A stretch of DNA of 64,000 nt from Patescibacteria group bacterium (GCA_018823885.1 JAHJHG010000006.1:10752-74751), one strand, 5' to 3'. Shown: positions 1 through 64,000, counted from the stretch's first letter. Translations and numbers: made by a program. The notes: generated by a model not told the origin, from the letters alone.

Positions 1-112
1 CTCCCTGCATATTTCGTTTCCAAATATATAGTAGGTCAAATAAGTTGAGGCTACCTGAAAAGATATAGTTGACGCGCCCATAATAAATCTGCGATAAATA
101 ATAAAGGGAAAA

Positions 113-934
113 ATGACGCCTGAGAATCCTTACTTTGGAGCAACTAATAAAGAATTAGATACAAAACGCCTTGAGATTCAATCAAGTGGTTTCAATCCTT
201 ACACTGAGAAATTTTTAGAAGATTTAGGTCTATCAAAAGAAACTGCTTTAGATCTGGCAACTGGAACAGGGGCCGTCCTAACAATACTGGCGAAATATGC
301 AAATCGGATCACAGCGCTTGACTCTGACAAAGATCAGCTAGCTGAGGCTCAAAAAGTTATCGAGCTATTCAATCTTGGGAGCAAAGTAGAACTTAGGCAA
401 GGAAACGCTTTAGAACTAGACTTGCCTGACAATACATTCAGCATAGTTCACGCAAGACTCCTTCTTACAAATCTTCCAACAAAAACGCACTCGCAAGTGG
501 TAAACGAGTCTATCAGGGTTCTCAAACCCGGTGGGGTGTTAGTTCTGGAAGAACTCGGAGTTGACCGGGGATGGCACGCCAAACCTCCTTCTTCACATTT
601 TGAAACTCTTGTTAATGCCGTCATTGAAGCACGCAACAGAACGGAGATCTCTAACCAAACAGGGCCAGAATTGGAAGATTTGGTCACAATCTCTGGTCTA
701 AAAACGATAGCTAAAAATTCATACTCTATCGAAAGTCGTGCCAAGGATCCTTTTACACAGCTTAATGTCATGTTTATGACCCTCTATACTCCTCTTCTCG
801 TAAGAACCGGCGCTTTGAGTAAAGAGGAAAGTGAAGTTCATTTGGAAGGCCTCAAAAATGATATTAAGGATAATCCTGATATGAAAGTTTGGGCACCGCA
901 AATGTTTCAGGTTGCGGCGAAAAAACTCTCCTAA
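113..934 (+). CDS. Class I SAM-dependent methyltransferase
   Basis: The ORF track lists a 273-aa ORF. It carries the glycine-rich SAM-binding motif I (LDLATGTGAVLTILAKYA) followed by an acidic residue (ALDSD), which is the typical Rossmann-fold methyltransferase arrangement. Confidence 0.65.
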   Translation: MTPENPYFGATNKELDTKRLEIQSSGFNPYTEKFLEDLGLSKETALDLATGTGAVLTILAKYANRITALDSDKDQLAEAQKVIELFNLGSKVELRQGNALELDLPDNTFSIVHARLLLTNLPTKTHSQVVNESIRVLKPGGVLVLEELGVDRGWHAKPPSSHFETLVNAVIEARNRTEISNQTGPELEDLVTISGLKTIAKNSYSIESRAKDPFTQLNVMFMTLYTPLLVRTGALSKEESEVHLEGLKNDIKDNPDMKVWAPQMFQVAAKKLS

Positions 935-977
935 AAGGTTTGCCTTTTCCTCCATTTTCATTCATCATTAAAATGAA

Positions 978-3152
978 ATGATAGATCTTCTTCTAAGTAT
1001 TATTGTTTGGATCTGTGCAGTAGGAAATCTCTTCCTTGGTTTCCTTGTTTATACTAGAAAAAAGAAAACTGTCATCTCAATCACCTTTGCTTCATTCGCC
1101 ACCAGTGCTGCGTTTTGGACCATGGCACTTTTCTTCTTTGAGCATCCAATTATTTTCTCTAGCCTTATTTGGCTAAAAATTGTTTATTGCATCGTTCTCC
1201 TGATGACTGGGTTGCTTTTCTCTTTTTCCTTTATTTTTCCCCGAAAAACCACTAGGCCACGTACTCTTCCTATTTTGTTTTTTATTCTCACGGCTATCTT
1301 CTTCGCCTATTTAATCAGTTGCACAAAATTGTTTGTAGCAAACGTTACATTAGAGCCCTGGGGTTACAAACAAATATTAGGACATGCCTATCCATTTTTC
1401 GCATCCTGGGCCACTTTCTTTATCTTCTGGGCACTTTATAATTTCTACCAAAGTCATAAAAAGGGACGGGGTCTGGAAAGAGCTCAAGTCAAGTTTATAT
1501 TTTTAGGGATGTTCTTTTTTACTTTAATCCCAATCGTCCTAGATGCCATTCTTCCAATTTTTTTCAAAAACTCCAAGTTTATTTGGTTCAGTCCCATCTC
1601 TGCAATCTTTCTTGTTGGCTTCACGGCCTACGCAATTATAAAACACCGCTTTTTAGACATCCGTCTAATTATTGCTCGCTCCATCTCGTATGCATTGTTG
1701 ATTATTACCTTTAGCCTCATTTATGCAGGTGGCCTATTTGGTCTTGGCACACTCATCACAAGAAGCCAGGGAACTACTGCTAACTCAATAGTCTCTGCTG
1801 TCTTAGCGATCGCTATAGCTTTTTCTTTTCAACCTCTCAGGCGATTCCTTGAAAAAATAACAGATAAAATTTTTTACAAAGAAAAATATGACTCAAATAA
1901 GCTTATCTATAAACTTTCACTAAAAATGGCAGAAAATATTCAATTAGATGTTTTAACGGGAGAAATTTTGGAAATACTAAGAGATGAAATGAGAATATCT
2001 ACAGCCTCTTTCCTTGTTATTACTAAAAAAGGGCTCGAATACACCATTAAAGACCATAATACATTCCATTCTCAACCCACAAAAGAAGAGCTTAAATTGA
2101 TAAGCGAAGAGGGTAAAATCTTAATATTTGAAGAACTAGAGAAAGGAAAAGTTAAAAACGTTCTCCGAAAACACAATCTTTCAGTATTTACACCCTTAAC
2201 AACTAAAGGAAAACGGGTGGGATATTTATTACTAGGCGAAAAATCTTCAGGTGATATTTATTACGATCAAGACATTAAAACCTTAAGTATACTTGCATCC
2301 CAATTCGCCATCTCAATCCAAAACGCTCAAAGCTACGAAGAAATTACGAAATTCAATAAAACCTTAAAACAAGAGGTAGATAAAGCAACCTTAAACCTTC
2401 AGGTCGCCAATAAACGCTTAACAGAATTAGGGAAATTAAAAGATGAATTTTTCTCAATCGCGGCCCATGAGTTAAGAACACCTTTGACGGCAATACAAGG
2501 AAATACTTCCCTCATCCAAGAATATTTTGGTGATGATATTAGAAAAAACAAAGATCTGGAAGAAATGGTGGAAGATGTGAACGAATCAAGTAAAAGACTA
2601 ATTAAAATTGTCAATGATTACCTGGATGCTTCCAGGCTTGAGCAAGGAAGAATCGTGTTCAAGAATAAGAATATTGACATAAAAGAAATAATCACCGATG
2701 TTGTTGCTGAAACAAAAGAATTAGCTACTGAGAAAAATTTATACATAAAGCTGGGCGAGGAAATAAATGCCAAACTTCTCCAGGTCTTTGCAGACAAAGA
2801 TCGGGTCAAGCAAGTTATCTATAATTTAGTCGGAAATGCAATTAAATATACCAAACAAGGAGGGCTTACAATTCATGCCCAGGAAGAAAACGGATCATTG
2901 CTTCTAAGGTTTGAAGATACCGGGATAGGAATTGACCCAGAGGGGCAGCAACTACTCTTCCAAAAGTTCCAACAAGTAGGAGAAAATCATTTAGATAGGA
3001 AGACAAATCGTGGTGCGGGTATTGGCCTCTATATCTCTAAGCTTTTAGTAGAAAGCATGGGAGGAAAAATATATTTAGAGAAATCAGAGGTAAATAAGGG
3101 CTCTATCTTTACTTTTACTCTACCTCTGGCCAAGGTTGCAAAGACTGCCTAA
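978..3152 (+). CDS. Sensor histidine kinase with an N-terminal polytopic membrane domain, a GAF-like middle region, HisKA and HATPase_c
   Basis: The 724-aa ORF has about 7 hydrophobic helices in its first roughly 300 aa. It contains the H-box EFFSIAAHELRTPL, and N, G1 and G2 boxes (VGNAIKYT, EDTGIGI, GAGIGLY). The gene directly precedes a receiver-domain gene. Confidence 0.85.
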   Translation: MIDLLLSIIVWICAVGNLFLGFLVYTRKKKTVISITFASFATSAAFWTMALFFFEHPIIFSSLIWLKIVYCIVLLMTGLLFSFSFIFPRKTTRPRTLPILFFILTAIFFAYLISCTKLFVANVTLEPWGYKQILGHAYPFFASWATFFIFWALYNFYQSHKKGRGLERAQVKFIFLGMFFFTLIPIVLDAILPIFFKNSKFIWFSPISAIFLVGFTAYAIIKHRFLDIRLIIARSISYALLIITFSLIYAGGLFGLGTLITRSQGTTANSIVSAVLAIAIAFSFQPLRRFLEKITDKIFYKEKYDSNKLIYKLSLKMAENIQLDVLTGEILEILRDEMRISTASFLVITKKGLEYTIKDHNTFHSQPTKEELKLISEEGKILIFEELEKGKVKNVLRKHNLSVFTPLTTKGKRVGYLLLGEKSSGDIYYDQDIKTLSILASQFAISIQNAQSYEEITKFNKTLKQEVDKATLNLQVANKRLTELGKLKDEFFSIAAHELRTPLTAIQGNTSLIQEYFGDDIRKNKDLEEMVEDVNESSKRLIKIVNDYLDASRLEQGRIVFKNKNIDIKEIITDVVAETKELATEKNLYIKLGEEINAKLLQVFADKDRVKQVIYNLVGNAIKYTKQGGLTIHAQEENGSLLLRFEDTGIGIDPEGQQLLFQKFQQVGENHLDRKTNRGAGIGLYISKLLVESMGGKIYLEKSEVNKGSIFTFTLPLAKVAKTA

Positions 3153-3170
3153 TAGTTATATAAATTAGAT

Positions 3171-3584
3171 ATGCCGAGAATACTAATTATCGAAGACGAC
3201 CCCTTAATGACCCGTTTGTATCAAAAGGTTTTTAGGTTTGAAAAATACGATGTTGATGTTGCTTCGAATGGCAAGTTGGGTTTAGAAAAAGTCAAATTGG
3301 AGAAACCAACCCTCATCCTTCTTGACATCATGATGCCAGAAATGAATGGTCTGGAGGTCTTGACAAAGTTAAAGGCTGATGAAGAAACCAAGAAAATACC
3401 AGTTATCGTTTTAACAAATCTGGCCGGAACTCAAGATGCAGAAACCGCTATGGCTAAGGGAGCCGTTCGATATATTGTTAAAAGCGAGCATGATCCTAAA
3501 GAAGTAGTTAAAATCGTTAAAGAAATATTGGCAGGATATACGAGAGATAAGATACCAGAAGTAAGCAAAGAAAAAAAAGAGTAA
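3171..3584 (+). CDS. Single-domain response regulator (CheY-like receiver)
   Basis: The 137-aa ORF has an acidic pocket (IIEDDP), the phospho-acceptor Asp context LILLDIMMPEMNGLEV, and a conserved Lys region (VKS). It starts 19 nt after the kinase gene. Confidence 0.8.
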   Translation: MPRILIIEDDPLMTRLYQKVFRFEKYDVDVASNGKLGLEKVKLEKPTLILLDIMMPEMNGLEVLTKLKADEETKKIPVIVLTNLAGTQDAETAMAKGAVRYIVKSEHDPKEVVKIVKEILAGYTRDKIPEVSKEKKE

Positions 3585-3604
3585 ATTCTAAATTATCTAT
3601 CTAG

Positions 3605-5848
3605 CTATATCATTCCTGCAAAGATATTTTCAACTTCTTCCTGATTTAAAACCCCTGTTATTATTCTTTTAACGATTCCCTTTCTGTCTAAGAAGTAATG
3701 AGTCGGAAGTGAGTATATACTGTAATCTTCTATCAACCTTCCGTCAGCATCTATTACAATAGGTAAACTATAATTCCCTCGTTTAGCAAAAATGGAAACT
3801 TTAGAGCTTGTTTCCTGAGTTGAAACTACTGCCATCTGAGTATCCCCACCTGTCATATTGTTAAGAACGGCTAGTTGTTCCAAAGATGGAGATGACCAAG
3901 TACTGATAAAAGTCAGTAATAAAGGCTTTCCCCGCGTGTCAGTTAACCCAAACTCACCATCAATAGTAGGCAGAGTAAATACAGGGGCTTCCTTTCCTAA
4001 TATATCCCACTTCGCTGCTTCTACCGGTATGACTGGGGTACTAATATTGACATTCGCTTTATCTCCGGAAAAATCAGGTAAGGTGAAAACAAAGGGCCCC
4101 AGATTAATCCGTCTGCCAACTTCAAGCTCGAAATCAGCATTGATGGGAGCGGGGACTGAAAGAGTAAATATCTTGCTGGTTAGAGTTGTATAACCGGAGG
4201 AACTGATTCTAAAATAGTATGTACCAGGTGGTAAAAAGTATTGGTAGTTTCCACTCTCATCTGTTTCTTGCGGGTTTTCTTGACCAAAAGGTTTTGCATC
4301 CCAAAGCGTCCAAATCTCACTTAATGGATCCTTGTAATAAGCACTAACTTTGGCCTCTTTGGGTGGCTTCTGAGTATCTTTTGCCACCACTTTACCTGGA
4401 CTAAGAACAACAACTGAATTAAGAATTCTTTCCGTTTCGTTCTCGGCACCATCTTTTGCTTTTACCAGCAACTCATAAAATCCTGGATCGGGAAAGTTAA
4501 TTGTTCCGGACCAAAGACCTGTTTCCGGTGAACGAGGTAAAGAATACATGGCGTCATTGGCATATAAATCAATAGAAGTCGGACCACCAACAGTTGACAA
4601 TGTAATTCTTTGTTCTAACCCTGCCATGGTCACTATTACCCCATCTTTATTCGGCATTAGTATTAAAGGGCCCAAAGAAAGAAGGTTTCCTCCAACCAAT
4701 GGAGGAAGGCGGTCTATTATTAAAGTATGTGTTTTTGAAGTACCCCTGTTCCCTGCTCCATCTGTAGCTCTAACCACTATTTCATAATTACCATCATCAA
4801 AGATTTCGGGAACAAAACTAAATTCCGTCGAAGTTGCTCCAGGGTCGATAATTTCATCAACGGGTAACCAATTGACTCCCCCATCCGTTGAATAATCAAC
4901 TCCAGCTATTCTTGATTTATCCGAAGCCCTTCCTGTTATTAATGGTGGTTGTTCAAAAGGATCATCAAAATCCGTAGTGATAGTAACACTTGGTGGTATT
5001 TTATCCGTTGGGGCTTTAACAATGATTGTTTGTGTCGTTGTCACTGTTTGTGTCGTTGTCACTGTAGTCGCCATACCAACACTGGTAGCCGTACCAGTTG
5101 TAAAAGAATTTTCAGTAGTACAACCCTGATTCCCTGCTGCATCTGTACTGCAAGCCCGATAATAGTAGGTTGTACTAGCCCCTAAATTGTCTGGAGAAAG
5201 CGAATGAGAGGTTGACAATGTCGCGCTATTTTTGTTAAGAGAATATATTCCTGTTTCTAAGCCATATTCGACTAAAGAAGTTGCCGACTCGCTACTTGTC
5301 CAAGCCACCACCGCAGATGAGCTTCCTATACTTGAAACACTTAAATTCGATATTGTGGGGGCGGTAATATCAGTCCCCCCGGTAACATTAAACGCCAAGT
5401 TGCCCGAACAAGAAAAAGAATTCGCTCCTCCTGCGTCATCCGAAACCTCCACTGACCAATTTCCAGAAGCCCCAGCAATATCGCCAATGTCAGCTGAAAT
5501 ATTAGGAGTAATAGTTCCTCCTGCAGCAAGAGGGTCCTGATAATACCTATATGTTATTGAGTCGCTAGCCCAATCTGTATACCAAGCTGGATAGACTGAA
5601 GCCCCCTTAAAAGTTACGCCATCGTTCGGTCTAGTAATTTTAAACCATAAAACATCGGCCGCATCTGTATTGTTTAACGTAAAAATAAAAGCAATCCCAT
5701 TAACATTGGCCTCTGGATCATTTGGGGTAACGGAAACAGAGCAAGAACTAATGATCGCTTCTGCCGGTTTTATAAATTCAAAACGAAGAAATGCAACAAA
5801 AGCAAAAACAAAAATAATCGCCAAATATTTTTTAGTCCGAGCAGGCAT
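3605..5848 (-). CDS. Secreted multidomain protein: signal peptide, fibronectin-III-like, Ig-like and carboxypeptidase-regulatory-like beta-sandwich domains, and a C-terminal thioredoxin/TlpA-like fold without a CXXC motif
   Basis: The 747-aa ORF begins with an N-terminal signal peptide (MPARTKKYLAIIFVFAFVAFL...AEA). An FN3-like segment (PTISNLSVSSIGSSSAVVAWTSSE...) is followed by a Thr-rich repeat (TTVTTTQTVTTTQT). The C-terminal about 110 aa resembles a redoxin/TlpA fold, but the active-site position reads WSSPS instead of CxxC. Confidence 0.55.
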   Translation of the reverse strand: MPARTKKYLAIIFVFAFVAFLRFEFIKPAEAIISSCSVSVTPNDPEANVNGIAFIFTLNNTDAADVLWFKITRPNDGVTFKGASVYPAWYTDWASDSITYRYYQDPLAAGGTITPNISADIGDIAGASGNWSVEVSDDAGGANSFSCSGNLAFNVTGGTDITAPTISNLSVSSIGSSSAVVAWTSSESATSLVEYGLETGIYSLNKNSATLSTSHSLSPDNLGASTTYYYRACSTDAAGNQGCTTENSFTTGTATSVGMATTVTTTQTVTTTQTIIVKAPTDKIPPSVTITTDFDDPFEQPPLITGRASDKSRIAGVDYSTDGGVNWLPVDEIIDPGATSTEFSFVPEIFDDGNYEIVVRATDGAGNRGTSKTHTLIIDRLPPLVGGNLLSLGPLILMPNKDGVIVTMAGLEQRITLSTVGGPTSIDLYANDAMYSLPRSPETGLWSGTINFPDPGFYELLVKAKDGAENETERILNSVVVLSPGKVVAKDTQKPPKEAKVSAYYKDPLSEIWTLWDAKPFGQENPQETDESGNYQYFLPPGTYYFRISSSGYTTLTSKIFTLSVPAPINADFELEVGRRINLGPFVFTLPDFSGDKANVNISTPVIPVEAAKWDILGKEAPVFTLPTIDGEFGLTDTRGKPLLLTFISTWSSPSLEQLAVLNNMTGGDTQMAVVSTQETSSKVSIFAKRGNYSLPIVIDADGRLIEDYSIYSLPTHYFLDRKGIVKRIITGVLNQEEVENIFAGMI
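5028..5063. repeat. Perfect tandem 2 x 18-bp repeat (tgtttgtgtcgttgtcac) inside the 747-aa secreted-protein gene
   Basis: The repeat is seen directly in the sequence. It encodes the duplicated TTTQTV hexapeptide on the minus strand, and its length of 18 is a multiple of 3. Confidence 0.8.
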
Positions 5849-5933
5849 TACTTTATTCTACTATGGAAAATGTTACCGACAAAGAACCCTTGAACAAAAC
5901 CACACAACCCCGCTATTATTAAAATATACTTAT

Positions 5934-6389
5934 ATGGTTGGTGTTGTTACATTTTGGGAAACTTTTATCGGAGTAGATAATCCAATCTACATTGGAGATA
6001 TATGGGCTAACACCATAAGACCACTTGGTGGTACCCATTTATTTTATGTTGACCAGCAAGGAATAGGAACACCGAGCATAGATGCTTCTATCGTTTCTAA
6101 AACCTATTCTACTTTCCAAGAAGTATTGGATGACAACCCCGATGCAACCTATGTGTTTCTTGAGGCTGAAAGGAGTATTCCAAAAGGTACCGATTTTACT
6201 TACTTAAAAGACTTTGTTCATCCCAAAGAAGACGTCATTTATGTTTTCGGCAAAGATAGTTCTGATGTGTTCACAGAGAACCTGCCACTTGAAGGAAATC
6301 ATGTTGTATCAATTACCACAAATGATAATCTTGTGCTCTGGTCATTAATAACAGTCGGTATCGTTCTGTATGATAGAAAGGTTAAATAA
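5934..6389 (+). CDS. Hypothetical protein, first gene of the beta-helix cluster; the start is uncertain
   Basis: The ORF runs 5670..6389, but its first 180 nt overlap the convergent 747-aa gene. The first in-frame ATG outside that overlap is at 5934 (151 aa). Its stop, TAA, overlaps the ATG of the next gene (taATGg), which suggests translational coupling. Confidence 0.35.
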   Translation: MVGVVTFWETFIGVDNPIYIGDIWANTIRPLGGTHLFYVDQQGIGTPSIDASIVSKTYSTFQEVLDDNPDATYVFLEAERSIPKGTDFTYLKDFVHPKEDVIYVFGKDSSDVFTENLPLEGNHVVSITTNDNLVLWSLITVGIVLYDRKVK

Positions 6390-8500
6390 TGGCATTTTCA
6401 ATTACATCAGATATGACCACTATTGATACTTGTTCTGATACCACAAACTGGTCAGGAACTATTACTCCTACGCAAGACACTGAGGTGTTTATTGAGGGCG
6501 CCGCCTCAGTCGGAATGGTAAAAGTATCACAGGGGAAATTTATTGAAAAATTTGATTATTATACTGAAAAAGCAAGCAATTATTATAATGCTTCTACTAA
6601 TCCTACTCATTTATATTTTTGGGTAAATGTCTCCAACGGCGGTGGACTTTATCCGCTGTCTAGTGGAACAGAATCTACAGAAGGCGGAGTTAGACTATAT
6701 ATGGAAGACAGCGCTGGTGCTTATGTTGAGTGGTACGTTGCAGGTTCAGACACTTACTCTGGTGGTTGGAGATGTTTCGTAGCCTACACCGATGCCGCGC
6801 CCAATAACTCATCTGGTTCAATTAACAAATCACAAATTCGATATTTTGGTGTAACTCTAAATATGCAAGCTAAAACCACAGCTAACGTGAGAAATGCTTG
6901 GATAGATTTTATCAGATATGGTTCAGGTCTCATTTGTAGTGGAACCGACACGGGCCAAATGACTTGGGATGATATTTATGCCGGTGATCTTGCGGGTCCA
7001 CATGGGGTTATTAGAAAAGAAGGTGGAATTTTCTTCGTACAAGGATCGGTCACCATAGGCGACAATATTGGAACAAGTGCAACAGATTTCAGTGATGCTA
7101 ACCAAGTTCTCGTATTTGAAGACGCAAACGTTTCAAGTACTTTATATAACATTACAATCGTCGGCAATGCCACAGGAGATACTGATTTTCAAATGGGAAC
7201 CAAATCGGGTACGGCAGGAATTTCAGGATGCATTATCAGGTCGGCTGGTATAAATAAATATGATTTCACTTGTACCGATACTGCAGTCGAAGAGCTGTTG
7301 TTATACGGGTGTACTTTTTATGATGCGGACGTTATTTCTCTCCCGGCCTATTCCGCCTCGGCTCCACTTAGAGAAGTATTAAACTGCAACTTTGAGGCGT
7401 GTAATCAGGTTGATCCTGATACTTGTACAGTAACTAATTGTAATTTCATTAACGCTGATGACAGAGGGTGTTTGATAGATACTTCATCTCACCATATTAC
7501 CGATTCAAATTTTATTGCCTGTCCAGACGCAGTACATATTAATACTGCTGATACTTATACTTTTTCTGGTCTTATCTTCACCAACAACACCTATGACGTA
7601 GAAAACTCATCTGCCGGTGTCGTAAATATTAACGTATCCGGAACTGGAGCGGCTTCCTCAGCTGAAAATACTGGTGGGGGCTCTACAAACTTTATTTCGT
7701 CCGTTGATGTAGATGCCAAAGTACTAAACGATGCAGGCTCAAATATAGAAAATGCGCAAGTGTATATTCAAAAATCCGATACTGGAAAACAATGGAATTA
7801 TGTTTCTCATTCTGGAAATGCATTAAACGACACTGACTTTGTGGTTACTGGAGCAATTGACGATGATTTGCCCTCATCAGGGTGGATACACGTTTGGGAC
7901 AAATCAGATAATTCCAAGCAGAATTATAGATATACCGGATGGGCAACGGCAACAGATACAACTTTTACACTAAAAACTAATGTAACAGGAAGTGCAACAA
8001 GTGAAGATGGAACAAGCCCAGAAATAAAATTAATTTCTACATCGTCTGATTTTATAGCAATGAAAACGGCTGGGACTATTGAAGAAGGAGACTCAATTTA
8101 TAATTCAACTGATTTAAGCTGGGCTATTGTAGACGAAATAGTAGATGCAGACAATGTAACTACAACTCCACTACAAGGTGGTTCGGACAATAAATGGCAA
8201 GCCAGTGATGGATTCAGTCTACATAAATTAGTAAAGGCTTATACTCTCACCGATGATAAAATAGACATTCCCCTATTCAACGGACAGACTGATTCAAACG
8301 GAGAAATATCAACCTCATATAACTATGGAGAAATTGGAAATCCTCCTGGTCAGTCTGGTTATACTTCCCTGCCCATTTGGATCAGAATTAGATCAAACCA
8401 AGGTACACCTAAATATATTCCATACAACACGAGCGGAACCATAACAGGAAGTGGATACGATTTAACGGCGGTTATCACAGAAGACGATGTAGCAACATAA
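6389..8500 (+). CDS. Right-handed parallel beta-helix repeat protein (pectate-lyase / tailspike-like fold)
   Basis: The 703-aa ORF has repeated short beta-helix rungs rich in N, C, T, I and V (NITIVGNATGD; CIIRSAGIN; NCNFEACNQVD; VTNCNFINADDRGCLIDTSSHHITDSNFIACPDAVHIN). There is no N-terminal signal peptide. Confidence 0.6.
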   Translation: MAFSITSDMTTIDTCSDTTNWSGTITPTQDTEVFIEGAASVGMVKVSQGKFIEKFDYYTEKASNYYNASTNPTHLYFWVNVSNGGGLYPLSSGTESTEGGVRLYMEDSAGAYVEWYVAGSDTYSGGWRCFVAYTDAAPNNSSGSINKSQIRYFGVTLNMQAKTTANVRNAWIDFIRYGSGLICSGTDTGQMTWDDIYAGDLAGPHGVIRKEGGIFFVQGSVTIGDNIGTSATDFSDANQVLVFEDANVSSTLYNITIVGNATGDTDFQMGTKSGTAGISGCIIRSAGINKYDFTCTDTAVEELLLYGCTFYDADVISLPAYSASAPLREVLNCNFEACNQVDPDTCTVTNCNFINADDRGCLIDTSSHHITDSNFIACPDAVHINTADTYTFSGLIFTNNTYDVENSSAGVVNINVSGTGAASSAENTGGGSTNFISSVDVDAKVLNDAGSNIENAQVYIQKSDTGKQWNYVSHSGNALNDTDFVVTGAIDDDLPSSGWIHVWDKSDNSKQNYRYTGWATATDTTFTLKTNVTGSATSEDGTSPEIKLISTSSDFIAMKTAGTIEEGDSIYNSTDLSWAIVDEIVDADNVTTTPLQGGSDNKWQASDGFSLHKLVKAYTLTDDKIDIPLFNGQTDSNGEISTSYNYGEIGNPPGQSGYTSLPIWIRIRSNQGTPKYIPYNTSGTITGSGYDLTAVITEDDVAT

Positions 8501-8567
8501 AAATGGGTCTTGATTATATTAGGAGAAATGTCTCATTATAGTTTATAGTTAATTACAGGACAAAAAT

Positions 8568-8909
8568 ATGAAAATAAAACTAATTAGTTATCCCTATAAG
8601 GATTATGAAGTTGGAGAGATTGTTGATCTTGGTGAAGACAAAAATAGGTCGATGGTGTCTTTGCAAAGAGCTGTTTGGGTTGAAGAAGAAGAGAAAAAGA
8701 AAAGGACACCAAAAAAGACCGTTACAAAAACAGCCACGCAAACACAAGACGATGTAATTGAAGAAGAAGAAAAACCAGCAAAAGAGACCGAAGAAGTTGA
8801 AGAAACAAAAAAGCCGACTCGAGGACCAGACGGGAAATTTGTAAGCAAAGAGGAAACAGAAAATACAGAAAAACCTAAAAAAAAAGGCTTTCTGAGTAGG
8901 CTGAGGTAA
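8568..8909 (+). CDS. Lys/Glu-rich low-complexity hypothetical protein
   Basis: The 113-aa ORF is highly charged low-complexity sequence (EEEEKKKRTPKK...EEEEKPAKETEE). It sits in the same orientation as the flanking large genes. Confidence 0.4.
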   Translation: MKIKLISYPYKDYEVGEIVDLGEDKNRSMVSLQRAVWVEEEEKKKRTPKKTVTKTATQTQDDVIEEEEKPAKETEEVEETKKPTRGPDGKFVSKEETENTEKPKKKGFLSRLR

Positions 8910-8921
8910 AACAAGAGTAGG

Positions 8922-9122
8922 ATGGAAATTTTTAATTTACACTCTAATAATAAAAAGAAAATTAAAGGCTTGAAAGTTACGTCACACAAAGAATATGATA
9001 AGAACGGGAAGAAGCGTACCAATCGGTACGTAGAGTTTACGGTTGTCGGAAAAAATCGACAATGGAAAGATTTTATGCCGGTTGAAGACTTTAAAAAATT
9101 GAATCCCGAGATTAATATCTAA
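8922..9122 (+). CDS. Small basic hypothetical protein
   Basis: This 66-aa ORF fills the gap between the KE-rich gene and the 982-aa gene on the same strand. Confidence 0.3.
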   Translation: MEIFNLHSNNKKKIKGLKVTSHKEYDKNGKKRTNRYVEFTVVGKNRQWKDFMPVEDFKKLNPEINI

Positions 9123-9127
9123 CTGCC

Positions 9128-12076
9128 ATGGCAATACAAAACGATTTTACAGTCTACCCTACATCAAAAGTAATTAGGCATACTTCTGGAACAACCGTTT
9201 ACTCAGCGGTTGCTTTCTACTCCTGGTTAATGAACACTTTTGACGAGCCAGGATACTTGACCTATGAAACCCCGATAAGGTTCAACACACCAACTTCGTT
9301 CACGATGATTAATGGCTGGTTTCTAGACGATGGGGATGGCAATCCCGCTGACACGGAAGATGGCCACATTCTTAAATATATAACTGGTGGTGGTATTGAT
9401 ACCTCCGGTTATGCCACAGTTTCTGATCCTATCTATATGGCAGACCTGGCTACTTCTACAGTCGATTTTGTCTACACAGATAAAGACCTACAAGTAACGT
9501 CTGGAGCAGCCGTGGGCCCACTACTGGCCTATAAAAATGATTACCCCACTTCCGCCCGCATTCGTATTTGGGTCAGAGATACTGAATCACACGGAGCACT
9601 CGCCACATCAACTGTCACAGAGGTCACCACTGCGGGAGGTTCGGGAACGGGTACTACTGATGGCACCACAGCATCTGTAAGCGGTGATGAGATTTACCAC
9701 AATCTGTTTACCATTGCGTCCTTTCCAACTGACGTTTATCCCCAGGTATATGTCTATCAACGACACCCTGTAACAACACAAAGTTATAACACCAGAGTCC
9801 GCATAGCGGAGTGGTCTGGTTTTACCAACTGGGACAGAGGTTCGGATGGAATTGATGTCCTCATTCCAGTCAAGCTAGGTGGTACAGCTGTTGACGGTGG
9901 CAACCTTACAGCTTTCGTCCGCGAAACTGGCGACACCTACACTTTTGTTAAGTCTACACTGACATCATCAGGTAGAACCCCTATCGCTACTGAAACTTCC
10001 GCTGACGAGGTAAATATTACTGAAGGTGAACACTATTTGCTTTACGACGGTTCTGATACTGGCTCATTTTCCGCTGATGATGTCATTACCGACAGCGATG
10101 TTTCAACGGGTGTCCCCCCCTCCTGGTACGCCGAGGTAGTTGAGGTAGATGAATTTACTGCCACTGCCACCGGTTTGCTCACAATTCGGTCTTTGCACGG
10201 AACCATTTCAGACAATGACGATATTTATGTCACCGCTTATTCTGCTGGTGCACCGGTGAGCGTACTTGAGGGTACAGTTAATGGTACTGTGGGCGACACA
10301 CTTGTGACACACACTGGAGCTGGTACTGAACCGGTTATAGGAGACATTGATTTACCTTTTGAAGGGGGTACTAGTGGAGCACACCGAGTCTTGAGAGGGT
10401 ATGATAATGCTGAAAACAAGCTTGTTATGCAGGTATATCATACATTTGGCACTCTCGACTCTCAGGTTTATACCGGATCGGGCAGAGATGCTCTTTACAT
10501 AGATTTTTCATTAACTGAAGTAGTAGACGCTCCAGCCAGTGGTACTGGTCTCATGAGTGTAACCACATCAGCAGTTAGCACTACTTTAATCTCTGGATTT
10601 TCTGATGTCACAGTGGCTCATATGAACGGTACTGTAACAGTCAGTGGTATTGCCAACGGCCCACTTATTCTTGGAGATAGATTCACGTACAACACAGGGG
10701 CCCAATCTGGGATCTTAATTTATGCCGATAGCCTAACTGCCCCCACATCTCTCATGCTCGGGAATATTGATCCTGACAATGAACCAGATGCGTCAGACCA
10801 ATTTGCTTTCCAGCTCGCCGGATCTGGTGCATGTACTGTCGACTGTGACTCTGTTTTGACTGATAATAATTCACAAAATTTTGAATTTACTCTTCAATCG
10901 ACTGGGGCGCTTTACACTATTTTTATTGAAGGAGGATCCATTTACAACGCTGGTCGAAGTCTTGCCGATATCTATGCATATTTGCAATACTACGTTCGAG
11001 ACGGCCAGAATATATCCGAGAGAACTATCTATACCAGCGATGGCACTGCCATTACAAAATTAGCGGCCGAAGAATATATCAAGGCAGTCGATGTAACTGC
11101 TTATTCTGCAACCAAACCAGCACCGTTCGGAACCTTAGCTGGAACCACTTTCTTCGGTGCCCAAGGTGTGTGGCTGCAGGGCATGACAAGCACTGACAAC
11201 AACAACATAAAATTCATTGATGCTGGTACAAGCCCCACTTGGGTAGGAACTCTCCGAGAGCCTGATCCATCTATAAACTTAACGATAAGTAACACTAGGG
11301 TTGGCGATAGAATAGCAGTCTACCTAGAAAGTGGCTCTACTACTTTGCCTGACAAAGCTCAATACACGAGCCATGCCACACTTAATGCTCAAAGTGACTC
11401 AACTTTTGATAGAAATGCCTCTGATGGTGCATTCCCCATCGACACACCAACTTTTGGAACTTTTATCGCAGTTGCCACTGATGAAAGCGAGGAGCACAGA
11501 TATAGATATACTTCTTATAACGCAACTGGTGGTGGTGGTTCCGATGGACAATTAGTGTTACCGACTGAAAGGACGGGAACGGCGACAGCTGGTTCTACTG
11601 GACAAACTTTGGTAGCTTCGGCTGCAACGTTTGTTAGCTGGGTCGACCAGAATGGATTAACAACCCAAATTGGAGATATTATCAGAAGAACCAATAATGA
11701 GGGTGGGTGGGCGTATATCACCAGCATCGATTCAGAAACACAAGTTACGACAACACTATTTAACGCTGGCATCACTCAGGGTTGGGATGATACTGCAACA
11801 GCTGATACATTTGAGATGCTCTCTTTAGTGCAATTATATGATGACAGCGATACTTTCTTTATCCCTTATATGGACTTTAGAGAATCCGCTGGAACGGATG
11901 GTTCCCCGGGTTCAGAAACAGTAACAGTATTGTATTATGCAAATCGAGAAGTAGTAATTGAGGTTCGCAACGTCGAAGCTTCCACTCAGATTATTCCTTT
12001 CAAAACCACCGGAACTATTTCTTCAACAGGTTTGACTCAGTCTGTAATTAGAAACGAAGATACTGTTTACACTTAA
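9128..12076 (+). CDS. Large Thr/Gly/Ser/Asp-rich hypothetical structural protein (fibre/adhesin-like), no signal peptide
   Basis: The 982-aa ORF has a composition typical of beta-sandwich fibre or adhesin proteins. It shares its strand with the beta-helix genes, and no catalytic motifs were recognised. Confidence 0.55.
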   Translation: MAIQNDFTVYPTSKVIRHTSGTTVYSAVAFYSWLMNTFDEPGYLTYETPIRFNTPTSFTMINGWFLDDGDGNPADTEDGHILKYITGGGIDTSGYATVSDPIYMADLATSTVDFVYTDKDLQVTSGAAVGPLLAYKNDYPTSARIRIWVRDTESHGALATSTVTEVTTAGGSGTGTTDGTTASVSGDEIYHNLFTIASFPTDVYPQVYVYQRHPVTTQSYNTRVRIAEWSGFTNWDRGSDGIDVLIPVKLGGTAVDGGNLTAFVRETGDTYTFVKSTLTSSGRTPIATETSADEVNITEGEHYLLYDGSDTGSFSADDVITDSDVSTGVPPSWYAEVVEVDEFTATATGLLTIRSLHGTISDNDDIYVTAYSAGAPVSVLEGTVNGTVGDTLVTHTGAGTEPVIGDIDLPFEGGTSGAHRVLRGYDNAENKLVMQVYHTFGTLDSQVYTGSGRDALYIDFSLTEVVDAPASGTGLMSVTTSAVSTTLISGFSDVTVAHMNGTVTVSGIANGPLILGDRFTYNTGAQSGILIYADSLTAPTSLMLGNIDPDNEPDASDQFAFQLAGSGACTVDCDSVLTDNNSQNFEFTLQSTGALYTIFIEGGSIYNAGRSLADIYAYLQYYVRDGQNISERTIYTSDGTAITKLAAEEYIKAVDVTAYSATKPAPFGTLAGTTFFGAQGVWLQGMTSTDNNNIKFIDAGTSPTWVGTLREPDPSINLTISNTRVGDRIAVYLESGSTTLPDKAQYTSHATLNAQSDSTFDRNASDGAFPIDTPTFGTFIAVATDESEEHRYRYTSYNATGGGGSDGQLVLPTERTGTATAGSTGQTLVASAATFVSWVDQNGLTTQIGDIIRRTNNEGGWAYITSIDSETQVTTTLFNAGITQGWDDTATADTFEMLSLVQLYDDSDTFFIPYMDFRESAGTDGSPGSETVTVLYYANREVVIEVRNVEASTQIIPFKTTGTISSTGLTQSVIRNEDTVYT

Positions 12077-12082
12077 ACCCAA

Positions 12083-12565
12083 TTAGTTTGATTTTGAAGG
12101 AGATCTAAGCTTCTCTAAGATTATTCTCGTTTCAAGTGCTTTTTTAGTCTCACCTGTAAAATAATATACTTGGCCAAGATTATAGTATGCTTCCCGGTAC
12201 TTCGGATATATTTTAATCGCTCTTTTGTAAAAAAATTCAGCCTCCTTAAGTCGATCTGTACTCATGTAAACATTTCCCAAGTTATTATAGACTACTCCAC
12301 TATTCGGCTTTATTTTTAAAGCTTTGACATAAATATTTTCTGCTTCCTTAAAAAGCCCCGCACATTTATAGGCCACTCCAAGATTGCAGTAAGCCTTAAA
12401 GTAATCAGGCATAATTTTAATAGCCTGTTTATAACTGGCAATGGCTTTGGGATATTCCCTCTTTTTCAAAAAATCGTTGCCAGCCTGATAGTACACTTTT
12501 GCCTGCTGCTGCTTCATTTTGTAAATTGTACCATTTAAGATGACGAACACTTTGACTTCGAGCAA
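12083..12565 (-). CDS. Tetratricopeptide (TPR) repeat protein
   Basis: The 160-aa ORF contains about four 34-aa repeats with the W/LG/Y and A/F/AP signature (AIASYKQAIKIMPDYFKAYCNLGVAY...). Confidence 0.7.
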   Translation of the reverse strand: MLEVKVFVILNGTIYKMKQQQAKVYYQAGNDFLKKREYPKAIASYKQAIKIMPDYFKAYCNLGVAYKCAGLFKEAENIYVKALKIKPNSGVVYNNLGNVYMSTDRLKEAEFFYKRAIKIYPKYREAYYNLGQVYYFTGETKKALETRIILEKLRSPSKSN

Positions 12566-12657
12566 TCTGCTGCTACAGGCGATTATTATTAGTTTAAGCT
12601 CCTAATGCCGTTAACAACTAGATTTGAAGGAATTCTTCCGACATAATAGTATGAGTT

Positions 12658-13977
12658 ATGGCAATAAGAGTAAATCCTTACGTTAGCCCTAGAATTATAG
12701 AGGTTCAAGCACCCCTTACAGAAATCTCTATTCAAGACTTAACTGACCAAATAAAAGACTGGGAAGACGAACCAGCCGATCTTGCCTTTCCTATTTTGAT
12801 TAGAACGTACGGAAAACAACCTCTTGGTGGCGGATCTTTCGTGGGAATAACAGCTGTATTACAAAACGCAAAAATTTCTTTTGAAGCTAGGGACGGATTA
12901 GATACTCCACCCGAGGTTTTATGTACTATCTCCGGAGGAAATTTAGTTGCCGTTGACGATGTTGGTGCCTCAATGAACCCTATTCACCCAACTGCTTATA
13001 CTCAAGTTGTTATTGCCCAGTCAACCTCTCCTTCTATTATTACTCCACCCGAAGACCTTAACATGCTTTACCTTATTGAATCTCTAAGAGGTACTGGTAA
13101 ATCTTTGGGGAGTATTTTCTACTGGGATCCGGAAGGTGGAAGCGATACAAACGATGGGAGCCAACCTAGTGAAGCTGTTCAAACCTTTGCCGCAGCACAG
13201 GCATTGACGACAGCCGGAGCGGGAGATATTATTTTTGCTCTCTCAACCCACTCAAGTGGAATCACAACTACCTCTGAAAAACTAAGCATTACTACCGCGG
13301 GCCTGAAAGTAAGAGGCCCTGGCTACAGACTTCAATTGATTCCATCGGCCACCGGTTCCCCTACCGTCAATATCTCAGCCAACTCTGCTGAATTTGAGGG
13401 TTTTTATATCGAAACGAAGAGTGGAGGAACAGACAACGGAATCACAGCGACTGGAAATAATGTGGTGATTAAAGACTGTTGGGTAAATTCTGCCACTGGT
13501 AATGGAATTGATATTTCCTCGACCAGTAGAACTGAAATTAATACTTGCGTGATTGAAGAGAGTGTTGGTTACGGAATCAATGTGGGGGCAACAACAAGTC
13601 TCTCAACAATTCGAAAATGTATCATCTCTGGCAACTCCGAAGGAGTATATATTGCGGGGGCCAGCATTACGGACAACATATTGGAAAACAATATAATTTA
13701 CAACAACACGACCAGCGGAATTGAAATTGGCAACGGAGTGGTCAGAACCGGGATTCGATTGCATCATACTTTTGCCGCCAATAACCCCAATATCACTGAC
13801 GATGGAACAGGGACTTATCAAGACACATCAGGGACAATCGAGCAAGGGGATATCGACAACATTGTTAGTGGGGTTTGGGATGAAGTAATTTCAGCTACAG
13901 CTCATGCGGGTGCCGGAAGTGCCGGAAAGACATTGAGGGACGCGAAAACGAAAGCCACCCTTGCTTCCCTTAAGTAA
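12658..13977 (+). CDS. Right-handed parallel beta-helix repeat protein (second tailspike-like paralog)
   Basis: The 439-aa ORF has consecutive beta-helix rungs (NGITATGNNVVIKDCWVNSATGNGIDISSTSRTEINTCVIEESVGYGINVGATTS...CIISGNSEGVYIAGASITDNILENNIIYNNTTSGIEIGNG). There is no signal peptide. Confidence 0.65.
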   Translation: MAIRVNPYVSPRIIEVQAPLTEISIQDLTDQIKDWEDEPADLAFPILIRTYGKQPLGGGSFVGITAVLQNAKISFEARDGLDTPPEVLCTISGGNLVAVDDVGASMNPIHPTAYTQVVIAQSTSPSIITPPEDLNMLYLIESLRGTGKSLGSIFYWDPEGGSDTNDGSQPSEAVQTFAAAQALTTAGAGDIIFALSTHSSGITTTSEKLSITTAGLKVRGPGYRLQLIPSATGSPTVNISANSAEFEGFYIETKSGGTDNGITATGNNVVIKDCWVNSATGNGIDISSTSRTEINTCVIEESVGYGINVGATTSLSTIRKCIISGNSEGVYIAGASITDNILENNIIYNNTTSGIEIGNGVVRTGIRLHHTFAANNPNITDDGTGTYQDTSGTIEQGDIDNIVSGVWDEVISATAHAGAGSAGKTLRDAKTKATLASLK

Positions 13978-14512
13978 TATGAGCTATCTCTAACTCGTAG
14001 GCCATTTTTTCTCCTATAAATTTAATCTTTGCGAGCTCTACCTCATTCAACTCTTCATTGGCTCCACCAATTCCAATTCTTACTTTCCAGAAATCTTTGC
14101 TGTTTAATTTCTTCTCCATTTTCAAAATTGCTTCCGGGGCAGAACCTAAATTTTTACTTATATCAAACTGGCCAAAAGTAAGGTTTTCGTCAGGATAAAT
14201 AATATAAAAGTCTTCGGGAATCACTCTGTAAAACGCGTAGAGACCAAAGGCAACATCATCAAACTTGTCTGTAGGGGTCCTAGGCTTAACCACCATCGTC
14301 AAAGGATTCAGATTGGTAGTCATGAGCATATATTTTGATCTCATCGCCCAGCCGCTTACCATGGCGTTAGGATATAGCTTTCTCACTTTTTCCACGGCAT
14401 AATCAATAATCATATAACCCACATTGCTTCGGGCTTTTGCATACCGTATTCCGGGGTTCCCGTAAGCAATAATCAGTCTTACTTTTTCCTCTATATTCTT
14501 TTCCTCTGTCAT
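13970..14512 (-). CDS. Divergent peptidyl-tRNA hydrolase (Pth)-like paralog with the catalytic His position substituted
   Basis: The 180-aa ORF aligns by eye to the canonical Pth in this same window: N-terminus LIIAYGNPGIRYAKARSNVGYMIIDY against [26 protein letters not shown], and C-terminal motif DFWKVRIGIGG against DFWRVRIGVDN. The His of the conserved R-H-N motif reads Ser here (ARSN). Confidence 0.6.
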   Translation of the reverse strand: MTEEKNIEEKVRLIIAYGNPGIRYAKARSNVGYMIIDYAVEKVRKLYPNAMVSGWAMRSKYMLMTTNLNPLTMVVKPRTPTDKFDDVAFGLYAFYRVIPEDFYIIYPDENLTFGQFDISKNLGSAPEAILKMEKKLNSKDFWKVRIGIGGANEELNEVELAKIKFIGEKMAYELEIAHIT

Positions 14513-14599
14513 CTCTTTTAAGTCCCCATTCTTTCAAAATATGATAGCATTTTTTCCCCTCTTGCTTTTGGAAAATATTTCTTTTACCATCTTACTAGA

Positions 14600-14791
14600 A
14601 TGCCAGCCTTCTTAAAAAACATCGGAGCAGTCGAGCTCATCATCATTGCCCTCATTCTTGTTCTTCTTTTCGGAGGTAAAAAGTTTAAGGAATTAGCTCG
14701 TGGACTTGGAGAGTCAAAACACGAAGCGAAAAAACTTAAAGAAGAAATTATAGGCAAGGGCAAGAAGGATTCTGAAGAAGACGCTTCTTGA
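14600..14791 (+). CDS. tatA: Twin-arginine translocase subunit TatA/E family (copy 1, subtype a)
   Basis: The 63-aa product has a single N-terminal TM helix (GAVELIIIALILVLLFGGKKF) followed by an amphipathic basic helix. This is the classic TatA architecture. Confidence 0.8.
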   Translation: MPAFLKNIGAVELIIIALILVLLFGGKKFKELARGLGESKHEAKKLKEEIIGKGKKDSEEDAS

Positions 14792-14841
14792 CTAGTTGCC
14801 ACAAACAAGTAAGAATTAATAAGTAAGGGAGGTGGTAGATA

Positions 14842-14985
14842 GTGATCAAGAATCTAGGAACAACTGAACTAATAATTATCGCTTTAATCTTAATACTTCT
14901 ATTTGGTGGCAAAAAGATACCTGAGTTTATAAAGGGTGTCGGAGAGGCTGTTAAAGAATTCCGAAAGGCGTCTAAAGAAGACTAA
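14842..14985 (+). CDS. tatA: TatA family protein (copy 2, subtype b), GTG start
   Basis: The 47-aa product reads VIKNLGTTELIIIALILILLFGGKKIPEFIKGVGEAVKEFRKASKED. An AAGGGAGG RBS lies 10 nt upstream. An in-frame stop lies immediately upstream of the GTG, so no ATG start is possible. The product is too short for the ORF track. Confidence 0.65.
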   Translation: MIKNLGTTELIIIALILILLFGGKKIPEFIKGVGEAVKEFRKASKED

Positions 14986-14991
14986 TTTTCT

Positions 14992-15198
14992 ATGCTAAAA
15001 AACTTAGGAACGGTTGAATTTGTGGTTATCGGAGTAATCGCAGTTCTTTTGTTTGGAAGCAAAAGAATAACAGATGTGGCCAAAGGCCTGGGCAAGTCAA
15101 CAAAGGAATTCAAAAAAGCACAAAGTGAATACGAAAAAACAGTTAACAAAGATGTCTCCGAAGAAGAGTCGGAAGACAAAGATAAGGAGGTGACATAG
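14992..15198 (+). CDS. tatA: TatA family protein (copy 3, subtype a)
   Basis: The 68-aa product begins MLKNLGTVEFVVIGVIAVLLFGSKRITDVAKGLGKSTKEFKK. Confidence 0.8.
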   Translation: MLKNLGTVEFVVIGVIAVLLFGSKRITDVAKGLGKSTKEFKKAQSEYEKTVNKDVSEEESEDKDKEVT

Positions 15199-15351
15199 AT
15201 GTTTGGAAAACTTGGAGCATTAGAATTAATTATTATCGCTTTTGTCTTAATCCTACTTTTCGGTGGCAAAAAGATCCCTGAATTAGTTCGCGGAATCGGT
15301 GAGGCCGTTCGTGAATTTAAAAAGGGTGCCAAAGAAGAAAAAAAAGATTAA
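15199..15351 (+). CDS. tatA: TatA family protein (copy 4, subtype b)
   Basis: The 50-aa product reads MFGKLGALELIIIAFVLILLFGGKKIPELVRGIGEAVREFKKGAKEEKKD. A GGAGGTG RBS sits 6 nt upstream. The sequence was found by manual translation. Confidence 0.75.
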   Translation: MFGKLGALELIIIAFVLILLFGGKKIPELVRGIGEAVREFKKGAKEEKKD

Positions 15352-15412
15352 ATTACTCCTCTTGCACATATCCCCCTGTTTAACTTATCATTAGACAAAT
15401 TAGCTTTTATCT

Positions 15413-15577
15413 ATGTTAAATAACGTTGGACCGGCTGAAATGATAATCATTGGTATTGTGGCTCTTTTCCTTTTCGGAAACAAGAAACTGTCCGAATTGG
15501 CTCGAGGCCTCGGGGAGTCAACTAAAGAATTTAAAAAGATTAAAAAAGACATTGGAAAAGAAATTGATACAGACTAA
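15413..15577 (+). CDS. tatA: TatA family protein (copy 5, subtype a)
   Basis: The 54-aa product reads MLNNVGPAEMIIIGIVALFLFGNKKLSELARGLGESTKEFKKIKKDIGKEIDTD. It was found by manual translation. Confidence 0.75.
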   Translation: MLNNVGPAEMIIIGIVALFLFGNKKLSELARGLGESTKEFKKIKKDIGKEIDTD

Positions 15578-15609
15578 TAAATATTTAAGACCGGAAGGGG
15601 GTGTTATAA

Positions 15610-15762
15610 ATGCCTAGTCGATTTGGAGCATTAGAAATTGCCATTATCGCTTTGATTCTTATATTGCTTTTTGGTGGTAAAAAGATCCCTGAATTAATAA
15701 AGGGGGTCGGAAAAGGAATCCGAGAGTATCGCAAAGCGTCAAAAGAAGAGAAAAAGGAATAA
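15610..15762 (+). CDS. tatA: TatA family protein (copy 6, subtype b)
   Basis: The 50-aa product reads MPSRFGALEIAIIALILILLFGGKKIPELIKGVGKGIREYRKASKEEKKE. A GGAAGGGGG RBS lies upstream, and the stop abuts the tatC ATG. Confidence 0.75.
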   Translation: MPSRFGALEIAIIALILILLFGGKKIPELIKGVGKGIREYRKASKEEKKE

Positions 15763-16506
15763 ATGGACGATATATATAATCGCTTCTTCCCGTACCTTAT
15801 GGAGGTTCGAAAAAGGCTGTTTTTTATAGCCTCTATTTTTCTTATTTCATCCGCCCTGGGTTTCATCTATTACGAGAAGATAATCACCACCAGCCTGGGT
15901 ATTTTTAATCTTGAGGGAATAAATATTGTTTTTACCTCTCCTTTTCAATTTTTAGAACTTTCAATTAATTCCGGCCTCCTGGTCGGTTTGATTGCTGTTT
16001 TCCCTCTGATAATAGTTCAGGTCCTGTCATTCTTAAAACCCGCCTTAAAGAAAAGCGAATTTAAGCTGGTTATTTCTCTCTTGCCCTTAAGTATCTTTCT
16101 TTTTATCTTCGGATTTACCTACGGCATCTTTATCATGAGATATGTCTTGGTTATCTTCTATGAGAAGTCCTTAGCGCTTTCCATTGGCAACTTCTTAGAT
16201 GTTAGCAAGTTCCTCTCTCAGATTCTGCTTACCTCGGCTCTAATGGGCCTAGCCTTCCAATTTCCTGTTATCTTGACAGTCCTAATGCGCCTAAGAGTAA
16301 TAACGTATAGCGCCCTTTCAAAACAAAGAATGATCGCTTACTCCTCCTCAATTATCTTTGCCGCCTTTTTGCCACCTACCGACCTGCTCTCTCTTGCCCT
16401 TTTAACAGTCCCTCTTGTAATACTTTTCGAAACTACGCTATTATTAAACAAGGTGGTATTCAAAGCCCCCCTTAAACCAAAAAAGGAGGTGAAACGTAAT
16501 GTTTAA
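15763..16506 (+). CDS. tatC: Twin-arginine translocase subunit TatC
   Basis: The 247-aa product has 6 predicted TM helices. It shows TatC-like conserved stretches (FLKPAL, PPTDLLS), and its ATG sits 1 nt after the stop of the sixth tatA. Confidence 0.85.
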   Translation: MDDIYNRFFPYLMEVRKRLFFIASIFLISSALGFIYYEKIITTSLGIFNLEGINIVFTSPFQFLELSINSGLLVGLIAVFPLIIVQVLSFLKPALKKSEFKLVISLLPLSIFLFIFGFTYGIFIMRYVLVIFYEKSLALSIGNFLDVSKFLSQILLTSALMGLAFQFPVILTVLMRLRVITYSALSKQRMIAYSSSIIFAAFLPPTDLLSLALLTVPLVILFETTLLLNKVVFKAPLKPKKEVKRNV

Positions 16507-16657
16507 AACAATTGGATCAACAGAACTACTAATAATTGCCATAATATTACTTATTCTTTTTGGAGGAAGAAAGCTTCCAGAGCTTGGAAAAGGAATGGGA
16601 GAATCTGTAAAGGAATTTAGAAAATCTTTAAAGAAAGAACCTAAAACCAAAAAGTAA
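16499..16657 (+). CDS. tatA: TatA family protein (copy 7)
   Basis: The 52-aa product reads MFKTIGSTELLIIAIILLILFGGRKLPELGKGMGESVKEFRKSLKKEPKTKK. It overlaps the tatC stop by 8 nt, and an AAAGGAGGTG RBS lies inside the tatC 3' end. Confidence 0.75.
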   Translation: MFKTIGSTELLIIAIILLILFGGRKLPELGKGMGESVKEFRKSLKKEPKTKK

Positions 16658-16662
16658 TTCCT

Positions 16663-17046
16663 TTGCTAACCCCTCTACTCGCCTTAATAGCACCATTCAT
16701 TGTTTGGCCTATTGAGTTAATATTGCCATATCCTCACATCATTGAGGAGTTGGCAAAAGCGGTTCTTGTTTTTACCCTACTGGATCTTCCGGATCGTTTA
16801 ACGAAAATCAAACTTACGATCTTAATCGGAGTACTTTTTGCATTCTCCGAATCAGTCCTCTATCTTTTCAATATTCAAATGGTCGGCATTATGCGGACAT
16901 ATTTTGTCAGACTTCTTGTCACCATTCCACTTCATGTCATCACAACATTAATCATTTTATTACCGGCCCTGAAAAATAAGAAATTAATTATTGTCGGAGT
17001 TTTATTTGCTTCCCTAATCCACTACCTCTTCAATTTATACATCTAA
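16663..17046 (+). CDS. Small integral membrane protein (about 4 TM helices)
   Basis: The 127-aa ORF is hydrophobic throughout and lies directly downstream of the tat array. Confidence 0.4.
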   Translation: MLTPLLALIAPFIVWPIELILPYPHIIEELAKAVLVFTLLDLPDRLTKIKLTILIGVLFAFSESVLYLFNIQMVGIMRTYFVRLLVTIPLHVITTLIILLPALKNKKLIIVGVLFASLIHYLFNLYI

Positions 17047-17107
17047 TAACAGTAAACAAGAGATACATTGATAAATAGTTGGCTATACTATTATATATAT
17101 TGATATA

Positions 17108-17608
17108 TTATAGTTGCCAAGATAAGAAGGCAGTGCTCAAATCTTCATCTGAAAAATCCTGAATGATATTTGCTTTCTTCTTTTTATAAAAATTTAGAGC
17201 GGCCGGACTTCTATCACTAACATATGCATAGATTTCTCTAATCCCCTTATCTTTTGTAAAAGCTAATACTTTTTCAAATAATTTATTGCTGTACCCCTCT
17301 CCTCTAAGTTCTGGTTTGACATACATGTACATCAACTCAAACGGATCTGGGTCCATCTGAAAATCATTCTTAACCCATCCTTCTTCTTTAAAGGTCTGTC
17401 CCCACACTTTCATTTTGGCTGGTGAGTGACCAATAACCACAAAGCCAATTCTTTCTCCTTTTTTGTTTTCTTGAAAAATAACATATACCTTGGAGTTTCT
17501 TTCCTCGTCGCTTAAATCAAATTCCTTATTTATTCTTTTAACAAAATGTGAATAGGCTTTATCATCGCCAACAATATCAGCGATCTCCCGTATCTCGTCT
17601 CTGCTCAT
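17108..17608 (-). CDS. GNAT family N-acetyltransferase
   Basis: The 166-aa ORF has an acetyl-CoA-binding motif A-like segment (RGEGYSNKLFEKVLAFTKDKG) and GNAT-like topology. Confidence 0.65.
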   Translation of the reverse strand: MSRDEIREIADIVGDDKAYSHFVKRINKEFDLSDEERNSKVYVIFQENKKGERIGFVVIGHSPAKMKVWGQTFKEEGWVKNDFQMDPDPFELMYMYVKPELRGEGYSNKLFEKVLAFTKDKGIREIYAYVSDRSPAALNFYKKKKANIIQDFSDEDLSTAFLSWQL

Positions 17609-17665
17609 AAAACTATTATGAAACAGGAAAGAATAATTAGAAAGTATTAATTGAAGTCTTACTTA

Positions 17666-20443
17666 TTAATACTCAAGAGAAGAATACTCTTTTGAAACCC
17701 AGCCTAATGTTCCATCATTCAGCTCTATCTGGTACCAATCAGCTTTTTCGTCTATGAGAGCAAAAGATTCACCCGGTTCAACTTTGGCAATCTCTATTCC
17801 GCCGGGGGCCTTTCTCACTCTTAACCAGCCTGTAGGAGTATCTTCAATCATCACCGTGCCTCCAATGGGGTCAGTTAGGCTTTCAAACTCTTCCTCTCCT
17901 AACGAATCTTCTTCAAAAGGTACCCCTTCTACAACAAATTCTAAATAAACCCAGCCTTCTGTGTAATCGCCCTCTTTCTCGTTCACAAAGGCAATGTTCG
18001 CCCAATCTCCTTCCTCCCCTATCCTAACCACTTCTTGAGTTACCTTAAGGCGCATGATCACCGCAGAAGTTAATGACGGCTCTTCTCTGATGTTGACCGA
18101 AGAACCGACCGGTACTTCTACCATCACAATATCCTCTCCCCCAGTCGCATCTTCTTCAAGCTCTTCTTCCTCAAGGTCAATTACTTCAGCTTCCTCCTGC
18201 TCACCCAAAACAAACTCCGATTCGTCTATGGTTTCGGCCACTTGCTGAGAAACAATTTTGGCGGTGATCACCTTGCTGGTAATAAAAGCGGTCAGGGCGG
18301 CAATCCCGGCACCAAACAGAATGAATAAAACAGCCAGTCTAATGGCAACCTGCTTTCTAATACGTCTTCTGGCTTCACCATTTGTCTTCTTTGTCTTTGT
18401 TTTCATCTTCATGGGTTGTGTCTTCTTCTTATTGCTCTTGGCCATCTCCTTGTCTCTAAGAGTCTTCATGTAGACTGCCAGGAAAATAAATCCGCCGGCA
18501 ACGATAACAATCATTCCCCAAACGGCCAGTGTTTGGGTACTGCCGACAAAACCAAAGAGGGTGCCGATAGAACCTGCTTCAGTGACCAATTCTTGAAGTT
18601 TGTCCATCTTGGTGTTGACAGCATCAAGTTCGATTTCGGCCTCACGGTAAGCTCTAATCTTTTGTTCGGGAGTAATAGCCGTCTTCTGAAGTTCAATAAT
18701 TTTGTCTAAAGAAACATCAATATCGCTTTTAAGAGTCACTCCTTGAGCGAAGTAGGATGTCTTCTCAAGTGGTCTGGAAAGTTCTTCTGCTTGTTTGCGT
18801 AAACTTTCTACCTGTTCTTCCGTAATTACCCAAATATCGTTTACCTGAATTGATACCGTTTTTGTTTGTCCGGCTCCTAATGTAAACTCACCTTCTACGT
18901 AATATTGATCTTGCTCTGCATCATATTTAACTGTTAAATCATCATCTGTTGAAATAATATCTTCCTCTCTCACTTCGGGAGGCAAATAGTATTTTAACGG
19001 AACAGTTTGGCTAATTAAGCTGGAAGGGTTTGTTATTAATGACTTAAAAACAATGCTTCCCAATTCAAGCCAGGTGCTGGCAATGGTTGAGCCCGCCTTT
19101 TTGGCCAAAAATGTTTCGTTTGCTTGAATTAATCCCTTTAAGCTCAATAATTTGTTCTTGAGGATCTTTTCGTCCGAAGTATCTTTGTAAGTCGAAGCGC
19201 CTAAAACTTTTTCTATCCTCGGCAATCTGTTGATGGCAATTATCTTGTTGTATAAGGTATTGATTTTAGAAACTCGATCATTGGCTCTTGTTGAATTCCA
19301 TTTTGCCAATACATTATCAATATCACCTTTTCGAGTTTCAAAAATATCAGCTAAGTCTCTAACCTCTTTTATCTTCCCGAACAATGTCCTTTGGTTTGAA
19401 GAATCTGCAGCATCCCCAACCAATGTCTCAAGTCTATCGATATTACCTACCAGGCCTTTTATTTCATTGTAGGCAAAATTGGTTTTACCATAAGAACCAA
19501 GCCTGTATTGAGTGGCTGAAAGAACATTGCCAATGGCGATTGCCTGATTATAAACATCCTCGGTTGCTTTCCACCCCCAAGCTTCCTTTAGCCAATTTAT
19601 TTGTCCAAAAATGGTGTCTTTGTTGTCTGAATCCCCCTCATCTCCCAACATTGCCGAAAGCTCCATGACATTCGAAAGAAGCTCTCTTTCGCTTAGTTTT
19701 GACCACTTCGTAACCAATAAGCTTGCCTTACTTCTCAAATATTGATTGTTTACATAGAGTGTGTTGGCAACTGATTTTGTTTGCTCAAGCTTCTCCCCCA
19801 AATCAGGGGTTTCTTCTTCTTCAATGAAATTTTGAATGATTGGTTCGTTAACCAGCCGCTCAAGCAAAAGCCTGTTTTCATTAATTGTTGCTTCCATACT
19901 GGAAATATCTATTGCATCTTCGTCCCCTGCATTAAGACTGGTCAAGGATCGTGAGGCGTTTGACCATATATTAGAAATCAAATCACCAAAATTGGAAAGA
20001 GTTCTGCCTGAATATCCCCACACAGCCGATGAAATATCTCCGGTGGAGGGAGTAGTTGACGACGCTTTAACTTCGTAACTCTTGTCTAAACACAAATAAT
20101 CACCACTGGCCGTACAACAAACTTGAGCTCGATAAAGACCGGTAGTGGTTGGGGCTGTAAAAGTATGATAATACCAACCATCTGTAGCCTTGGACATTAC
20201 CTCTCCATTAAGATGAAGAGATCCATCGGGATAACGGCTAGTAATAGTACAATCAGCCGTAGTAATAGGAACATAAGAGTCATCATAAAGAAACTCTCCT
20301 ACTGTGCAACTACTGCTTACTGTGCAATCTTGAGGACTTCCTGCTGAGGCCAAAGTATTCCGGGGGAAAACAAGGGCCCCAGCAAGAGCAGAAACAGCAA
20401 TTGCCACAAACACTTGTTTTTGAACAGTTTGGGCAGTTACCAT
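17666..20443 (-). CDS. Large secreted/membrane-anchored protein: signal peptide, long alpha-helical ectodomain, 2 TM helices with a polybasic loop, acidic linker, two C-terminal bacterial SH3 (SH3b) domains
   Basis: The 925-aa ORF begins with a signal peptide (MVTAQTVQKQVFVAIAVSALAGALVFPRNTLASA). It has TM segments flanking KSNKKKTQPMKMKTKTKKTNGEARRRIRK, and an EEEELEED acidic stretch. The two C-terminal segments of about 60 aa carry GW...Y/W signatures typical of SH3_3. Confidence 0.55.
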   Translation of the reverse strand: MVTAQTVQKQVFVAIAVSALAGALVFPRNTLASAGSPQDCTVSSSCTVGEFLYDDSYVPITTADCTITSRYPDGSLHLNGEVMSKATDGWYYHTFTAPTTTGLYRAQVCCTASGDYLCLDKSYEVKASSTTPSTGDISSAVWGYSGRTLSNFGDLISNIWSNASRSLTSLNAGDEDAIDISSMEATINENRLLLERLVNEPIIQNFIEEEETPDLGEKLEQTKSVANTLYVNNQYLRSKASLLVTKWSKLSERELLSNVMELSAMLGDEGDSDNKDTIFGQINWLKEAWGWKATEDVYNQAIAIGNVLSATQYRLGSYGKTNFAYNEIKGLVGNIDRLETLVGDAADSSNQRTLFGKIKEVRDLADIFETRKGDIDNVLAKWNSTRANDRVSKINTLYNKIIAINRLPRIEKVLGASTYKDTSDEKILKNKLLSLKGLIQANETFLAKKAGSTIASTWLELGSIVFKSLITNPSSLISQTVPLKYYLPPEVREEDIISTDDDLTVKYDAEQDQYYVEGEFTLGAGQTKTVSIQVNDIWVITEEQVESLRKQAEELSRPLEKTSYFAQGVTLKSDIDVSLDKIIELQKTAITPEQKIRAYREAEIELDAVNTKMDKLQELVTEAGSIGTLFGFVGSTQTLAVWGMIVIVAGGFIFLAVYMKTLRDKEMAKSNKKKTQPMKMKTKTKKTNGEARRRIRKQVAIRLAVLFILFGAGIAALTAFITSKVITAKIVSQQVAETIDESEFVLGEQEEAEVIDLEEEELEEDATGGEDIVMVEVPVGSSVNIREEPSLTSAVIMRLKVTQEVVRIGEEGDWANIAFVNEKEGDYTEGWVYLEFVVEGVPFEEDSLGEEEFESLTDPIGGTVMIEDTPTGWLRVRKAPGGIEIAKVEPGESFALIDEKADWYQIELNDGTLGWVSKEYSSLEY

Positions 20444-20450
20444 ATTTTAC

Positions 20451-20597
20451 CTACACCTTCTCTTTCGCTACTCGCCGGAGTTCAGAGACAGACTCTCCTA
20501 CTCCCTTGGCAAGTTCTGGCAGCTTCTTGCCGCCAAAGAGAACAAAAAGCATCACAGCTATTACGCCTAGCTCTGTTGCTCCTATGTTATTTAACAT
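20451..20597 (-). CDS. tatA: TatA family protein (copy 8), immediately upstream of the 925-aa gene
   Basis: Manual translation of the minus strand gives MLNNIGATELGVIAVMLFVLFGGKKLPELAKGVGESVSELRRVAKEKV (48 aa). A GGGAGGTG RBS lies upstream, and the stop is 5 nt from the next ATG. The antisense ORF 20401..20664 shows the characteristic mirror sequence (SGSFLPPKR). Confidence 0.7.
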   Translation of the reverse strand: MLNNIGATELGVIAVMLFVLFGGKKLPELAKGVGESVSELRRVAKEKV

Positions 20598-20827
20598 GCA
20601 GTCAATCACCTCCCTTCTAATAAGTTGGCTGGGTTTCCAACAGGTAAAACCAAAGTGTATTTAGTTGGGCAGGATTTTCCGTGAAAACCCAGCTGTCTCC
20701 AGTATTGACTGTTATTTGATATATTGTCAAGGGGCATTTTCTATCCAATTTTTCTTATCATAATCTTATCATATTTTGTTATTCTAGCCTCAAATTTAGG
20801 AAATTATTCCAAGATTGACTCTGTGAT

Positions 20828-21805
20828 GTGATTATGATACATTCTTGTTACATGACAATTTTGGCTTACAATTTATCTTCGAACATAAAAGACAATTTGC
20901 AAAAAATTGAAGCCCTTCGACGCCAGATATTACTTCTTCCCATTCCTCCAAAAACAGAGCTCAGACTAAAATGGGAAGCCTCTCTTCAACGAACTTATTG
21001 GTCATTAATTTTGGCAGGTAATCCTCTCAGTAAAACCGATATGGTCAAGCTCCTTTCCACTCAGAGCAAGACAAGGCTAAACCCAGAACAGAAGGAAGTG
21101 GTCAATTACAAAAAGACCCTCGATTTCATAAGAGAGAACTGGCTTATCTCCTCAAAACCCGTAAGTCTCACTACCATAAAGAAACTTTACGATCTTGCCT
21201 GCAAACCTACACTTGGTACCAATACCCGGCTCAGCTCAAATTCAAAAAAACTTCAACCCTTCATTGATTATCTGCAGGCAGGTAAGGAAAGCCCTGTCAT
21301 TCAAGCTGGTATTGCCCAGATATCAACCATTAATGCCGATGCCTTTGGTGAAGGCAACGGCTCTATTGCCAGACTGGTCCCCTATTTGTATTTATATAAG
21401 CATGGATATGATTTCCGAGGGTTGTTGGTATTGGATGAATATTTAAGAAAAGATCTTTTTTCTCTAAAAGAAGCAATTGAAAGCGTTGGCAGAAATAAAC
21501 ACTTAACTCTTTGGCTGGAATATTTCACTAATGGAATTCTCACCCAACTCCAAAGTGCATACAAGATTGCTTCTTCTGCAAAATTCCAAACAGATCTCCC
21601 GGCCGCCTTTTGGAAATTAAATGACAGACAGGTAGACATTTTAAATTCTCTTGAGCAACCGGGGGCGAAAGCTACAAATAAGAAAGTTCAAGAGAAATAT
21701 AAGGTATCTCAAATTACAGCATCTAGGGATTTATCAAAGCTTGTTAAGTTAGGGCTTCTTTTCTCCCACGGTAAAGGTCGCTCCGCTCACTATACCAAAG
21801 TATAA
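20828..21805 (+). CDS. Fic/DOC-family protein with degenerate Fic motif and C-terminal winged-HTH
   Basis: The 325-aa ORF carries DAFGEGNGSIAR at the position of the canonical HPFx(D/E)GNGRxxR; the His and Arg are substituted. The C-terminus (VSQITASRDLSKLVKLGLLFSHGKGRSAHY) resembles the wHTH of the canonical Fic protein at 62815..63879. Confidence 0.55.
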   Translation: MIMIHSCYMTILAYNLSSNIKDNLQKIEALRRQILLLPIPPKTELRLKWEASLQRTYWSLILAGNPLSKTDMVKLLSTQSKTRLNPEQKEVVNYKKTLDFIRENWLISSKPVSLTTIKKLYDLACKPTLGTNTRLSSNSKKLQPFIDYLQAGKESPVIQAGIAQISTINADAFGEGNGSIARLVPYLYLYKHGYDFRGLLVLDEYLRKDLFSLKEAIESVGRNKHLTLWLEYFTNGILTQLQSAYKIASSAKFQTDLPAAFWKLNDRQVDILNSLEQPGAKATNKKVQEKYKVSQITASRDLSKLVKLGLLFSHGKGRSAHYTKV

Positions 21806-21833
21806 GGCAATGTATAAGAAGGTATCAGTTTAG

Positions 21834-21904
21834 TGGACCCGCCGAGAATCGAACTCGGGACTCACCCATGCGAAGGGTACGGTATACCACTTACCTACGG
21901 GCCC
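21834..21904 (-). tRNA. tRNA-Ala (anticodon CGC)
   Basis: The reverse complement folds as a cloverleaf with a GGGCCCG acceptor stem including the G3:U70 alanine identity pair. The anticodon loop is TTCGCAT and the T-loop is TTCGATT. Confidence 0.7.
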
Positions 21905-21941
21905 AAGAGATTAAATTATACCAAATCCATATCTTTCCGCT

Positions 21942-23069
21942 TTACTGAAGTACACTAAGAGGATTTAGATAGACACCGTTTCGGATAACCTCGAAATGAA
22001 GATGTATTCCCGTCGATCTACCGGTTGAACCCATTTTACCAATGGCTGTACCTCTGGCCACTGTTTGTCCGGGGACAACATAGACTTGTGATAAGTGAGC
22101 GTAAAGAGTTCTGTAACCATTGCCATGATCGATTATCACTCTGTTTCCATATCCATAACCATCAAGCCATCCGGCAGCAACAACCGTTCCCGAATCAGCC
22201 GCTAAGATACTGGGAGCGGCCCTATTAGCGATATCAATTCCTTTGTGGTACCAAACAAATCTCTGGGTGATCGAACCGCCTGCGGGCCAAACAAAGCTTC
22301 CTGAAGCCACTACCGTTCCAGCATCAGGTGTAATTTGCCTGATTCTTGGGGAAGTAGGAGCGGCGGCAGGAGGAATACCATCAGGAACCACGATTGTTTG
22401 GCCAATAGCTAATTCAAAAGTCTCATCATTGGTAAAGGAATTAAAAGGAAAATCAACAATTCCCTGAGGTGAAGTGTCATATTTTTTGGCAATCGAGTAA
22501 ACAGTATCGCCTTTGCTTACCTTGTGGGAAACGCCGACCACCGGTAAAACCTCTAATGTCTGTCCCGCTTTTATCGTATCTTTGCTGCCCAGATTATTCT
22601 GCCAACGAATTGTGTCCGCAGATATTCCGAATTTTTCAGCAATTGTACCTACTGTATCTCCTTCAAGAACTGTATATTCAATTGCTTTATCACGCATTTT
22701 CTCGGAAACCAAAGTGTTTGTGTAGGAATCTTCTGTCGCCGCAGAAAGAACGGTTGAAGTGGAAGGAATATCCCAAGGATCAACGCTTCTCCCGGGAAAC
22801 TCTTGGGCAATAATCGGGGCAATCATCATACCAACGGCCGCCAAACCGGCCATACCGGAATGCATAAGGCGCCTAGCCATCTTTCCTCTTTGCTTATAAA
22901 GAGCAGTAACAAAAACACCCTTTCCCTCTTCAAAGCGCAAGAAAGATAAATGCAAGTTCTTAATGATGTAAACAGTCAACTCTTTAAAAAAGAGTTTGAG
23001 GTCAAAAAAGAAGCTTAAAATTAAATCGTAGGTTTCTTCCATTTTTTGTCGGTAGAATGAAGATAACAC
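21942..23069 (-). CDS. LysM-domain M23 family metallopeptidase (cell-wall hydrolase)
   Basis: The 375-aa ORF has two LysM-like segments (LEGDTVGTIAEKFGIS..., GDTVYSIAKKYDTSPQGI). Its C-terminal M23 signature reads HKGIDIA...GNRVIIDHGNGYRTLYAHLS...STGIHLHFEV. Confidence 0.8.
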   Translation of the reverse strand: MLSSFYRQKMEETYDLILSFFFDLKLFFKELTVYIIKNLHLSFLRFEEGKGVFVTALYKQRGKMARRLMHSGMAGLAAVGMMIAPIIAQEFPGRSVDPWDIPSTSTVLSAATEDSYTNTLVSEKMRDKAIEYTVLEGDTVGTIAEKFGISADTIRWQNNLGSKDTIKAGQTLEVLPVVGVSHKVSKGDTVYSIAKKYDTSPQGIVDFPFNSFTNDETFELAIGQTIVVPDGIPPAAAPTSPRIRQITPDAGTVVASGSFVWPAGGSITQRFVWYHKGIDIANRAAPSILAADSGTVVAAGWLDGYGYGNRVIIDHGNGYRTLYAHLSQVYVVPGQTVARGTAIGKMGSTGRSTGIHLHFEVIRNGVYLNPLSVLQ

Positions 23070-23118
23070 ATGGAAAAATGATGGTCAAATAAACTCGGGG
23101 AGCAAAAAAATTACCCAA

Positions 23119-24474
23119 CTACGATACCTTGAGGCTGTCAAGAAAATCTCTGTTGCTTTCCGACTTTTTTAGCCTCTCAAGAAGTGTTTCTGTTCTTTCC
23201 TCTTGGGAAACCATCTCCAACATTCGCCTAAGGGTGTGAATCAATTCCAAATCCTTCTTGCCATACAATAACTCTTCCTGTCTCGTACCAGACAGGGAGA
23301 CATCAATCGCCGGGAAAATTCTTTTGTCCGCAAGCTTTCTGACAAGATGAATTTCCATATTTCCGGTACCTTTGAATTCTTCATAAATCAGATCATCCAT
23401 TCTGGAGCCCGTCTCTACCAAACATGTCCCAAGGATGGTCAACGAACCTTTGTCTTCAATCCTCCTGGCAGCTCCAAAAAGTTTTTTGGCCGGGAAAAGA
23501 GCAACAGGGTCAAAACCTCCTGTTAGTGTTCTCCCTGATGTTGGCAAAGCCAGATTGTATGCACGAGCCATCCTGGTTATTGAATCAAGAACAACAACTA
23601 CATCTTTACCGTCTTCCACTAGTCGCCTTGCCCGTTCAAGAGCCAATTCCCCTACTCTTGTTTGTGCACCTGGAGATTCATCGAAATTGCTGGCAGCCAC
23701 TTCTCCTTTTCCACCAGTCACTTCCTCCATGTGACGAACAATGTCGGTTACTTCTTCCGGTCTTTCACCAATAAGGGCAGCCATCAAGTGGACATTTTTA
23801 CCTCCCTTGGCTTTACCTTCTTCAGGATAATTTTTAGCTATTCCCGAAAGAATATCCTTTAGAAGCCATGTTTTCCCAGCTTTTGGAGGAGACACAATCA
23901 ATCCTCTTTGACCAAACCCAATAGGAGCAATTAAATCCAAAACGCGGGTTGTCAGTATGTCTTTATCCGTACTAAGTATTATTTGTGCATCAGGATAGAC
24001 GGCGGTAAGGTCATCATAATTCGCCCTATCGATGACTTTATCAATCGGATTTCCATTAACTTCTTCCACTTTGAGAAGTCCCCAAAATCGCTCATTTTCT
24101 TTGGGACGTCGCGCTTGCCCGGTAATCAAATCCCCTACTCTCAAATTAAATCTCCTAATCTGAGAAGCGGAAATATAAATATCCTTCTCCGAAGCGGCAA
24201 ATTTTGGCCTTAGAAGTCCGGATCCTTCATTGGCAATATCCAATACTCCCTGAACATGTTCCGTGGGAAGACCTGAGTCCGGAATAGCCCTTCTATCGAC
24301 AATTAGATTTTTTGGTTCTTGTGTTTGAATATCGGTTTCTCCTTTTCCAAGAAAACCGGTCGGTTCAGATGATGTCAATGTTTTCTCTTCTTCCACAGAA
24401 TCAGCGACCTTCTTTACGTCTGAAGTTGTTGTACGAGTGGAACTAGAACTGATAGATTTTTTCGTTGCGGCCAT
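23119..24474 (-). CDS. rho: Transcription termination factor Rho
   Basis: The 451-aa ORF has an N-terminal RNA-binding region and a cold-shock-like segment (IRRFNLRVGDLITGQAR). It carries a Walker A motif (GLIVSPPKAGKT), and its RecA-like core matches the Rho architecture. Confidence 0.85.
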   Translation of the reverse strand: MAATKKSISSSSTRTTTSDVKKVADSVEEEKTLTSSEPTGFLGKGETDIQTQEPKNLIVDRRAIPDSGLPTEHVQGVLDIANEGSGLLRPKFAASEKDIYISASQIRRFNLRVGDLITGQARRPKENERFWGLLKVEEVNGNPIDKVIDRANYDDLTAVYPDAQIILSTDKDILTTRVLDLIAPIGFGQRGLIVSPPKAGKTWLLKDILSGIAKNYPEEGKAKGGKNVHLMAALIGERPEEVTDIVRHMEEVTGGKGEVAASNFDESPGAQTRVGELALERARRLVEDGKDVVVVLDSITRMARAYNLALPTSGRTLTGGFDPVALFPAKKLFGAARRIEDKGSLTILGTCLVETGSRMDDLIYEEFKGTGNMEIHLVRKLADKRIFPAIDVSLSGTRQEELLYGKKDLELIHTLRRMLEMVSQEERTETLLERLKKSESNRDFLDSLKVS

Positions 24475-24561
24475 TAAAATAAAACTCTACATTGTAAGAA
24501 AATCCGGAAGTGCCTGTCGGCTTTCGAGCTTGATTTGATCCTAATGATCCTTAAGCTAGCG

Positions 24562-27513
24562 TTATTTTAACTTTAGGCTCTTACCTTTGTCAACTGCCAA
24601 GTCTGATTTTCCCTTTTTGTTATATAACCAGATTAAACCAATTACTGAGATGGCAATACCAAAATACTCAAGATATTGCGGCCAAAAAACAAAAATTAGT
24701 CTTTGATTGCCTTCTGTTGCAAACCATCCATTGGCCCAGGAATTTACTTTTACGTGTTTTAAATAATCTCCGGAAAACCAAGGAAATACCTTATTGAAAA
24801 CATTGATATCGTCTTCCTCAAACCCAAAACCTAACCACCCCGACTCATATCCCTGACCCAAGACAATAAGTCCTTCCTTTGAGTTTGTTTTTAGGTTGTA
24901 ATAGCCGGTTCCAACCTTCTGGCTCTCAAGAATTTCTATATCATTTCCGACGTTACTATAGCTATCTGGTACAAGCTTTATGCTTTGCAATACCGATATA
25001 GGAACGGGAATGAGTTCAATTCTCTCTAAAATGTTCTCTGAAGAGACACGACCATAAGAGCGGGTTTCCAGATTAAGTGTATAACCCGAACCGTCAATGT
25101 CCTTCGGTAGAATAACAAAGGTTTCATTAAACTTGCCCTCGGGAAGTAGTTCTTCCAAATCCATCCTTTTTGTTTTTGTGTTTTGCAGATAGAACTTGAG
25201 ACTTCTTCCTTCTGTGTTTTCTCCGCTAATTCGCAATACATATCCTTGGGAATAGGAAAGGCCAGGATAACTGAAAAAGTCGCAACTTACTCCCCCATCA
25301 AAGGCTTTATAGGTAATTTTATCTCCATCATTTTCTTTCGAAACAGAACCTATCTTCTTCAAATCACAGTTATAGCCTGCATCAAACCCCCTCCTTAAGG
25401 AAAAATCTTCTTCAATTTTTTCGTCTATCGCCACACTTGTCTTCACTCGTTTCTCATTGTTAAGTTCTATCTTGACAGCACCGCTATTATCTGAGATTAC
25501 TAATTTCTTTGTACCGGAGAAATCTAGGGGCAAACTATAGAAAACAACATTATCTTCCTCAATTTCAACATCGATTCCAGCTCTTCTATCAAAATTTGCA
25601 TACGGGTATGTTAATCCTTCTTTGTCCTCAACATACACACCGTTTTCAACATATATTGCGTTCTTCTCTGAATATTTCGTGTCACCGTCTACTAGAACAT
25701 AAGACTTTGGAGTACTGAGATAATTCTTGTTCTGTCCAAAATCAGTTTCGTAAATTGAAAGAAAACCAAATTCCTGAACAATCTTTGTGTGAGAAGATTC
25801 AGTAAGCATTCTCTTAATCTCGTTTATGCGGAGAATCTCTGCTAATCCCCCGGCATTTAAGATCGATTCATCCAGTAAAAGATAGTTTACTTGATATTTT
25901 CCCAAAGTATTCTCTAAGCCTTCTAAATCATCTGAATAGAGAGCAAAGGAGGCTTCATTGTAAAAACTTTCGTTATACGGACTCCAACGGTCAAATTCCC
26001 GGTCTAGTGTGGGTTGAGTCAAGCCAAACCAGGTAAAACCAGCCCCTTGGTAACCCCAAGAGTTAAACTGCCAACCCCAAAGAGAATGGAGCGGTAATTT
26101 GGCTATCCTAGCTGTTGGATCTTTCTTGTTAAACCATTCAAAAACCTCGAAATATTCATTAGGAATTTCAACTTTCATTGAGGGGCTGATTAAATATCCT
26201 TCAAAAGCAGGCAAGGAAAAGTAAATCAGTGATGCACAAATAATGAAGAAACAACTCACACTCAACTTGATCTTTTTAAGCTTTTCGAGAACAAATTGAG
26301 CAAAAAAGGAGAAGTAAGTAGCCAGTGTAAAAATTAAAAGGATTGAAATCTTGGTAAACGAAAATCTTAATCCCTCCTTGAAGAGAGCTAGATTATCTCT
26401 CAATAAATTAAAGAGTGATTCAAACGGAGGGTTTGCGTTAATCCAAAAGAAAACAGCAACTGCCAAAAGCGGCAGTAATGAAAAAGAATAGCCTGAACCA
26501 CCAAACATGGAAATAATTGAACCCGACACTGCTAACCCAAACAAAGTATATCCAACTATCTCAATACCAGGCTTATTGAGGTGGGTTTTCCATTCATCCA
26601 TCAAGTCAACGAACGTATTTTCGCCTGTATTAAACTCTCTCCAATTAAAAAGAAAGTTTTTCGACAGGGCCAAACTCTCTATATCTCCAAAGGATTTGCC
26701 TTGCAGAAACGCTTCGTCACTAAAAATACGGTGAATTCTTGAACTAGTTACTTCTTTCGAGTGGTTGACAATAAAATACAAATTTGGCAGAAGCCAAAAC
26801 GAATTCAGAAGCAGGGTAAGAAAAACAATGACTATTCCCCTCTTAAACACTCTTCTGCCTTTAATCAGTGAAAGTAAGGCAATATAAACAACCAACGCAC
26901 CTAGATAGACATAGAACAGAGTTGCCGTGTGTGCCATGCCGGCAGCAAACAGAGTTGCTAGGGAAAACCAAATGAGAAACTTTCCTTTTCCTTGCCTAAG
27001 ATACAAAACAGTTAACAAAAACAACCAAGGAAGAGCGGCAAAATGGATAGCAAACATTTCTAAGGGGACATAGAAATGCTGAAGAGTGGTCAAGTTTAGG
27101 ACATAAAAAAGAGCGGCTAAAAAAGCAGATGAACCGAGATAGTGACGCTTAGTAATAGCCAGTAAGTATTTTGAGAAATAATAAATACCTAAAGCGCCCA
27201 ACCCCAAACAGAGAAAGAAAAATACATATCTAACCGCCGAGAGAGGTAAAATCAAAGACAGCAAAAAAACAATTAAAAGTCTCGGAATTTCAGCAATATG
27301 AGCCTGAGAAGCAACCGCCCCAACTCCTTGATGCTCCTGCCAAACGCCAAAAAATGCGCGCTTAAGATAAAGGCCCAAATTGAATTCAGGATGAAGGGTG
27401 TCCCAGCCGGAAAGAATGGTTCCTGGAACATAATTTTTCCAAACCAAAACACCAGTAATCAAAATTAGAAGTACTGGGAATAGAAATTTTTGAAGATGTT
27501 TATTAAATTTCAT
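24562..27513 (-). CDS. Very large polytopic membrane protein with a big C-terminal extracytoplasmic domain (possible GT-C-type glycosyltransferase / YfhO-like)
   Basis: The 983-aa ORF has roughly 14 or more hydrophobic helices in its first 450 aa, followed by a soluble domain of about 500 aa. The family assignment is only an architectural guess. Confidence 0.45.
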   Translation of the reverse strand: MKFNKHLQKFLFPVLLILITGVLVWKNYVPGTILSGWDTLHPEFNLGLYLKRAFFGVWQEHQGVGAVASQAHIAEIPRLLIVFLLSLILPLSAVRYVFFFLCLGLGALGIYYFSKYLLAITKRHYLGSSAFLAALFYVLNLTTLQHFYVPLEMFAIHFAALPWLFLLTVLYLRQGKGKFLIWFSLATLFAAGMAHTATLFYVYLGALVVYIALLSLIKGRRVFKRGIVIVFLTLLLNSFWLLPNLYFIVNHSKEVTSSRIHRIFSDEAFLQGKSFGDIESLALSKNFLFNWREFNTGENTFVDLMDEWKTHLNKPGIEIVGYTLFGLAVSGSIISMFGGSGYSFSLLPLLAVAVFFWINANPPFESLFNLLRDNLALFKEGLRFSFTKISILLIFTLATYFSFFAQFVLEKLKKIKLSVSCFFIICASLIYFSLPAFEGYLISPSMKVEIPNEYFEVFEWFNKKDPTARIAKLPLHSLWGWQFNSWGYQGAGFTWFGLTQPTLDREFDRWSPYNESFYNEASFALYSDDLEGLENTLGKYQVNYLLLDESILNAGGLAEILRINEIKRMLTESSHTKIVQEFGFLSIYETDFGQNKNYLSTPKSYVLVDGDTKYSEKNAIYVENGVYVEDKEGLTYPYANFDRRAGIDVEIEEDNVVFYSLPLDFSGTKKLVISDNSGAVKIELNNEKRVKTSVAIDEKIEEDFSLRRGFDAGYNCDLKKIGSVSKENDGDKITYKAFDGGVSCDFFSYPGLSYSQGYVLRISGENTEGRSLKFYLQNTKTKRMDLEELLPEGKFNETFVILPKDIDGSGYTLNLETRSYGRVSSENILERIELIPVPISVLQSIKLVPDSYSNVGNDIEILESQKVGTGYYNLKTNSKEGLIVLGQGYESGWLGFGFEEDDINVFNKVFPWFSGDYLKHVKVNSWANGWFATEGNQRLIFVFWPQYLEYFGIAISVIGLIWLYNKKGKSDLAVDKGKSLKLK

Positions 27514-27624
27514 ACTCTCATCTTAACAAACAACTAAAATTAGTTATTTACTAAGGTGAAACGGCAGCGCTTTGAAATTCTCTATGGTAGAGAACCAAGG
27601 CGCTGCCAGATCGAAACATACAGA

Positions 27625-28443
27625 TTAGTTGCTTTCGAGAAGCTTCCAGTTGTCCAAATCGCCTGCTTTGACTTCAAACTTCTGATAGAAGTGACTGTCA
27701 ACATCAAACAGGACAACGTGAACAGTGGTGCAACCAGTTGCTCCGCAGTTGGTTCCACCCGTAGTGGTGCTGGTAACCAATTGCTCGCGAAACCAGTCCT
27801 TGGATACATATGCCCCAGGAGGCATGATGGACCAAGTGGCGTGACCAGGAACGAATTCCACCACCATTGCGGTCATGTTGAGATCAGAATCAACGATCGT
27901 ATCGTCAATCCGCCCGCGAATAAGGACCAAATAATTCAATCCTTTTGCGCCGGGCAAAACCAAGGAAACGCCGTCAACCGTGATTATTCCCTTGCCAAGG
28001 CTAAAGGGAGTAAATCCTCCTTCAGGGACATTAGCAAAATGCTCTGCCTCAACAGAAGGAATTACCCAAGTAGCCGCATCATCCAAGATGGCACCGGGTT
28101 CCGCGATCAACCAGGAACTTTCCTCGTTGAAAACATCGATTGTTTGAACCGGAGTTTGGAAGAGCTCTCCTGCAGGCATTCCGCCAGCAATGAGAGCAAA
28201 CTCAACTGGATCACTTTTTACTATCTCTTCTTTCTCTTCTTCGGCTGGAACTGGTGTTACTGGCGGTAAGGTCGCGGCTTTGAGCTCCTCTGCTAGCTCA
28301 GCAATCGTCGATTTTTTATCTTCGATTTCCGCTTCGATTTCCGCTATTTCGGAAAAAAGGATCACGGCCCAAACAAGCAACACAGTAATTAAAAGAATAC
28401 CAAGAGCCACTCCAATCCACCCAAAAAACTTTTTCCAATTCAT
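27625..28443 (-). CDS. Membrane-anchored hypothetical protein (N-terminal TM, coiled-coil, C-terminal globular domain)
   Basis: The 272-aa ORF begins MNWKKFFGWIGVALGILLITVLLVWAVILF. It is preferred over the overlapping plus-strand ORF 27556..28269, whose translation is low-complexity. Confidence 0.4.
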   Translation of the reverse strand: MNWKKFFGWIGVALGILLITVLLVWAVILFSEIAEIEAEIEDKKSTIAELAEELKAATLPPVTPVPAEEEKEEIVKSDPVEFALIAGGMPAGELFQTPVQTIDVFNEESSWLIAEPGAILDDAATWVIPSVEAEHFANVPEGGFTPFSLGKGIITVDGVSLVLPGAKGLNYLVLIRGRIDDTIVDSDLNMTAMVVEFVPGHATWSIMPPGAYVSKDWFREQLVTSTTTGGTNCGATGCTTVHVVLFDVDSHFYQKFEVKAGDLDNWKLLESN

Positions 28444-28689
28444 TTTGCACCTCCCGTGCTTGTATTTAATTGCGGATAGAATTTGCTTAACAGTCTTTTT
28501 AAAGACTGGATTTTCTGTATGTTTCGTTAATGTGCCTCCTAAAAACCTCCGAAAAAGCGCGAAAAAAATATTTGACAGGCCTTTTCTTTGGTCTAGGAAA
28601 CGTTTTTGCTTTTAATTTCTTAAAGGCAAAGGAGAAGAAATAATATGGGTTTTTTGATTATTTACTCTCCTCTACCTCCATGGAAGTGT

Positions 28690-28983
28690 TTATCTATTAA
28701 CCTGCGCCTTCTTTGCAAATTTTTTAGAAAGATACAGAAGTGATCCTGAAGCTAAAAGAAACCCTGTGCCTAAAATAGCAGGATTAATATCACCCAAGTC
28801 AGTATCTACCGGCTCATGAGTTTCTGCCCCGCAAACCACTCCGCCACCATACACAGTGACACAATTTTCCTGCGCCAGAACTGCTTTTGGCAGAGAAAAT
28901 AAAACAGCGGTAATTACTAAAGATAAAAATAGTTTTTTCATACGATTAGGTGGCATTATATGTAATATAGGATGAGATGTCAA
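28690..28983 (-). CDS. Small secreted protein with a C-terminal hydrophobic segment and basic tail (candidate sortase substrate)
   Basis: The 97-aa ORF has a signal peptide (MKKLFLSLVITAVLFSLPKAVLA), a mature segment of about 40 aa with 2 Cys, and the C-terminus ...NPAILGTGFLLASGSLLYLSKKFAKKAQVNR. It lies immediately downstream of the sortase gene. Confidence 0.4.
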   Translation of the reverse strand: MTSHPILHIMPPNRMKKLFLSLVITAVLFSLPKAVLAQENCVTVYGGGVVCGAETHEPVDTDLGDINPAILGTGFLLASGSLLYLSKKFAKKAQVNR

Positions 28984-29001
28984 GGCTGTAGGATTTATTA
29001 A

Positions 29002-29739
29002 CTAAATCTCTAAAAGTCTGGCATATTTATAGATCCTAATAGGCGAACTTAAGGTCTCACAGGTATATAAAATCAAGTCTGCAGAGTAATCAGATATTTC
29101 TTCAGCTTCCTCCGTCGCATAGACTTCATAAACATACTTTCTTTGACGCCAAATAATTTCTACTATATCCCCTTCTTTAAGTTTAGGTAGATTAAAAAAT
29201 GAATTTTCCCGCCTAAAAATATTATTCCAAGCCAAATACCCAAATCTGTGAGCAGCCATTATCGTCGGTTTATTTCTGGTATATGGAGTGCCGAAATCAG
29301 AAACTCTCCAAATTCCTTTTTTCAAAGCCTTCTCATAATATTCAAGAGTTGATTCTTGAATTTCCGAATTTACACCAATCGAAGAGATCCTGATTGTATT
29401 TTCAAGAGGCAAAGATGCATCAAACCTTGGCTGATAACCAATATTGCTCACGGTGTTCATCAATCCATTAACTTCATTTGCCTCCGTTTTCGCGAATATT
29501 TTGGAAGCAAACGCAACACCCTGAGTCTTTGTTGCATGCCAGATAGATGGAGCGAAAGAAATAAATAACAATATTGTCCCAATTACAGCTGTTGTTTTTG
29601 CCGCCTTAATCAATAATTCAGAAATCTTTAATGAAAAGCTGTTTGTATCAACAGGTTTTTGCCAAACAAAAATATCACCCGCTGTAGAGGCGCCTTTGTA
29701 CGTGTGAATAAAGACAGTATTTTCCATATATAAATTCAA
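29002..29739 (-). CDS. Sortase family transpeptidase
   Basis: The 245-aa ORF has an N-terminal TM anchor, a conserved His (IMAAHRFG), the catalytic Cys in LILYTC (TLxTC-like), and a downstream Arg (IRIYKYARL). Confidence 0.7.
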   Translation of the reverse strand: MNLYMENTVFIHTYKGASTAGDIFVWQKPVDTNSFSLKISELLIKAAKTTAVIGTILLFISFAPSIWHATKTQGVAFASKIFAKTEANEVNGLMNTVSNIGYQPRFDASLPLENTIRISSIGVNSEIQESTLEYYEKALKKGIWRVSDFGTPYTRNKPTIMAAHRFGYLAWNNIFRRENSFFNLPKLKEGDIVEIIWRQRKYVYEVYATEEAEEISDYSADLILYTCETLSSPIRIYKYARLLEI

Positions 29740-29954
29740 AATCTGAAGCCGAAAATAGGTTCAAAAACCTAAATCGGCCCCACAAGGAGCGGGTAGTAAG
29801 CCTGCCCTACGTACCACCCGCCCCCTCTGGAGCCGAACACTAAACGGGTCTTGACAAGACCCTCATTTTAATTTTAGTCTGTTCTTGGATTTATCTTGAT
29901 TCCTGTCCTCAAGACAAACTGCACTTGTCTTGCCCAAGGTAAATCTGAACGAAG

Positions 29955-30028
29955 GGCATCTCTATTTGTGGCAAACCTGCAAGTTCTCACGAATTGGCAG
30001 GGCCAACGGTGGAGATGCTCTTTTTTTG
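29955..30028 (+). terminator. Intrinsic terminator-like hairpin followed by a T7 tract on the plus strand
   Basis: The stem GGGCATCTC...GAGATGCTC is followed by TCTTTTTTT. The stem contains a G.U pair in the plus-strand RNA that would be an A-C mismatch on the minus strand, which argues for plus-strand function. Confidence 0.45.
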
Positions 30029-30202
30029 GTTAAAGAACTGTGAATAGTTTACATCGATATTATTCATTTTGTCAAATCCTATAACTAAATGTACCTACTC
30101 CTTGTATCTCCCCCATAGTAACTACTTACATATAATTAGCTTTGTGATTCGGTAATTCTCTGGGAAAAAAATAAAATGTGGAAAACTTGGGGAAATCTTC
30201 TT

Positions 30203-31513
30203 CTACCTCAATAATTTCTTGATCGCCTGGTTTAAAAACTTTGTGTTTCCTTGTGACATTGTAATATTAAAACCTAACCTTCTTGCTTCTCTAAGTCTTC
30301 TTGCTTCCACCGCTACTTCTCGTATCTCCCCCAAAAGCCCAACCTCTCCAATTGCCATAAGTTTATTGGGAAGTGCTTTATCAAAAAAGGCGGATGCCAA
30401 GGACAAACATATTGCCAGATCGACACCGGTATCTTTAACACGAATTCCACTGGTAATATTAACAAAACAATCGTATTCATATAGAGGCAAGCCACAGCGG
30501 CGAGCCAAAACAGCAATTAATAGCTCCAACCTTTTTGAATCAATCCCTTGTGCAATTCTTCTAGGAAAGGCCAGTTTTGTGGGTACAACAAGGCTTTGAA
30601 TTTCAACAATGATCGGTCGAGTTCCTTGCATTACTGAGGAAACAACACTCCCTGCTACGTTTCTTACCCCTTTTGTTAAGAACATTTTCTCTGGATCGGT
30701 CATACTTATTAAACCTTTGTCTTCCATTGAAAATATTCCCACTTCATCCGTCGGGCCAAAACGATTTTTGACAGCACGAAGAAGTCTCAATGCCGTTGTT
30801 TTATCACCTTCAAACCACAACACCGTATCGACTATATGAGCCAGAACCGCAGGTCCAGCCACCACTCCCTCTTTGGTTACATGTCCTACTAAAAAGAGAG
30901 GTACGTTTTTCCCTTTAGCCGCAGATAATAACCTAAAAGCACATTCCCGAACTTGCCCGACAGAGCCTGCGAGCCCTGAAAGATCTTGTGTTGTCGTTGT
31001 TTGAATCGAGTCTATTATCACGCATGATATTTTTTTAACTTCTTTAATCTGAGCCACAATTGCATCCACATCTGTTTCTTCCATTATCTGGATACTTTTC
31101 TTGGTTACCTTTAATCTGTCTGCCCTTAATTTAAGCTGATGAGCAGATTCCTCGCCTGAGACATATAAAGTATCACCAAGCTTATCTGCCAGTTGAAGTA
31201 AAAGTGTTGATTTCCCAATACCGGGTTCTCCCGCTAAAAGACCTACTTGGCCTGAAACCAATCCCCCTCCCAAAACCCTATCCAGTTCAGATATCTTTGT
31301 AGATGTTCTTGGGATTCTTCTAGAAGGAATTGAAGATAAACTAACAGGTTTTTTGCCGCCTCTTGTTTTTCTTGCCCTACTTTCTTCTCTTTCCTTTTCA
31401 ATAATTGTTTCAACCAAGCTTCCCCAGGTCTCACAATTTGGACATTTACCAGCCCACCCAACCTGGGCATAGCCACACTGTTGACAAACATATTGTGAGT
31501 GAGTTTTCGCCAT
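30203..31513 (-). CDS. radA: DNA repair protein RadA/Sms
   Basis: The 436-aa ORF has an N-terminal C4 zinc finger (CQQCGYAQVGWAGKCPNCETW), a Walker A motif (GEPGIGKSTL), a KNRFG motif, and a Lon-protease-like C-terminal domain. Confidence 0.9.
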   Translation of the reverse strand: MAKTHSQYVCQQCGYAQVGWAGKCPNCETWGSLVETIIEKEREESRARKTRGGKKPVSLSSIPSRRIPRTSTKISELDRVLGGGLVSGQVGLLAGEPGIGKSTLLLQLADKLGDTLYVSGEESAHQLKLRADRLKVTKKSIQIMEETDVDAIVAQIKEVKKISCVIIDSIQTTTTQDLSGLAGSVGQVRECAFRLLSAAKGKNVPLFLVGHVTKEGVVAGPAVLAHIVDTVLWFEGDKTTALRLLRAVKNRFGPTDEVGIFSMEDKGLISMTDPEKMFLTKGVRNVAGSVVSSVMQGTRPIIVEIQSLVVPTKLAFPRRIAQGIDSKRLELLIAVLARRCGLPLYEYDCFVNITSGIRVKDTGVDLAICLSLASAFFDKALPNKLMAIGEVGLLGEIREVAVEARRLREARRLGFNITMSQGNTKFLNQAIKKLLR

Positions 31514-31532
31514 TTGGCCAATTATATATTAT

Positions 31533-31889
31533 TCATTCGCCCTCTTCTTCAGGCGCCTGATCATTGAGATATCCCAATCTTTCTCCGACTACCAATTTTC
31601 TCATTTCACTCACTCTATCCGTACCCGCATCTCTCATAATTTTACTTGCACGATTAATAATTTCATTCACCACCTCAATGCTCTGTCCAAGAGCTTGTGC
31701 TCCTTGAAAAACTATTTCATTAGAACTTACTTTTAGATAAATAAGCCTAAGCCTTACAATTCCATCTCTTTCTTTCCGAAGATCATCAATCGCTTCTTCT
31801 CCTTGTTCGGCTAGAAAGGAAGCATAAAAATCTATATTTTCTTCTAGTTCGGGGGCAAATTGTGGTATTTTTCTTTCTGGCCCACTCAT
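31533..31889 (-). CDS. Hypothetical protein
   Basis: This 118-aa acidic protein lies between rpsA and radA on the same strand. No motif was recognised. Confidence 0.4.
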   Translation of the reverse strand: MSGPERKIPQFAPELEENIDFYASFLAEQGEEAIDDLRKERDGIVRLRLIYLKVSSNEIVFQGAQALGQSIEVVNEIINRASKIMRDAGTDRVSEMRKLVVGERLGYLNDQAPEEEGE

Positions 31890-31906
31890 ATTTTTTAGAC
31901 AGGAGT

Positions 31907-33016
31907 TTACTTGTATCCAGCTGGCTTAGCCGTAAGAACTAAGCCTAAAGAAATTTTTCTAGAACTGGCATCTGTTTCCTCAATATAGCAATTTACTTCT
32001 TGGCCTCTTTCGTATCTTTTGCCTGGGGGAATTTTTGTTAAATGAATTAATCCTTCAATTCCCGGTTCCAATTGCACAAATACGCCAAAATCAGACAATC
32101 TTGCTACTTTGCCTGTTACTTTATTATCTTTCTTATACTTCTTCCCCGCACTCTCCCAAGGATCTTTTTGAGCGTGTTTCATAGACAAAGAAAGTCTTCC
32201 ATTCTTCTTCCCTATCGCCTTAACCTTGACTGCATCTCCCTCTTTTAAAACATCACTCGGTTTATCAACTTTATCCCAGGAAATCTCCGAGATGTGGACC
32301 AAGCCTTCAATTGGAGTCATTTTTTTCTTCGATTCTTCTTTTATTTGAACAAAGCATCCAAAATCCGAGACTGTTGTGACCACTCCGTCATATATTTTCC
32401 CTTCAATTATTTTTTCTAAGGCTTTCTGGGCAAGTTCAATATTTGCGGCTTCTGATACAGCTTTTTCGGAAAGAACCACCTTGTTGGAAGCCCGATTAAG
32501 ATCAATTATTTGTACCTTAAAGCTATTTTCAATTAATACTGATGTATCTTTTGCGGCTTCTTTTCCAATTTGAGAGCCTGGAATAAAACCGCTCATACCC
32601 ATCACATCAACGATTACTCCCGATGGATTCACCGCTTTACCAAGAACAATTATTGGTTTTTTGTCCTTCTTTGCCTTTTCTAGCTTTTTCCAAATAGAGT
32701 TTTGAGCCGCTCTTCTCAAAGAAAGAACCGTATAACCGTCTGGTGTTTCGGTGATAAGAACACTTGCTTCAATTTCATCCCCTATCTCTAAATCTTTAAC
32801 AAAAGATTTAGCTTCCTCGAAAGCTTTTTCAGCCACAACACCTTCTGTTTTTGAACCAATATCAAGGAGAACTTTTTTGCCAGTTATTTCAACTATTTTA
32901 CCTGTTACTCTTTGGCCAACAGATAAGCCTTTAGGTTCTCCACCATAGGCAGCCAGGAGCTCTTCCATGCTCTTTATCTCAGAGGTCTTTTTTGAAGTTT
33001 TTTTCTTTGCTACCAC
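31907..33016 (-). CDS. rpsA: 30S ribosomal protein S1 (short, 4 S1 domains)
   Basis: The 369-aa ORF has four S1/OB-fold repeats, each with G-x-V and hG-L-hH-hSEhS-like signatures (for example GLVHISEISWDKV). Confidence 0.8.
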   Translation of the reverse strand: MVAKKKTSKKTSEIKSMEELLAAYGGEPKGLSVGQRVTGKIVEITGKKVLLDIGSKTEGVVAEKAFEEAKSFVKDLEIGDEIEASVLITETPDGYTVLSLRRAAQNSIWKKLEKAKKDKKPIIVLGKAVNPSGVIVDVMGMSGFIPGSQIGKEAAKDTSVLIENSFKVQIIDLNRASNKVVLSEKAVSEAANIELAQKALEKIIEGKIYDGVVTTVSDFGCFVQIKEESKKKMTPIEGLVHISEISWDKVDKPSDVLKEGDAVKVKAIGKKNGRLSLSMKHAQKDPWESAGKKYKKDNKVTGKVARLSDFGVFVQLEPGIEGLIHLTKIPPGKRYERGQEVNCYIEETDASSRKISLGLVLTAKPAGYK

Positions 33017-33090
33017 TTACCATACCACCTTTCTTTTTAGTACAAAGGCATTATACAGCATACTAGCCTCAAATTCAATCCACAAAAAAA

Positions 33091-33209
33091 GCCCAGCAAT
33101 GAACTATTTTCGCATAGAGTTGCCCCTATACTATCGTCGCCGCTGGTGTGTTTTACTTTCCTGTTCGGAATGGGAAGGAGTAGGACCACACCGCTAAAAT
33201 TACTAGGCT
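33091..33209 (-). rRNA. 5S ribosomal RNA
   Basis: The reverse complement reads GCCTAGTAATTTTAGCGGTGTGGTCCTACTCCTTCCCATTCCGAACAGGAAAGTAAAACACACCAGCGGCGACGATAGTATAGGGG...GCGAAAATAGTTCATTGCTGGGC. This matches the 5S consensus (CCGAAC...GAAAC, terminal helix I). Confidence 0.7.
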
Positions 33210-33289
33210 ATTTTTATGGTTAATAGATTTTCTCTATTAACCACATATGTTAATGTTTTTTGTTCTCTGAAAACTGAAGGGAATGGGTC

Positions 33290-36511
<3,222 letters not shown>

Positions 36512-36538
36512 TTTCCCTTCAGATGTCAAAGAACAAAG

Positions 36539-36613
36539 TGGACCTGACCGGGCTCGAACCGGTGACCTCTACATTGCAAATGTAGCGCTCTTGCCAGCTG
36601 AGCTACAGGCCCG
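36539..36613 (-). tRNA. tRNA-Ala (anticodon TGC)
   Basis: The reverse complement reads GGGCCTGTAGCTCAGCTGGCAAGAGCGCTACATTTGCAATGTAGAGGTCACCGGTTCGAGCCCGGTCAGGTCCA. It has a G3:U70 pair and the anticodon loop TTTGCAA. Confidence 0.85.
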
Positions 36614-36825
36614 AAAAATAATAATATTAATTTTTAAACTAAAAAACCGGCCTTGAAGCCGGTTACATAAAAGAAGCGTATAAACTATCTAGCCACTATC
36701 AATGCCCCCAAGGGCTTGTCTTTGGTTAAATGTTGAGCTTCTCATAAAGTAACTTGCCTCAATCGGCAGAGACTATTATATATAGTAAGAAACAAAGAGT
36801 CAACAGAGGAGAAAGTAGAAGTGTG

Positions 36826-36898
36826 TGGGTCCGGATGGGATCGAACCATCGACCTCTTACTTATCAGGTAAGCGCTCTAGCCACTGAGCTACGGACCC
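36826..36898 (-). tRNA. tRNA-Ile (anticodon GAT)
   Basis: The reverse complement reads GGGTCCGTAGCTCAGTGGCTAGAGCGCTTACCTGATAAGTAAGAGGTCGATGGTTCGATCCCATCCGGACCCA. The anticodon loop is CTGATAA. Confidence 0.85.
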
Positions 36899-36990
36899 TG
36901 GAGCAACCAATAATTTACCATAAATTAGCCTTAAAAACAAACTATTAATATCTGCTACATTTTCAGAAAGCTACCATATATAATAGTTGT

Positions 36991-39210
36991 ATGACGAACT
37001 TAACAACGCTTCTTTTAAAACTTCCACGAAATACTGAAGTTACACCTGAAGCAGCTCAAACATTCCTCTCTGCATTAACACAAATAAATTCAGTTTCCTC
37101 TTTAAGAAAATTATTAGGCACAAAATCACAAGCCTTAGCTTTGGAAATTGTGCTTTTCGATCAACAAATAAGGTTTCAAATAACTTGCGACCGCGACCTG
37201 GTTCCTTTTCTTAAAACACAAATTCAGTCTAACTATCCCCTTGTCCTAATTGAGCAAACACAAGACCCATTAGTAAATAAAAGGCTTGAAATAAAAAAAC
37301 TCTGTCTTGCTAAGGGAAGTTATTACCCAATTGCAACTTTCGAATCATTTCAAGACATTGACCCTCTCTCCTCTGTTCTTTCTGTTTTATCAAAAGGCAA
37401 TCCTGATGAAGTCGGCCTTGTTCAGTTCGCCTTGGAGGCAACAGGTTCTTCTTGGCAAAGAAAAGGGGCTCTTTATGCAGAAAGAGGTACAAAGAATGAA
37501 GATGGTTCTTATTCCCCAAGATCGGACGCAAACATAATAACTGAGAAAATTTCTTACCCAGGTTTCAAGGTCACAATAAGGCTTGCTGCAAACACGAAAC
37601 AAACCCTTAGAGAACTTATATCTAGCTTTGGAGTATTCACAAGAGCTGATGGAAATAGGCTCTCATCGAAGAAAACTTCACAGCTAAAGAAAAAGTCTGC
37701 TCTAGCTTGCCTTTTACAAAGAAAGGTCGTAGATAACCAAATATTAAACATTCAAGAACTGGCAACTATTTGGCATCTTCCAAGCGATAAGATAAAAACC
37801 ACCTCCATTGCTTGGGGAACGTCTGTTCTTTCAGAGCCCCCCGAAAATTTACCTATCGCAATCGATAAGTCAGAAGATGAAAAAAGGGAAATAAACTACT
37901 TTGCCAAAACTCATTTCAAAAACAAAGAAACAATATTTGGTATTGAGACTCCAGACAGAAGACGCCACATATGGACCTTAGGAAAAACAGGTACCGGTAA
38001 ATCCACTCTAATTGCCAACATGGCCATCGATGATCTCAAGAAAGGTCGTGGTTTAGCCGTTATAGATCCCCATGGAGATCTTATTGAAATACTTCTTGAT
38101 TATATTCCGAAGAACAGAATTAACGATGTCATTTACTTCAATCCCGCAGATAGCCAACCTCCAACAATTAATCCTCTTGAGGTTAGAACTCGTGAGGAAG
38201 CAGAACTGGCTGCTTCCGGTCTTCTTTCAATATTCACAAAAATTTGGGCCAATGTCTGGTCCGCACGGATGGAATATATCTTAAGAAACTCATTCCTCAC
38301 TTTAGCGCAAACTCCTAACTCTACTTTGGCGGATGTTTTGAAACTTCTGGCAAATAGAAAATTCAGAGATCAAATCGTAGAAAAAATTGATGACCCAAAT
38401 CTTGTCCACTTCTGGAAAGAAGAATTCGATAAAATGCCGGAAAGACTTCAAAAGGAGGCTATTTCCCCTATTCAGAATAAGGTAGGCCAATTTGTCCTAT
38501 CACCTATGATTCGCGAAATAATCGGTCAACCAAAAGGTTCTTTTAGAATTGACGAGATCATGGATGGCGGAAAAATATTCCTTGCCAATTTATCACAAGG
38601 AAGAATCGGAGAAGATAATGCTAATTTACTTGGCGCCATGTTGATAACGAAAATCCAACTTGCGGCCATGCATCGAGTCGAGATAAGGGAACAGGAAAGA
38701 CGCGATTTCTATCTCTATGTCGATGAGTTCCAGAATTTTGCCACCACATCATTTATAAAAATCCTCTCAGAAGCCAGAAAATACAGACTTAACTTGATGC
38801 TTGCAAACCAATATATTGCTCAAATTCCCGAAGAGGTTCAAAAAGCAATATTAGGAAATATCGGAACAATGATTAGTTTTACCGCCGGTGCGGAAGACGC
38901 GCAAATTCTTCAAAAAGAGTTTTCAGAAGTCTTTACCGAAAACGACCTTGTCAACCTATCACGCTTCCAAGTGGCCATTAAACTTACTATAGATGGGCAA
39001 TCCAACAGACCCTTCTTAGCTCATACTCTGCCTCTTCCTGTCTCAAGAAACCAGAACAGGCCAAAAGTTATTACGGCCTCAAGGGAAAGATGGTCAAAAA
39101 GAGAAAAACCACAACAAGACCTGGAACAAAAGCCATATACACCTAAACAGAAACCATACACACCCAGACATCGACAATACCCACGTAGGAGCAAGTCCCA
39201 TCAAAGATAA
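36991..39210 (+). CDS. VirD4/TraG/TraD-like coupling-protein-type ATPase (FtsK/HerA superfamily) with a basic Pro-rich C-terminal tail
   Basis: The 739-aa ORF has a Walker A motif (LGKTGTGKSTL) and a Walker B motif (FYLYVDEFQNFAT), followed by an ANQY..Q segment typical of TraG/TraD C-terminal domains. It sits inside the 16S-23S spacer on the strand opposite the rRNAs. Confidence 0.6.
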   Translation: MTNLTTLLLKLPRNTEVTPEAAQTFLSALTQINSVSSLRKLLGTKSQALALEIVLFDQQIRFQITCDRDLVPFLKTQIQSNYPLVLIEQTQDPLVNKRLEIKKLCLAKGSYYPIATFESFQDIDPLSSVLSVLSKGNPDEVGLVQFALEATGSSWQRKGALYAERGTKNEDGSYSPRSDANIITEKISYPGFKVTIRLAANTKQTLRELISSFGVFTRADGNRLSSKKTSQLKKKSALACLLQRKVVDNQILNIQELATIWHLPSDKIKTTSIAWGTSVLSEPPENLPIAIDKSEDEKREINYFAKTHFKNKETIFGIETPDRRRHIWTLGKTGTGKSTLIANMAIDDLKKGRGLAVIDPHGDLIEILLDYIPKNRINDVIYFNPADSQPPTINPLEVRTREEAELAASGLLSIFTKIWANVWSARMEYILRNSFLTLAQTPNSTLADVLKLLANRKFRDQIVEKIDDPNLVHFWKEEFDKMPERLQKEAISPIQNKVGQFVLSPMIREIIGQPKGSFRIDEIMDGGKIFLANLSQGRIGEDNANLLGAMLITKIQLAAMHRVEIREQERRDFYLYVDEFQNFATTSFIKILSEARKYRLNLMLANQYIAQIPEEVQKAILGNIGTMISFTAGAEDAQILQKEFSEVFTENDLVNLSRFQVAIKLTIDGQSNRPFLAHTLPLPVSRNQNRPKVITASRERWSKREKPQQDLEQKPYTPKQKPYTPRHRQYPRRSKSHQR

Positions 39211-39255
39211 TTATTAACTTTAATAGTGCTTCCTCTCTTGAATAATCCCATAATC

Positions 39256-39283
39256 TTGCAATATTGCGCATATTTGTTATAAT
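39256..39283 (+). promoter_or_regulatory. Sigma70-like promoter candidate (TTGCAA - 16 nt - TATAAT)
   Basis: TTGCAA is at 39256-39261 and TATAAT at 39278-39283, about 200 nt upstream of the 201-aa secreted-protein gene. Confidence 0.3.
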
Positions 39284-39480
39284 TTTCTCAGTCTTTCCCT
39301 TCTGGCCTATCGCAGGTGAGATGTGGGAAAGATGTAAAGTTCTTTAATAACGGGAGAATATAATCTCCTCGGGACGCAATGGGTACTTAAAACCTTTTTT
39401 GAGTATCTTTTGCGTCTCGGGGGCAAAGGGCAGGAGACGTAAAAATCCAACCATTCTTATCAAAAAGGAGAATAGCAACT

Positions 39481-40086
39481 ATGAAGCGTTGGAAAATTGT
39501 AAGTTTGTTGGCTGTTTTCGCTCTTCTGATCACCGCTGTACCAGTATTTGCCATGGCAGAAAACGGAGCTCCATGGACCGGAGATCCAGATCCATATGCC
39601 TGTAACGTCTATCAGGACTGTTTCTACACAGTAACTGTCTGCATCGATGGTACAACCTACGAAGTAGGTATCTACTACGACCCAGCGACTCAAACCGCTG
39701 CGTACATGGAAGCAGACGCCTTAGGCTGGTCGGATATCGTCCTTACAATCGGCGCCTGTCCATATGTATGCGAAGTGAGACCGCTTTACCGAATGGTCAC
39801 TCTGGTTGATAACGACGCACCTGACTGGTATTTGTATGATGGTCGTTGTTACATTATCATGCACGAAGACGGAACTGTCCCCTCAGTTGATCGCCAGGCC
39901 GAAGTTTGTAGTGTTTGCGAGCATCCTGATTTCATCTATGAAGGAGATGGTCCCGCTCTTTACGACTCCTATGTCGGTGTGGATTGCTATGGCAACTACG
40001 TCTATGCAGATCCTCTGTGGGATCCTGAATGGATCAATCTGGATCCTGACAACATCTGTCACGAAGAATCCTGCATTACCAAATAG
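39481..40086 (+). CDS. Secreted cysteine/aromatic-rich hypothetical protein (short paralog)
   Basis: The 201-aa ORF has a signal peptide (MKRWKIVSLLAVFALLITAVPVFAMA) and 14 Cys. Its C-terminal module (CSVCEHPDFIYEGDG...YDSYVGVDCYGNYVY) resembles the C-terminus of the 695-aa neighbour. The GC content is visibly higher than in flanking DNA. Confidence 0.5.
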   Translation: MKRWKIVSLLAVFALLITAVPVFAMAENGAPWTGDPDPYACNVYQDCFYTVTVCIDGTTYEVGIYYDPATQTAAYMEADALGWSDIVLTIGACPYVCEVRPLYRMVTLVDNDAPDWYLYDGRCYIIMHEDGTVPSVDRQAEVCSVCEHPDFIYEGDGPALYDSYVGVDCYGNYVYADPLWDPEWINLDPDNICHEESCITK

Positions 40087-40208
40087 ATCCGAGGAAGGTG
40101 TCTGTACACTACTGCCCAAAAGGCACCTTCCTGCTCTACCCATTATTCTCCCGTTTTAATTTTTTTTAGATACTTCATGAACCTATAATTTGTAATTTTT
40201 ATCATTTG

Positions 40209-40217
40209 TGCTATAAT
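40209..40217 (+). promoter_or_regulatory. Extended -10 promoter element (TGCTATAAT) upstream of the 695-aa gene
   Basis: The element TGnTATAAT sits in an AT-rich 300-bp intergenic region. Confidence 0.3.
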
Positions 40218-40455
40218 TCTTCAAGAAATTTCCTACTCGCTTATTGTAAATGTAGTATGGAAAAATTCTAATTAAATTTTGTTCTTTAACAACAAGATAA
40301 TACCTTTTTGCGCTTCTTGCGCAAAAAAATGTAAATTGTCAAAAAACTCATAACAAAAGGAGGAAAAGCATGACAAAAGGATAGCCGCGTCTTCTGTCCT
40401 ATGGGGCTACTTCCCCAAATAGACGTAATCGTTTTTCAAAAAAGGAGAAAGTACG

Positions 40456-42543
40456 ATGAAGAAACTTTTTGTTATCGCATTGACACTGTTACTATTGTTA
40501 GTAGCAGCGGTCGCCGTATCAGCGGCCACTCCCCTCCCAGTATGTCCAGAAAGTGGAGGCGGCTGGACCAGGGTTAATAACGGAAATTGGACTGAAGTCA
40601 CGGGCGCGACTAACTACTGCTTTAAGTTCGGGAATGGTGCAGCGCCTGGAGCCGGACCATCATGCGCACCAGAACCTGCGCTCTACGGCTCGAGCTACCC
40701 GGGAGCAACACCCGCAAGTCGGTGTCCCCTAAATCACTGGGCATACTTTGTTCCCCCGGAACCTCAGTGTGGACCGAACGAGTGGTCAACTGAAGAGGGG
40801 TGTATACCCAAAACCGACATCTGTCATGCAACCGGTAGTTGGATTCACCCATTCCAACTGATCTCCCCTTCCAATATCGGCATTCTCATGGGGCATGTTG
40901 GTCCAGGCCATCAAAGTGGTGAGGACATCATCCCGCCGATCCCCTTCTATCTGCCAGCAGGTCAAAATTGGAATACGGTTGGGCAGGCTATCTTCAACAA
41001 CGGATGTGAATTGCCTGAGCCTCATGACTACGAGCTTGTGTTTGACTATCGTAACGAATGCGATGGTAATAATTACTATCGCATCATGCTGACGGATTTT
41101 GGTCAGTATGTCACCACTCTCTATCACAGTGGTTACTTCGTATGGTCTGAGCCGTTCTTGCTCGAAAACAAAACGTTTGGACCGTTTGATCTTGGCGAGT
41201 TTGGGACATTCCCTGCTGTAACGCTGGATGAACCCTTGGATTGCCAAGTCGAACATGAACTTGCGTTCGTGTATACGAATAAGTGCGTCGGTTGGTCCTA
41301 TGGGTATGTACTCGATGGCGTCGAAACAATCATCGCCTCTGGTGAATGGGTTGATCCATATGGTGAGCCGGAAAAGATCTTTGTAAGTTTTGAGGTCTTC
41401 CTACCCGCAGGTGAGATTGCAAATCGCAGTCCCATCTTCGGCCCGTGGTACCTTGTGGAACCAGCCGATTGCCAGATCTTCCGCACGTACAAGGCTCATC
41501 AAGCATATCTTGCGGATAGTTGCGAGGGAATCCATCGAGTGATCAACTTGTACGAAGGCCCAGCCAGTGATCCGTATGATGTATTGGTTGGCACTCTCTA
41601 CAACGAGACGGTTCTGTTCTCGGATCCTTTCAATCTCGAGACCATTCCGGCCGTCACCGTTGATGTCCCGGCAGCGTATGGCCCAGACTACACCTTCGCC
41701 GCTATGGACGAACCATCAACCTGTTACAGCACCTGTGATCTGACCACTCCGGTGGTACAAGATCCTGTTTGGAACCCGTGGTCACCATGGGTATACAATC
41801 CTATCAGCGGTCTTGAGGAAAGTTTCCACACAGGAACACAGACAACCTTATTCATGGACAGTGTCGATGAAGGGTATGTCTGTGGCTCATCGGTTGAAGA
41901 GTTATTCGAATCTCGAACACGGGAAGTGGATTACTCGCTAACCGTCGTTGGTTCCGGAGACTGCTTCAACTGGGAGTACGTCCCTGCTTTCACCAAGGGT
42001 GGTGAAATGACCGTCGTTGGCGATCTGACAGGCGAATGGCTGGACATCTATGGGCCTGAAACCGCTCCAGTACCAACCGTCACTGTTGTATGGCCAAGCG
42101 GCTATGCTCTGACAGTTACACCTGAAGCCGTTGTCAAAGATGTTGGCTGTATTCAATGCCGAATCACGCCTTACTACCCACAAGCGTCATACCATGACGC
42201 AGCTGCTCCTGGCGTTTACTGGCAAGGTCCATTCGGTCTAGGAGCTGGTGTGTGTAGCGTTATTCATCCTGAAGGCCAAGTACCTTCAGCTGAGCGCGTA
42301 ACCACGATCTGCTCCCTCTGCCCCGATGTGTTTGAAGGTGGTTATATCTATCAGGTTAACCACATGTTCTATGACGGCTGGGTCTACAAGGTCCAGTGCT
42401 ACGGTCAAGAACCTCACTACACGTACATGGGGTACAACTGGGACGCATACGTCAGAATTGGCGAATACACCACAGAAGGTGAACGCCTCTCCTGCCGCGT
42501 TCAAGGTTGTGCGGACTGGATTCACGAAAACATGGTGGAATAG
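40456..42543 (+). CDS. Secreted cysteine/aromatic-rich hypothetical protein (long paralog)
   Basis: The 695-aa ORF has a signal peptide (MKKLFVIALTLLLLLVAAVAVSAA), many Cys, Trp, Tyr and Pro residues, and a C-terminal module (CSLCPDVFEGGYIYQVNHMFYDGWVYKVQCYG...) related to the 201-aa protein. The GC content is higher than in flanking genes. Confidence 0.55.
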   Translation: MKKLFVIALTLLLLLVAAVAVSAATPLPVCPESGGGWTRVNNGNWTEVTGATNYCFKFGNGAAPGAGPSCAPEPALYGSSYPGATPASRCPLNHWAYFVPPEPQCGPNEWSTEEGCIPKTDICHATGSWIHPFQLISPSNIGILMGHVGPGHQSGEDIIPPIPFYLPAGQNWNTVGQAIFNNGCELPEPHDYELVFDYRNECDGNNYYRIMLTDFGQYVTTLYHSGYFVWSEPFLLENKTFGPFDLGEFGTFPAVTLDEPLDCQVEHELAFVYTNKCVGWSYGYVLDGVETIIASGEWVDPYGEPEKIFVSFEVFLPAGEIANRSPIFGPWYLVEPADCQIFRTYKAHQAYLADSCEGIHRVINLYEGPASDPYDVLVGTLYNETVLFSDPFNLETIPAVTVDVPAAYGPDYTFAAMDEPSTCYSTCDLTTPVVQDPVWNPWSPWVYNPISGLEESFHTGTQTTLFMDSVDEGYVCGSSVEELFESRTREVDYSLTVVGSGDCFNWEYVPAFTKGGEMTVVGDLTGEWLDIYGPETAPVPTVTVVWPSGYALTVTPEAVVKDVGCIQCRITPYYPQASYHDAAAPGVYWQGPFGLGAGVCSVIHPEGQVPSAERVTTICSLCPDVFEGGYIYQVNHMFYDGWVYKVQCYGQEPHYTYMGYNWDAYVRIGEYTTEGERLSCRVQGCADWIHENMVE

Positions 42544-42567
42544 CTCTGAGATAGCTTAGCCATGTGT

Positions 42568-42609
42568 GAGGTGTCACTCAACTATGTACAACCGAGTGGC
42601 ACCTCATTT
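42568..42609 (+). terminator. Hairpin terminator candidate after the 695-aa gene
   Basis: A 12-bp stem (GAGGTGTCACTC / GAGTGGCACCTC, one G.U pair) is followed by ATTTCC. Confidence 0.35.
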
Positions 42610-42753
42610 CCAAATTACGACAATTACATTCAAAATCAATACAACAAATTATATTTATCGCAAATATGAATATTTGTTTTTTGGTTTTACGGTATTATCT
42701 TGTTTCGCGTCTACTGAATATCAGTACTGAAGAGTCTTCCAAAAGGCAAGACG

Positions 42754-42790
42754 AAACGCAAAAACCCGCTTTAAAAAAGCGGGTTTCTTT
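42754..42790. terminator. Bidirectional rho-independent terminator (AAAAACCCGCTTTAAAAAAGCGGGTTTCTTTGTTTT)
   Basis: A perfect 8-bp GC-rich stem is flanked by an A-tract and a T-tract. It is located about 120 nt beyond the 16S 3' end on the minus strand and about 210 nt beyond the 695-aa gene on the plus strand. Confidence 0.6.
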
Positions 42791-42910
42791 GTTTTAACAA
42801 TCAAAATACGACTAGAAGCGGGTTCGGTTTTTTTACAGTTTAACCGTGACCTAAAAGCTGGGTGTATACCTACCCTCAGATAAATCTGAAAGCAGTCGTG
42901 ATACTCCTTA

Positions 42911-44372
42911 GAAAGGAGGTGATCCATCCGCTCCTTCCAGAACGGATACCTTGTTACGACTTAATTCTTGTCGCTGGTCTCACCTTCCCCCGATTCAATC
43001 GAGGTTCGGGTGCTTCCAACTTCACTAACTTGACGGGCGGTGTGTACAAGACCTGAGAACGTATTCACCGCGGCTTGGCTGATCCGCGATTACTACCAAT
43101 TCCACGTTCATGAGGGCGAATTGCAGCCCTCAATCCCCACTGAGAAGCCGTTTGATGGGATTAGCTCCGTGTTACCACTTGGCAACCCATTGTCGGCTCC
43201 ATTGTAGCATGTGTGTAGCCCTGGACATAAGGGCCATGCTGACTTAACGTCGTCCCCGCCTTCCTCCCGAGAATGACTCGGGCAGTCCCGTATGAATATT
43301 CAACATACGGCGAGGGTTGCGCTCGTTACCCCACTGAAGGGAACACCTCACGACACGAGCTGACGATAGCCATGCAGCACCTGTTCTAGTACCTTCGAAA
43401 GAGTCACCATTTCTGGTGATGTGCAACTAGTATGTCAAGTCCAGGTAAGGTTCTTCGGTTCGTCTCGAATTAAACCACATGCTCCACTGGTTGTGCAGGT
43501 CCCCGTCAATTCCTTTGAGTTTTAGTCTTGCGACCGTACTCCCCAGGCGGCTCGCTTAACGCGTTAGCTTGCGAGACGGAAAAATAAATTCCCCATCCCT
43601 AGCGAGCATCGTTTACGGCTAGGACTACAGCGGTCTCTAATCGCTTTCGCTACCCTAGCTTTCGTTCCTCAGCGTCAAGAAATGCCTAGTTACCCGCCTT
43701 CGCCCTTGGTGTTCTTGTCGATATCAACGGATTTCACCCCTACACCGACAATTCCAGTAACCCCGACATTCTTCAATTCTGGTAGTATTATGCCCCTTCC
43801 CGAGGTTAAGCCCCGGTCTTTGAAACATAACTTACCAAAAAGCCTACGAACTCTTTACGCCCAATAAATCCGGACAACGCTTGCACCCTACGTATTACCG
43901 CAGCTGCTGGCACGTAGTTAGCGGGTGCTTATTCTCCAGTCGGTCTCCCTTCTGGCAAAAGAGGTTTACAACCCTAAGGCCTTCATCCCTCACGCGGCGT
44001 CGCGGCGTCAGACTTTCGTCCATTGCGCACGATTCCCGGTTGCTGCCACCCGTAGGTGTAAGGCCCGTGTCTCAGTGCCTTTCTGGGGGAACACGCTCTC
44101 ACGCCCCCTACCCGTCGTAGCCTTGGTAGGCTATTACCCTACCAACAAGCTGATGGGCCGCAGGCTCCTCCCTCGGCGGGCAGTTACGCCCTTTCATCCT
44201 TGGATCTTATGCGGTATTAACTACTCTTTCGAGTAGGTATTCCACACCAAGGGGTAGATTCCTACGTGTTACTCAGCCGTTCGCGACTTACTATCCGAAG
44301 ATAGCTCGTTCCACTTGCATGCCTAAGGCACGCCGCCAGCGTTCGTCCTGGGCCAGGATCAAACCCTCAAAT
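42911..44372 (-). rRNA. 16S ribosomal RNA
   Basis: The 3' end reads ...GGATCACCTCCTTTC (complement at 42911-42924) and the 5' end reads GAGGGTTTGATCCTGGCCCAGGACGAACGCTGGCGGCGTGCC. The internal conserved blocks (GTGCCAGCAGCTGCGGTAATAC, etc.) are present. Confidence 0.9.
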
Positions 44373-44477
44373 AGTGACGAGTTTTGAACCTAAACATGCA
44401 TAAGCACGAATAAGTATTCGTCTTACGCTTCCAGTCATATTTTGATTGTCAAAGTGCGCACATTTTTGAGACTAAAA

Positions 44478-44530
44478 AACCGCCCAGATGGACGGCTTCA
44501 CAAGGCTTTTTAAGCCATCTGGTATTTCGT
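44478..44530 (-). terminator. Rho-independent terminator on the minus strand upstream of the 16S promoter region
   Basis: On the minus strand the sequence reads CCAGATGG-CTTAAAAAGCCTTGTGAAGCCGTC-CATCTGGG followed by CGGTTTTTT. Confidence 0.45.
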
Positions 44531-44613
44531 CTTACATCATGTGCATCGTTATTATAACACACGATTCAATGGGGTCAACGAGAAGTAAATAATTGTTTTT
44601 GCAGCCCTCCAAC

Positions 44614-44690
44614 CCTACTTCTTTTCCATCACTTTGGTCATCATAAACTCGAGAAGATCGCTCCTAGAGATTAAATAGACACTATATTTT
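44614..44690 (-). repeat. Orphan copy of the 3' end (last 24 codons plus stop) of the HTH gene at 45106..45291
   Basis: The copy is about 80% identical over about 75 bp to 45108-45183. Its reading frame is conserved (...KYSVYLISRSDLLEFMMTKVMEKK* against ...KYGVYLVSRSDLLEFMMSKVMEER*), but it is preceded by a stop only 10 codons upstream. Confidence 0.6.
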
Positions 44691-44730
44691 ATTCAGCAAT
44701 AACGAAGTTGACTTGTCCTATTTTCTTTCA

Positions 44731-45045
44731 TTAAACCTCCCTTAACTCCATCCCCTCTTTATGAAGCCACTCGGCAAGAAAATCTGATACTTTAGTTCCG
44801 GAAATACCTTTCTTGGTATAAATTTGTATTACAGAAGGATTTTGTCCAGAAATTATCTGGGCATTTCTTTCAAAATTTCCTAAACCCTCTCTTAATCTTT
44901 CGGGAAGATTGTCCGTAAACTCAATAACACATCTATCACTGTCAACTGGAACTATTACTAAATCGATTTCTCCTTCTATTAACAGCTGAGGAACATCTTT
45001 CCAAGGTACATTCGTAGAATATCTTATTCCTTCTTTTTCAATCAT
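44731..45045 (-). CDS. Hypothetical protein, located between the duplicated HTH-gene 3' ends
   Basis: No motif was recognised in this 104-aa ORF. Confidence 0.4.
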   Translation of the reverse strand: MIEKEGIRYSTNVPWKDVPQLLIEGEIDLVIVPVDSDRCVIEFTDNLPERLREGLGNFERNAQIISGQNPSVIQIYTKKGISGTKVSDFLAEWLHKEGMELREV

Positions 45046-45105
45046 ATAATAATCGTGTAATTACTTTCCTGCAAGATAAACTAGACAAAATTAAAGGCTT
45101 TCAAT

Positions 45106-45291
45106 TCACCTTTCTTCCATCACTTTAGACATCATGAATTCGAGGAGATCACTCCTGGAGACTAAATAGACGCCGTATTTACCGGCCAGTTTTGTTGCAC
45201 GAAGTTTTTTCTCTCTAATCCAACGCCTAATCGTATCAGGGTGTTTTTTGAGATATTTGGCAGTTTGTTTAACTGTCAGATAATCCTTCAC
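45106..45291 (-). CDS. Excisionase/MerR-like helix-turn-helix DNA-binding protein
   Basis: The 61-aa ORF reads LTVKQTAKYLKKHPDTIRRWIREKKLRATKL, which is typical of excisionase-family HTH_17 domains. Confidence 0.6.
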   Translation of the reverse strand: MKDYLTVKQTAKYLKKHPDTIRRWIREKKLRATKLAGKYGVYLVSRSDLLEFMMSKVMEER

Positions 45292-45325
45292 AATACCTTA
45301 GTATATCATAATGTATCAGTGGTAC

Positions 45326-45943
45326 CTAGGGAGCACAATTAGGCCAAATAGAAGCATGGCCTATTGAATAAGCATAGGCAGCCGTTTGAACTGCCTCTTC
45401 GGCATTAAGACGCAAATCAATATCAGTATCCTCCCCCATTAATAGTCTGTATTTAATCCATGTATTGGGAGAGAACTGAAAAAGACCAGCATAATTGAGT
45501 TTTATCGCCAAAGGATTAAACCCAGATTCACAAACAGCCAGATGTCTCAAAACATTAGGGTCAACACCATATTGACCAGCAAATCTTTCAATAAATCCAT
45601 GAATTTCCTCAGAACTGAAAACAGGTTGCTGAATTGGTGTAGGACTAGGTGAAGGTGTTGAAGTGGGCTTTGGTGTTTGAGTTGGTTCGGAAGTTGGTGA
45701 AGGCGTAGGGCTAGGTGTCATCACTAAAGAAGAATCATGAGTTAAACTACCATCTCCGGCAACATAATATTCTGAAAGAACCTCACCTTTTAAAAAAAAA
45801 TCCTCCCCAAAAAAACTCATACCAAAATACCCAAGCAAGAAACCCATCAAAAGAGGGGCAACAAGAAATATTTTCCTGAACATATTAACGCCCCTCATTA
45901 AACCACAATGTAAATAGATTAGAAAGCGAGCAGAGTGTTTCAA
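45326..45943 (-). CDS. Secreted lytic transglycosylase (SLT domain) with Pro/Thr/Ser-rich linker
   Basis: The 205-aa ORF has an N-terminal TM/signal segment and a PTPSPTSEPTQTPKPTSTPSPSPTP linker. Its SLT signature reads LAVCESGFNP...YAGLFQFSPNTW (catalytic E-S and GLxQ-like motif). Confidence 0.6.
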   Translation of the reverse strand: MKHSARFLIYLHCGLMRGVNMFRKIFLVAPLLMGFLLGYFGMSFFGEDFFLKGEVLSEYYVAGDGSLTHDSSLVMTPSPTPSPTSEPTQTPKPTSTPSPSPTPIQQPVFSSEEIHGFIERFAGQYGVDPNVLRHLAVCESGFNPLAIKLNYAGLFQFSPNTWIKYRLLMGEDTDIDLRLNAEEAVQTAAYAYSIGHASIWPNCAP

Positions 45944-46253
45944 AAAATGATGAGCATGCCGATCTTGGCCTTTTTGCTCCTATAACTAGATGTTGTACCT
46001 GCAGTTATAATCCGAAAAAATCATTCATACGGGTCTGAGCCCTATCTATCCCTAGAAGTGTTCCAAACTAAAACTAAGCGCAATAAATAGAATACTATAG
46101 AAGTGGTCGACCGCGTTCTTTTATTATGTGTGAATCATAAATATCAACACAATACGATTAAGCTTTGGATAATTCATATATACAACATTGAAATAGGTTT
46201 TGATATCAAGAAATATTTAGACATCTCTAAATACACCCCAATTTACAAGTAAA

Positions 46254-48611
46254 TTATTTCAACCTTAGGGACAACTCTCTCTTAAGAGAATTTAAATTTT
46301 GTAGCGTCTCTGAAATTTCAAGCGTTCTCCACTTCCATTGTTTGGCCTTATTCAGGTTTTTGTCTGACACAATATTGACAACAGAACACACAGAATACTT
46401 TCTGTCATTAAATCCTATCTTTATATATTCATCTTGATCTTCTTGGTCAAAGTCAAAACCAACTAATATATGTACGCCATTTTTTTCGATAAGGGTATAT
46501 CTATCTTTAAAATCATAATGTTCCTCAATAAAGTGATAAAATGGAGCAAGCTTCGGATCGAGGTCCCACATAATTCCTCCAACGTTCTCTTCCATCGAGT
46601 GTGCACTAGAGTCAGAATTTTCTTCAACCACTTTTGTTGTAATCTCAAAAAACACTTTGTTTCTCAAATTATATAAAATGTCCTCAATTCTCTCTGAATA
46701 ATTTTGTACCTGACTTTTCCTTTCGGCTCGAGGTTTTTCCTTCTTAATTTTGTTTGCCAAAGCTAAATACATAGTATGCTCATCTACATATTCTTTAAAT
46801 GAACTAAGCCCAGAAGAATCAATCTGGGATTTTGTCTTATCAAGTTTCTCAAACCAATCCAAAAATCCTTCTTCATATTTTGTTTTTAAAGTCTTTAATC
46901 TCACGCTCTCAAGGTCGGGAAAACTAAATTTATCCTTTAAAGAATAAATACACACACTTGTTTCAAGTTCTTTGCCGTCTTTATCTGTGGCTTTCCGTTT
47001 TTCCTCTTTAGAATCAATTATTCCGTACATTTCATTCCTTTCAGCCCTCAATAGAAAATCCTCAATTGCACCTGCAAAATCTTGTCTTGATGCCTCATCA
47101 AGATCATCCAATCTTAATCTTTTTTGTATATCTTTTGGCAATATGCCCAAGAAATCGTCTTCTTTTATCTCGATTGATTTGTTACTTTGTAAAATTCCGC
47201 ACACCTCACGCATAACCAAATATAATTTTTCATTGGTCTCGTATTCTCCTGGGTATAATTTTTCATCGTAAGATGCATTTAAAAACACCTGTAGGGCGGC
47301 ACAGGTCTCCCAGTCCTCTGGTATATTGCCCTTGGATAATCCCTCAGCAGAATACACTTTTACCGAAGGTGTTTCATCCTTGTTAAAATTAATGAAATTC
47401 TCTATCAGATTATGTGTGTCAAAAATGTGGTTTTTAGCTTGCCAACTAACAAAAGATATAAATTTACTAAAAGACTTTGCATACTCCTCCGCAATATGGC
47501 CTTTTACGTAACTCATTACAATATCTTTAATGTCTGCATAATACATTGGCGAAAGAAACAGTCTGTCTGTGAACAAAGTGTACACATTTGAATACGGGTC
47601 GGTTTTCCGTTTGTTTTCTAAAATATGAAAAAAGTCATCGCTTCCCACAAATACAAAGATTGAGTTTGATAAAGTAAACAAATTTTTTAGCGACTTAACA
47701 ACTTTGTAAATTGTATGGGTGGCAACAGCATCCTCATTTAATTCTTCTGCGCTATCAAGTTTGTCCAATTCATCTATCACAAAAACAACTTTGTAGTCCT
47801 TGTTCAGCTCCACAAGCACTTGATTTAAACCAAACTCAATTGTATCGGATGACAAGTCGTATTTCGCGATACCTGTTTTTCCAGTTTTTTTATCTATTCC
47901 TGATTCTTCTCCTTCAACCGATCCATTTGTGAATGTAAAATTCAAATTAACGTTTAACAGAATCAAAATAAAGGCAGCTCCAATCAAAAACAAGATAATC
48001 ATTACCCAAGGATTAGGATTTGGGTAAAATCTAGTCAACATGTCCGCAAGCAGCCAAAAGCCAAAACCACCACTCAACCATTTCAAAAATAACTTCACCG
48101 ATGATCCTATGTCCCACTTGATGATGGTTTCCTGTGTTTCTTTTTCTTCGTGATATGAAGATTGTTTTTTAACTAACTCACTTATATTTTTATCTTTGAA
48201 CTCAGAATAATAACTTTTTTGATATAAACCTTCCAATATATCTTTTGTGTTTGACTTAACGCCTTTCCACTTGCTTTTATTTAGTGTCAAATACAAAGAT
48301 CGAGTAAGAGAATTTAATACTTTTTTCCTAATACTACCCCCTTTGGCAATACTTGCTAGTGTGGCCTCAAGAACAATTAATGACTTTTTGTTTTTTGAGT
48401 GTTTTATCTGTCTTAGAACCTCTTTCACGAATGACGTTTTGCCAATTCCCCTGGCTCCTCCAATCAATACACATGCGGCCTTACGATTTAAAATAACGTT
48501 TTTGAATTTTTGTATCAATTCGTCCCGACCTTTAAAAACGCTTTTGTCACTATCTACATCAATAGGGTCCCGATAATTTGTTCTTATATCAAACTTAAGT
48601 ATTGTTGCCAT
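46254..48611 (-). CDS. KAP-family P-loop NTPase (Walker A and B split by inserted transmembrane helices)
   Basis: The 785-aa ORF has a Walker A motif (IGGARGIGKTSF) near residue 50. TM helices (GFWLLADMLTRF...VMIILFLIGAAFILILLNVNL) lie around residues 190-235, and a Walker B motif (VVFVIDELDKLD) near residue 290. A large C-terminal domain follows. This is the KAP NTPase topology. Confidence 0.65.
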   Translation of the reverse strand: MATILKFDIRTNYRDPIDVDSDKSVFKGRDELIQKFKNVILNRKAACVLIGGARGIGKTSFVKEVLRQIKHSKNKKSLIVLEATLASIAKGGSIRKKVLNSLTRSLYLTLNKSKWKGVKSNTKDILEGLYQKSYYSEFKDKNISELVKKQSSYHEEKETQETIIKWDIGSSVKLFLKWLSGGFGFWLLADMLTRFYPNPNPWVMIILFLIGAAFILILLNVNLNFTFTNGSVEGEESGIDKKTGKTGIAKYDLSSDTIEFGLNQVLVELNKDYKVVFVIDELDKLDSAEELNEDAVATHTIYKVVKSLKNLFTLSNSIFVFVGSDDFFHILENKRKTDPYSNVYTLFTDRLFLSPMYYADIKDIVMSYVKGHIAEEYAKSFSKFISFVSWQAKNHIFDTHNLIENFINFNKDETPSVKVYSAEGLSKGNIPEDWETCAALQVFLNASYDEKLYPGEYETNEKLYLVMREVCGILQSNKSIEIKEDDFLGILPKDIQKRLRLDDLDEASRQDFAGAIEDFLLRAERNEMYGIIDSKEEKRKATDKDGKELETSVCIYSLKDKFSFPDLESVRLKTLKTKYEEGFLDWFEKLDKTKSQIDSSGLSSFKEYVDEHTMYLALANKIKKEKPRAERKSQVQNYSERIEDILYNLRNKVFFEITTKVVEENSDSSAHSMEENVGGIMWDLDPKLAPFYHFIEEHYDFKDRYTLIEKNGVHILVGFDFDQEDQDEYIKIGFNDRKYSVCSVVNIVSDKNLNKAKQWKWRTLEISETLQNLNSLKRELSLRLK

Positions 48612-48755
48612 AAAAAACCTGCCTTCAGGCAGGTCAACTGATTCGATTGTATATCCCTTTTCCTACAGAAACAAGCGGAGCGCTCTATACAACTGTTTTT
48701 AAATTTAACTGTTAGGCAGCTTTTGGAACTATACCCAAGAATCCTGCCTATCCTG

Positions 48756-48826
48756 CTGCGGGACAGGGATTTGAACCCCAATTTCCGCTTCCAAAGAGCG
48801 GCGTGCTACCATTACACCATCCCGCA
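48756..48826 (-). tRNA. tRNA-Gln (anticodon TTG)
   Basis: The reverse complement reads TGCGGGATGGTGTAATGGTAGCACGCCGCTCTTTGGAAGCGGAAATTGGGGTTCAAATCCCTGTCCCGCAg. It has a U1-A72 pair, a G73 discriminator and the anticodon loop CTTTGGA. Confidence 0.75.
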
Positions 48827-48835
48827 AGGAAAATG

Positions 48836-48907
48836 TGAGCCCGGAAGGATTCGAACCTTCGACCATCAGCTTAAAAGGCTGTTGCTCTGCCACTGAGCTA
48901 CGGGCCC
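48836..48907 (-). tRNA. tRNA-Lys (anticodon TTT)
   Basis: The reverse complement reads GGGCCCGTAGCTCAGTGGCAGAGCAACAGCCTTTTAAGCTGATGGTCGAAGGTTCGAATCCTTCCGGGCTCA. The anticodon loop is CTTTTAA. Confidence 0.75.
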
Positions 48908-48923
48908 ATGTGTATTTTTGTTG

Positions 48924-48996
48924 TGACCCCACAGGGACTCGAACCCTGGTTCCAGGCCTGAAAAGCCCGTGTCCTAGGCCACTAGACGATGGGGCC
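48924..48996 (-). tRNA. tRNA-Glu (anticodon TTC)
   Basis: The reverse complement reads GGCCCCATCGTCTAGTGGCCTAGGACACGGGCTTTTCAGGCCTGGAACCAGGGTTCGAGTCCCTGTGGGGTCA. The anticodon loop is TTTTCAG. Confidence 0.75.
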
Positions 48997-49061
48997 AAGA
49001 ATACAAAATAATACACTATTCCAATTCAAGGCCATAGTATTTTACCAAATAACCCCATGGA

Positions 49062-49613
49062 ATGCTACAATATGGCCTAGTTATGGTCAAATTAAACGCC
49101 CAGCAATTAAGAAAATCTGAGCCTAATATAAAGGAAGTTGAGAAAATAGAAAGAAATCCAATTTACCTTGTGTTAGATAGAATCATTGATACATACAACA
49201 CAGGCTCTCTTTTTAGACTGGCTGATGCTATTGCTGTTGAAAAAATGTATCTCTGTGGCGAAATGGAATATCCACCATTGTCCCGAATACATAAAGCAGC
49301 TGTAGGAACCGAGAAGTGGGTCCCTTGGGAGAAAAAGAATTCCACACTTGCCGCGGTTAAAGAACTAAAAAAGAAAGGTGTCCAAATAATAGTCGTTGAA
49401 CAAGATAGCCGATCTGTTTCATACAAGAAGATTGAGCCTAACTTGCCCGTTGCCATTGTTGTCGGGAGTGAAACTGGAGGTATTGAAAAAAAAGTGTTAG
49501 ATGAGGCAGATATTATCGTTGAATTACCAATGCTTGGGATAAATAGATCTTTTAATGTCTGGGGGTCAGCGGCCGTTATCTCGTACAAAGTGCTAGAATT
49601 TATTGAGAAATGA
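49062..49613 (+). CDS. SpoU/TrmH-family RNA 2'-O-methyltransferase
   Basis: The 183-aa ORF shows SPOUT-fold motifs: NPIYLVLDRIIDTYNTGSLFRLADAIAV, a glycine-rich segment VAIVVGSETGGI, and the C-terminal knot motif ELPMLGINRSFNVWGSAAV. Confidence 0.7.
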   Translation: MLQYGLVMVKLNAQQLRKSEPNIKEVEKIERNPIYLVLDRIIDTYNTGSLFRLADAIAVEKMYLCGEMEYPPLSRIHKAAVGTEKWVPWEKKNSTLAAVKELKKKGVQIIVVEQDSRSVSYKKIEPNLPVAIVVGSETGGIEKKVLDEADIIVELPMLGINRSFNVWGSAAVISYKVLEFIEK

Positions 49614-49864
49614 AAAACTTGCCCAAAAGTATCTTTTCCCTGCTAATTGCCCTTCTTTTGGTTGCAGTTTTGCTTATCCTCCCCGATGCAGACGTCACCT
49701 TCAAAAAACAGCTTGATTTTCTTACTAAAAGTGACAATGCGGCCATTGCCTTTGGCTATTATCTTCTTCAAAAAATAATATCTGGCGCTTTAGTTATTTT
49801 TCTAACAATAACCATTTCTATTGCCGGTCATAGAACATATAAGAAATATAGAAGCGAAATTTGA
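49610..49864 (+). CDS. Small membrane protein (2 TM)
   Basis: The 84-aa ORF overlaps the previous stop by 4 nt, and its product is hydrophobic. Confidence 0.35.
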   Translation: MKNLPKSIFSLLIALLLVAVLLILPDADVTFKKQLDFLTKSDNAAIAFGYYLLQKIISGALVIFLTITISIAGHRTYKKYRSEI

Positions 49865-49866
49865 AG

Positions 49867-50616
49867 TTATTGACTTTGAAGGGCTACGTCTATTGCCTGC
49901 TTCATGGAATCAAAAGGAAGTGCTCCCGGTATAAGCCAAGCTTCACCTTTATCATTTAATATAATATTTCCAGGCGTTCCATTAACTCCTGCGGCCATTC
50001 CACCTTGATATTGGTTTTCAACCTTCTCATCGTTGTTACCAGCCTCAAGACAATTTGCAAATTCACTTGCGTCAAGACCAATATTTGCGGCCACTTTCTT
50101 AAGTCCGGCATCAGTAAGGTTCGTTGTTTGGTCTGCAAATACTCCACCTATAAAGGCCCAAAAACTTTCGTCTCCCCCTTTCTCTGCAGCGCACTCGGAC
50201 GCTATGGCAGCGGGACGGGCTCTATCATGAAATTCCAGAGGAAAATGCCTATACACCCAAGCAATATCGTCTCCATATTCATCTTTTAGCTGTTGCGCCG
50301 TGGCATGGAAAGTCGAACAATACGGACACTCAAGATCTGAGTATTCAATTAGAATAACCTTTGCGTCTTTGTTTCCTTTAATATGGTCTTCGTCGCTTAT
50401 GGGTACAATATTTTTTACCTGATCCTCTGTTAGTTTGCCATCTGCTGGGGGCGGCACAACATCGGCCGGCTGAGCAACACCCTCTACTTTTCCTCCCTCA
50501 AGAGTGCTCACTTTTTGCCAAAGAATCCCAACTGCAAAAGCAAGTATTACTGTCGCCACAAGAAGAATCGGGGTCAATTTTTCAAAGGTGCCTTCTTTGG
50601 TGGACTTTTCTGGCAT
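49867..50616 (-). CDS. DsbA-like thiol:disulfide oxidoreductase, membrane-anchored
   Basis: The 249-aa ORF has an N-terminal TM anchor and a thioredoxin-fold active site, CPYC (YSDLECPYCSTFH). Confidence 0.7.
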   Translation of the reverse strand: MPEKSTKEGTFEKLTPILLVATVILAFAVGILWQKVSTLEGGKVEGVAQPADVVPPPADGKLTEDQVKNIVPISDEDHIKGNKDAKVILIEYSDLECPYCSTFHATAQQLKDEYGDDIAWVYRHFPLEFHDRARPAAIASECAAEKGGDESFWAFIGGVFADQTTNLTDAGLKKVAANIGLDASEFANCLEAGNNDEKVENQYQGGMAAGVNGTPGNIILNDKGEAWLIPGALPFDSMKQAIDVALQSQ

Positions 50617-50640
50617 ATGGAGATATTGCTCGAAAAAGCC

Positions 50641-51642
50641 CTATTTGTCAAGGGTTGTCTCTTGCTTCTTATTCCCCTGTTTTTCGTCCAAATACTTTAA
50701 GGCTTCCATCCCCGCCATACAACCAAAACCTGCGGCCGTTATCGCCTGACGGTAATGATAATCATGAACGTCACCAGCGACAAATACTCCATCTGTGCTG
50801 GTTTTAGTATGATCATTAACAACAATATAGCCTTTTTCATCAAGCTCGACCTTGCCTTTAAAAATAGCGGTTGAAGGGGTGTGCCCTACGGCTACAAAAA
50901 CTCCGTCTACTACCAGTTCGCTTTTTTCCCCTGTCTTGGTGTTTTCAAGAAGTATTTTTTCTAGTTTTTGTTCTCCAACAAACTCTTTTACTTGAGTATC
51001 CCAAATTACTTTAATTTTTTTATTATCTTTCACCTTTTTCTGCATGGCCGCCGAGGCCCTAAATTCTTCTCTCCTGTGGACAATGGTTATGGAATTTGAA
51101 TATTTCGTAAGAACCAAGGCTTCTTCCATTGCAGAATCCCCTCCTCCAATGACAGCCGTGTCTTTGTCTTTAAAAAATGGAGCATCACATGGAGCACAAG
51201 ATGAAACTCCTCTTCCACGCAATCTGTCTTCACCTGGTACTCCAAGCCATTTAGTCTCTGCTCCAGTGGCGATAATTACCGATTTTGCTAGGTATTTTGT
51301 TTCTCCAACTGTCAATTCAAAATATTCTTTACTAAAATCAACGGCCTCTACATTTTTCTCGATGAATTCCGCTCCAAACCTCTCACTTTGCTTCCTCATT
51401 TTTTGCATCAAATCAGGACCCTCAATTCCTTCATGAAAGCCTGGATAATTATCTACTTCTGTTGTTAGCATTAATTGACCACCCCACTTTTCTCCTCCTA
51501 ATATCAAAGTCGAAGCAGCTCCTCTTGTTGTGTAAATAGCGGCTGTCAATGAAGCGGGTCCGGAACCTATTACTGCGACATCCCAAGGTTCTGTGAAGTT
51601 TTTCGGTTTTTGTGCAAATTCAATCTTTTGCTTTTCATCCAT
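50641..51642 (-). CDS. trxB: Thioredoxin-disulfide reductase
   Basis: The 333-aa ORF has FAD-binding (VAVIGSGPASLTAAIY) and NADPH-binding (AVIGGGDSAMEEA) GxGxxG/A motifs. Its redox-active pair is CAPC (SCAPCDAPFF). Confidence 0.85.
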   Translation of the reverse strand: MDEKQKIEFAQKPKNFTEPWDVAVIGSGPASLTAAIYTTRGAASTLILGGEKWGGQLMLTTEVDNYPGFHEGIEGPDLMQKMRKQSERFGAEFIEKNVEAVDFSKEYFELTVGETKYLAKSVIIATGAETKWLGVPGEDRLRGRGVSSCAPCDAPFFKDKDTAVIGGGDSAMEEALVLTKYSNSITIVHRREEFRASAAMQKKVKDNKKIKVIWDTQVKEFVGEQKLEKILLENTKTGEKSELVVDGVFVAVGHTPSTAIFKGKVELDEKGYIVVNDHTKTSTDGVFVAGDVHDYHYRQAITAAGFGCMAGMEALKYLDEKQGNKKQETTLDK

Positions 51643-51710
51643 ACTAATATTTCTACAAAGCCAGGCAAGCCTAATGAATCATTAGGCTGCCTTCTTCTTT
51701 TTTAACAAAT

Positions 51711-51986
51711 TTATACTGCAGGAGGTGTTCCTGCTCCAGGTGTTCCTTTGTCCTCCTCTGTTATTGGCGCGGGGACTGTAGGTGCTGGCTCCGGAGTTAC
51801 TACTTCTGGTGTTTCTGATACAGGTTTGTCTATTGGCTCCGGAGTAACCGCTGGTTCCACTGGTTGATCCATCGGTACTACTGGAGGAGTTTGATCTCCA
51901 ACGGTAGGCTGATCAGTGCCTGTAGGTGTAGGAGTTGTTACTCCTGTGTCATCTGTTTTATCTTGTTTAGGATCCAAATTACTCAC
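51711..51986 (-). CDS. Pro/Thr-rich small hypothetical protein
   Basis: The 91-aa ORF is low-complexity sequence (PTPTGT, PPVVP, PEP repeats). Coding status is uncertain. Confidence 0.3.
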   Translation of the reverse strand: MSNLDPKQDKTDDTGVTTPTPTGTDQPTVGDQTPPVVPMDQPVEPAVTPEPIDKPVSETPEVVTPEPAPTVPAPITEEDKGTPGAGTPPAV

Positions 51987-51996
51987 CCCCTTCTAA

Positions 51997-52368
51997 TTAA
52001 ATACCTTTTTTAATAAGGTCTTCAAAAACTTTTTTTCCTGCAAATCCAATTTGACGTCCTATTTCGTTGCCGTCTTTAATAAGAACTGTTGTCGGAATAG
52101 ACATAACATCATAATCGGCAGCAGATTTTTGATTCTCATCTATATTGAGTTTAACAATCTGAATCTTACCTTCGTATTCCTCAGCAAGTTCATCTAATAC
52201 AGGACCAGCCATTCTGCAAGGACCGCACCAAGGAGCCCAAAAATCAACCAAAACAGGAATCGTCGATTTTAAGACCTTCTCATCAAAAACTGCATCTGTT
52301 ATTTCCATCGTTGCCATACGGTTCTCACTATACCCAGCAAAACCACGCCCAGTCAATACGCAAAGCAC
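51997..52368 (-). CDS. trxA: Thioredoxin
   Basis: The 123-aa ORF carries the WCGPC active site (FWAPWCGPCRM) in a thioredoxin fold. Confidence 0.85.
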   Translation of the reverse strand: MLCVLTGRGFAGYSENRMATMEITDAVFDEKVLKSTIPVLVDFWAPWCGPCRMAGPVLDELAEEYEGKIQIVKLNIDENQKSAADYDVMSIPTTVLIKDGNEIGRQIGFAGKKVFEDLIKKGI

Positions 52369-52392
52369 ACGGCTCTGCCAAGATTAAACTAC

Positions 52393-52926
52393 TTATAATA
52401 CGAAACTCAACAATAAAAGAACTAAAAACATTATTGACCAATAAACTTTTGCTTGATTTTCGCTTATTTCGAAATTATATCCCCCGGTCCAATTGTCCAT
52501 ATTGCCCGTTTCTACTAAATCTACTGCCTGATCAACCAAAAGGTGCAAGAAAAATGCTAAAACGACTCCTCTACTAAACAGGCTGCCTGAAGAAGTAACC
52601 ACCAAGAAAGCAAGAACAATAAAGACCAACTGGAAAAGGCCCGAATGAAATACCAATTTTGTTCTTTCGCTCCGAGTTTCGGCTAAAAGACGGAACGACT
52701 TTGAAAGATTTCTTTTCCCCATCATATAGCCCACTCTTTGCGAAGTAAGTTCGTGAGGTTTTAGAAAATATACATATATAAAATGATCTAAATCAGGCAG
52801 GATATTACCAAATATTCCCCCTATCCAAAGGGGCCAATAAGAAAGGCTCATCCAGCCCTTGGCAAGAGATATAAAGATAAAAAGGGAAATTAAGAACGAG
52901 TAATGTATGAAAATTTCTTTTTTCAT
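52393..52926 (-). CDS. Integral membrane protein (about 5 TM)
   Basis: The 177-aa ORF is hydrophobic. No motif was recognised. Confidence 0.4.
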   Translation of the reverse strand: MKKEIFIHYSFLISLFIFISLAKGWMSLSYWPLWIGGIFGNILPDLDHFIYVYFLKPHELTSQRVGYMMGKRNLSKSFRLLAETRSERTKLVFHSGLFQLVFIVLAFLVVTSSGSLFSRGVVLAFFLHLLVDQAVDLVETGNMDNWTGGYNFEISENQAKVYWSIMFLVLLLLSFVL

Positions 52927-52954
52927 TACGGCAGTTTACTTAAGAATACTTTAG

Positions 52955-53230
52955 TTACCTCTCAATTTCAAAGCCTGTATGCTCCTTGGTCGCCTTTTTC
53001 CATTTAACTTCTACGTACTTAACCCCCGCGACGCTTGGTCCTATTTTGCATTTATTGATTATTTCTTCTATTTTATCTTTTGGCCCTTCAAAAACAGCCT
53101 CCACTCTACCGTCAGTAAGATTTTTTACCCAGCCGGTTAAACCTAATCTTTCAGCCTGAGTACGAACCCAAACGCGATAGAAAACACCTTGAACTTCCCC
53201 TTTGATAAATACGTGTGCGCTTGTGTTCAT
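52955..53230 (-). CDS. Acylphosphatase
   Basis: The 91-aa ORF carries the signature VxGxVQGVxFR (VFIKGEVQGVFYRVWV) and GWVKNLTDGRVE. Confidence 0.8.
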   Translation of the reverse strand: MNTSAHVFIKGEVQGVFYRVWVRTQAERLGLTGWVKNLTDGRVEAVFEGPKDKIEEIINKCKIGPSVAGVKYVEVKWKKATKEHTGFEIER

Positions 53231-53259
53231 TTAACCATCTCTTTCTTTTTCTACTTTTC

Positions 53260-54237
53260 TCAGTCCGTAAACACCTGGACAAACATTTTGCCGTATATTC
53301 CATTATCAATAACTCCAATGCCAACTTTATTAAACTTAGGCTCTAAAATATTTTCTCTGTGCCCCTCTGAATTCATTAATCCTACGTGTGCCGATGACAC
53401 AGTCGGAGCTAGAGCTAAGTTCTCCCCCGCATAATCGTAATTAATTCCTGCTTCCGTCAATCTATCTCCAGCATCTTTTCCCTCAGGCGAAACATGGCCA
53501 AAATATTTTCTTTCCCACATGTCAGTGGCGTGCACCCTTGCTACCGAAACAATTTCTGTATCCCAGCTGAGCTTATTCAAACCGGCCGCCTCTCTTTCTT
53601 CATTCACCAATTTGAACATTTCCCCTTCAGACGCTTCATCAACTAGTAATTCTTGGGTGGCAACTTCAAGAGCAACTCTTTCCTTGCTTTCAGGCTTAAT
53701 GGTGAAATAAGTAAGAGAATCTTCTATTACTCCCCCAAATATTTCGTTTATCTTACTTTCAATTCCCGCTGTTTGTTCTAAGATGTACCCACCTATCTTT
53801 GACTCTGTCGTGCTTAGTTTAATCTTGGGCGAAACAGGAAGACCAAGAACAAGAGTTAAAATAAAGGCAACAATAATTAACCCTTCACCCAAGGCAGGTA
53901 AAATTGCCAATATTTTTTGACCTTTTATTTTTCTATATTTTTTAGGGAGCTTTGTAATCGCATGACCAAATAAATAACCCAACAACGCTTCTGTCAATAT
54001 CGCTGTTATTAAAAAACCTAAGGCATTTGAAGCTGATGGAGAGAGCGAAAAATTAGCTCGAAGCAATCCGGCTGTAAATTGATAGGCTCGGAAAGAAATG
54101 AGAATCGAGCCCAGAAAAGAAAAGAAATCTGCAAGTATTACCCAAAATCCATGTCTTACTCCTTCGGTTACAAAAAACAATATTATGGCGATTATGAGTA
54201 AATCAACCCAGTTCCCATTTAGGCTTAATATATTCAT
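53260..54237 (-). CDS. Membrane protein with N-terminal CvpA-like TM domain and C-terminal CAP/SCP (YkwD-like) domain
   Basis: The 325-aa ORF has 4 TM helices. Its C-terminal segment (HATDMWERKYFGHVSPEG...GENLALAP...GHRENIL) matches CAP-domain motifs. Confidence 0.55.
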   Translation of the reverse strand: MNILSLNGNWVDLLIIAIILFFVTEGVRHGFWVILADFFSFLGSILISFRAYQFTAGLLRANFSLSPSASNALGFLITAILTEALLGYLFGHAITKLPKKYRKIKGQKILAILPALGEGLIIVAFILTLVLGLPVSPKIKLSTTESKIGGYILEQTAGIESKINEIFGGVIEDSLTYFTIKPESKERVALEVATQELLVDEASEGEMFKLVNEEREAAGLNKLSWDTEIVSVARVHATDMWERKYFGHVSPEGKDAGDRLTEAGINYDYAGENLALAPTVSSAHVGLMNSEGHRENILEPKFNKVGIGVIDNGIYGKMFVQVFTD

Positions 54238-54551
54238 TTTTGTTTCTTTGCTTCTGCTTCTTTTTTAAGTTGTTGTAATTTCCACATAAATAATCGTGGT
54301 TTACTTTTAACATTTGCCGCATCTTTAACAAAATTTTTTGCCACCTCCAATAATCCACGAGGGGTTTCTTTTGCCAGTTTTATATATAAAGATGTGTTTT
54401 TTAAGTCCCCCATTTCCTTAGCAAGCTCATAACCATATTTTTGAAACTCGTGAGAAATATATTTGTCCTCGTCAATCTTAAATCTTTTCAATACATCCCC
54501 AACTAATGAAAATTCTTTATTTTTGCCTCGTTTTTTTATATTTTTTGTCAT
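54234..54551 (-). CDS. Lys-rich hypothetical protein
   Basis: This 105-aa ORF overlaps the next gene by 4 nt. Confidence 0.35.
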   Translation of the reverse strand: MTKNIKKRGKNKEFSLVGDVLKRFKIDEDKYISHEFQKYGYELAKEMGDLKNTSLYIKLAKETPRGLLEVAKNFVKDAANVKSKPRLFMWKLQQLKKEAEAKKQK

Positions 54552-55750
54552 TTGTCTTGAAGTTTTCTCTTATACACAGCAATCAATGGCAGCGTGCTCA
54601 AAACTGCGGCAATTATAAAACCTTCTTCCAATCTGCCACCATATAACATCCAGACAATAAGTAATATTAAAGACAACAGCCCACCTATTGTAATGGCTGT
54701 TTCTCTAAAAAGAATCGCTCTCGCGGACCCGCCTTCAACTCCTTTTTTATAAGTTAAGGTATTTAAAGGCAGTTCAACCATTCTTTGACCGAAATTCCAA
54801 ACACTGTCCGCTAAGATAAAGATTGGTAAAGATTTTTTAATAATCCTAATAATCCAAGAGAGTGTAACCAAAGGTACTCCGATAGAAATAATCTTTCTTT
54901 CCCCTTGTTTATCAACCCATCTCCCCAAAACTAAAGAGAAAATCGCTGCAAAAAATATTGATACCGACACTACTGCTCCCAGGCTGATGACCTGCCCAAA
55001 AAATCTAAACAGAAACACAGGCCAAATAACCATATAAAGAATAGTTTCAGCTGATGATCCAATATAGGCAAGTGAAATGGATTTATGGCTCTTTATCAAT
55101 GAAATCACCTCAGAAAACTTAATGTCTCTCCTTTGCCTTCTTTCGTGATCTTTCCCTAATAAAAGAAGGGCGATACCCATAAAAACTCCTGAGAATATAT
55201 ATAGAGAGTTAAAGCCCAAAAAACTGATAAGTAAGGCTCCCAGGAAAGGAGATAAAACAGCAACGATCGTTTCTAAAAACCTCGCTTCACCTATATTAAG
55301 ACCAAAATGATCACCATCCCCCTCCTTAATAAAATACCCGTGATATCCCCACCAGAAAAAGCCGACATGAATCCCCCAAAAAATTGCCGCTGGGATAAGT
55401 AAATACGGACACAGAGATGTAAAAACTAAACTTAAGATAAATATAACAAAAGGCACAAATGATGCCCAAATCATGCTCTTAAAACCAATCTTCTGGCTTA
55501 AATTTTCAGAAAAGGAAAGACTGATAGTCTTCGACAATATGGCAATTACGTAATACAAAAGGACAACAATAATCGCATAACGTGAGTCCAAACCATATTT
55601 TTGCCCAATTTCATAGATATATATTGGAGAAAAAATAGAAATAAGTGTAACGGCCACTCTTCGCGCCACACCACTTAAAAGAAGAGGCTTTAATTCATTT
55701 TTACGATAATTAAAAAAATTAAAGTTATTTGGAAGATGCCAAGTAAGCAT
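54548..55750 (-). CDS. Polytopic membrane protein (possible MFS-type transporter)
   Basis: The 400-aa ORF has about 10-12 TM helices. The assignment is by architecture only. Confidence 0.4.
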   Translation of the reverse strand: MLTWHLPNNFNFFNYRKNELKPLLLSGVARRVAVTLISIFSPIYIYEIGQKYGLDSRYAIIVVLLYYVIAILSKTISLSFSENLSQKIGFKSMIWASFVPFVIFILSLVFTSLCPYLLIPAAIFWGIHVGFFWWGYHGYFIKEGDGDHFGLNIGEARFLETIVAVLSPFLGALLISFLGFNSLYIFSGVFMGIALLLLGKDHERRQRRDIKFSEVISLIKSHKSISLAYIGSSAETILYMVIWPVFLFRFFGQVISLGAVVSVSIFFAAIFSLVLGRWVDKQGERKIISIGVPLVTLSWIIRIIKKSLPIFILADSVWNFGQRMVELPLNTLTYKKGVEGGSARAILFRETAITIGGLLSLILLIVWMLYGGRLEEGFIIAAVLSTLPLIAVYKRKLQDK

Positions 55751-56286
55751 TATTTGTTTTTAACCATTAACGATATAACTTCTCTATTTATTTTAACAAT
55801 CACGGGAGTAATAATTTTGACTTCTTCTTCTGTAAAATCTTGCAAAACATATGCTTCTCCGGAGATCTTGTTCTCCGCACTTCGGTTATCTACACCAATC
55901 CTTACCCTCCAAAAATCAGTTTTCCCTATTTTATCCTCAATTGACTTGATCCCTTTATGAAGTTTCGGACCTTTTCCTTTTTGAATTTTATAGTCTCCCA
56001 AAGCAATATCTAAATCATCGTGAATAACCCATAAGTCAGAGCTTTTTATTTTATACTGATCAATTAATTTCTTCACAGCTTCGCCTGATTGATTCATAAA
56101 AGTTTGAGGTTTGGCCAACATAAATAATCCTTCGTGTTTGATTATTAATGACTGAAATTTCTTAACCGAGGACCATTCTTCTTCAAACAGTTGGTTCGCC
56201 ATTTCATCAACAACTAAATAACCGCTGTTGTGGCGATTGTTTCTGTGTTTATCCCCCGGATTACCTAGGCCTACTATTAATTTCAT
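55750..56286 (-). CDS. pth: Peptidyl-tRNA hydrolase (canonical)
   Basis: The 178-aa ORF reads LIVGLGNPGDKHRNNRHNSGYLVVD (Asn10, His20), FMNQSG, VIHDDLD, HKG and FWRVRIGV. Confidence 0.9.
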   Translation of the reverse strand: MKLIVGLGNPGDKHRNNRHNSGYLVVDEMANQLFEEEWSSVKKFQSLIIKHEGLFMLAKPQTFMNQSGEAVKKLIDQYKIKSSDLWVIHDDLDIALGDYKIQKGKGPKLHKGIKSIEDKIGKTDFWRVRIGVDNRSAENKISGEAYVLQDFTEEEVKIITPVIVKINREVISLMVKNK

Positions 56287-56303
56287 CGGTTTAATTTTAG
56301 CAC

Positions 56304-56927
56304 TTACTTCCTTACGAAGGGAACGAAGTGAAAAATGCCATGTTCTTCTTTTTTAATTTTTCTATCTTCTCCTTTAAAAAACTTGGTCATCATCTTATCA
56401 CTTCCTTTACCTACGGGTGCGACAAGAACACCCCCCTCTTTTAATTGGTCAAATAATACTTGAGGTACTTCACCCTCTATCCCTGCTGTTACCAGGATTG
56501 CATCAAACGGCGCCTTCTCGAGCCACCCTACTCCCCCTGTCCCTGCTTTTGTATACACATTCTTAAAATTCAGTTTTGCTAATTTCTTTCGCGCTTTTCT
56601 GGCCAAATCCTCAATTATCTCTATCGTAAAAACTTCTTTAGCCAGAAGAGAAAGAATTGCTGCTTGATAACCAGAACCCGTTCCTATTTCAAGAACTCTT
56701 TCTTTGCCTTTAAGATTCAGCAAATCGGTCATAAAGGCGACTGTATACGGCTGAGACATTGTCTGGCCGTGTCCTATGGGTACAGGGCTATCCCCGTATG
56801 CAGAATGCCGATACTCTTTGGGGGAGAATTTATCACGAGGAACCTGAAGCATGGCAGAAAAAACACTGGGCGAGTCAAGGTCATACCTTGTCTTTATCTC
56901 CCAAACCATCTTCTCTCGGGGATTCAT
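56304..56927 (-). CDS. pcm: Protein-L-isoaspartate O-methyltransferase
   Basis: The 207-aa ORF carries the SAM motif VLEIGTGSGYQAAIL and has a PIMT-like overall length and order. Confidence 0.8.
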   Translation of the reverse strand: MNPREKMVWEIKTRYDLDSPSVFSAMLQVPRDKFSPKEYRHSAYGDSPVPIGHGQTMSQPYTVAFMTDLLNLKGKERVLEIGTGSGYQAAILSLLAKEVFTIEIIEDLARKARKKLAKLNFKNVYTKAGTGGVGWLEKAPFDAILVTAGIEGEVPQVLFDQLKEGGVLVAPVGKGSDKMMTKFFKGEDRKIKKEEHGIFHFVPFVRK

Positions 56928-56931
56928 TTTT

Positions 56932-57270
56932 CTATGCCTTCTCTGCTAATTGCTTTGCAAACTTTCCAAAGAGAGGGACTTCCCATTTTTCTCCTTGCCA
57001 AGCTTTATATATTAATAGGAGCCAAAGAACAAAAGAAACAATCCCGATTAGTGGTACTAATGGCAAAAGGAAAATAGTTAACCCTAATATAAACTGCAAA
57101 ATAAATAGTCCAATAAAGACCACTATCGATTGCATTGCGTGGAAACGGACATAGGCATCTTTCTCAATAACCAAGAAAATAACACCAGTAATTGGACCTA
57201 ATACATATGCCATCGCTCCAGCAGTATTTTTATTTAAACCTGTACCTGATTTTGTCGCCATCTCTATCAC
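56932..57270 (-). CDS. Small membrane protein (DUF4870-like, 3 TM)
   Basis: The 112-aa ORF is hydrophobic. Confidence 0.4.
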   Translation of the reverse strand: MIEMATKSGTGLNKNTAGAMAYVLGPITGVIFLVIEKDAYVRFHAMQSIVVFIGLFILQFILGLTIFLLPLVPLIGIVSFVLWLLLIYKAWQGEKWEVPLFGKFAKQLAEKA

Positions 57271-57397
57271 CCCCTCTTTTTATGAAACAAGTCTGTTTCT
57301 ATGATTTCAAAAGCAACAAGATTAGTCAAGGTCTGCAAAATATAAAAATATCTCCTGGGGATCATTACGCTACAAACTAATATCTAAATAATGATTC

Positions 57398-58369
57398 TCA
57401 AACAAAGGTGGCAAGAAGAAAAAGGAGATAAAGAAGGAGGAGAATGCCAGCTTCCCACCTGTCCAGCCTGTGCTTGCTCCTTATAAAATACCAAAAAGTA
57501 ATAAAGATTAATAAGAAAGCTCCTACGGCAATCATATACTCGCTTCCCGAAACTACCTTAATGGGGTAAATAACCGCAGCAATGCCGATTACAAGGGTTG
57601 AGTTGGCAATAATCGAGCCCAGCAAGTTTCCAAAAAACATGGATGGCTGGCGATCTTCTAAGGAGCGCAGAGAAAACGCAAGCTCAGGTAAAGATGTCCC
57701 GGCTGCGATAAGAATAAGTCCAATAACAAACACCTCGACTCCTGCGGCCACGGCCAACTGAGTTGACAGTTTCACAATCACGTCTGCAGAAAAAAGAAGA
57801 ACTGCAATTCCAACAAAAAGTTTGCCAAATTCCTTTGTTCTTGCTCCATTAATATGATTTACTTTCCTCAAGAAACGGTAATAAAAACTTTCTTTTTTAT
57901 GCTCCTCTGCGATTTCAAGAAAACGTCCTTTAAAGAAACCTGTAGCATAAGCTCCATACATAGCCAGTAGAACAAGGCCATCTACGCGACTGAGTTCTCC
58001 GTCCAAAACCAAAGCAAGGGGCATAATTCCGGCAACTAAGGCTATTAATGCATCGCGCTTCAGAAAATCTCCATGAACATTTACTTTGCCAACAATGAAA
58101 GCAGTTAGTCCCGCAACTAAAGAAATGTTAGCAATATTCGAACCAACAATTACACCCAAGGTGATACTTGGCGTTTTTTCAATTGCTGAAGTTATAGAAA
58201 CGAAGAGTTCGGGAAAAGAAGTGCCTACGGCCAGGATAATTGCCGAAAGAGCAAAAAGGCCGGTTTTTGTCTGTTTGGCTATCCTTCTTAAGGCAACAAT
58301 TGCCATATCGGCGGATTTAACAAGAATAAACGAAAATAGAATTAGTAATAGTATTAACCCTGGAACCAT
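57398..58369 (-). CDS. Sodium/calcium exchanger family (CaCA, YrbG-like) membrane protein
   Basis: The 323-aa ORF has two alpha-repeat signatures, GTSFPELFVSI and GTSLPELAFS. Confidence 0.8.
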   Translation of the reverse strand: MVPGLILLLILFSFILVKSADMAIVALRRIAKQTKTGLFALSAIILAVGTSFPELFVSITSAIEKTPSITLGVIVGSNIANISLVAGLTAFIVGKVNVHGDFLKRDALIALVAGIMPLALVLDGELSRVDGLVLLAMYGAYATGFFKGRFLEIAEEHKKESFYYRFLRKVNHINGARTKEFGKLFVGIAVLLFSADVIVKLSTQLAVAAGVEVFVIGLILIAAGTSLPELAFSLRSLEDRQPSMFFGNLLGSIIANSTLVIGIAAVIYPIKVVSGSEYMIAVGAFLLIFITFWYFIRSKHRLDRWEAGILLLLYLLFLLATFV

Positions 58370-60807
58370 TCTGGTTTTCCTCTAAATAATACTTTAGCAG
58401 TTTCAATAATGATAAACATTAGTATTGATGCTGAAAAAACAATCGCCCATTGCAGAACGGTCAAGGGAACAATTCCCAGAAAATCTCGCGAGAATTCGAA
58501 AAGAAAGGGGGCTACTTGAAGCACCAGTCCTGCCAATACAGCTATATTTAGCCATCGATTAGCGAACACCTTCCCTTTCCAAAAAGAAACTGTCAGGGTC
58601 CTTATCGAGAAAACATAAACAAGTGAGTTTACGCCTAATGTAGCAAAAGCGATTGAACGGGCAACCGGCAGTTCTCCTGTTGTTTTATAAAAATAGATAA
58701 ATAGAGCTAGGGCAACAATACCGCCAACCAAAGAAACTATCAATATTATGTCTTTCATCCAAGTGTTCACGATTGGCTCCTTAGAGGAGCGCGGAGCTCT
58801 TTTCATAATGTCAGGCGCCCGGGGATCAACCGTTAAAGCAAGATCGGGAAAACCATCCGAAATCAAGTTAATCCACAATATTTGTCCTGCCGTTACCGCC
58901 AGAGGTAAGCCCAAAATAAGCGTACCCAAAACAGCGACAATTTCTTCAAAAGCATCGCTCATCAGGTAAAGAATTATTTTTCTAATGTTGTCAAATATTC
59001 CTCTGCCTTCTTCTATCGCCTCAACAATGGTCGCAAAACTCGAATCAAGAAGAATCAAGTCAGCCGTTTCCTTAGCAACATCGGTGGCTTCTCCAACCAC
59101 AATTCCAATATCGGCTTTTTTCAGAGCAGGGGCATCGTTAACGCCATCCCCCATCATGGCAACTACCTCTCCATTTTTCTTTAACGCCTCGACTATTTTT
59201 AATTTATGCTCTGGTGTTGTTCTCGCAAAAAGCTTTGTCTCACCCTCAATAAGCATGGCCGCCAATTTATCAACATTAAGCTTTGCCACATCTTCACCCA
59301 AAACAACGCAATTATCTTCGCAGGCAATACCAAGCTGGTCCATAACAGAAATTGCAGTTTGGGGATAATCTCCCGTAATCACTAAAAACTTAACCCCTGC
59401 CGCTCTTGTTTTCTTAAAAGCCTCACCTACTCCAGGTCTTACCGGATCTGAAAAAGCCAAAAGCCCAACCCACTCAAGATCTTTTTTGACATCCCTTTCT
59501 TTTATTTCTTTATAACTTGAAGGAACCTTCTTTCTTGCCATTCCTATAAGTCTTTTGCCGTGTGACGATAGTTCCTTGATTGTCTGATTTAATTCTTGTT
59601 TTTCTTTTTTACTTAGGGTTGACCATTCAATCAAAAACTCCGGAGCCCCATTTACGAAAAGCATATTCCCTCCATCCTTCCATCTACTTAAACTCGCAAA
59701 AAACCTGTTCTTTGAAGTAAAAGGAATACTAGTAATGCGGGTGTGTTTTTTTCTTAAGCTTTTCGAATTCTTAAGTTTTTTCCCTGCCCATTCCCAGGCA
59801 GCGATAAGAAGAGGATCGTCTAAATCATTTGCCAGAATCGCTTGAGAAGCTATATCGTGTTCTTTTCCAATAGCGTCGACAACCCTCATTTTCCCCTCCG
59901 TCAGAGTGCCTGTTTTATCTACACAAATTACGGTAACGCTACCTAATGTTTCCGCCGAAACTAAATTTCTAACCAAGCCCTTTCTTTTTAAGATTCTCTG
60001 CATTCCTATGGCTAAAACCACAGTCAATCCAACCAAAAGACCTTCAGGAATACTCGAAACCGCCAAGGCTACGGCAGTCGTAAAAAGATCAATTATTTCT
60101 AATCCTTTAAGCATGCCAACAACAAAAACAATGGCTGTCAATCCTAATACCAACAATGAAAGCTGTTTGCTTAAAGTTTTGAGTTGTACTCGTAAAGGAG
60201 TGTCTTGACTAGGCTCCTGAATTTTCTCGGCAATCTTCCCAATCTCAGTATCCTCTCCGGTAATCTCAACAATCATTTTCGCTTGCCCAGAAACGACAAT
60301 TGTGCCCATAAAAGCTTTATCGTTTTCCTTTTTGGCAACGGATACAGATTCCCCCGTCAATATTGCCTCTGATACAAAGAGTTTATTAACTTCTACCAAT
60401 TTTCCGTCTGCGGGAATCTTTTCTCCTTGACCTAAAACAACAATATCTCCAGGAACAACTTCTGAGACATCTATCTTTTCCAAATGTCCATTTCTTATTA
60501 CTTGAGCCTCAGGATGAATAAGTTTTTTGAGGGCAAAGAGAGCTTTGCTGGCACGCCTTTCTTGAAAAAACCCTAATATCGTATTTAAAAAAACAGCAAA
60601 GAAAATTATGGCTGTATCTGAGCGATGGTTCAGGAAAAATGTTACAACTCCTGCCGCCACCAAAACATAAACCAAAGGATTTTTCAGTTGAGAAATAAAA
60701 ATAATCAAATCGCTTGGAGGAGGCTTCTCAGGCAAGATGTTGGGGCCATGTTTTTGCCGTTGCTCTGCTGCTTCCTTAGAAGTTAAACCCTTTTGCTCAG
60801 GTGGCAT
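58354..60807 (-). CDS. Cation-transporting P-type ATPase (type II, Ca2+/Mg2+-like)
   Basis: The 817-aa ORF carries a TGES motif (LTGESVSV), the phosphorylation site ICVDKTGTLT, and the hinge MMGDGVNDAPAL. It has 10 TM segments. Confidence 0.9.
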   Translation of the reverse strand: MPPEQKGLTSKEAAEQRQKHGPNILPEKPPPSDLIIFISQLKNPLVYVLVAAGVVTFFLNHRSDTAIIFFAVFLNTILGFFQERRASKALFALKKLIHPEAQVIRNGHLEKIDVSEVVPGDIVVLGQGEKIPADGKLVEVNKLFVSEAILTGESVSVAKKENDKAFMGTIVVSGQAKMIVEITGEDTEIGKIAEKIQEPSQDTPLRVQLKTLSKQLSLLVLGLTAIVFVVGMLKGLEIIDLFTTAVALAVSSIPEGLLVGLTVVLAIGMQRILKRKGLVRNLVSAETLGSVTVICVDKTGTLTEGKMRVVDAIGKEHDIASQAILANDLDDPLLIAAWEWAGKKLKNSKSLRKKHTRITSIPFTSKNRFFASLSRWKDGGNMLFVNGAPEFLIEWSTLSKKEKQELNQTIKELSSHGKRLIGMARKKVPSSYKEIKERDVKKDLEWVGLLAFSDPVRPGVGEAFKKTRAAGVKFLVITGDYPQTAISVMDQLGIACEDNCVVLGEDVAKLNVDKLAAMLIEGETKLFARTTPEHKLKIVEALKKNGEVVAMMGDGVNDAPALKKADIGIVVGEATDVAKETADLILLDSSFATIVEAIEEGRGIFDNIRKIILYLMSDAFEEIVAVLGTLILGLPLAVTAGQILWINLISDGFPDLALTVDPRAPDIMKRAPRSSKEPIVNTWMKDIILIVSLVGGIVALALFIYFYKTTGELPVARSIAFATLGVNSLVYVFSIRTLTVSFWKGKVFANRWLNIAVLAGLVLQVAPFLFEFSRDFLGIVPLTVLQWAIVFSASILMFIIIETAKVLFRGKPEWFQG

Positions 60808-60827
60808 ATTTTAATGCTAGCAAACAA

Positions 60828-62540
60828 CTACACATTTTGCATTTTAAAAAGTCTTTTGACTTCAGAAGTTGTAGTTGCCTGACTCACGTTTTTGTCATCC
60901 CTGAAGCGCACTAGGCGCGGGAACCTTAAAGCATATCTGCTAGAATGTGTAGGGCTTTTGGTAATATCATCTGCCGCAACTTCCATAACTAATACAGGTT
61001 CTATCCAATAGTCTGGTTCCAAGTTTTTGTGAACAATATAAGCTTTCGGCTTTTCTTTCACTTCAAGCTTGGTTAAGCGTTTCTTAAATTCTTTAAATTG
61101 CTCATCTGTTATTCCTGTACCTATTTTTGAAATGGTTTTTATTTGCTCCCCATCTCTTACGCCTACCAAAAGCTGTCCCATCCCAAATTGGGCTCTTCTT
61201 CCCTTCCCTACTGAATATCCCATCACAACACAATCAACCGTATCTGATAACTTTCCTGTTGATTTTTCTGCTTCCTTCATCTTTACCCATCGCCAACCGG
61301 TCCTACCAGGAATATATGCACTATCCACCTTCTTTAACATTATTCCTTCATATCCTTCCTTCCTTTTTTGCTTATTTAACCTGCTGATTTCATCAGGATC
61401 CTCAGTTAGATGATTTTCAACTATCTTGAAATACTCACCTTTATTAATAGATTGCTCTAAAATTTTTCTTCTCTCGAGATAGGATTTATCCATTAAATTT
61501 TTCCCATCTTTACTCAGTAAATCAAAAACATAAAACTTTATAGGCACTTTGGAAGTAGTCTCATTAATTGAGTGCTTTCTCCTTCGAGTCATTGTTGTTT
61601 GAAAACTCGCCATCGCTATTTTTTTCTCGTCAAGCCCAACCGCTTCCGCGTCAAAAATAATTTCTTTTGCTTTAACAAAGTTACTGATATTTGTTAATTC
61701 AGGAAACATCCAACTTGTTTCATTAAGATTTCTGGTAAAAGATTTAATAAATCCATTCTTACCTGCCTTGAAATGAATTTGGATTCTCAAGCCATCTAAC
61801 TTAGGCTCAACGGCCACCTTCCCCATCTTTTTAATCATCTCAGTAGGGCTCTTAATTCTCTGAGCCAGCATTGGCAAAACAGGAATTCCCAAAGTTGGAG
61901 AAATATTCTTGGCTACCTTCTCTATACCCAGTTTTTTAACCTTCTTCGTCAAAGCCCCAACATCAGGTATCACTCGATACGCCCTCTCCAGTTTTGATTT
62001 TGCACTTTTATCTCCATTTTTCATCCAAGACAACGCATCTAATATTGTTTTATCCGAAAATCCGAGTCGAAGTTTGCCAATAGGAATTCTAGCAACAAAT
62101 CTGGCACTTAAGGGGTCAAGATCCTTCAATAGTTTTGCCATTTCGTTTATCTTTCTTTCCTGACTCCCTCCCCCTTCATCTTGAGCAATTGCGAGGGTCC
62201 TTTCATAAACCTGAATCACACTTAAATTCTTTCCTTTACCAACAGCAACTTTTGTGACAACATCGCCCAGGTCTCCTTCTTTCTTATATATAGTTCTTAT
62301 CTCTTTAATTTCTTTACCGTAGGCTTCGGAAACCGCACGGAGCATCATTCTGTCAGCAATATTAAATACAATATTTTTATAATTTGGAGCAAGTTTCCCC
62401 AAAACGAGGTAGGTAATCTTGTCTATCTCTTCCGCACCTGCTTTTTTGAAAATCGAGGACAATATTTTAGTAATTTCAATTCTCGAAGAGGTTTCTTCTA
62501 ACTTCTCAAGATATTTTGCGAGTTCACTAAATTTCATCAT
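60828..62540 (-). CDS. ATP-dependent DNA ligase
   Basis: The 570-aa ORF has the adenylation motif I KxDG (VEPKLDGLRIQIHF), motifs III-V (FDAEAV, EGIMLK) and a C-terminal OB domain. Confidence 0.85.
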   Translation of the reverse strand: MMKFSELAKYLEKLEETSSRIEITKILSSIFKKAGAEEIDKITYLVLGKLAPNYKNIVFNIADRMMLRAVSEAYGKEIKEIRTIYKKEGDLGDVVTKVAVGKGKNLSVIQVYERTLAIAQDEGGGSQERKINEMAKLLKDLDPLSARFVARIPIGKLRLGFSDKTILDALSWMKNGDKSAKSKLERAYRVIPDVGALTKKVKKLGIEKVAKNISPTLGIPVLPMLAQRIKSPTEMIKKMGKVAVEPKLDGLRIQIHFKAGKNGFIKSFTRNLNETSWMFPELTNISNFVKAKEIIFDAEAVGLDEKKIAMASFQTTMTRRRKHSINETTSKVPIKFYVFDLLSKDGKNLMDKSYLERRKILEQSINKGEYFKIVENHLTEDPDEISRLNKQKRKEGYEGIMLKKVDSAYIPGRTGWRWVKMKEAEKSTGKLSDTVDCVVMGYSVGKGRRAQFGMGQLLVGVRDGEQIKTISKIGTGITDEQFKEFKKRLTKLEVKEKPKAYIVHKNLEPDYWIEPVLVMEVAADDITKSPTHSSRYALRFPRLVRFRDDKNVSQATTTSEVKRLFKMQNV

Positions 62541-62606
62541 TCTATATATTAAACCATATATGTATTGTTATTAAGCTTCGTTTTTGACTTCAATCTTTTT
62601 CCCCAT

Positions 62607-62810
62607 TTATATTTGTTTGCCAAAGTATGAGGAAAAGAAAAGAAATGCAAAAATCACCAAGCTGATAAAAACCAGGCCAAAAGTAATACTGATTAAGCCA
62701 GCCCACTTTTCATGCACAACTTTATTTATCCCTTCTCCAATAAGGGCCAACCCAAAAAGGCTTGGTAAAACCAAAATCATATATAGAAACTGTGGATCAG
62801 ATGGTGACAT
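62607..62810 (-). CDS. Small membrane protein (2 TM)
   Basis: The 67-aa ORF is hydrophobic. It overlaps a plus-strand ORF that is judged spurious. Confidence 0.3.
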   Translation of the reverse strand: MSPSDPQFLYMILVLPSLFGLALIGEGINKVVHEKWAGLISITFGLVFISLVIFAFLFFSSYFGKQI

Positions 62811-62814
62811 GTCT

Positions 62815-63879
62815 TTATCTATTGCCCATATGGTACCTGGCTGCTTTTGTTCGACCTTTTTTATTAATTATGTCTTTATCCATTAAATCTCTTATGTCTC
62901 TTAAAACCGTATCTTCTGAAACCATCGGCAGCACGCTCTTGAGATCTTGCATTACGGCCGAACCTTGATCAGAGAGATATTCCACAAGTCTCATTTGGCG
63001 CTCGCTTAAGGCCACTTGTTTACCCATTTTTGTTTTTAGTCTCGTATCTACAGAAAGTTTCCTAACTTTATCTTTTATTTTAGTTAACTCAACAGCCACA
63101 ACTTCCGTAAAATATTCAAGCCATGGCGTTAAATCACGTTGTCCAATATTCGGAGATTGCTTGTCTACCAAAGAAAAGGCATCATAGTAGGAGCCTGGAT
63201 CCTGGTCAAAATGTTCTTCTAAAGCGAAAAATTGCTTAATATCATAATTCTCTCGCCTCAAAATTAAGGAGGCAAAAGCTCGAGCTGTCCTTCCGTTTCC
63301 TTCAACAAAAGGGTGGATAGCAACCAAAACATAATGGGCAATTCCGGCTTTAATGATTGGATGAAGTGGCTTAGTCTCTTTTGCATTCAGCCATCCGATA
63401 AAATCTTCCAAAAGAAACGGCACTTCCACAAAAGGAGGTGGCTGGAAAATAATTTTGCCCGTCCCTTCTTCTTTGACTACAACTTGGCTTGTTCTAAAAA
63501 CACCAACCTTTTCTTCGGCAACGATTTTTTGAACCGTTTCTTTGTGAATATCTTTAAGAATGTCTAAATCATACCCTCCCCTTTTGCTTGCCAATTCCTC
63601 TAAAAGCCCCACAGCTCTTCTGTAATTTATTACTTCCTGAATATCCCGAGCTCGGGCAACAACGTTTTCCCCCTCAAGAACTTTTTTAGTCTGGGAAAGG
63701 CTTAAATCATTTCCTTCAATATGGGTCCCGTGGTAAATCGTCCTTACAATTGCATCTGATTGAAATTGTTTTTCAAAAGAAGGAACTAGCGGGGCATTTT
63801 CAATTACCTCCTTTGCAGCCTCAATTAAGCCAACATTTTTCAAAACGATATTGGAGATAGAGAATATAGGAGAATACAT
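62815..63879 (-). CDS. Fic family protein (canonical motif) with C-terminal winged-HTH
   Basis: The 354-aa ORF carries an intact Fic motif, IHPFVEGNGRTARAF. Its C-terminus has a wHTH (LSERQMRLVEYLSDQGSAVMQDL). Confidence 0.8.
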   Translation of the reverse strand: MYSPIFSISNIVLKNVGLIEAAKEVIENAPLVPSFEKQFQSDAIVRTIYHGTHIEGNDLSLSQTKKVLEGENVVARARDIQEVINYRRAVGLLEELASKRGGYDLDILKDIHKETVQKIVAEEKVGVFRTSQVVVKEEGTGKIIFQPPPFVEVPFLLEDFIGWLNAKETKPLHPIIKAGIAHYVLVAIHPFVEGNGRTARAFASLILRRENYDIKQFFALEEHFDQDPGSYYDAFSLVDKQSPNIGQRDLTPWLEYFTEVVAVELTKIKDKVRKLSVDTRLKTKMGKQVALSERQMRLVEYLSDQGSAVMQDLKSVLPMVSEDTVLRDIRDLMDKDIINKKGRTKAARYHMGNR

Positions 63880-64000
63880 TTCTACTTAATTATCGCAAAA
63901 TTTGCGGAAAAAACAATGTTATTATGAAGCGTTTTATGTATCTGGTATTATACTGTTAGCATGCTGGAAACAGCCAAAAAGGAAACCAAGCAATTTAAAA

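Follow-up and report, generated by a model that had tools for sequence, protein, structure and literature searches.

The window, as we call the whole 64-kb stretch of Patescibacteria DNA that was analysed, carries a short run of genes between a tRNA cluster and the 16S rRNA gene (Table 1). This locus was compared with related metagenomic contigs (coded L0xx), of which about ten were sampled, a set that is not to be read as a pangenome. The backbone order common to the related contigs is SpoU, tRNA-Glu/Lys/Gln, SLT, HTH_17, 104-aa gene, 16S promoter and 16S, the promoter being kept in the alignment of the relatives. In the window two further features are found along this backbone, namely a gene for a KAP-type NTPase in the interval between tRNA-Gln and the SLT gene (slot 1) and, in the interval from the 104-aa gene to the 16S promoter (slot 2), a second copy of the 3' end of the HTH_17 gene (copy B; the corresponding part of the intact gene is copy A).

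Table 1. Features of the locus, in the order in which the genes are read
Feature	Coordinates	Strand	Evidence
tRNA-Glu(ttc), tRNA-Lys(ttt), tRNA-Gln(ttg) cluster	48755..48996	-	ARAGORN, Rfam
Single-gene accessory cassette, 2,805 bp	45950..48754	-	blastn against L012, junction sequences
GC-rich hairpin and T-run directly upstream of the KAP ATG	48616..48635	-	terminator scan
KAP-type P-loop NTPase, 785 aa	46254..48611	-	Pfam KAP_NTPase and AAA_16; motif order; AF2 model
Cassette right end, CCAAGATCGGCATGCTCAT	45950..45968	-	likeness to right end of L015 cargo
Lytic transglycosylase, SLT domain	45326..45883	-	Pfam SLT E=1.5e-7
HTH_17 (excisionase-fold) DNA-binding protein, 61 aa	45106..45291	-	Pfam, NCBIfam; synteny
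104-aa gene, function not assigned	44731..45045	-	conserved after HTH gene in close relatives
5' stub of small gene Y, beginning ATGAAAGAAA	44690..44731	-	alignment; Y ORFs in relatives
Repeat copy B, HTH_17 codons 38-61 and stop, without the 5' two-thirds	44615..44689	-	HMM positions 38-61, E=1e-15
Stretch between copy B stop and -35 box	44579..44614	-	resembles Z 3' end or promoter-upstream sequence of L012 and L018
16S rRNA promoter: TTGACC, 16 nt, TG-TATAAT	44551..44578	-	promoter scan, 11/12 matches; alignment
16S rRNA gene, right flank of locus	42912..44374	-	Rfam RF00177, 1404.8 bits

Conserved genes of the locus

At its N-terminus the transglycosylase has a hydrophobic anchor or signal, and its linker is rich in Pro, Thr and Ser; with products of 185-188 aa called in L001-L004, L012-L016 and L027, it counts as a backbone gene in close relatives. 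The next protein is assigned to HTH_17 by PF12728 (E=9.8e-15) as well as by TIGR01764 'excise' (46 bits against a cut-off of 28.8, E=5e-12); most of its 95 homologues are 61-66 aa long, and in relatives with as little as 74% amino acid identity the gene still stands between the tRNA cluster and 16S. An excisionase (Xis) of a mobile element was considered and rejected for this protein, which is encoded by a widely conserved syntenic core gene of the clade, with no integrase nearby either in those relatives or here. One MAG holds two diverged HTH copies, 84% identical and on separate contigs (L026 and L029), which could be true paralogues or reflect a mixed bin. The 104-aa gene directly follows the HTH gene in close relatives, at 70-85% identity, and is still recognised at 46% in a Microgenomates MAG; its product gave no Pfam, PADLOC or PHROG match, and its AF2 model (pLDDT 66.8) no significant match in the PDB. 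The order of the SLT, HTH_17 and 104-aa genes beside 16S is the same in L012-L016 and, in part, in L017 and L027. Because this backbone is common to related metagenomic contigs, the three are, on sequence comparison, core genes and not cargo.

The earlier note had located the 16S gene and the tRNA-Gln/Lys/Glu cluster correctly, and had taken the segment from 44.7 to 48.6 kb as one small island. Accessory DNA does adjoin the tRNA cluster, but the segment is not one unit: its SLT, HTH_17 and 104-aa genes are conserved in L012-L016, and a relative (L012) lacks only the stretch with the KAP gene, which amounts to half of what the note had itself named as refuting its reading. The neighbours of the KAP gene had likewise been recognised as a transglycosylase and an excisionase-type HTH gene, the latter being, however, a core gene rather than the excisionase of an element. 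No integrase had been seen, in agreement with our finding that recombinase and integrase Pfam domains were called in none of the genes within 10 kb on either side.

The KAP protein

The topology first proposed for the 785-aa protein, with putative transmembrane segments that interrupt the NTPase domain after Walker A and before Walker B, was borne out. Pfam KAP_NTPase (PF07693) matches residues 31-289 with 29.7 bits (cut-off 20), AAA_16 reaches 35.9 (cut-off 32.6), and most of the KAP homologues carry precomputed PF07693 matches. Walker A reads GGARGIGKTS (GKT at 57) and Walker B VVFVIDELD (DELD at 280), residues G52, G55, G57, K58, D280, E281 and D283 being invariant across 20 homologues. The hydrophobic segments of the window protein span about residues 174-192 and 203-221. 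In nearly all of the 20 homologues, Kyte-Doolittle peaks fall between the two motifs, at about 170-192 and 195-221; the hydrophobic segments are not conserved in sequence, but the order of Walker A, transmembrane hairpin and Walker B is kept in the 20 homologues, and the AF2 model (pLDDT 79.9) has helices at 170-195 and 201-219. Foldseek matched this model to Orc1/Cdc6, RdrA, MuB and CED-4. The ATPase core, as predicted, superposes best on RdrA (RADAR), Orc1/Cdc6 and STAND-type ATPases (E 8e-5 to 1e-3), but with TM-scores of 0.2-0.4 and 9-13% identity, and the membrane hairpin is missing from all of them; the likeness of the model is one of fold class only. The remaining C-terminal region, of about 390 aa, is family-specific and was found in no more than 29 among 1.84 billion cluster representatives.

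The hairpin directly upstream of the start codon is terminator-like and perhaps ends the tRNA transcript or serves as a leader structure. A 73%-identical homologue in L025 has the same hairpin arrangement with a different stem sequence, but beyond the gene itself no more than about 12-14 nt of flanking sequence are common to L025 and the window. Elsewhere the neighbourhoods of KAP homologues are unrelated, with an EcoRI restriction-modification system, large serine recombinases, SocA/Panacea or prophage remnants. Curated defence models gave no match to the KAP protein: the PADLOC search, suggested by the earlier note and carried out here, returned only a spurious 16-bit 'cll' match in the C-terminal region, and NCBIfam Avs1b scored 14 bits against a cut-off of 1500. 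Homologues of the KAP protein were not found in phage and plasmid collections.

The interval beside tRNA-Gln

The cassette with the KAP gene starts flush with the 3' end of tRNA-Gln (48755), which is the left boundary of the insertion in blastn comparison with L012. Window positions 49695-48755 correspond to L012 6144-7085 and positions 45949-44722 to L012 7086-8324; the two blocks are contiguous in L012, so that the indel has exact boundaries (48755/45949 in the window, 7085/7086 in L012). The cassette is poorer in GC (0.33-0.35) than its flanks (about 0.38-0.44). The same interval between tRNA-Gln and SLT is empty in L012 and holds different cargo in L015, a 597-aa PARIS-like AriAB fusion (PADLOC E=1.6e-36), and in L027, a 344-aa SDH-type protease with two ORFs. 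At the equivalent site more distant relatives have methyltransferases, MATCAP and a DEAD-box helicase, which are not obviously defensive. With conserved flanks and content differing between related genomes, slot 1 qualifies, as judged from these comparisons, as a tRNA-adjacent variable hotspot, and the KAP gene is the only strain-specific insertion in the locus.

The right end of the L015 cargo resembles the tRNA-Gln 3' end (17/30 in fixed register, p~5e-4) and is probably a degenerate copy of it. The right end of the window cassette resembles that of the L015 cargo (p~0.0035) and may be a decayed attR, but it matches the tRNA-Gln 3' end at only 10/30, which is not significant, and no significant att repeat for the cassette was found in the window. 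Integration of the cassette in att style at tRNA-Gln is thus possible but unproven.

The duplicated 3' end of the HTH_17 gene

The duplication described in the earlier note, 24 codons and a stop found again some 490 bp downstream with the frame intact, is real. It is a direct repeat of 73 nt (45108-45180 and 44617-44689; 59/73 nt, 81%) with a spacing of 491 nt; with their stop codons, copies A (45106-45180) and B are 75 nt long. Aligned quantitatively, as had been proposed, the pair reaches a score of 38.5, where 200 dinucleotide shuffles gave 15 at most, and the HTH gene finds copy B in the whole 64 kb with blastn E=1e-14 and tblastn E=1.7e-9 (80% over 25 aa). Copy B keeps an intact reading frame, KYSVYLISRSDLLEFMMTKVMEKK followed by the stop codon, and the similarity breaks off abruptly on both sides, at codon 38 and at the stop codon. 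It is identical in four independent assemblies (L001-L004) and is therefore not an assembly artefact; it was absent from all relatives examined and is confined to this genome lineage.

Copy B lies amid remnants of other small genes. The start of the Y stub overlaps the stop codon of the 104-aa gene (TAATG), and gene Y is intact in L017, L018 and L027. On the other side of copy B, the stretch before the -35 box is aligned globally with its counterparts in L012 and L018 better than shuffled sequences are (p=0.007 and p=0.04, respectively). Slot 2 contains Y in L017 and L027, Y and Z in L018, a Y stub and Z in L012 and only a Y stub in L015/L016. In the window, copy B sits exactly at the deletion junction, with the Y stub on one side and the Z stub on the other.

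Discussion

We read the region as a conserved chromosomal backbone with two variable slots, the KAP gene in slot 1 and debris in slot 2, and not as one mobile island (probability about 0.68). Slot 2 would be a turnover zone for small genes, of which the window would retain debris only, that is, the first ~40 nt of Y, a 75-nt fragment of HTH_17 and ~35 nt like the end of Z. Because slot 2 holds only debris here, the duplicated 3' end is read as a pseudogene fragment, the truncated relic of a second HTH_17 copy, and not as the duplication of an attachment site. This second copy, whether a paralogue or an imported allele of a sister lineage, would once have stood in slot 2, until a deletion of the kind that took away Y and Z left it without its 5' two-thirds; we infer it, since a full-length second HTH gene was present in slot 2 of none of the relatives sampled. 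Copy B is probably functionless.

The earlier note had compared the repeat with the duplication left by site-specific integration. An element carrying its own copy of the target 3' end, and as cargo either the 104-aa gene or all of the 44.7-48.6 kb segment, would have entered the 3' end of the HTH gene and have lost its integrase since. The arrangement recalls the attL/attR of tyrosine recombinases in genomic islands and prophages, for an intact upstream gene, cargo and a displaced 3' end follow one another in the same orientation and frame; HTH_17 has the excisionase fold, L027 lacks the 104-aa gene and passes from HTH directly to Y, and L029 has an insert of ~260 nt, with a 54-aa ORF, that lies between the copies of a 14-nt direct repeat taking in the HTH stop codon. 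Nevertheless, this reading is very improbable, and the supposed cargo speaks against it. The 104-aa gene is found in L012-L018 without a second HTH fragment, its adjacency to the HTH gene existing without the repeat in at least five relatives and in the distant MAG at 46% identity, and L027, which lacks it, lacks the repeat too. Nor is there a step in divergence at the repeat boundary (45180): sliding identity to three relatives stays at 0.81-0.93 from HTH through the 104-aa gene, and identity to relatives is uniform, about 0.85-0.89, over HTH 5', HTH 3', intergenic region and 104-aa gene. The copies differ by 19% and have no long exact core in common, the distal one is flanked by the Y and Z stubs and not by the sequence that follows HTH, no recombinase lies within 10 kb, and the KAP and SLT genes are outside the bracketed segment. 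Copy B could also derive from the HTH gene of this very genome by local rearrangement, either as what a deletion left of a tandemly duplicated 491-bp unit or as templated filler at the Y-Z deletion junction, and have decayed neutrally since. A source only 491 bp away, the location of copy B exactly at that junction and one clean shared derived site (position 57) speak for this, as does the distribution of changes, those specific to B being spread over the codon positions (3/1/3) and affecting an invariant glycine and the stop codon and those specific to A lying at third positions in 6/8 cases. We nevertheless consider it unlikely. Copy B is no closer to A (59 of 75) than to five orthologues in other genomes (62-65 of 75), being about equally distant from all and having only two derived sites in common with A, and its branch of ~7 changes in 75 nt is shorter than neutral decay would lead one to expect, given the 6 synonymous changes of A in ~25 third positions. 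Furthermore, its residues are almost all family-typical, the exception being the invariant G40, here S, which suggests selection on B until fairly recently. A sequence of 75 nt is too short to tell an imported allele from a decayed paralogue or from a local duplication of long standing.

As for slot 1, the KAP cassette would have been transferred horizontally into the tRNA-adjacent hotspot, its recombinase and att sites, if any, having since decayed. For single-gene KAP NTPases whose C-terminal regions are uncharacterised, experiments have demonstrated a role in phage defence, and these NTPases are linked to serine recombinases (PMC13552941). With no curated defence match and no phage or plasmid homologue at hand, it is family membership and genomic context that point, by inference, to a stand-alone anti-phage or anti-MGE protein. 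The hairpin between Walker A and Walker B would anchor it in the membrane, and its C-terminal half, peculiar to the family, would be regulated through the binding or hydrolysis of ATP. It could be asked whether the protein is instead a membrane NTPase of an envelope or secretion apparatus, acting with SLT and the TrwB/VirD4-like ATPase encoded ~7 kb away. SLT is indeed the next gene on the same strand, and lytic transglycosylases accompany secretion and pilus systems; yet L012 has both SLT and the TrwB-like gene without KAP, and neither was a neighbour of any of the KAP homologues examined, which makes such a role hardly credible.

In its single large ORF with Walker A, TM helices and Walker B, its long C-terminal region without recognisable domain and its stand-alone position in neighbourhoods that are variable and recombinase-rich, the protein resembles the single-gene KAP anti-phage proteins EF_KAP and the metagenomic KAPs (PMC13552941); older relatives of these are PifA of the F plasmid and Tmn, a TM NTPase of the YobI family (PMC13001434). 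It has, however, no detectable sequence match to EF_KAP, the metagenomic KAPs, PifA, Tmn or the PADLOC models, and it differs from known KAP defence proteins in its host, a member of the Patescibacteria (CPR), in its C-terminal module from a tiny family (29 representatives) and in that its function is predicted. In the same way, slot 1 is comparable to the cDHS of Pseudomonas (PMC10250203) and the defence islands of E. coli (PMC10121019), having core-gene flanks, content that varies between related genomes and includes recognised defence genes (the AriAB of L015), and, as is often the case there, no mobility genes. Unlike them, it holds one gene at a time in only 0-2.8 kb, lies ~4 kb from the rRNA operon of a tiny genome, and has cargo in distant relatives that is not clearly defensive.

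Gene order between the tRNA cluster and the 16S rRNA gene

The locus combines two known phenomena, a tRNA-adjacent accessory/defence slot holding a rare KAP-type NTPase and a pseudogene fragment in a decaying slot of small genes before the rRNA promoter. The window matches contig JAHIWH010000012.1 (Patescibacteria MAG GCA_018816285.1), three further assemblies being nearly identical, and related metagenomic contigs (numbered with L) were reached through homologues of the 104-aa protein listed in the table. The order SpoU, tRNA cluster, SLT, HTH_17, 104-aa gene and 16S found in the window is kept in L012-L014, L015 and L016, and the SLT, HTH and 104-aa genes are thus the backbone of the locus. 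The earlier note had read 44.7-48.6 kb as an island with an integration scar; everything that it described is present, whereas its interpretation was borne out in part, the KAP gene being accessory but the SLT, HTH and 104-aa genes being conserved in the same order in relatives.

Features of the locus in window coordinates
Feature	Position	Strand	Remark
tRNA-Glu/Lys/Gln	48996-48755	minus	
785-aa ORF (KAP)	48611-46254	minus	
SLT gene	45883-45326	minus	SLT assignment holds
61-aa HTH_17 gene	45291-45106	minus	HTH_17/'excise' assignment holds
104-aa ORF	45045-44731	minus	
Non-coding DNA, ~360 nt	between 104-aa ORF and 16S		
16S promoter	44578-44551		TTGACC-16-TATAAT
16S rRNA gene	44374-42912	minus	

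A set of 5.8 billion proteins holds 95 homologues of the HTH protein, most of 61-66 aa and 60-93% identical, and the position of the gene between the SpoU/tRNA cluster and 16S is kept in relatives down to 74% identity. Despite its excisionase fold, HTH_17 is a conserved gene of the chromosome and does not belong to a mobile element. Family searches with the 104-aa protein, and a single-sequence query of GTDB genomes, returned no match; confidence in its AF2 model is no more than moderate, and the best PDB match (E=0.03) is to DHHA1-like domains.

A variable slot beside tRNA-Gln

Two blastn alignments join the window to L012 (49695-48755 to 6144-7085, and 45949-44722 to 7086-8324), and because they abut in L012 the window carries 2,805 extra bases (45950-48754), which begin one base past the tRNA-Gln 3' end and have KAP as their sole gene content. 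At the same position L015 encodes a 597-aa protein recognised by the PARIS model for fused AriAB (E=1.6e-36), and L027, whose 16S is 97% identical to that of the window, holds an SDH-type ClpP-like protease gene plus two more ORFs; remoter relatives carry methyltransferases, MATCAP or a DEAD-box helicase at the equivalent site. The GC content of the cassette is 0.33-0.35 against ~0.38-0.44 in its flanks. Elsewhere, KAP homologues have unrelated neighbours, which include an EcoRI restriction-modification pair, large serine recombinases, a SocA/Panacea module and prophage remnants; the closest homologue, in L025 (73% identity), has nothing in common with the window beyond the ORF and roughly twelve bases of flank. 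The exact boundaries in L012, the differing cargo, the low GC and the unrelated contexts of homologues therefore indicate that KAP acts as an accessory cassette of one gene in a hotspot beside a tRNA. The proposal of a tRNA hotspot thus stands for accessory DNA varying beside tRNA-Gln, but of the genes in the proposed island the KAP gene alone is accessory, not SLT, HTH or the 104-aa gene.

As noted before, no integrase is visible; none was found among the genes within 10 kb. A repeat of the tRNA-Gln 3' end at the right border of the window's cassette did not score above shuffles in local alignment, and in a fixed-register test the comparison was significant for L015 only, not for the window: the last 30 nt of the L015 cargo, flush with the junction, share 17 matches with the last 30 nt of tRNA-Gln (p~5e-4). 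The right ends of the window and L015 in turn resemble each other (p~0.0035). Taken together, the likeness of the L015 end to tRNA-Gln and of the window end to the L015 end is a hint of an early integration directed at the tRNA, with an attR that would since have decayed.

Other changes were seen around these tRNAs. In L016 (1862-2920) tRNA-Lys is inverted and a 230-aa unannotated ORF lies between tRNA-Lys and tRNA-Gln, overlapping the tRNA-Gln start, and in L019 these tRNAs have a methyltransferase gene between them, so that rearrangement affects the tRNA cluster as well. A third variable position at the locus lies between SpoU and tRNA-Glu, where L015 alone (3002-3967) carries NikA-like and NrdR genes. 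The contig L027 (CAYXBV010000006.1) was deposited as 'uncultured Gammaproteobacteria bacterium'; from its 16S identity with the Patescibacteria window and the shared synteny of tRNA-Gln, SLT and HTH, the contig or its bin is probably misassigned.

The KAP-type NTPase

The 785-aa protein passes the Pfam models KAP_NTPase and AAA_16 and shows the KAP order of motifs, with Walker A (GKT57), hydrophobic segments at ~174-192 and ~203-221, and Walker B (DELD280). This order holds in 20 homologues; the sequence of the hydrophobic segments is not conserved. The KAP topology recognised in the earlier note, together with the SLT and HTH_17 identities, is thus confirmed by Pfam matches and motif order. 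An AlphaFold model (pLDDT 79.9, pTM 0.70) places helices at the hydrophobic segments, and its ATPase core resembles Orc1/Cdc6, RdrA, MuB and CED-4. The C-terminal 386 residues match 29 of 1.84 billion cluster representatives, with the same ATPase ahead wherever the match is full-length; module and ATPase are a rare, self-contained family.

The suggested PADLOC check gave no match of the KAP protein to curated defence models, and the phage and plasmid collections searched contained no KAP homologue. Experiments have shown phage protection by stand-alone KAP NTPases whose C-terminal regions are uncharacterised, and this protection depended on Walker B as well as on the C-terminal region (PMC13552941). 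From family membership, variable context and this precedent, the protein would most likely be a membrane-anchored, NTP-controlled anti-phage or anti-MGE protein. A terminator-like GC hairpin with a T-run (48616-48635, minus) ends right at the KAP start codon. The same arrangement is present in L025 (~60-97; stems CTGCCC...GGGCAG versus CCTGCC...GGCAGG) despite a different genomic context, so that the hairpin would seem to move together with the KAP gene; it may control KAP expression.

The duplicated 3' end of the HTH gene

A repeat search identified a 73-nt direct repeat (45108-45180 and 44617-44689; 81% identity, 491 nt apart), formed by the 3' end of the HTH gene (copy A) and a second copy towards 16S (copy B). 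The duplication already noticed in the sequence proved solid on alignment: a search of the whole window with the HTH gene gave E=1e-14 in blastn and 80% identity over 25 residues in tblastn (E=1.7e-9), and the local alignment scores 38.5, whereas 200 dinucleotide shuffles did not exceed 15. In copy B the frame is open through its own stop codon, and homology to HTH sets in sharply at codon 38 and extends to the stop. Copy B is not an assembly artefact, since it is 100% identical across four independent assemblies; it was absent from all relatives examined.

The repeat had been taken for the att-site duplication of an integrated element. Had copy A and the 104-aa gene arrived in this way, one would expect a jump in divergence from the relatives at the boundary of the repeat. 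There is none: identity to L012, L015 and L016 is ~0.85-0.89 over the HTH 5' part, the HTH 3' part and the intergenic region, reaching 0.93 within the 104-aa gene. Presence and absence in relatives likewise spoke against the proposal, the bracketed 104-aa gene being present without the repeat and the KAP DNA alone being missing from L012; the repeat-free HTH-104aa adjacency is the rule in close relatives and occurs also in a MAG with a 104-aa homologue at 46% identity. Because, in addition, copies A and B have no long identical core, we reject the att-site reading.

What lies between the 104-aa gene and the 16S promoter differs among relatives. Constant in all of them is TAATGAAAGAAA at the 104-aa gene's end, with which a small gene, Y, begins; Y is intact in L017, L018 and L027 and a stub in L012, L015 and L016, and a second small gene, Z, follows Y in L018 and L012. 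The window has the Y start (~40 nt), HTH codons 38-61 with the stop, ~35 nt and the promoter. These ~35 nt resemble the Z end or promoter-upstream sequence (L012, p=0.007; L018, p=0.04); with a Y stub on one side and Z-like sequence on the other, copy B therefore sits at a deletion junction among gene stubs. The in-frame ATGAAAGAA ahead of copy B suggested that copy B might be an HTH gene complete at both ends but deleted internally; this was ruled out since the ATG in question is the conserved Y start in all relatives and nhmmer/HMM homology begins only at codon 38. As for a possible descent of the Z C-terminus from an HTH 3' end, the two share 31-32/75 nt in frame (p 0.003-0.008 before correction for 15 tests), with no HMM or BLOSUM support.

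Where copy B came from was approached by polarising its differences from copy A against the orthologues of five other genomes. Copy B matches copy A at 59/75 positions and those orthologues at 62-65/75. Eight changes fall on the copy A branch, six at third codon positions, and seven on the copy B branch (3/1/3 over codon positions), including the family-invariant Gly40 and the stop codon; two are common to both. Purifying selection on the diverging repeat, as the raw 4/2/10 distribution of differences over codon positions would suggest, had to be tempered, the third-position bias being mainly that of copy A after polarising. The residues of copy B are otherwise family-typical, and its closest protein match, P0054, agrees at 22/24 aa; P0054 was discarded as donor, with a nucleotide identity of only 55/75 and a different context. 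Moreover, the copy B branch is shorter than neutral decay predicts over the time of copy A's synonymous changes. This short branch and the family-typical residues favour copy B being a relic of a second HTH gene that would have been functional until fairly recently and then truncated. That gene would have been a paralogue, or else an allele donated by a sister lineage; homology-facilitated illegitimate recombination, with the conserved promoter/16S region as its anchor, is one conceivable route for the latter. Two HTH copies can indeed coexist in one genome, as shown by a MAG with copies 84% identical on separate contigs (L026 and L029), unless this bin is mixed. An early local copy of the window's own HTH gene, decaying ever since, fits the short branch less well and we regard it as rather unlikely, although 75 nt are too few to settle the origin.

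It is tempting to speculate that the HTH 3' end, a little ahead of the rRNA promoter, is a recurrent recombination site at which small gene cassettes enter and are exchanged in Microgenomates/Patescibacteria, operating without a recognisable integrase. The idea comes from the 75-nt duplication in the window, an independent 14-nt repeat in L029 and the unrelated small ORFs that follow HTH genome by genome (the 104-aa gene, Y, an 86-aa ORF and a 54-aa ORF). In L029 (~140-420), compared with L026 of the same MAG (~1500-1545), a ~260-nt insert with the 54-aa ORF lies directly after HTH, flanked by the direct repeat AGATAATCYTCAAT, which covers the HTH stop codon; past its second copy the L026 order resumes. 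In ten loci, the sequence downstream of HTH was scanned for further direct copies of the HTH 3' end; the signal was strong in the window only and marginal in L029 (14 nt, 5/200 shuffles) and L019 (7/200 shuffles). We hold such a recombination site to be very improbable.

Observations on the rRNA genes

Downstream of the 16S promoter and ahead of the mature 16S 5' end (~44475-44530, minus) lies a long stem, CCAGATGG...CCATCTGG, with GCGG and a T-run after it. In L012, L015 and L016 its sequence is almost unchanged, and though terminator-like it is probably a leader or processing structure. Beyond 16S, ~6 kb of opposite-strand ORFs (36898-42912) part it from tRNA-Ile/tRNA-Ala/23S/5S; these encode a TrwB/VirD4-like DUF87/DUF8128 ATPase (739 aa), a 201-aa protein and a Cys-rich 695-aa protein (40456-42543; GC 0.50-0.52 against ~0.40 for the genome). 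In L012 ORFs of 326 and 267 aa replace the 695-aa ORF, which therefore looks like another variable slot. Introns and insertions are common in CPR rRNA genes. The 23S rRNA gene of the window has a group I intron (34307-34536; Rfam RF00028, 65.8 bits), with a similar match after the 16S gene in L021, and blastn with the window's 16S revealed ~840-900-nt interruptions near the 16S 3' part in L029 (2296-3207) and L030 (6954-7791), probably introns or insertions.

Significance

A duplicated HTH 3' end beside an excisionase-fold gene and a tRNA cluster mimics an integration scar, and it took relatives to show that it is gene debris, a caution for island calling from one sequence. The rare KAP-type family, with a C-terminal module of its own, joins the candidates for membrane-associated immunity. 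Maps of defence and accessory-gene hotspots come mostly from well-sampled Proteobacteria; here the same architecture appears in miniature in a minimal-genome CPR bacterium, with genes exchanged one by one beside a tRNA that lies within a few kilobases of the single rRNA operon.
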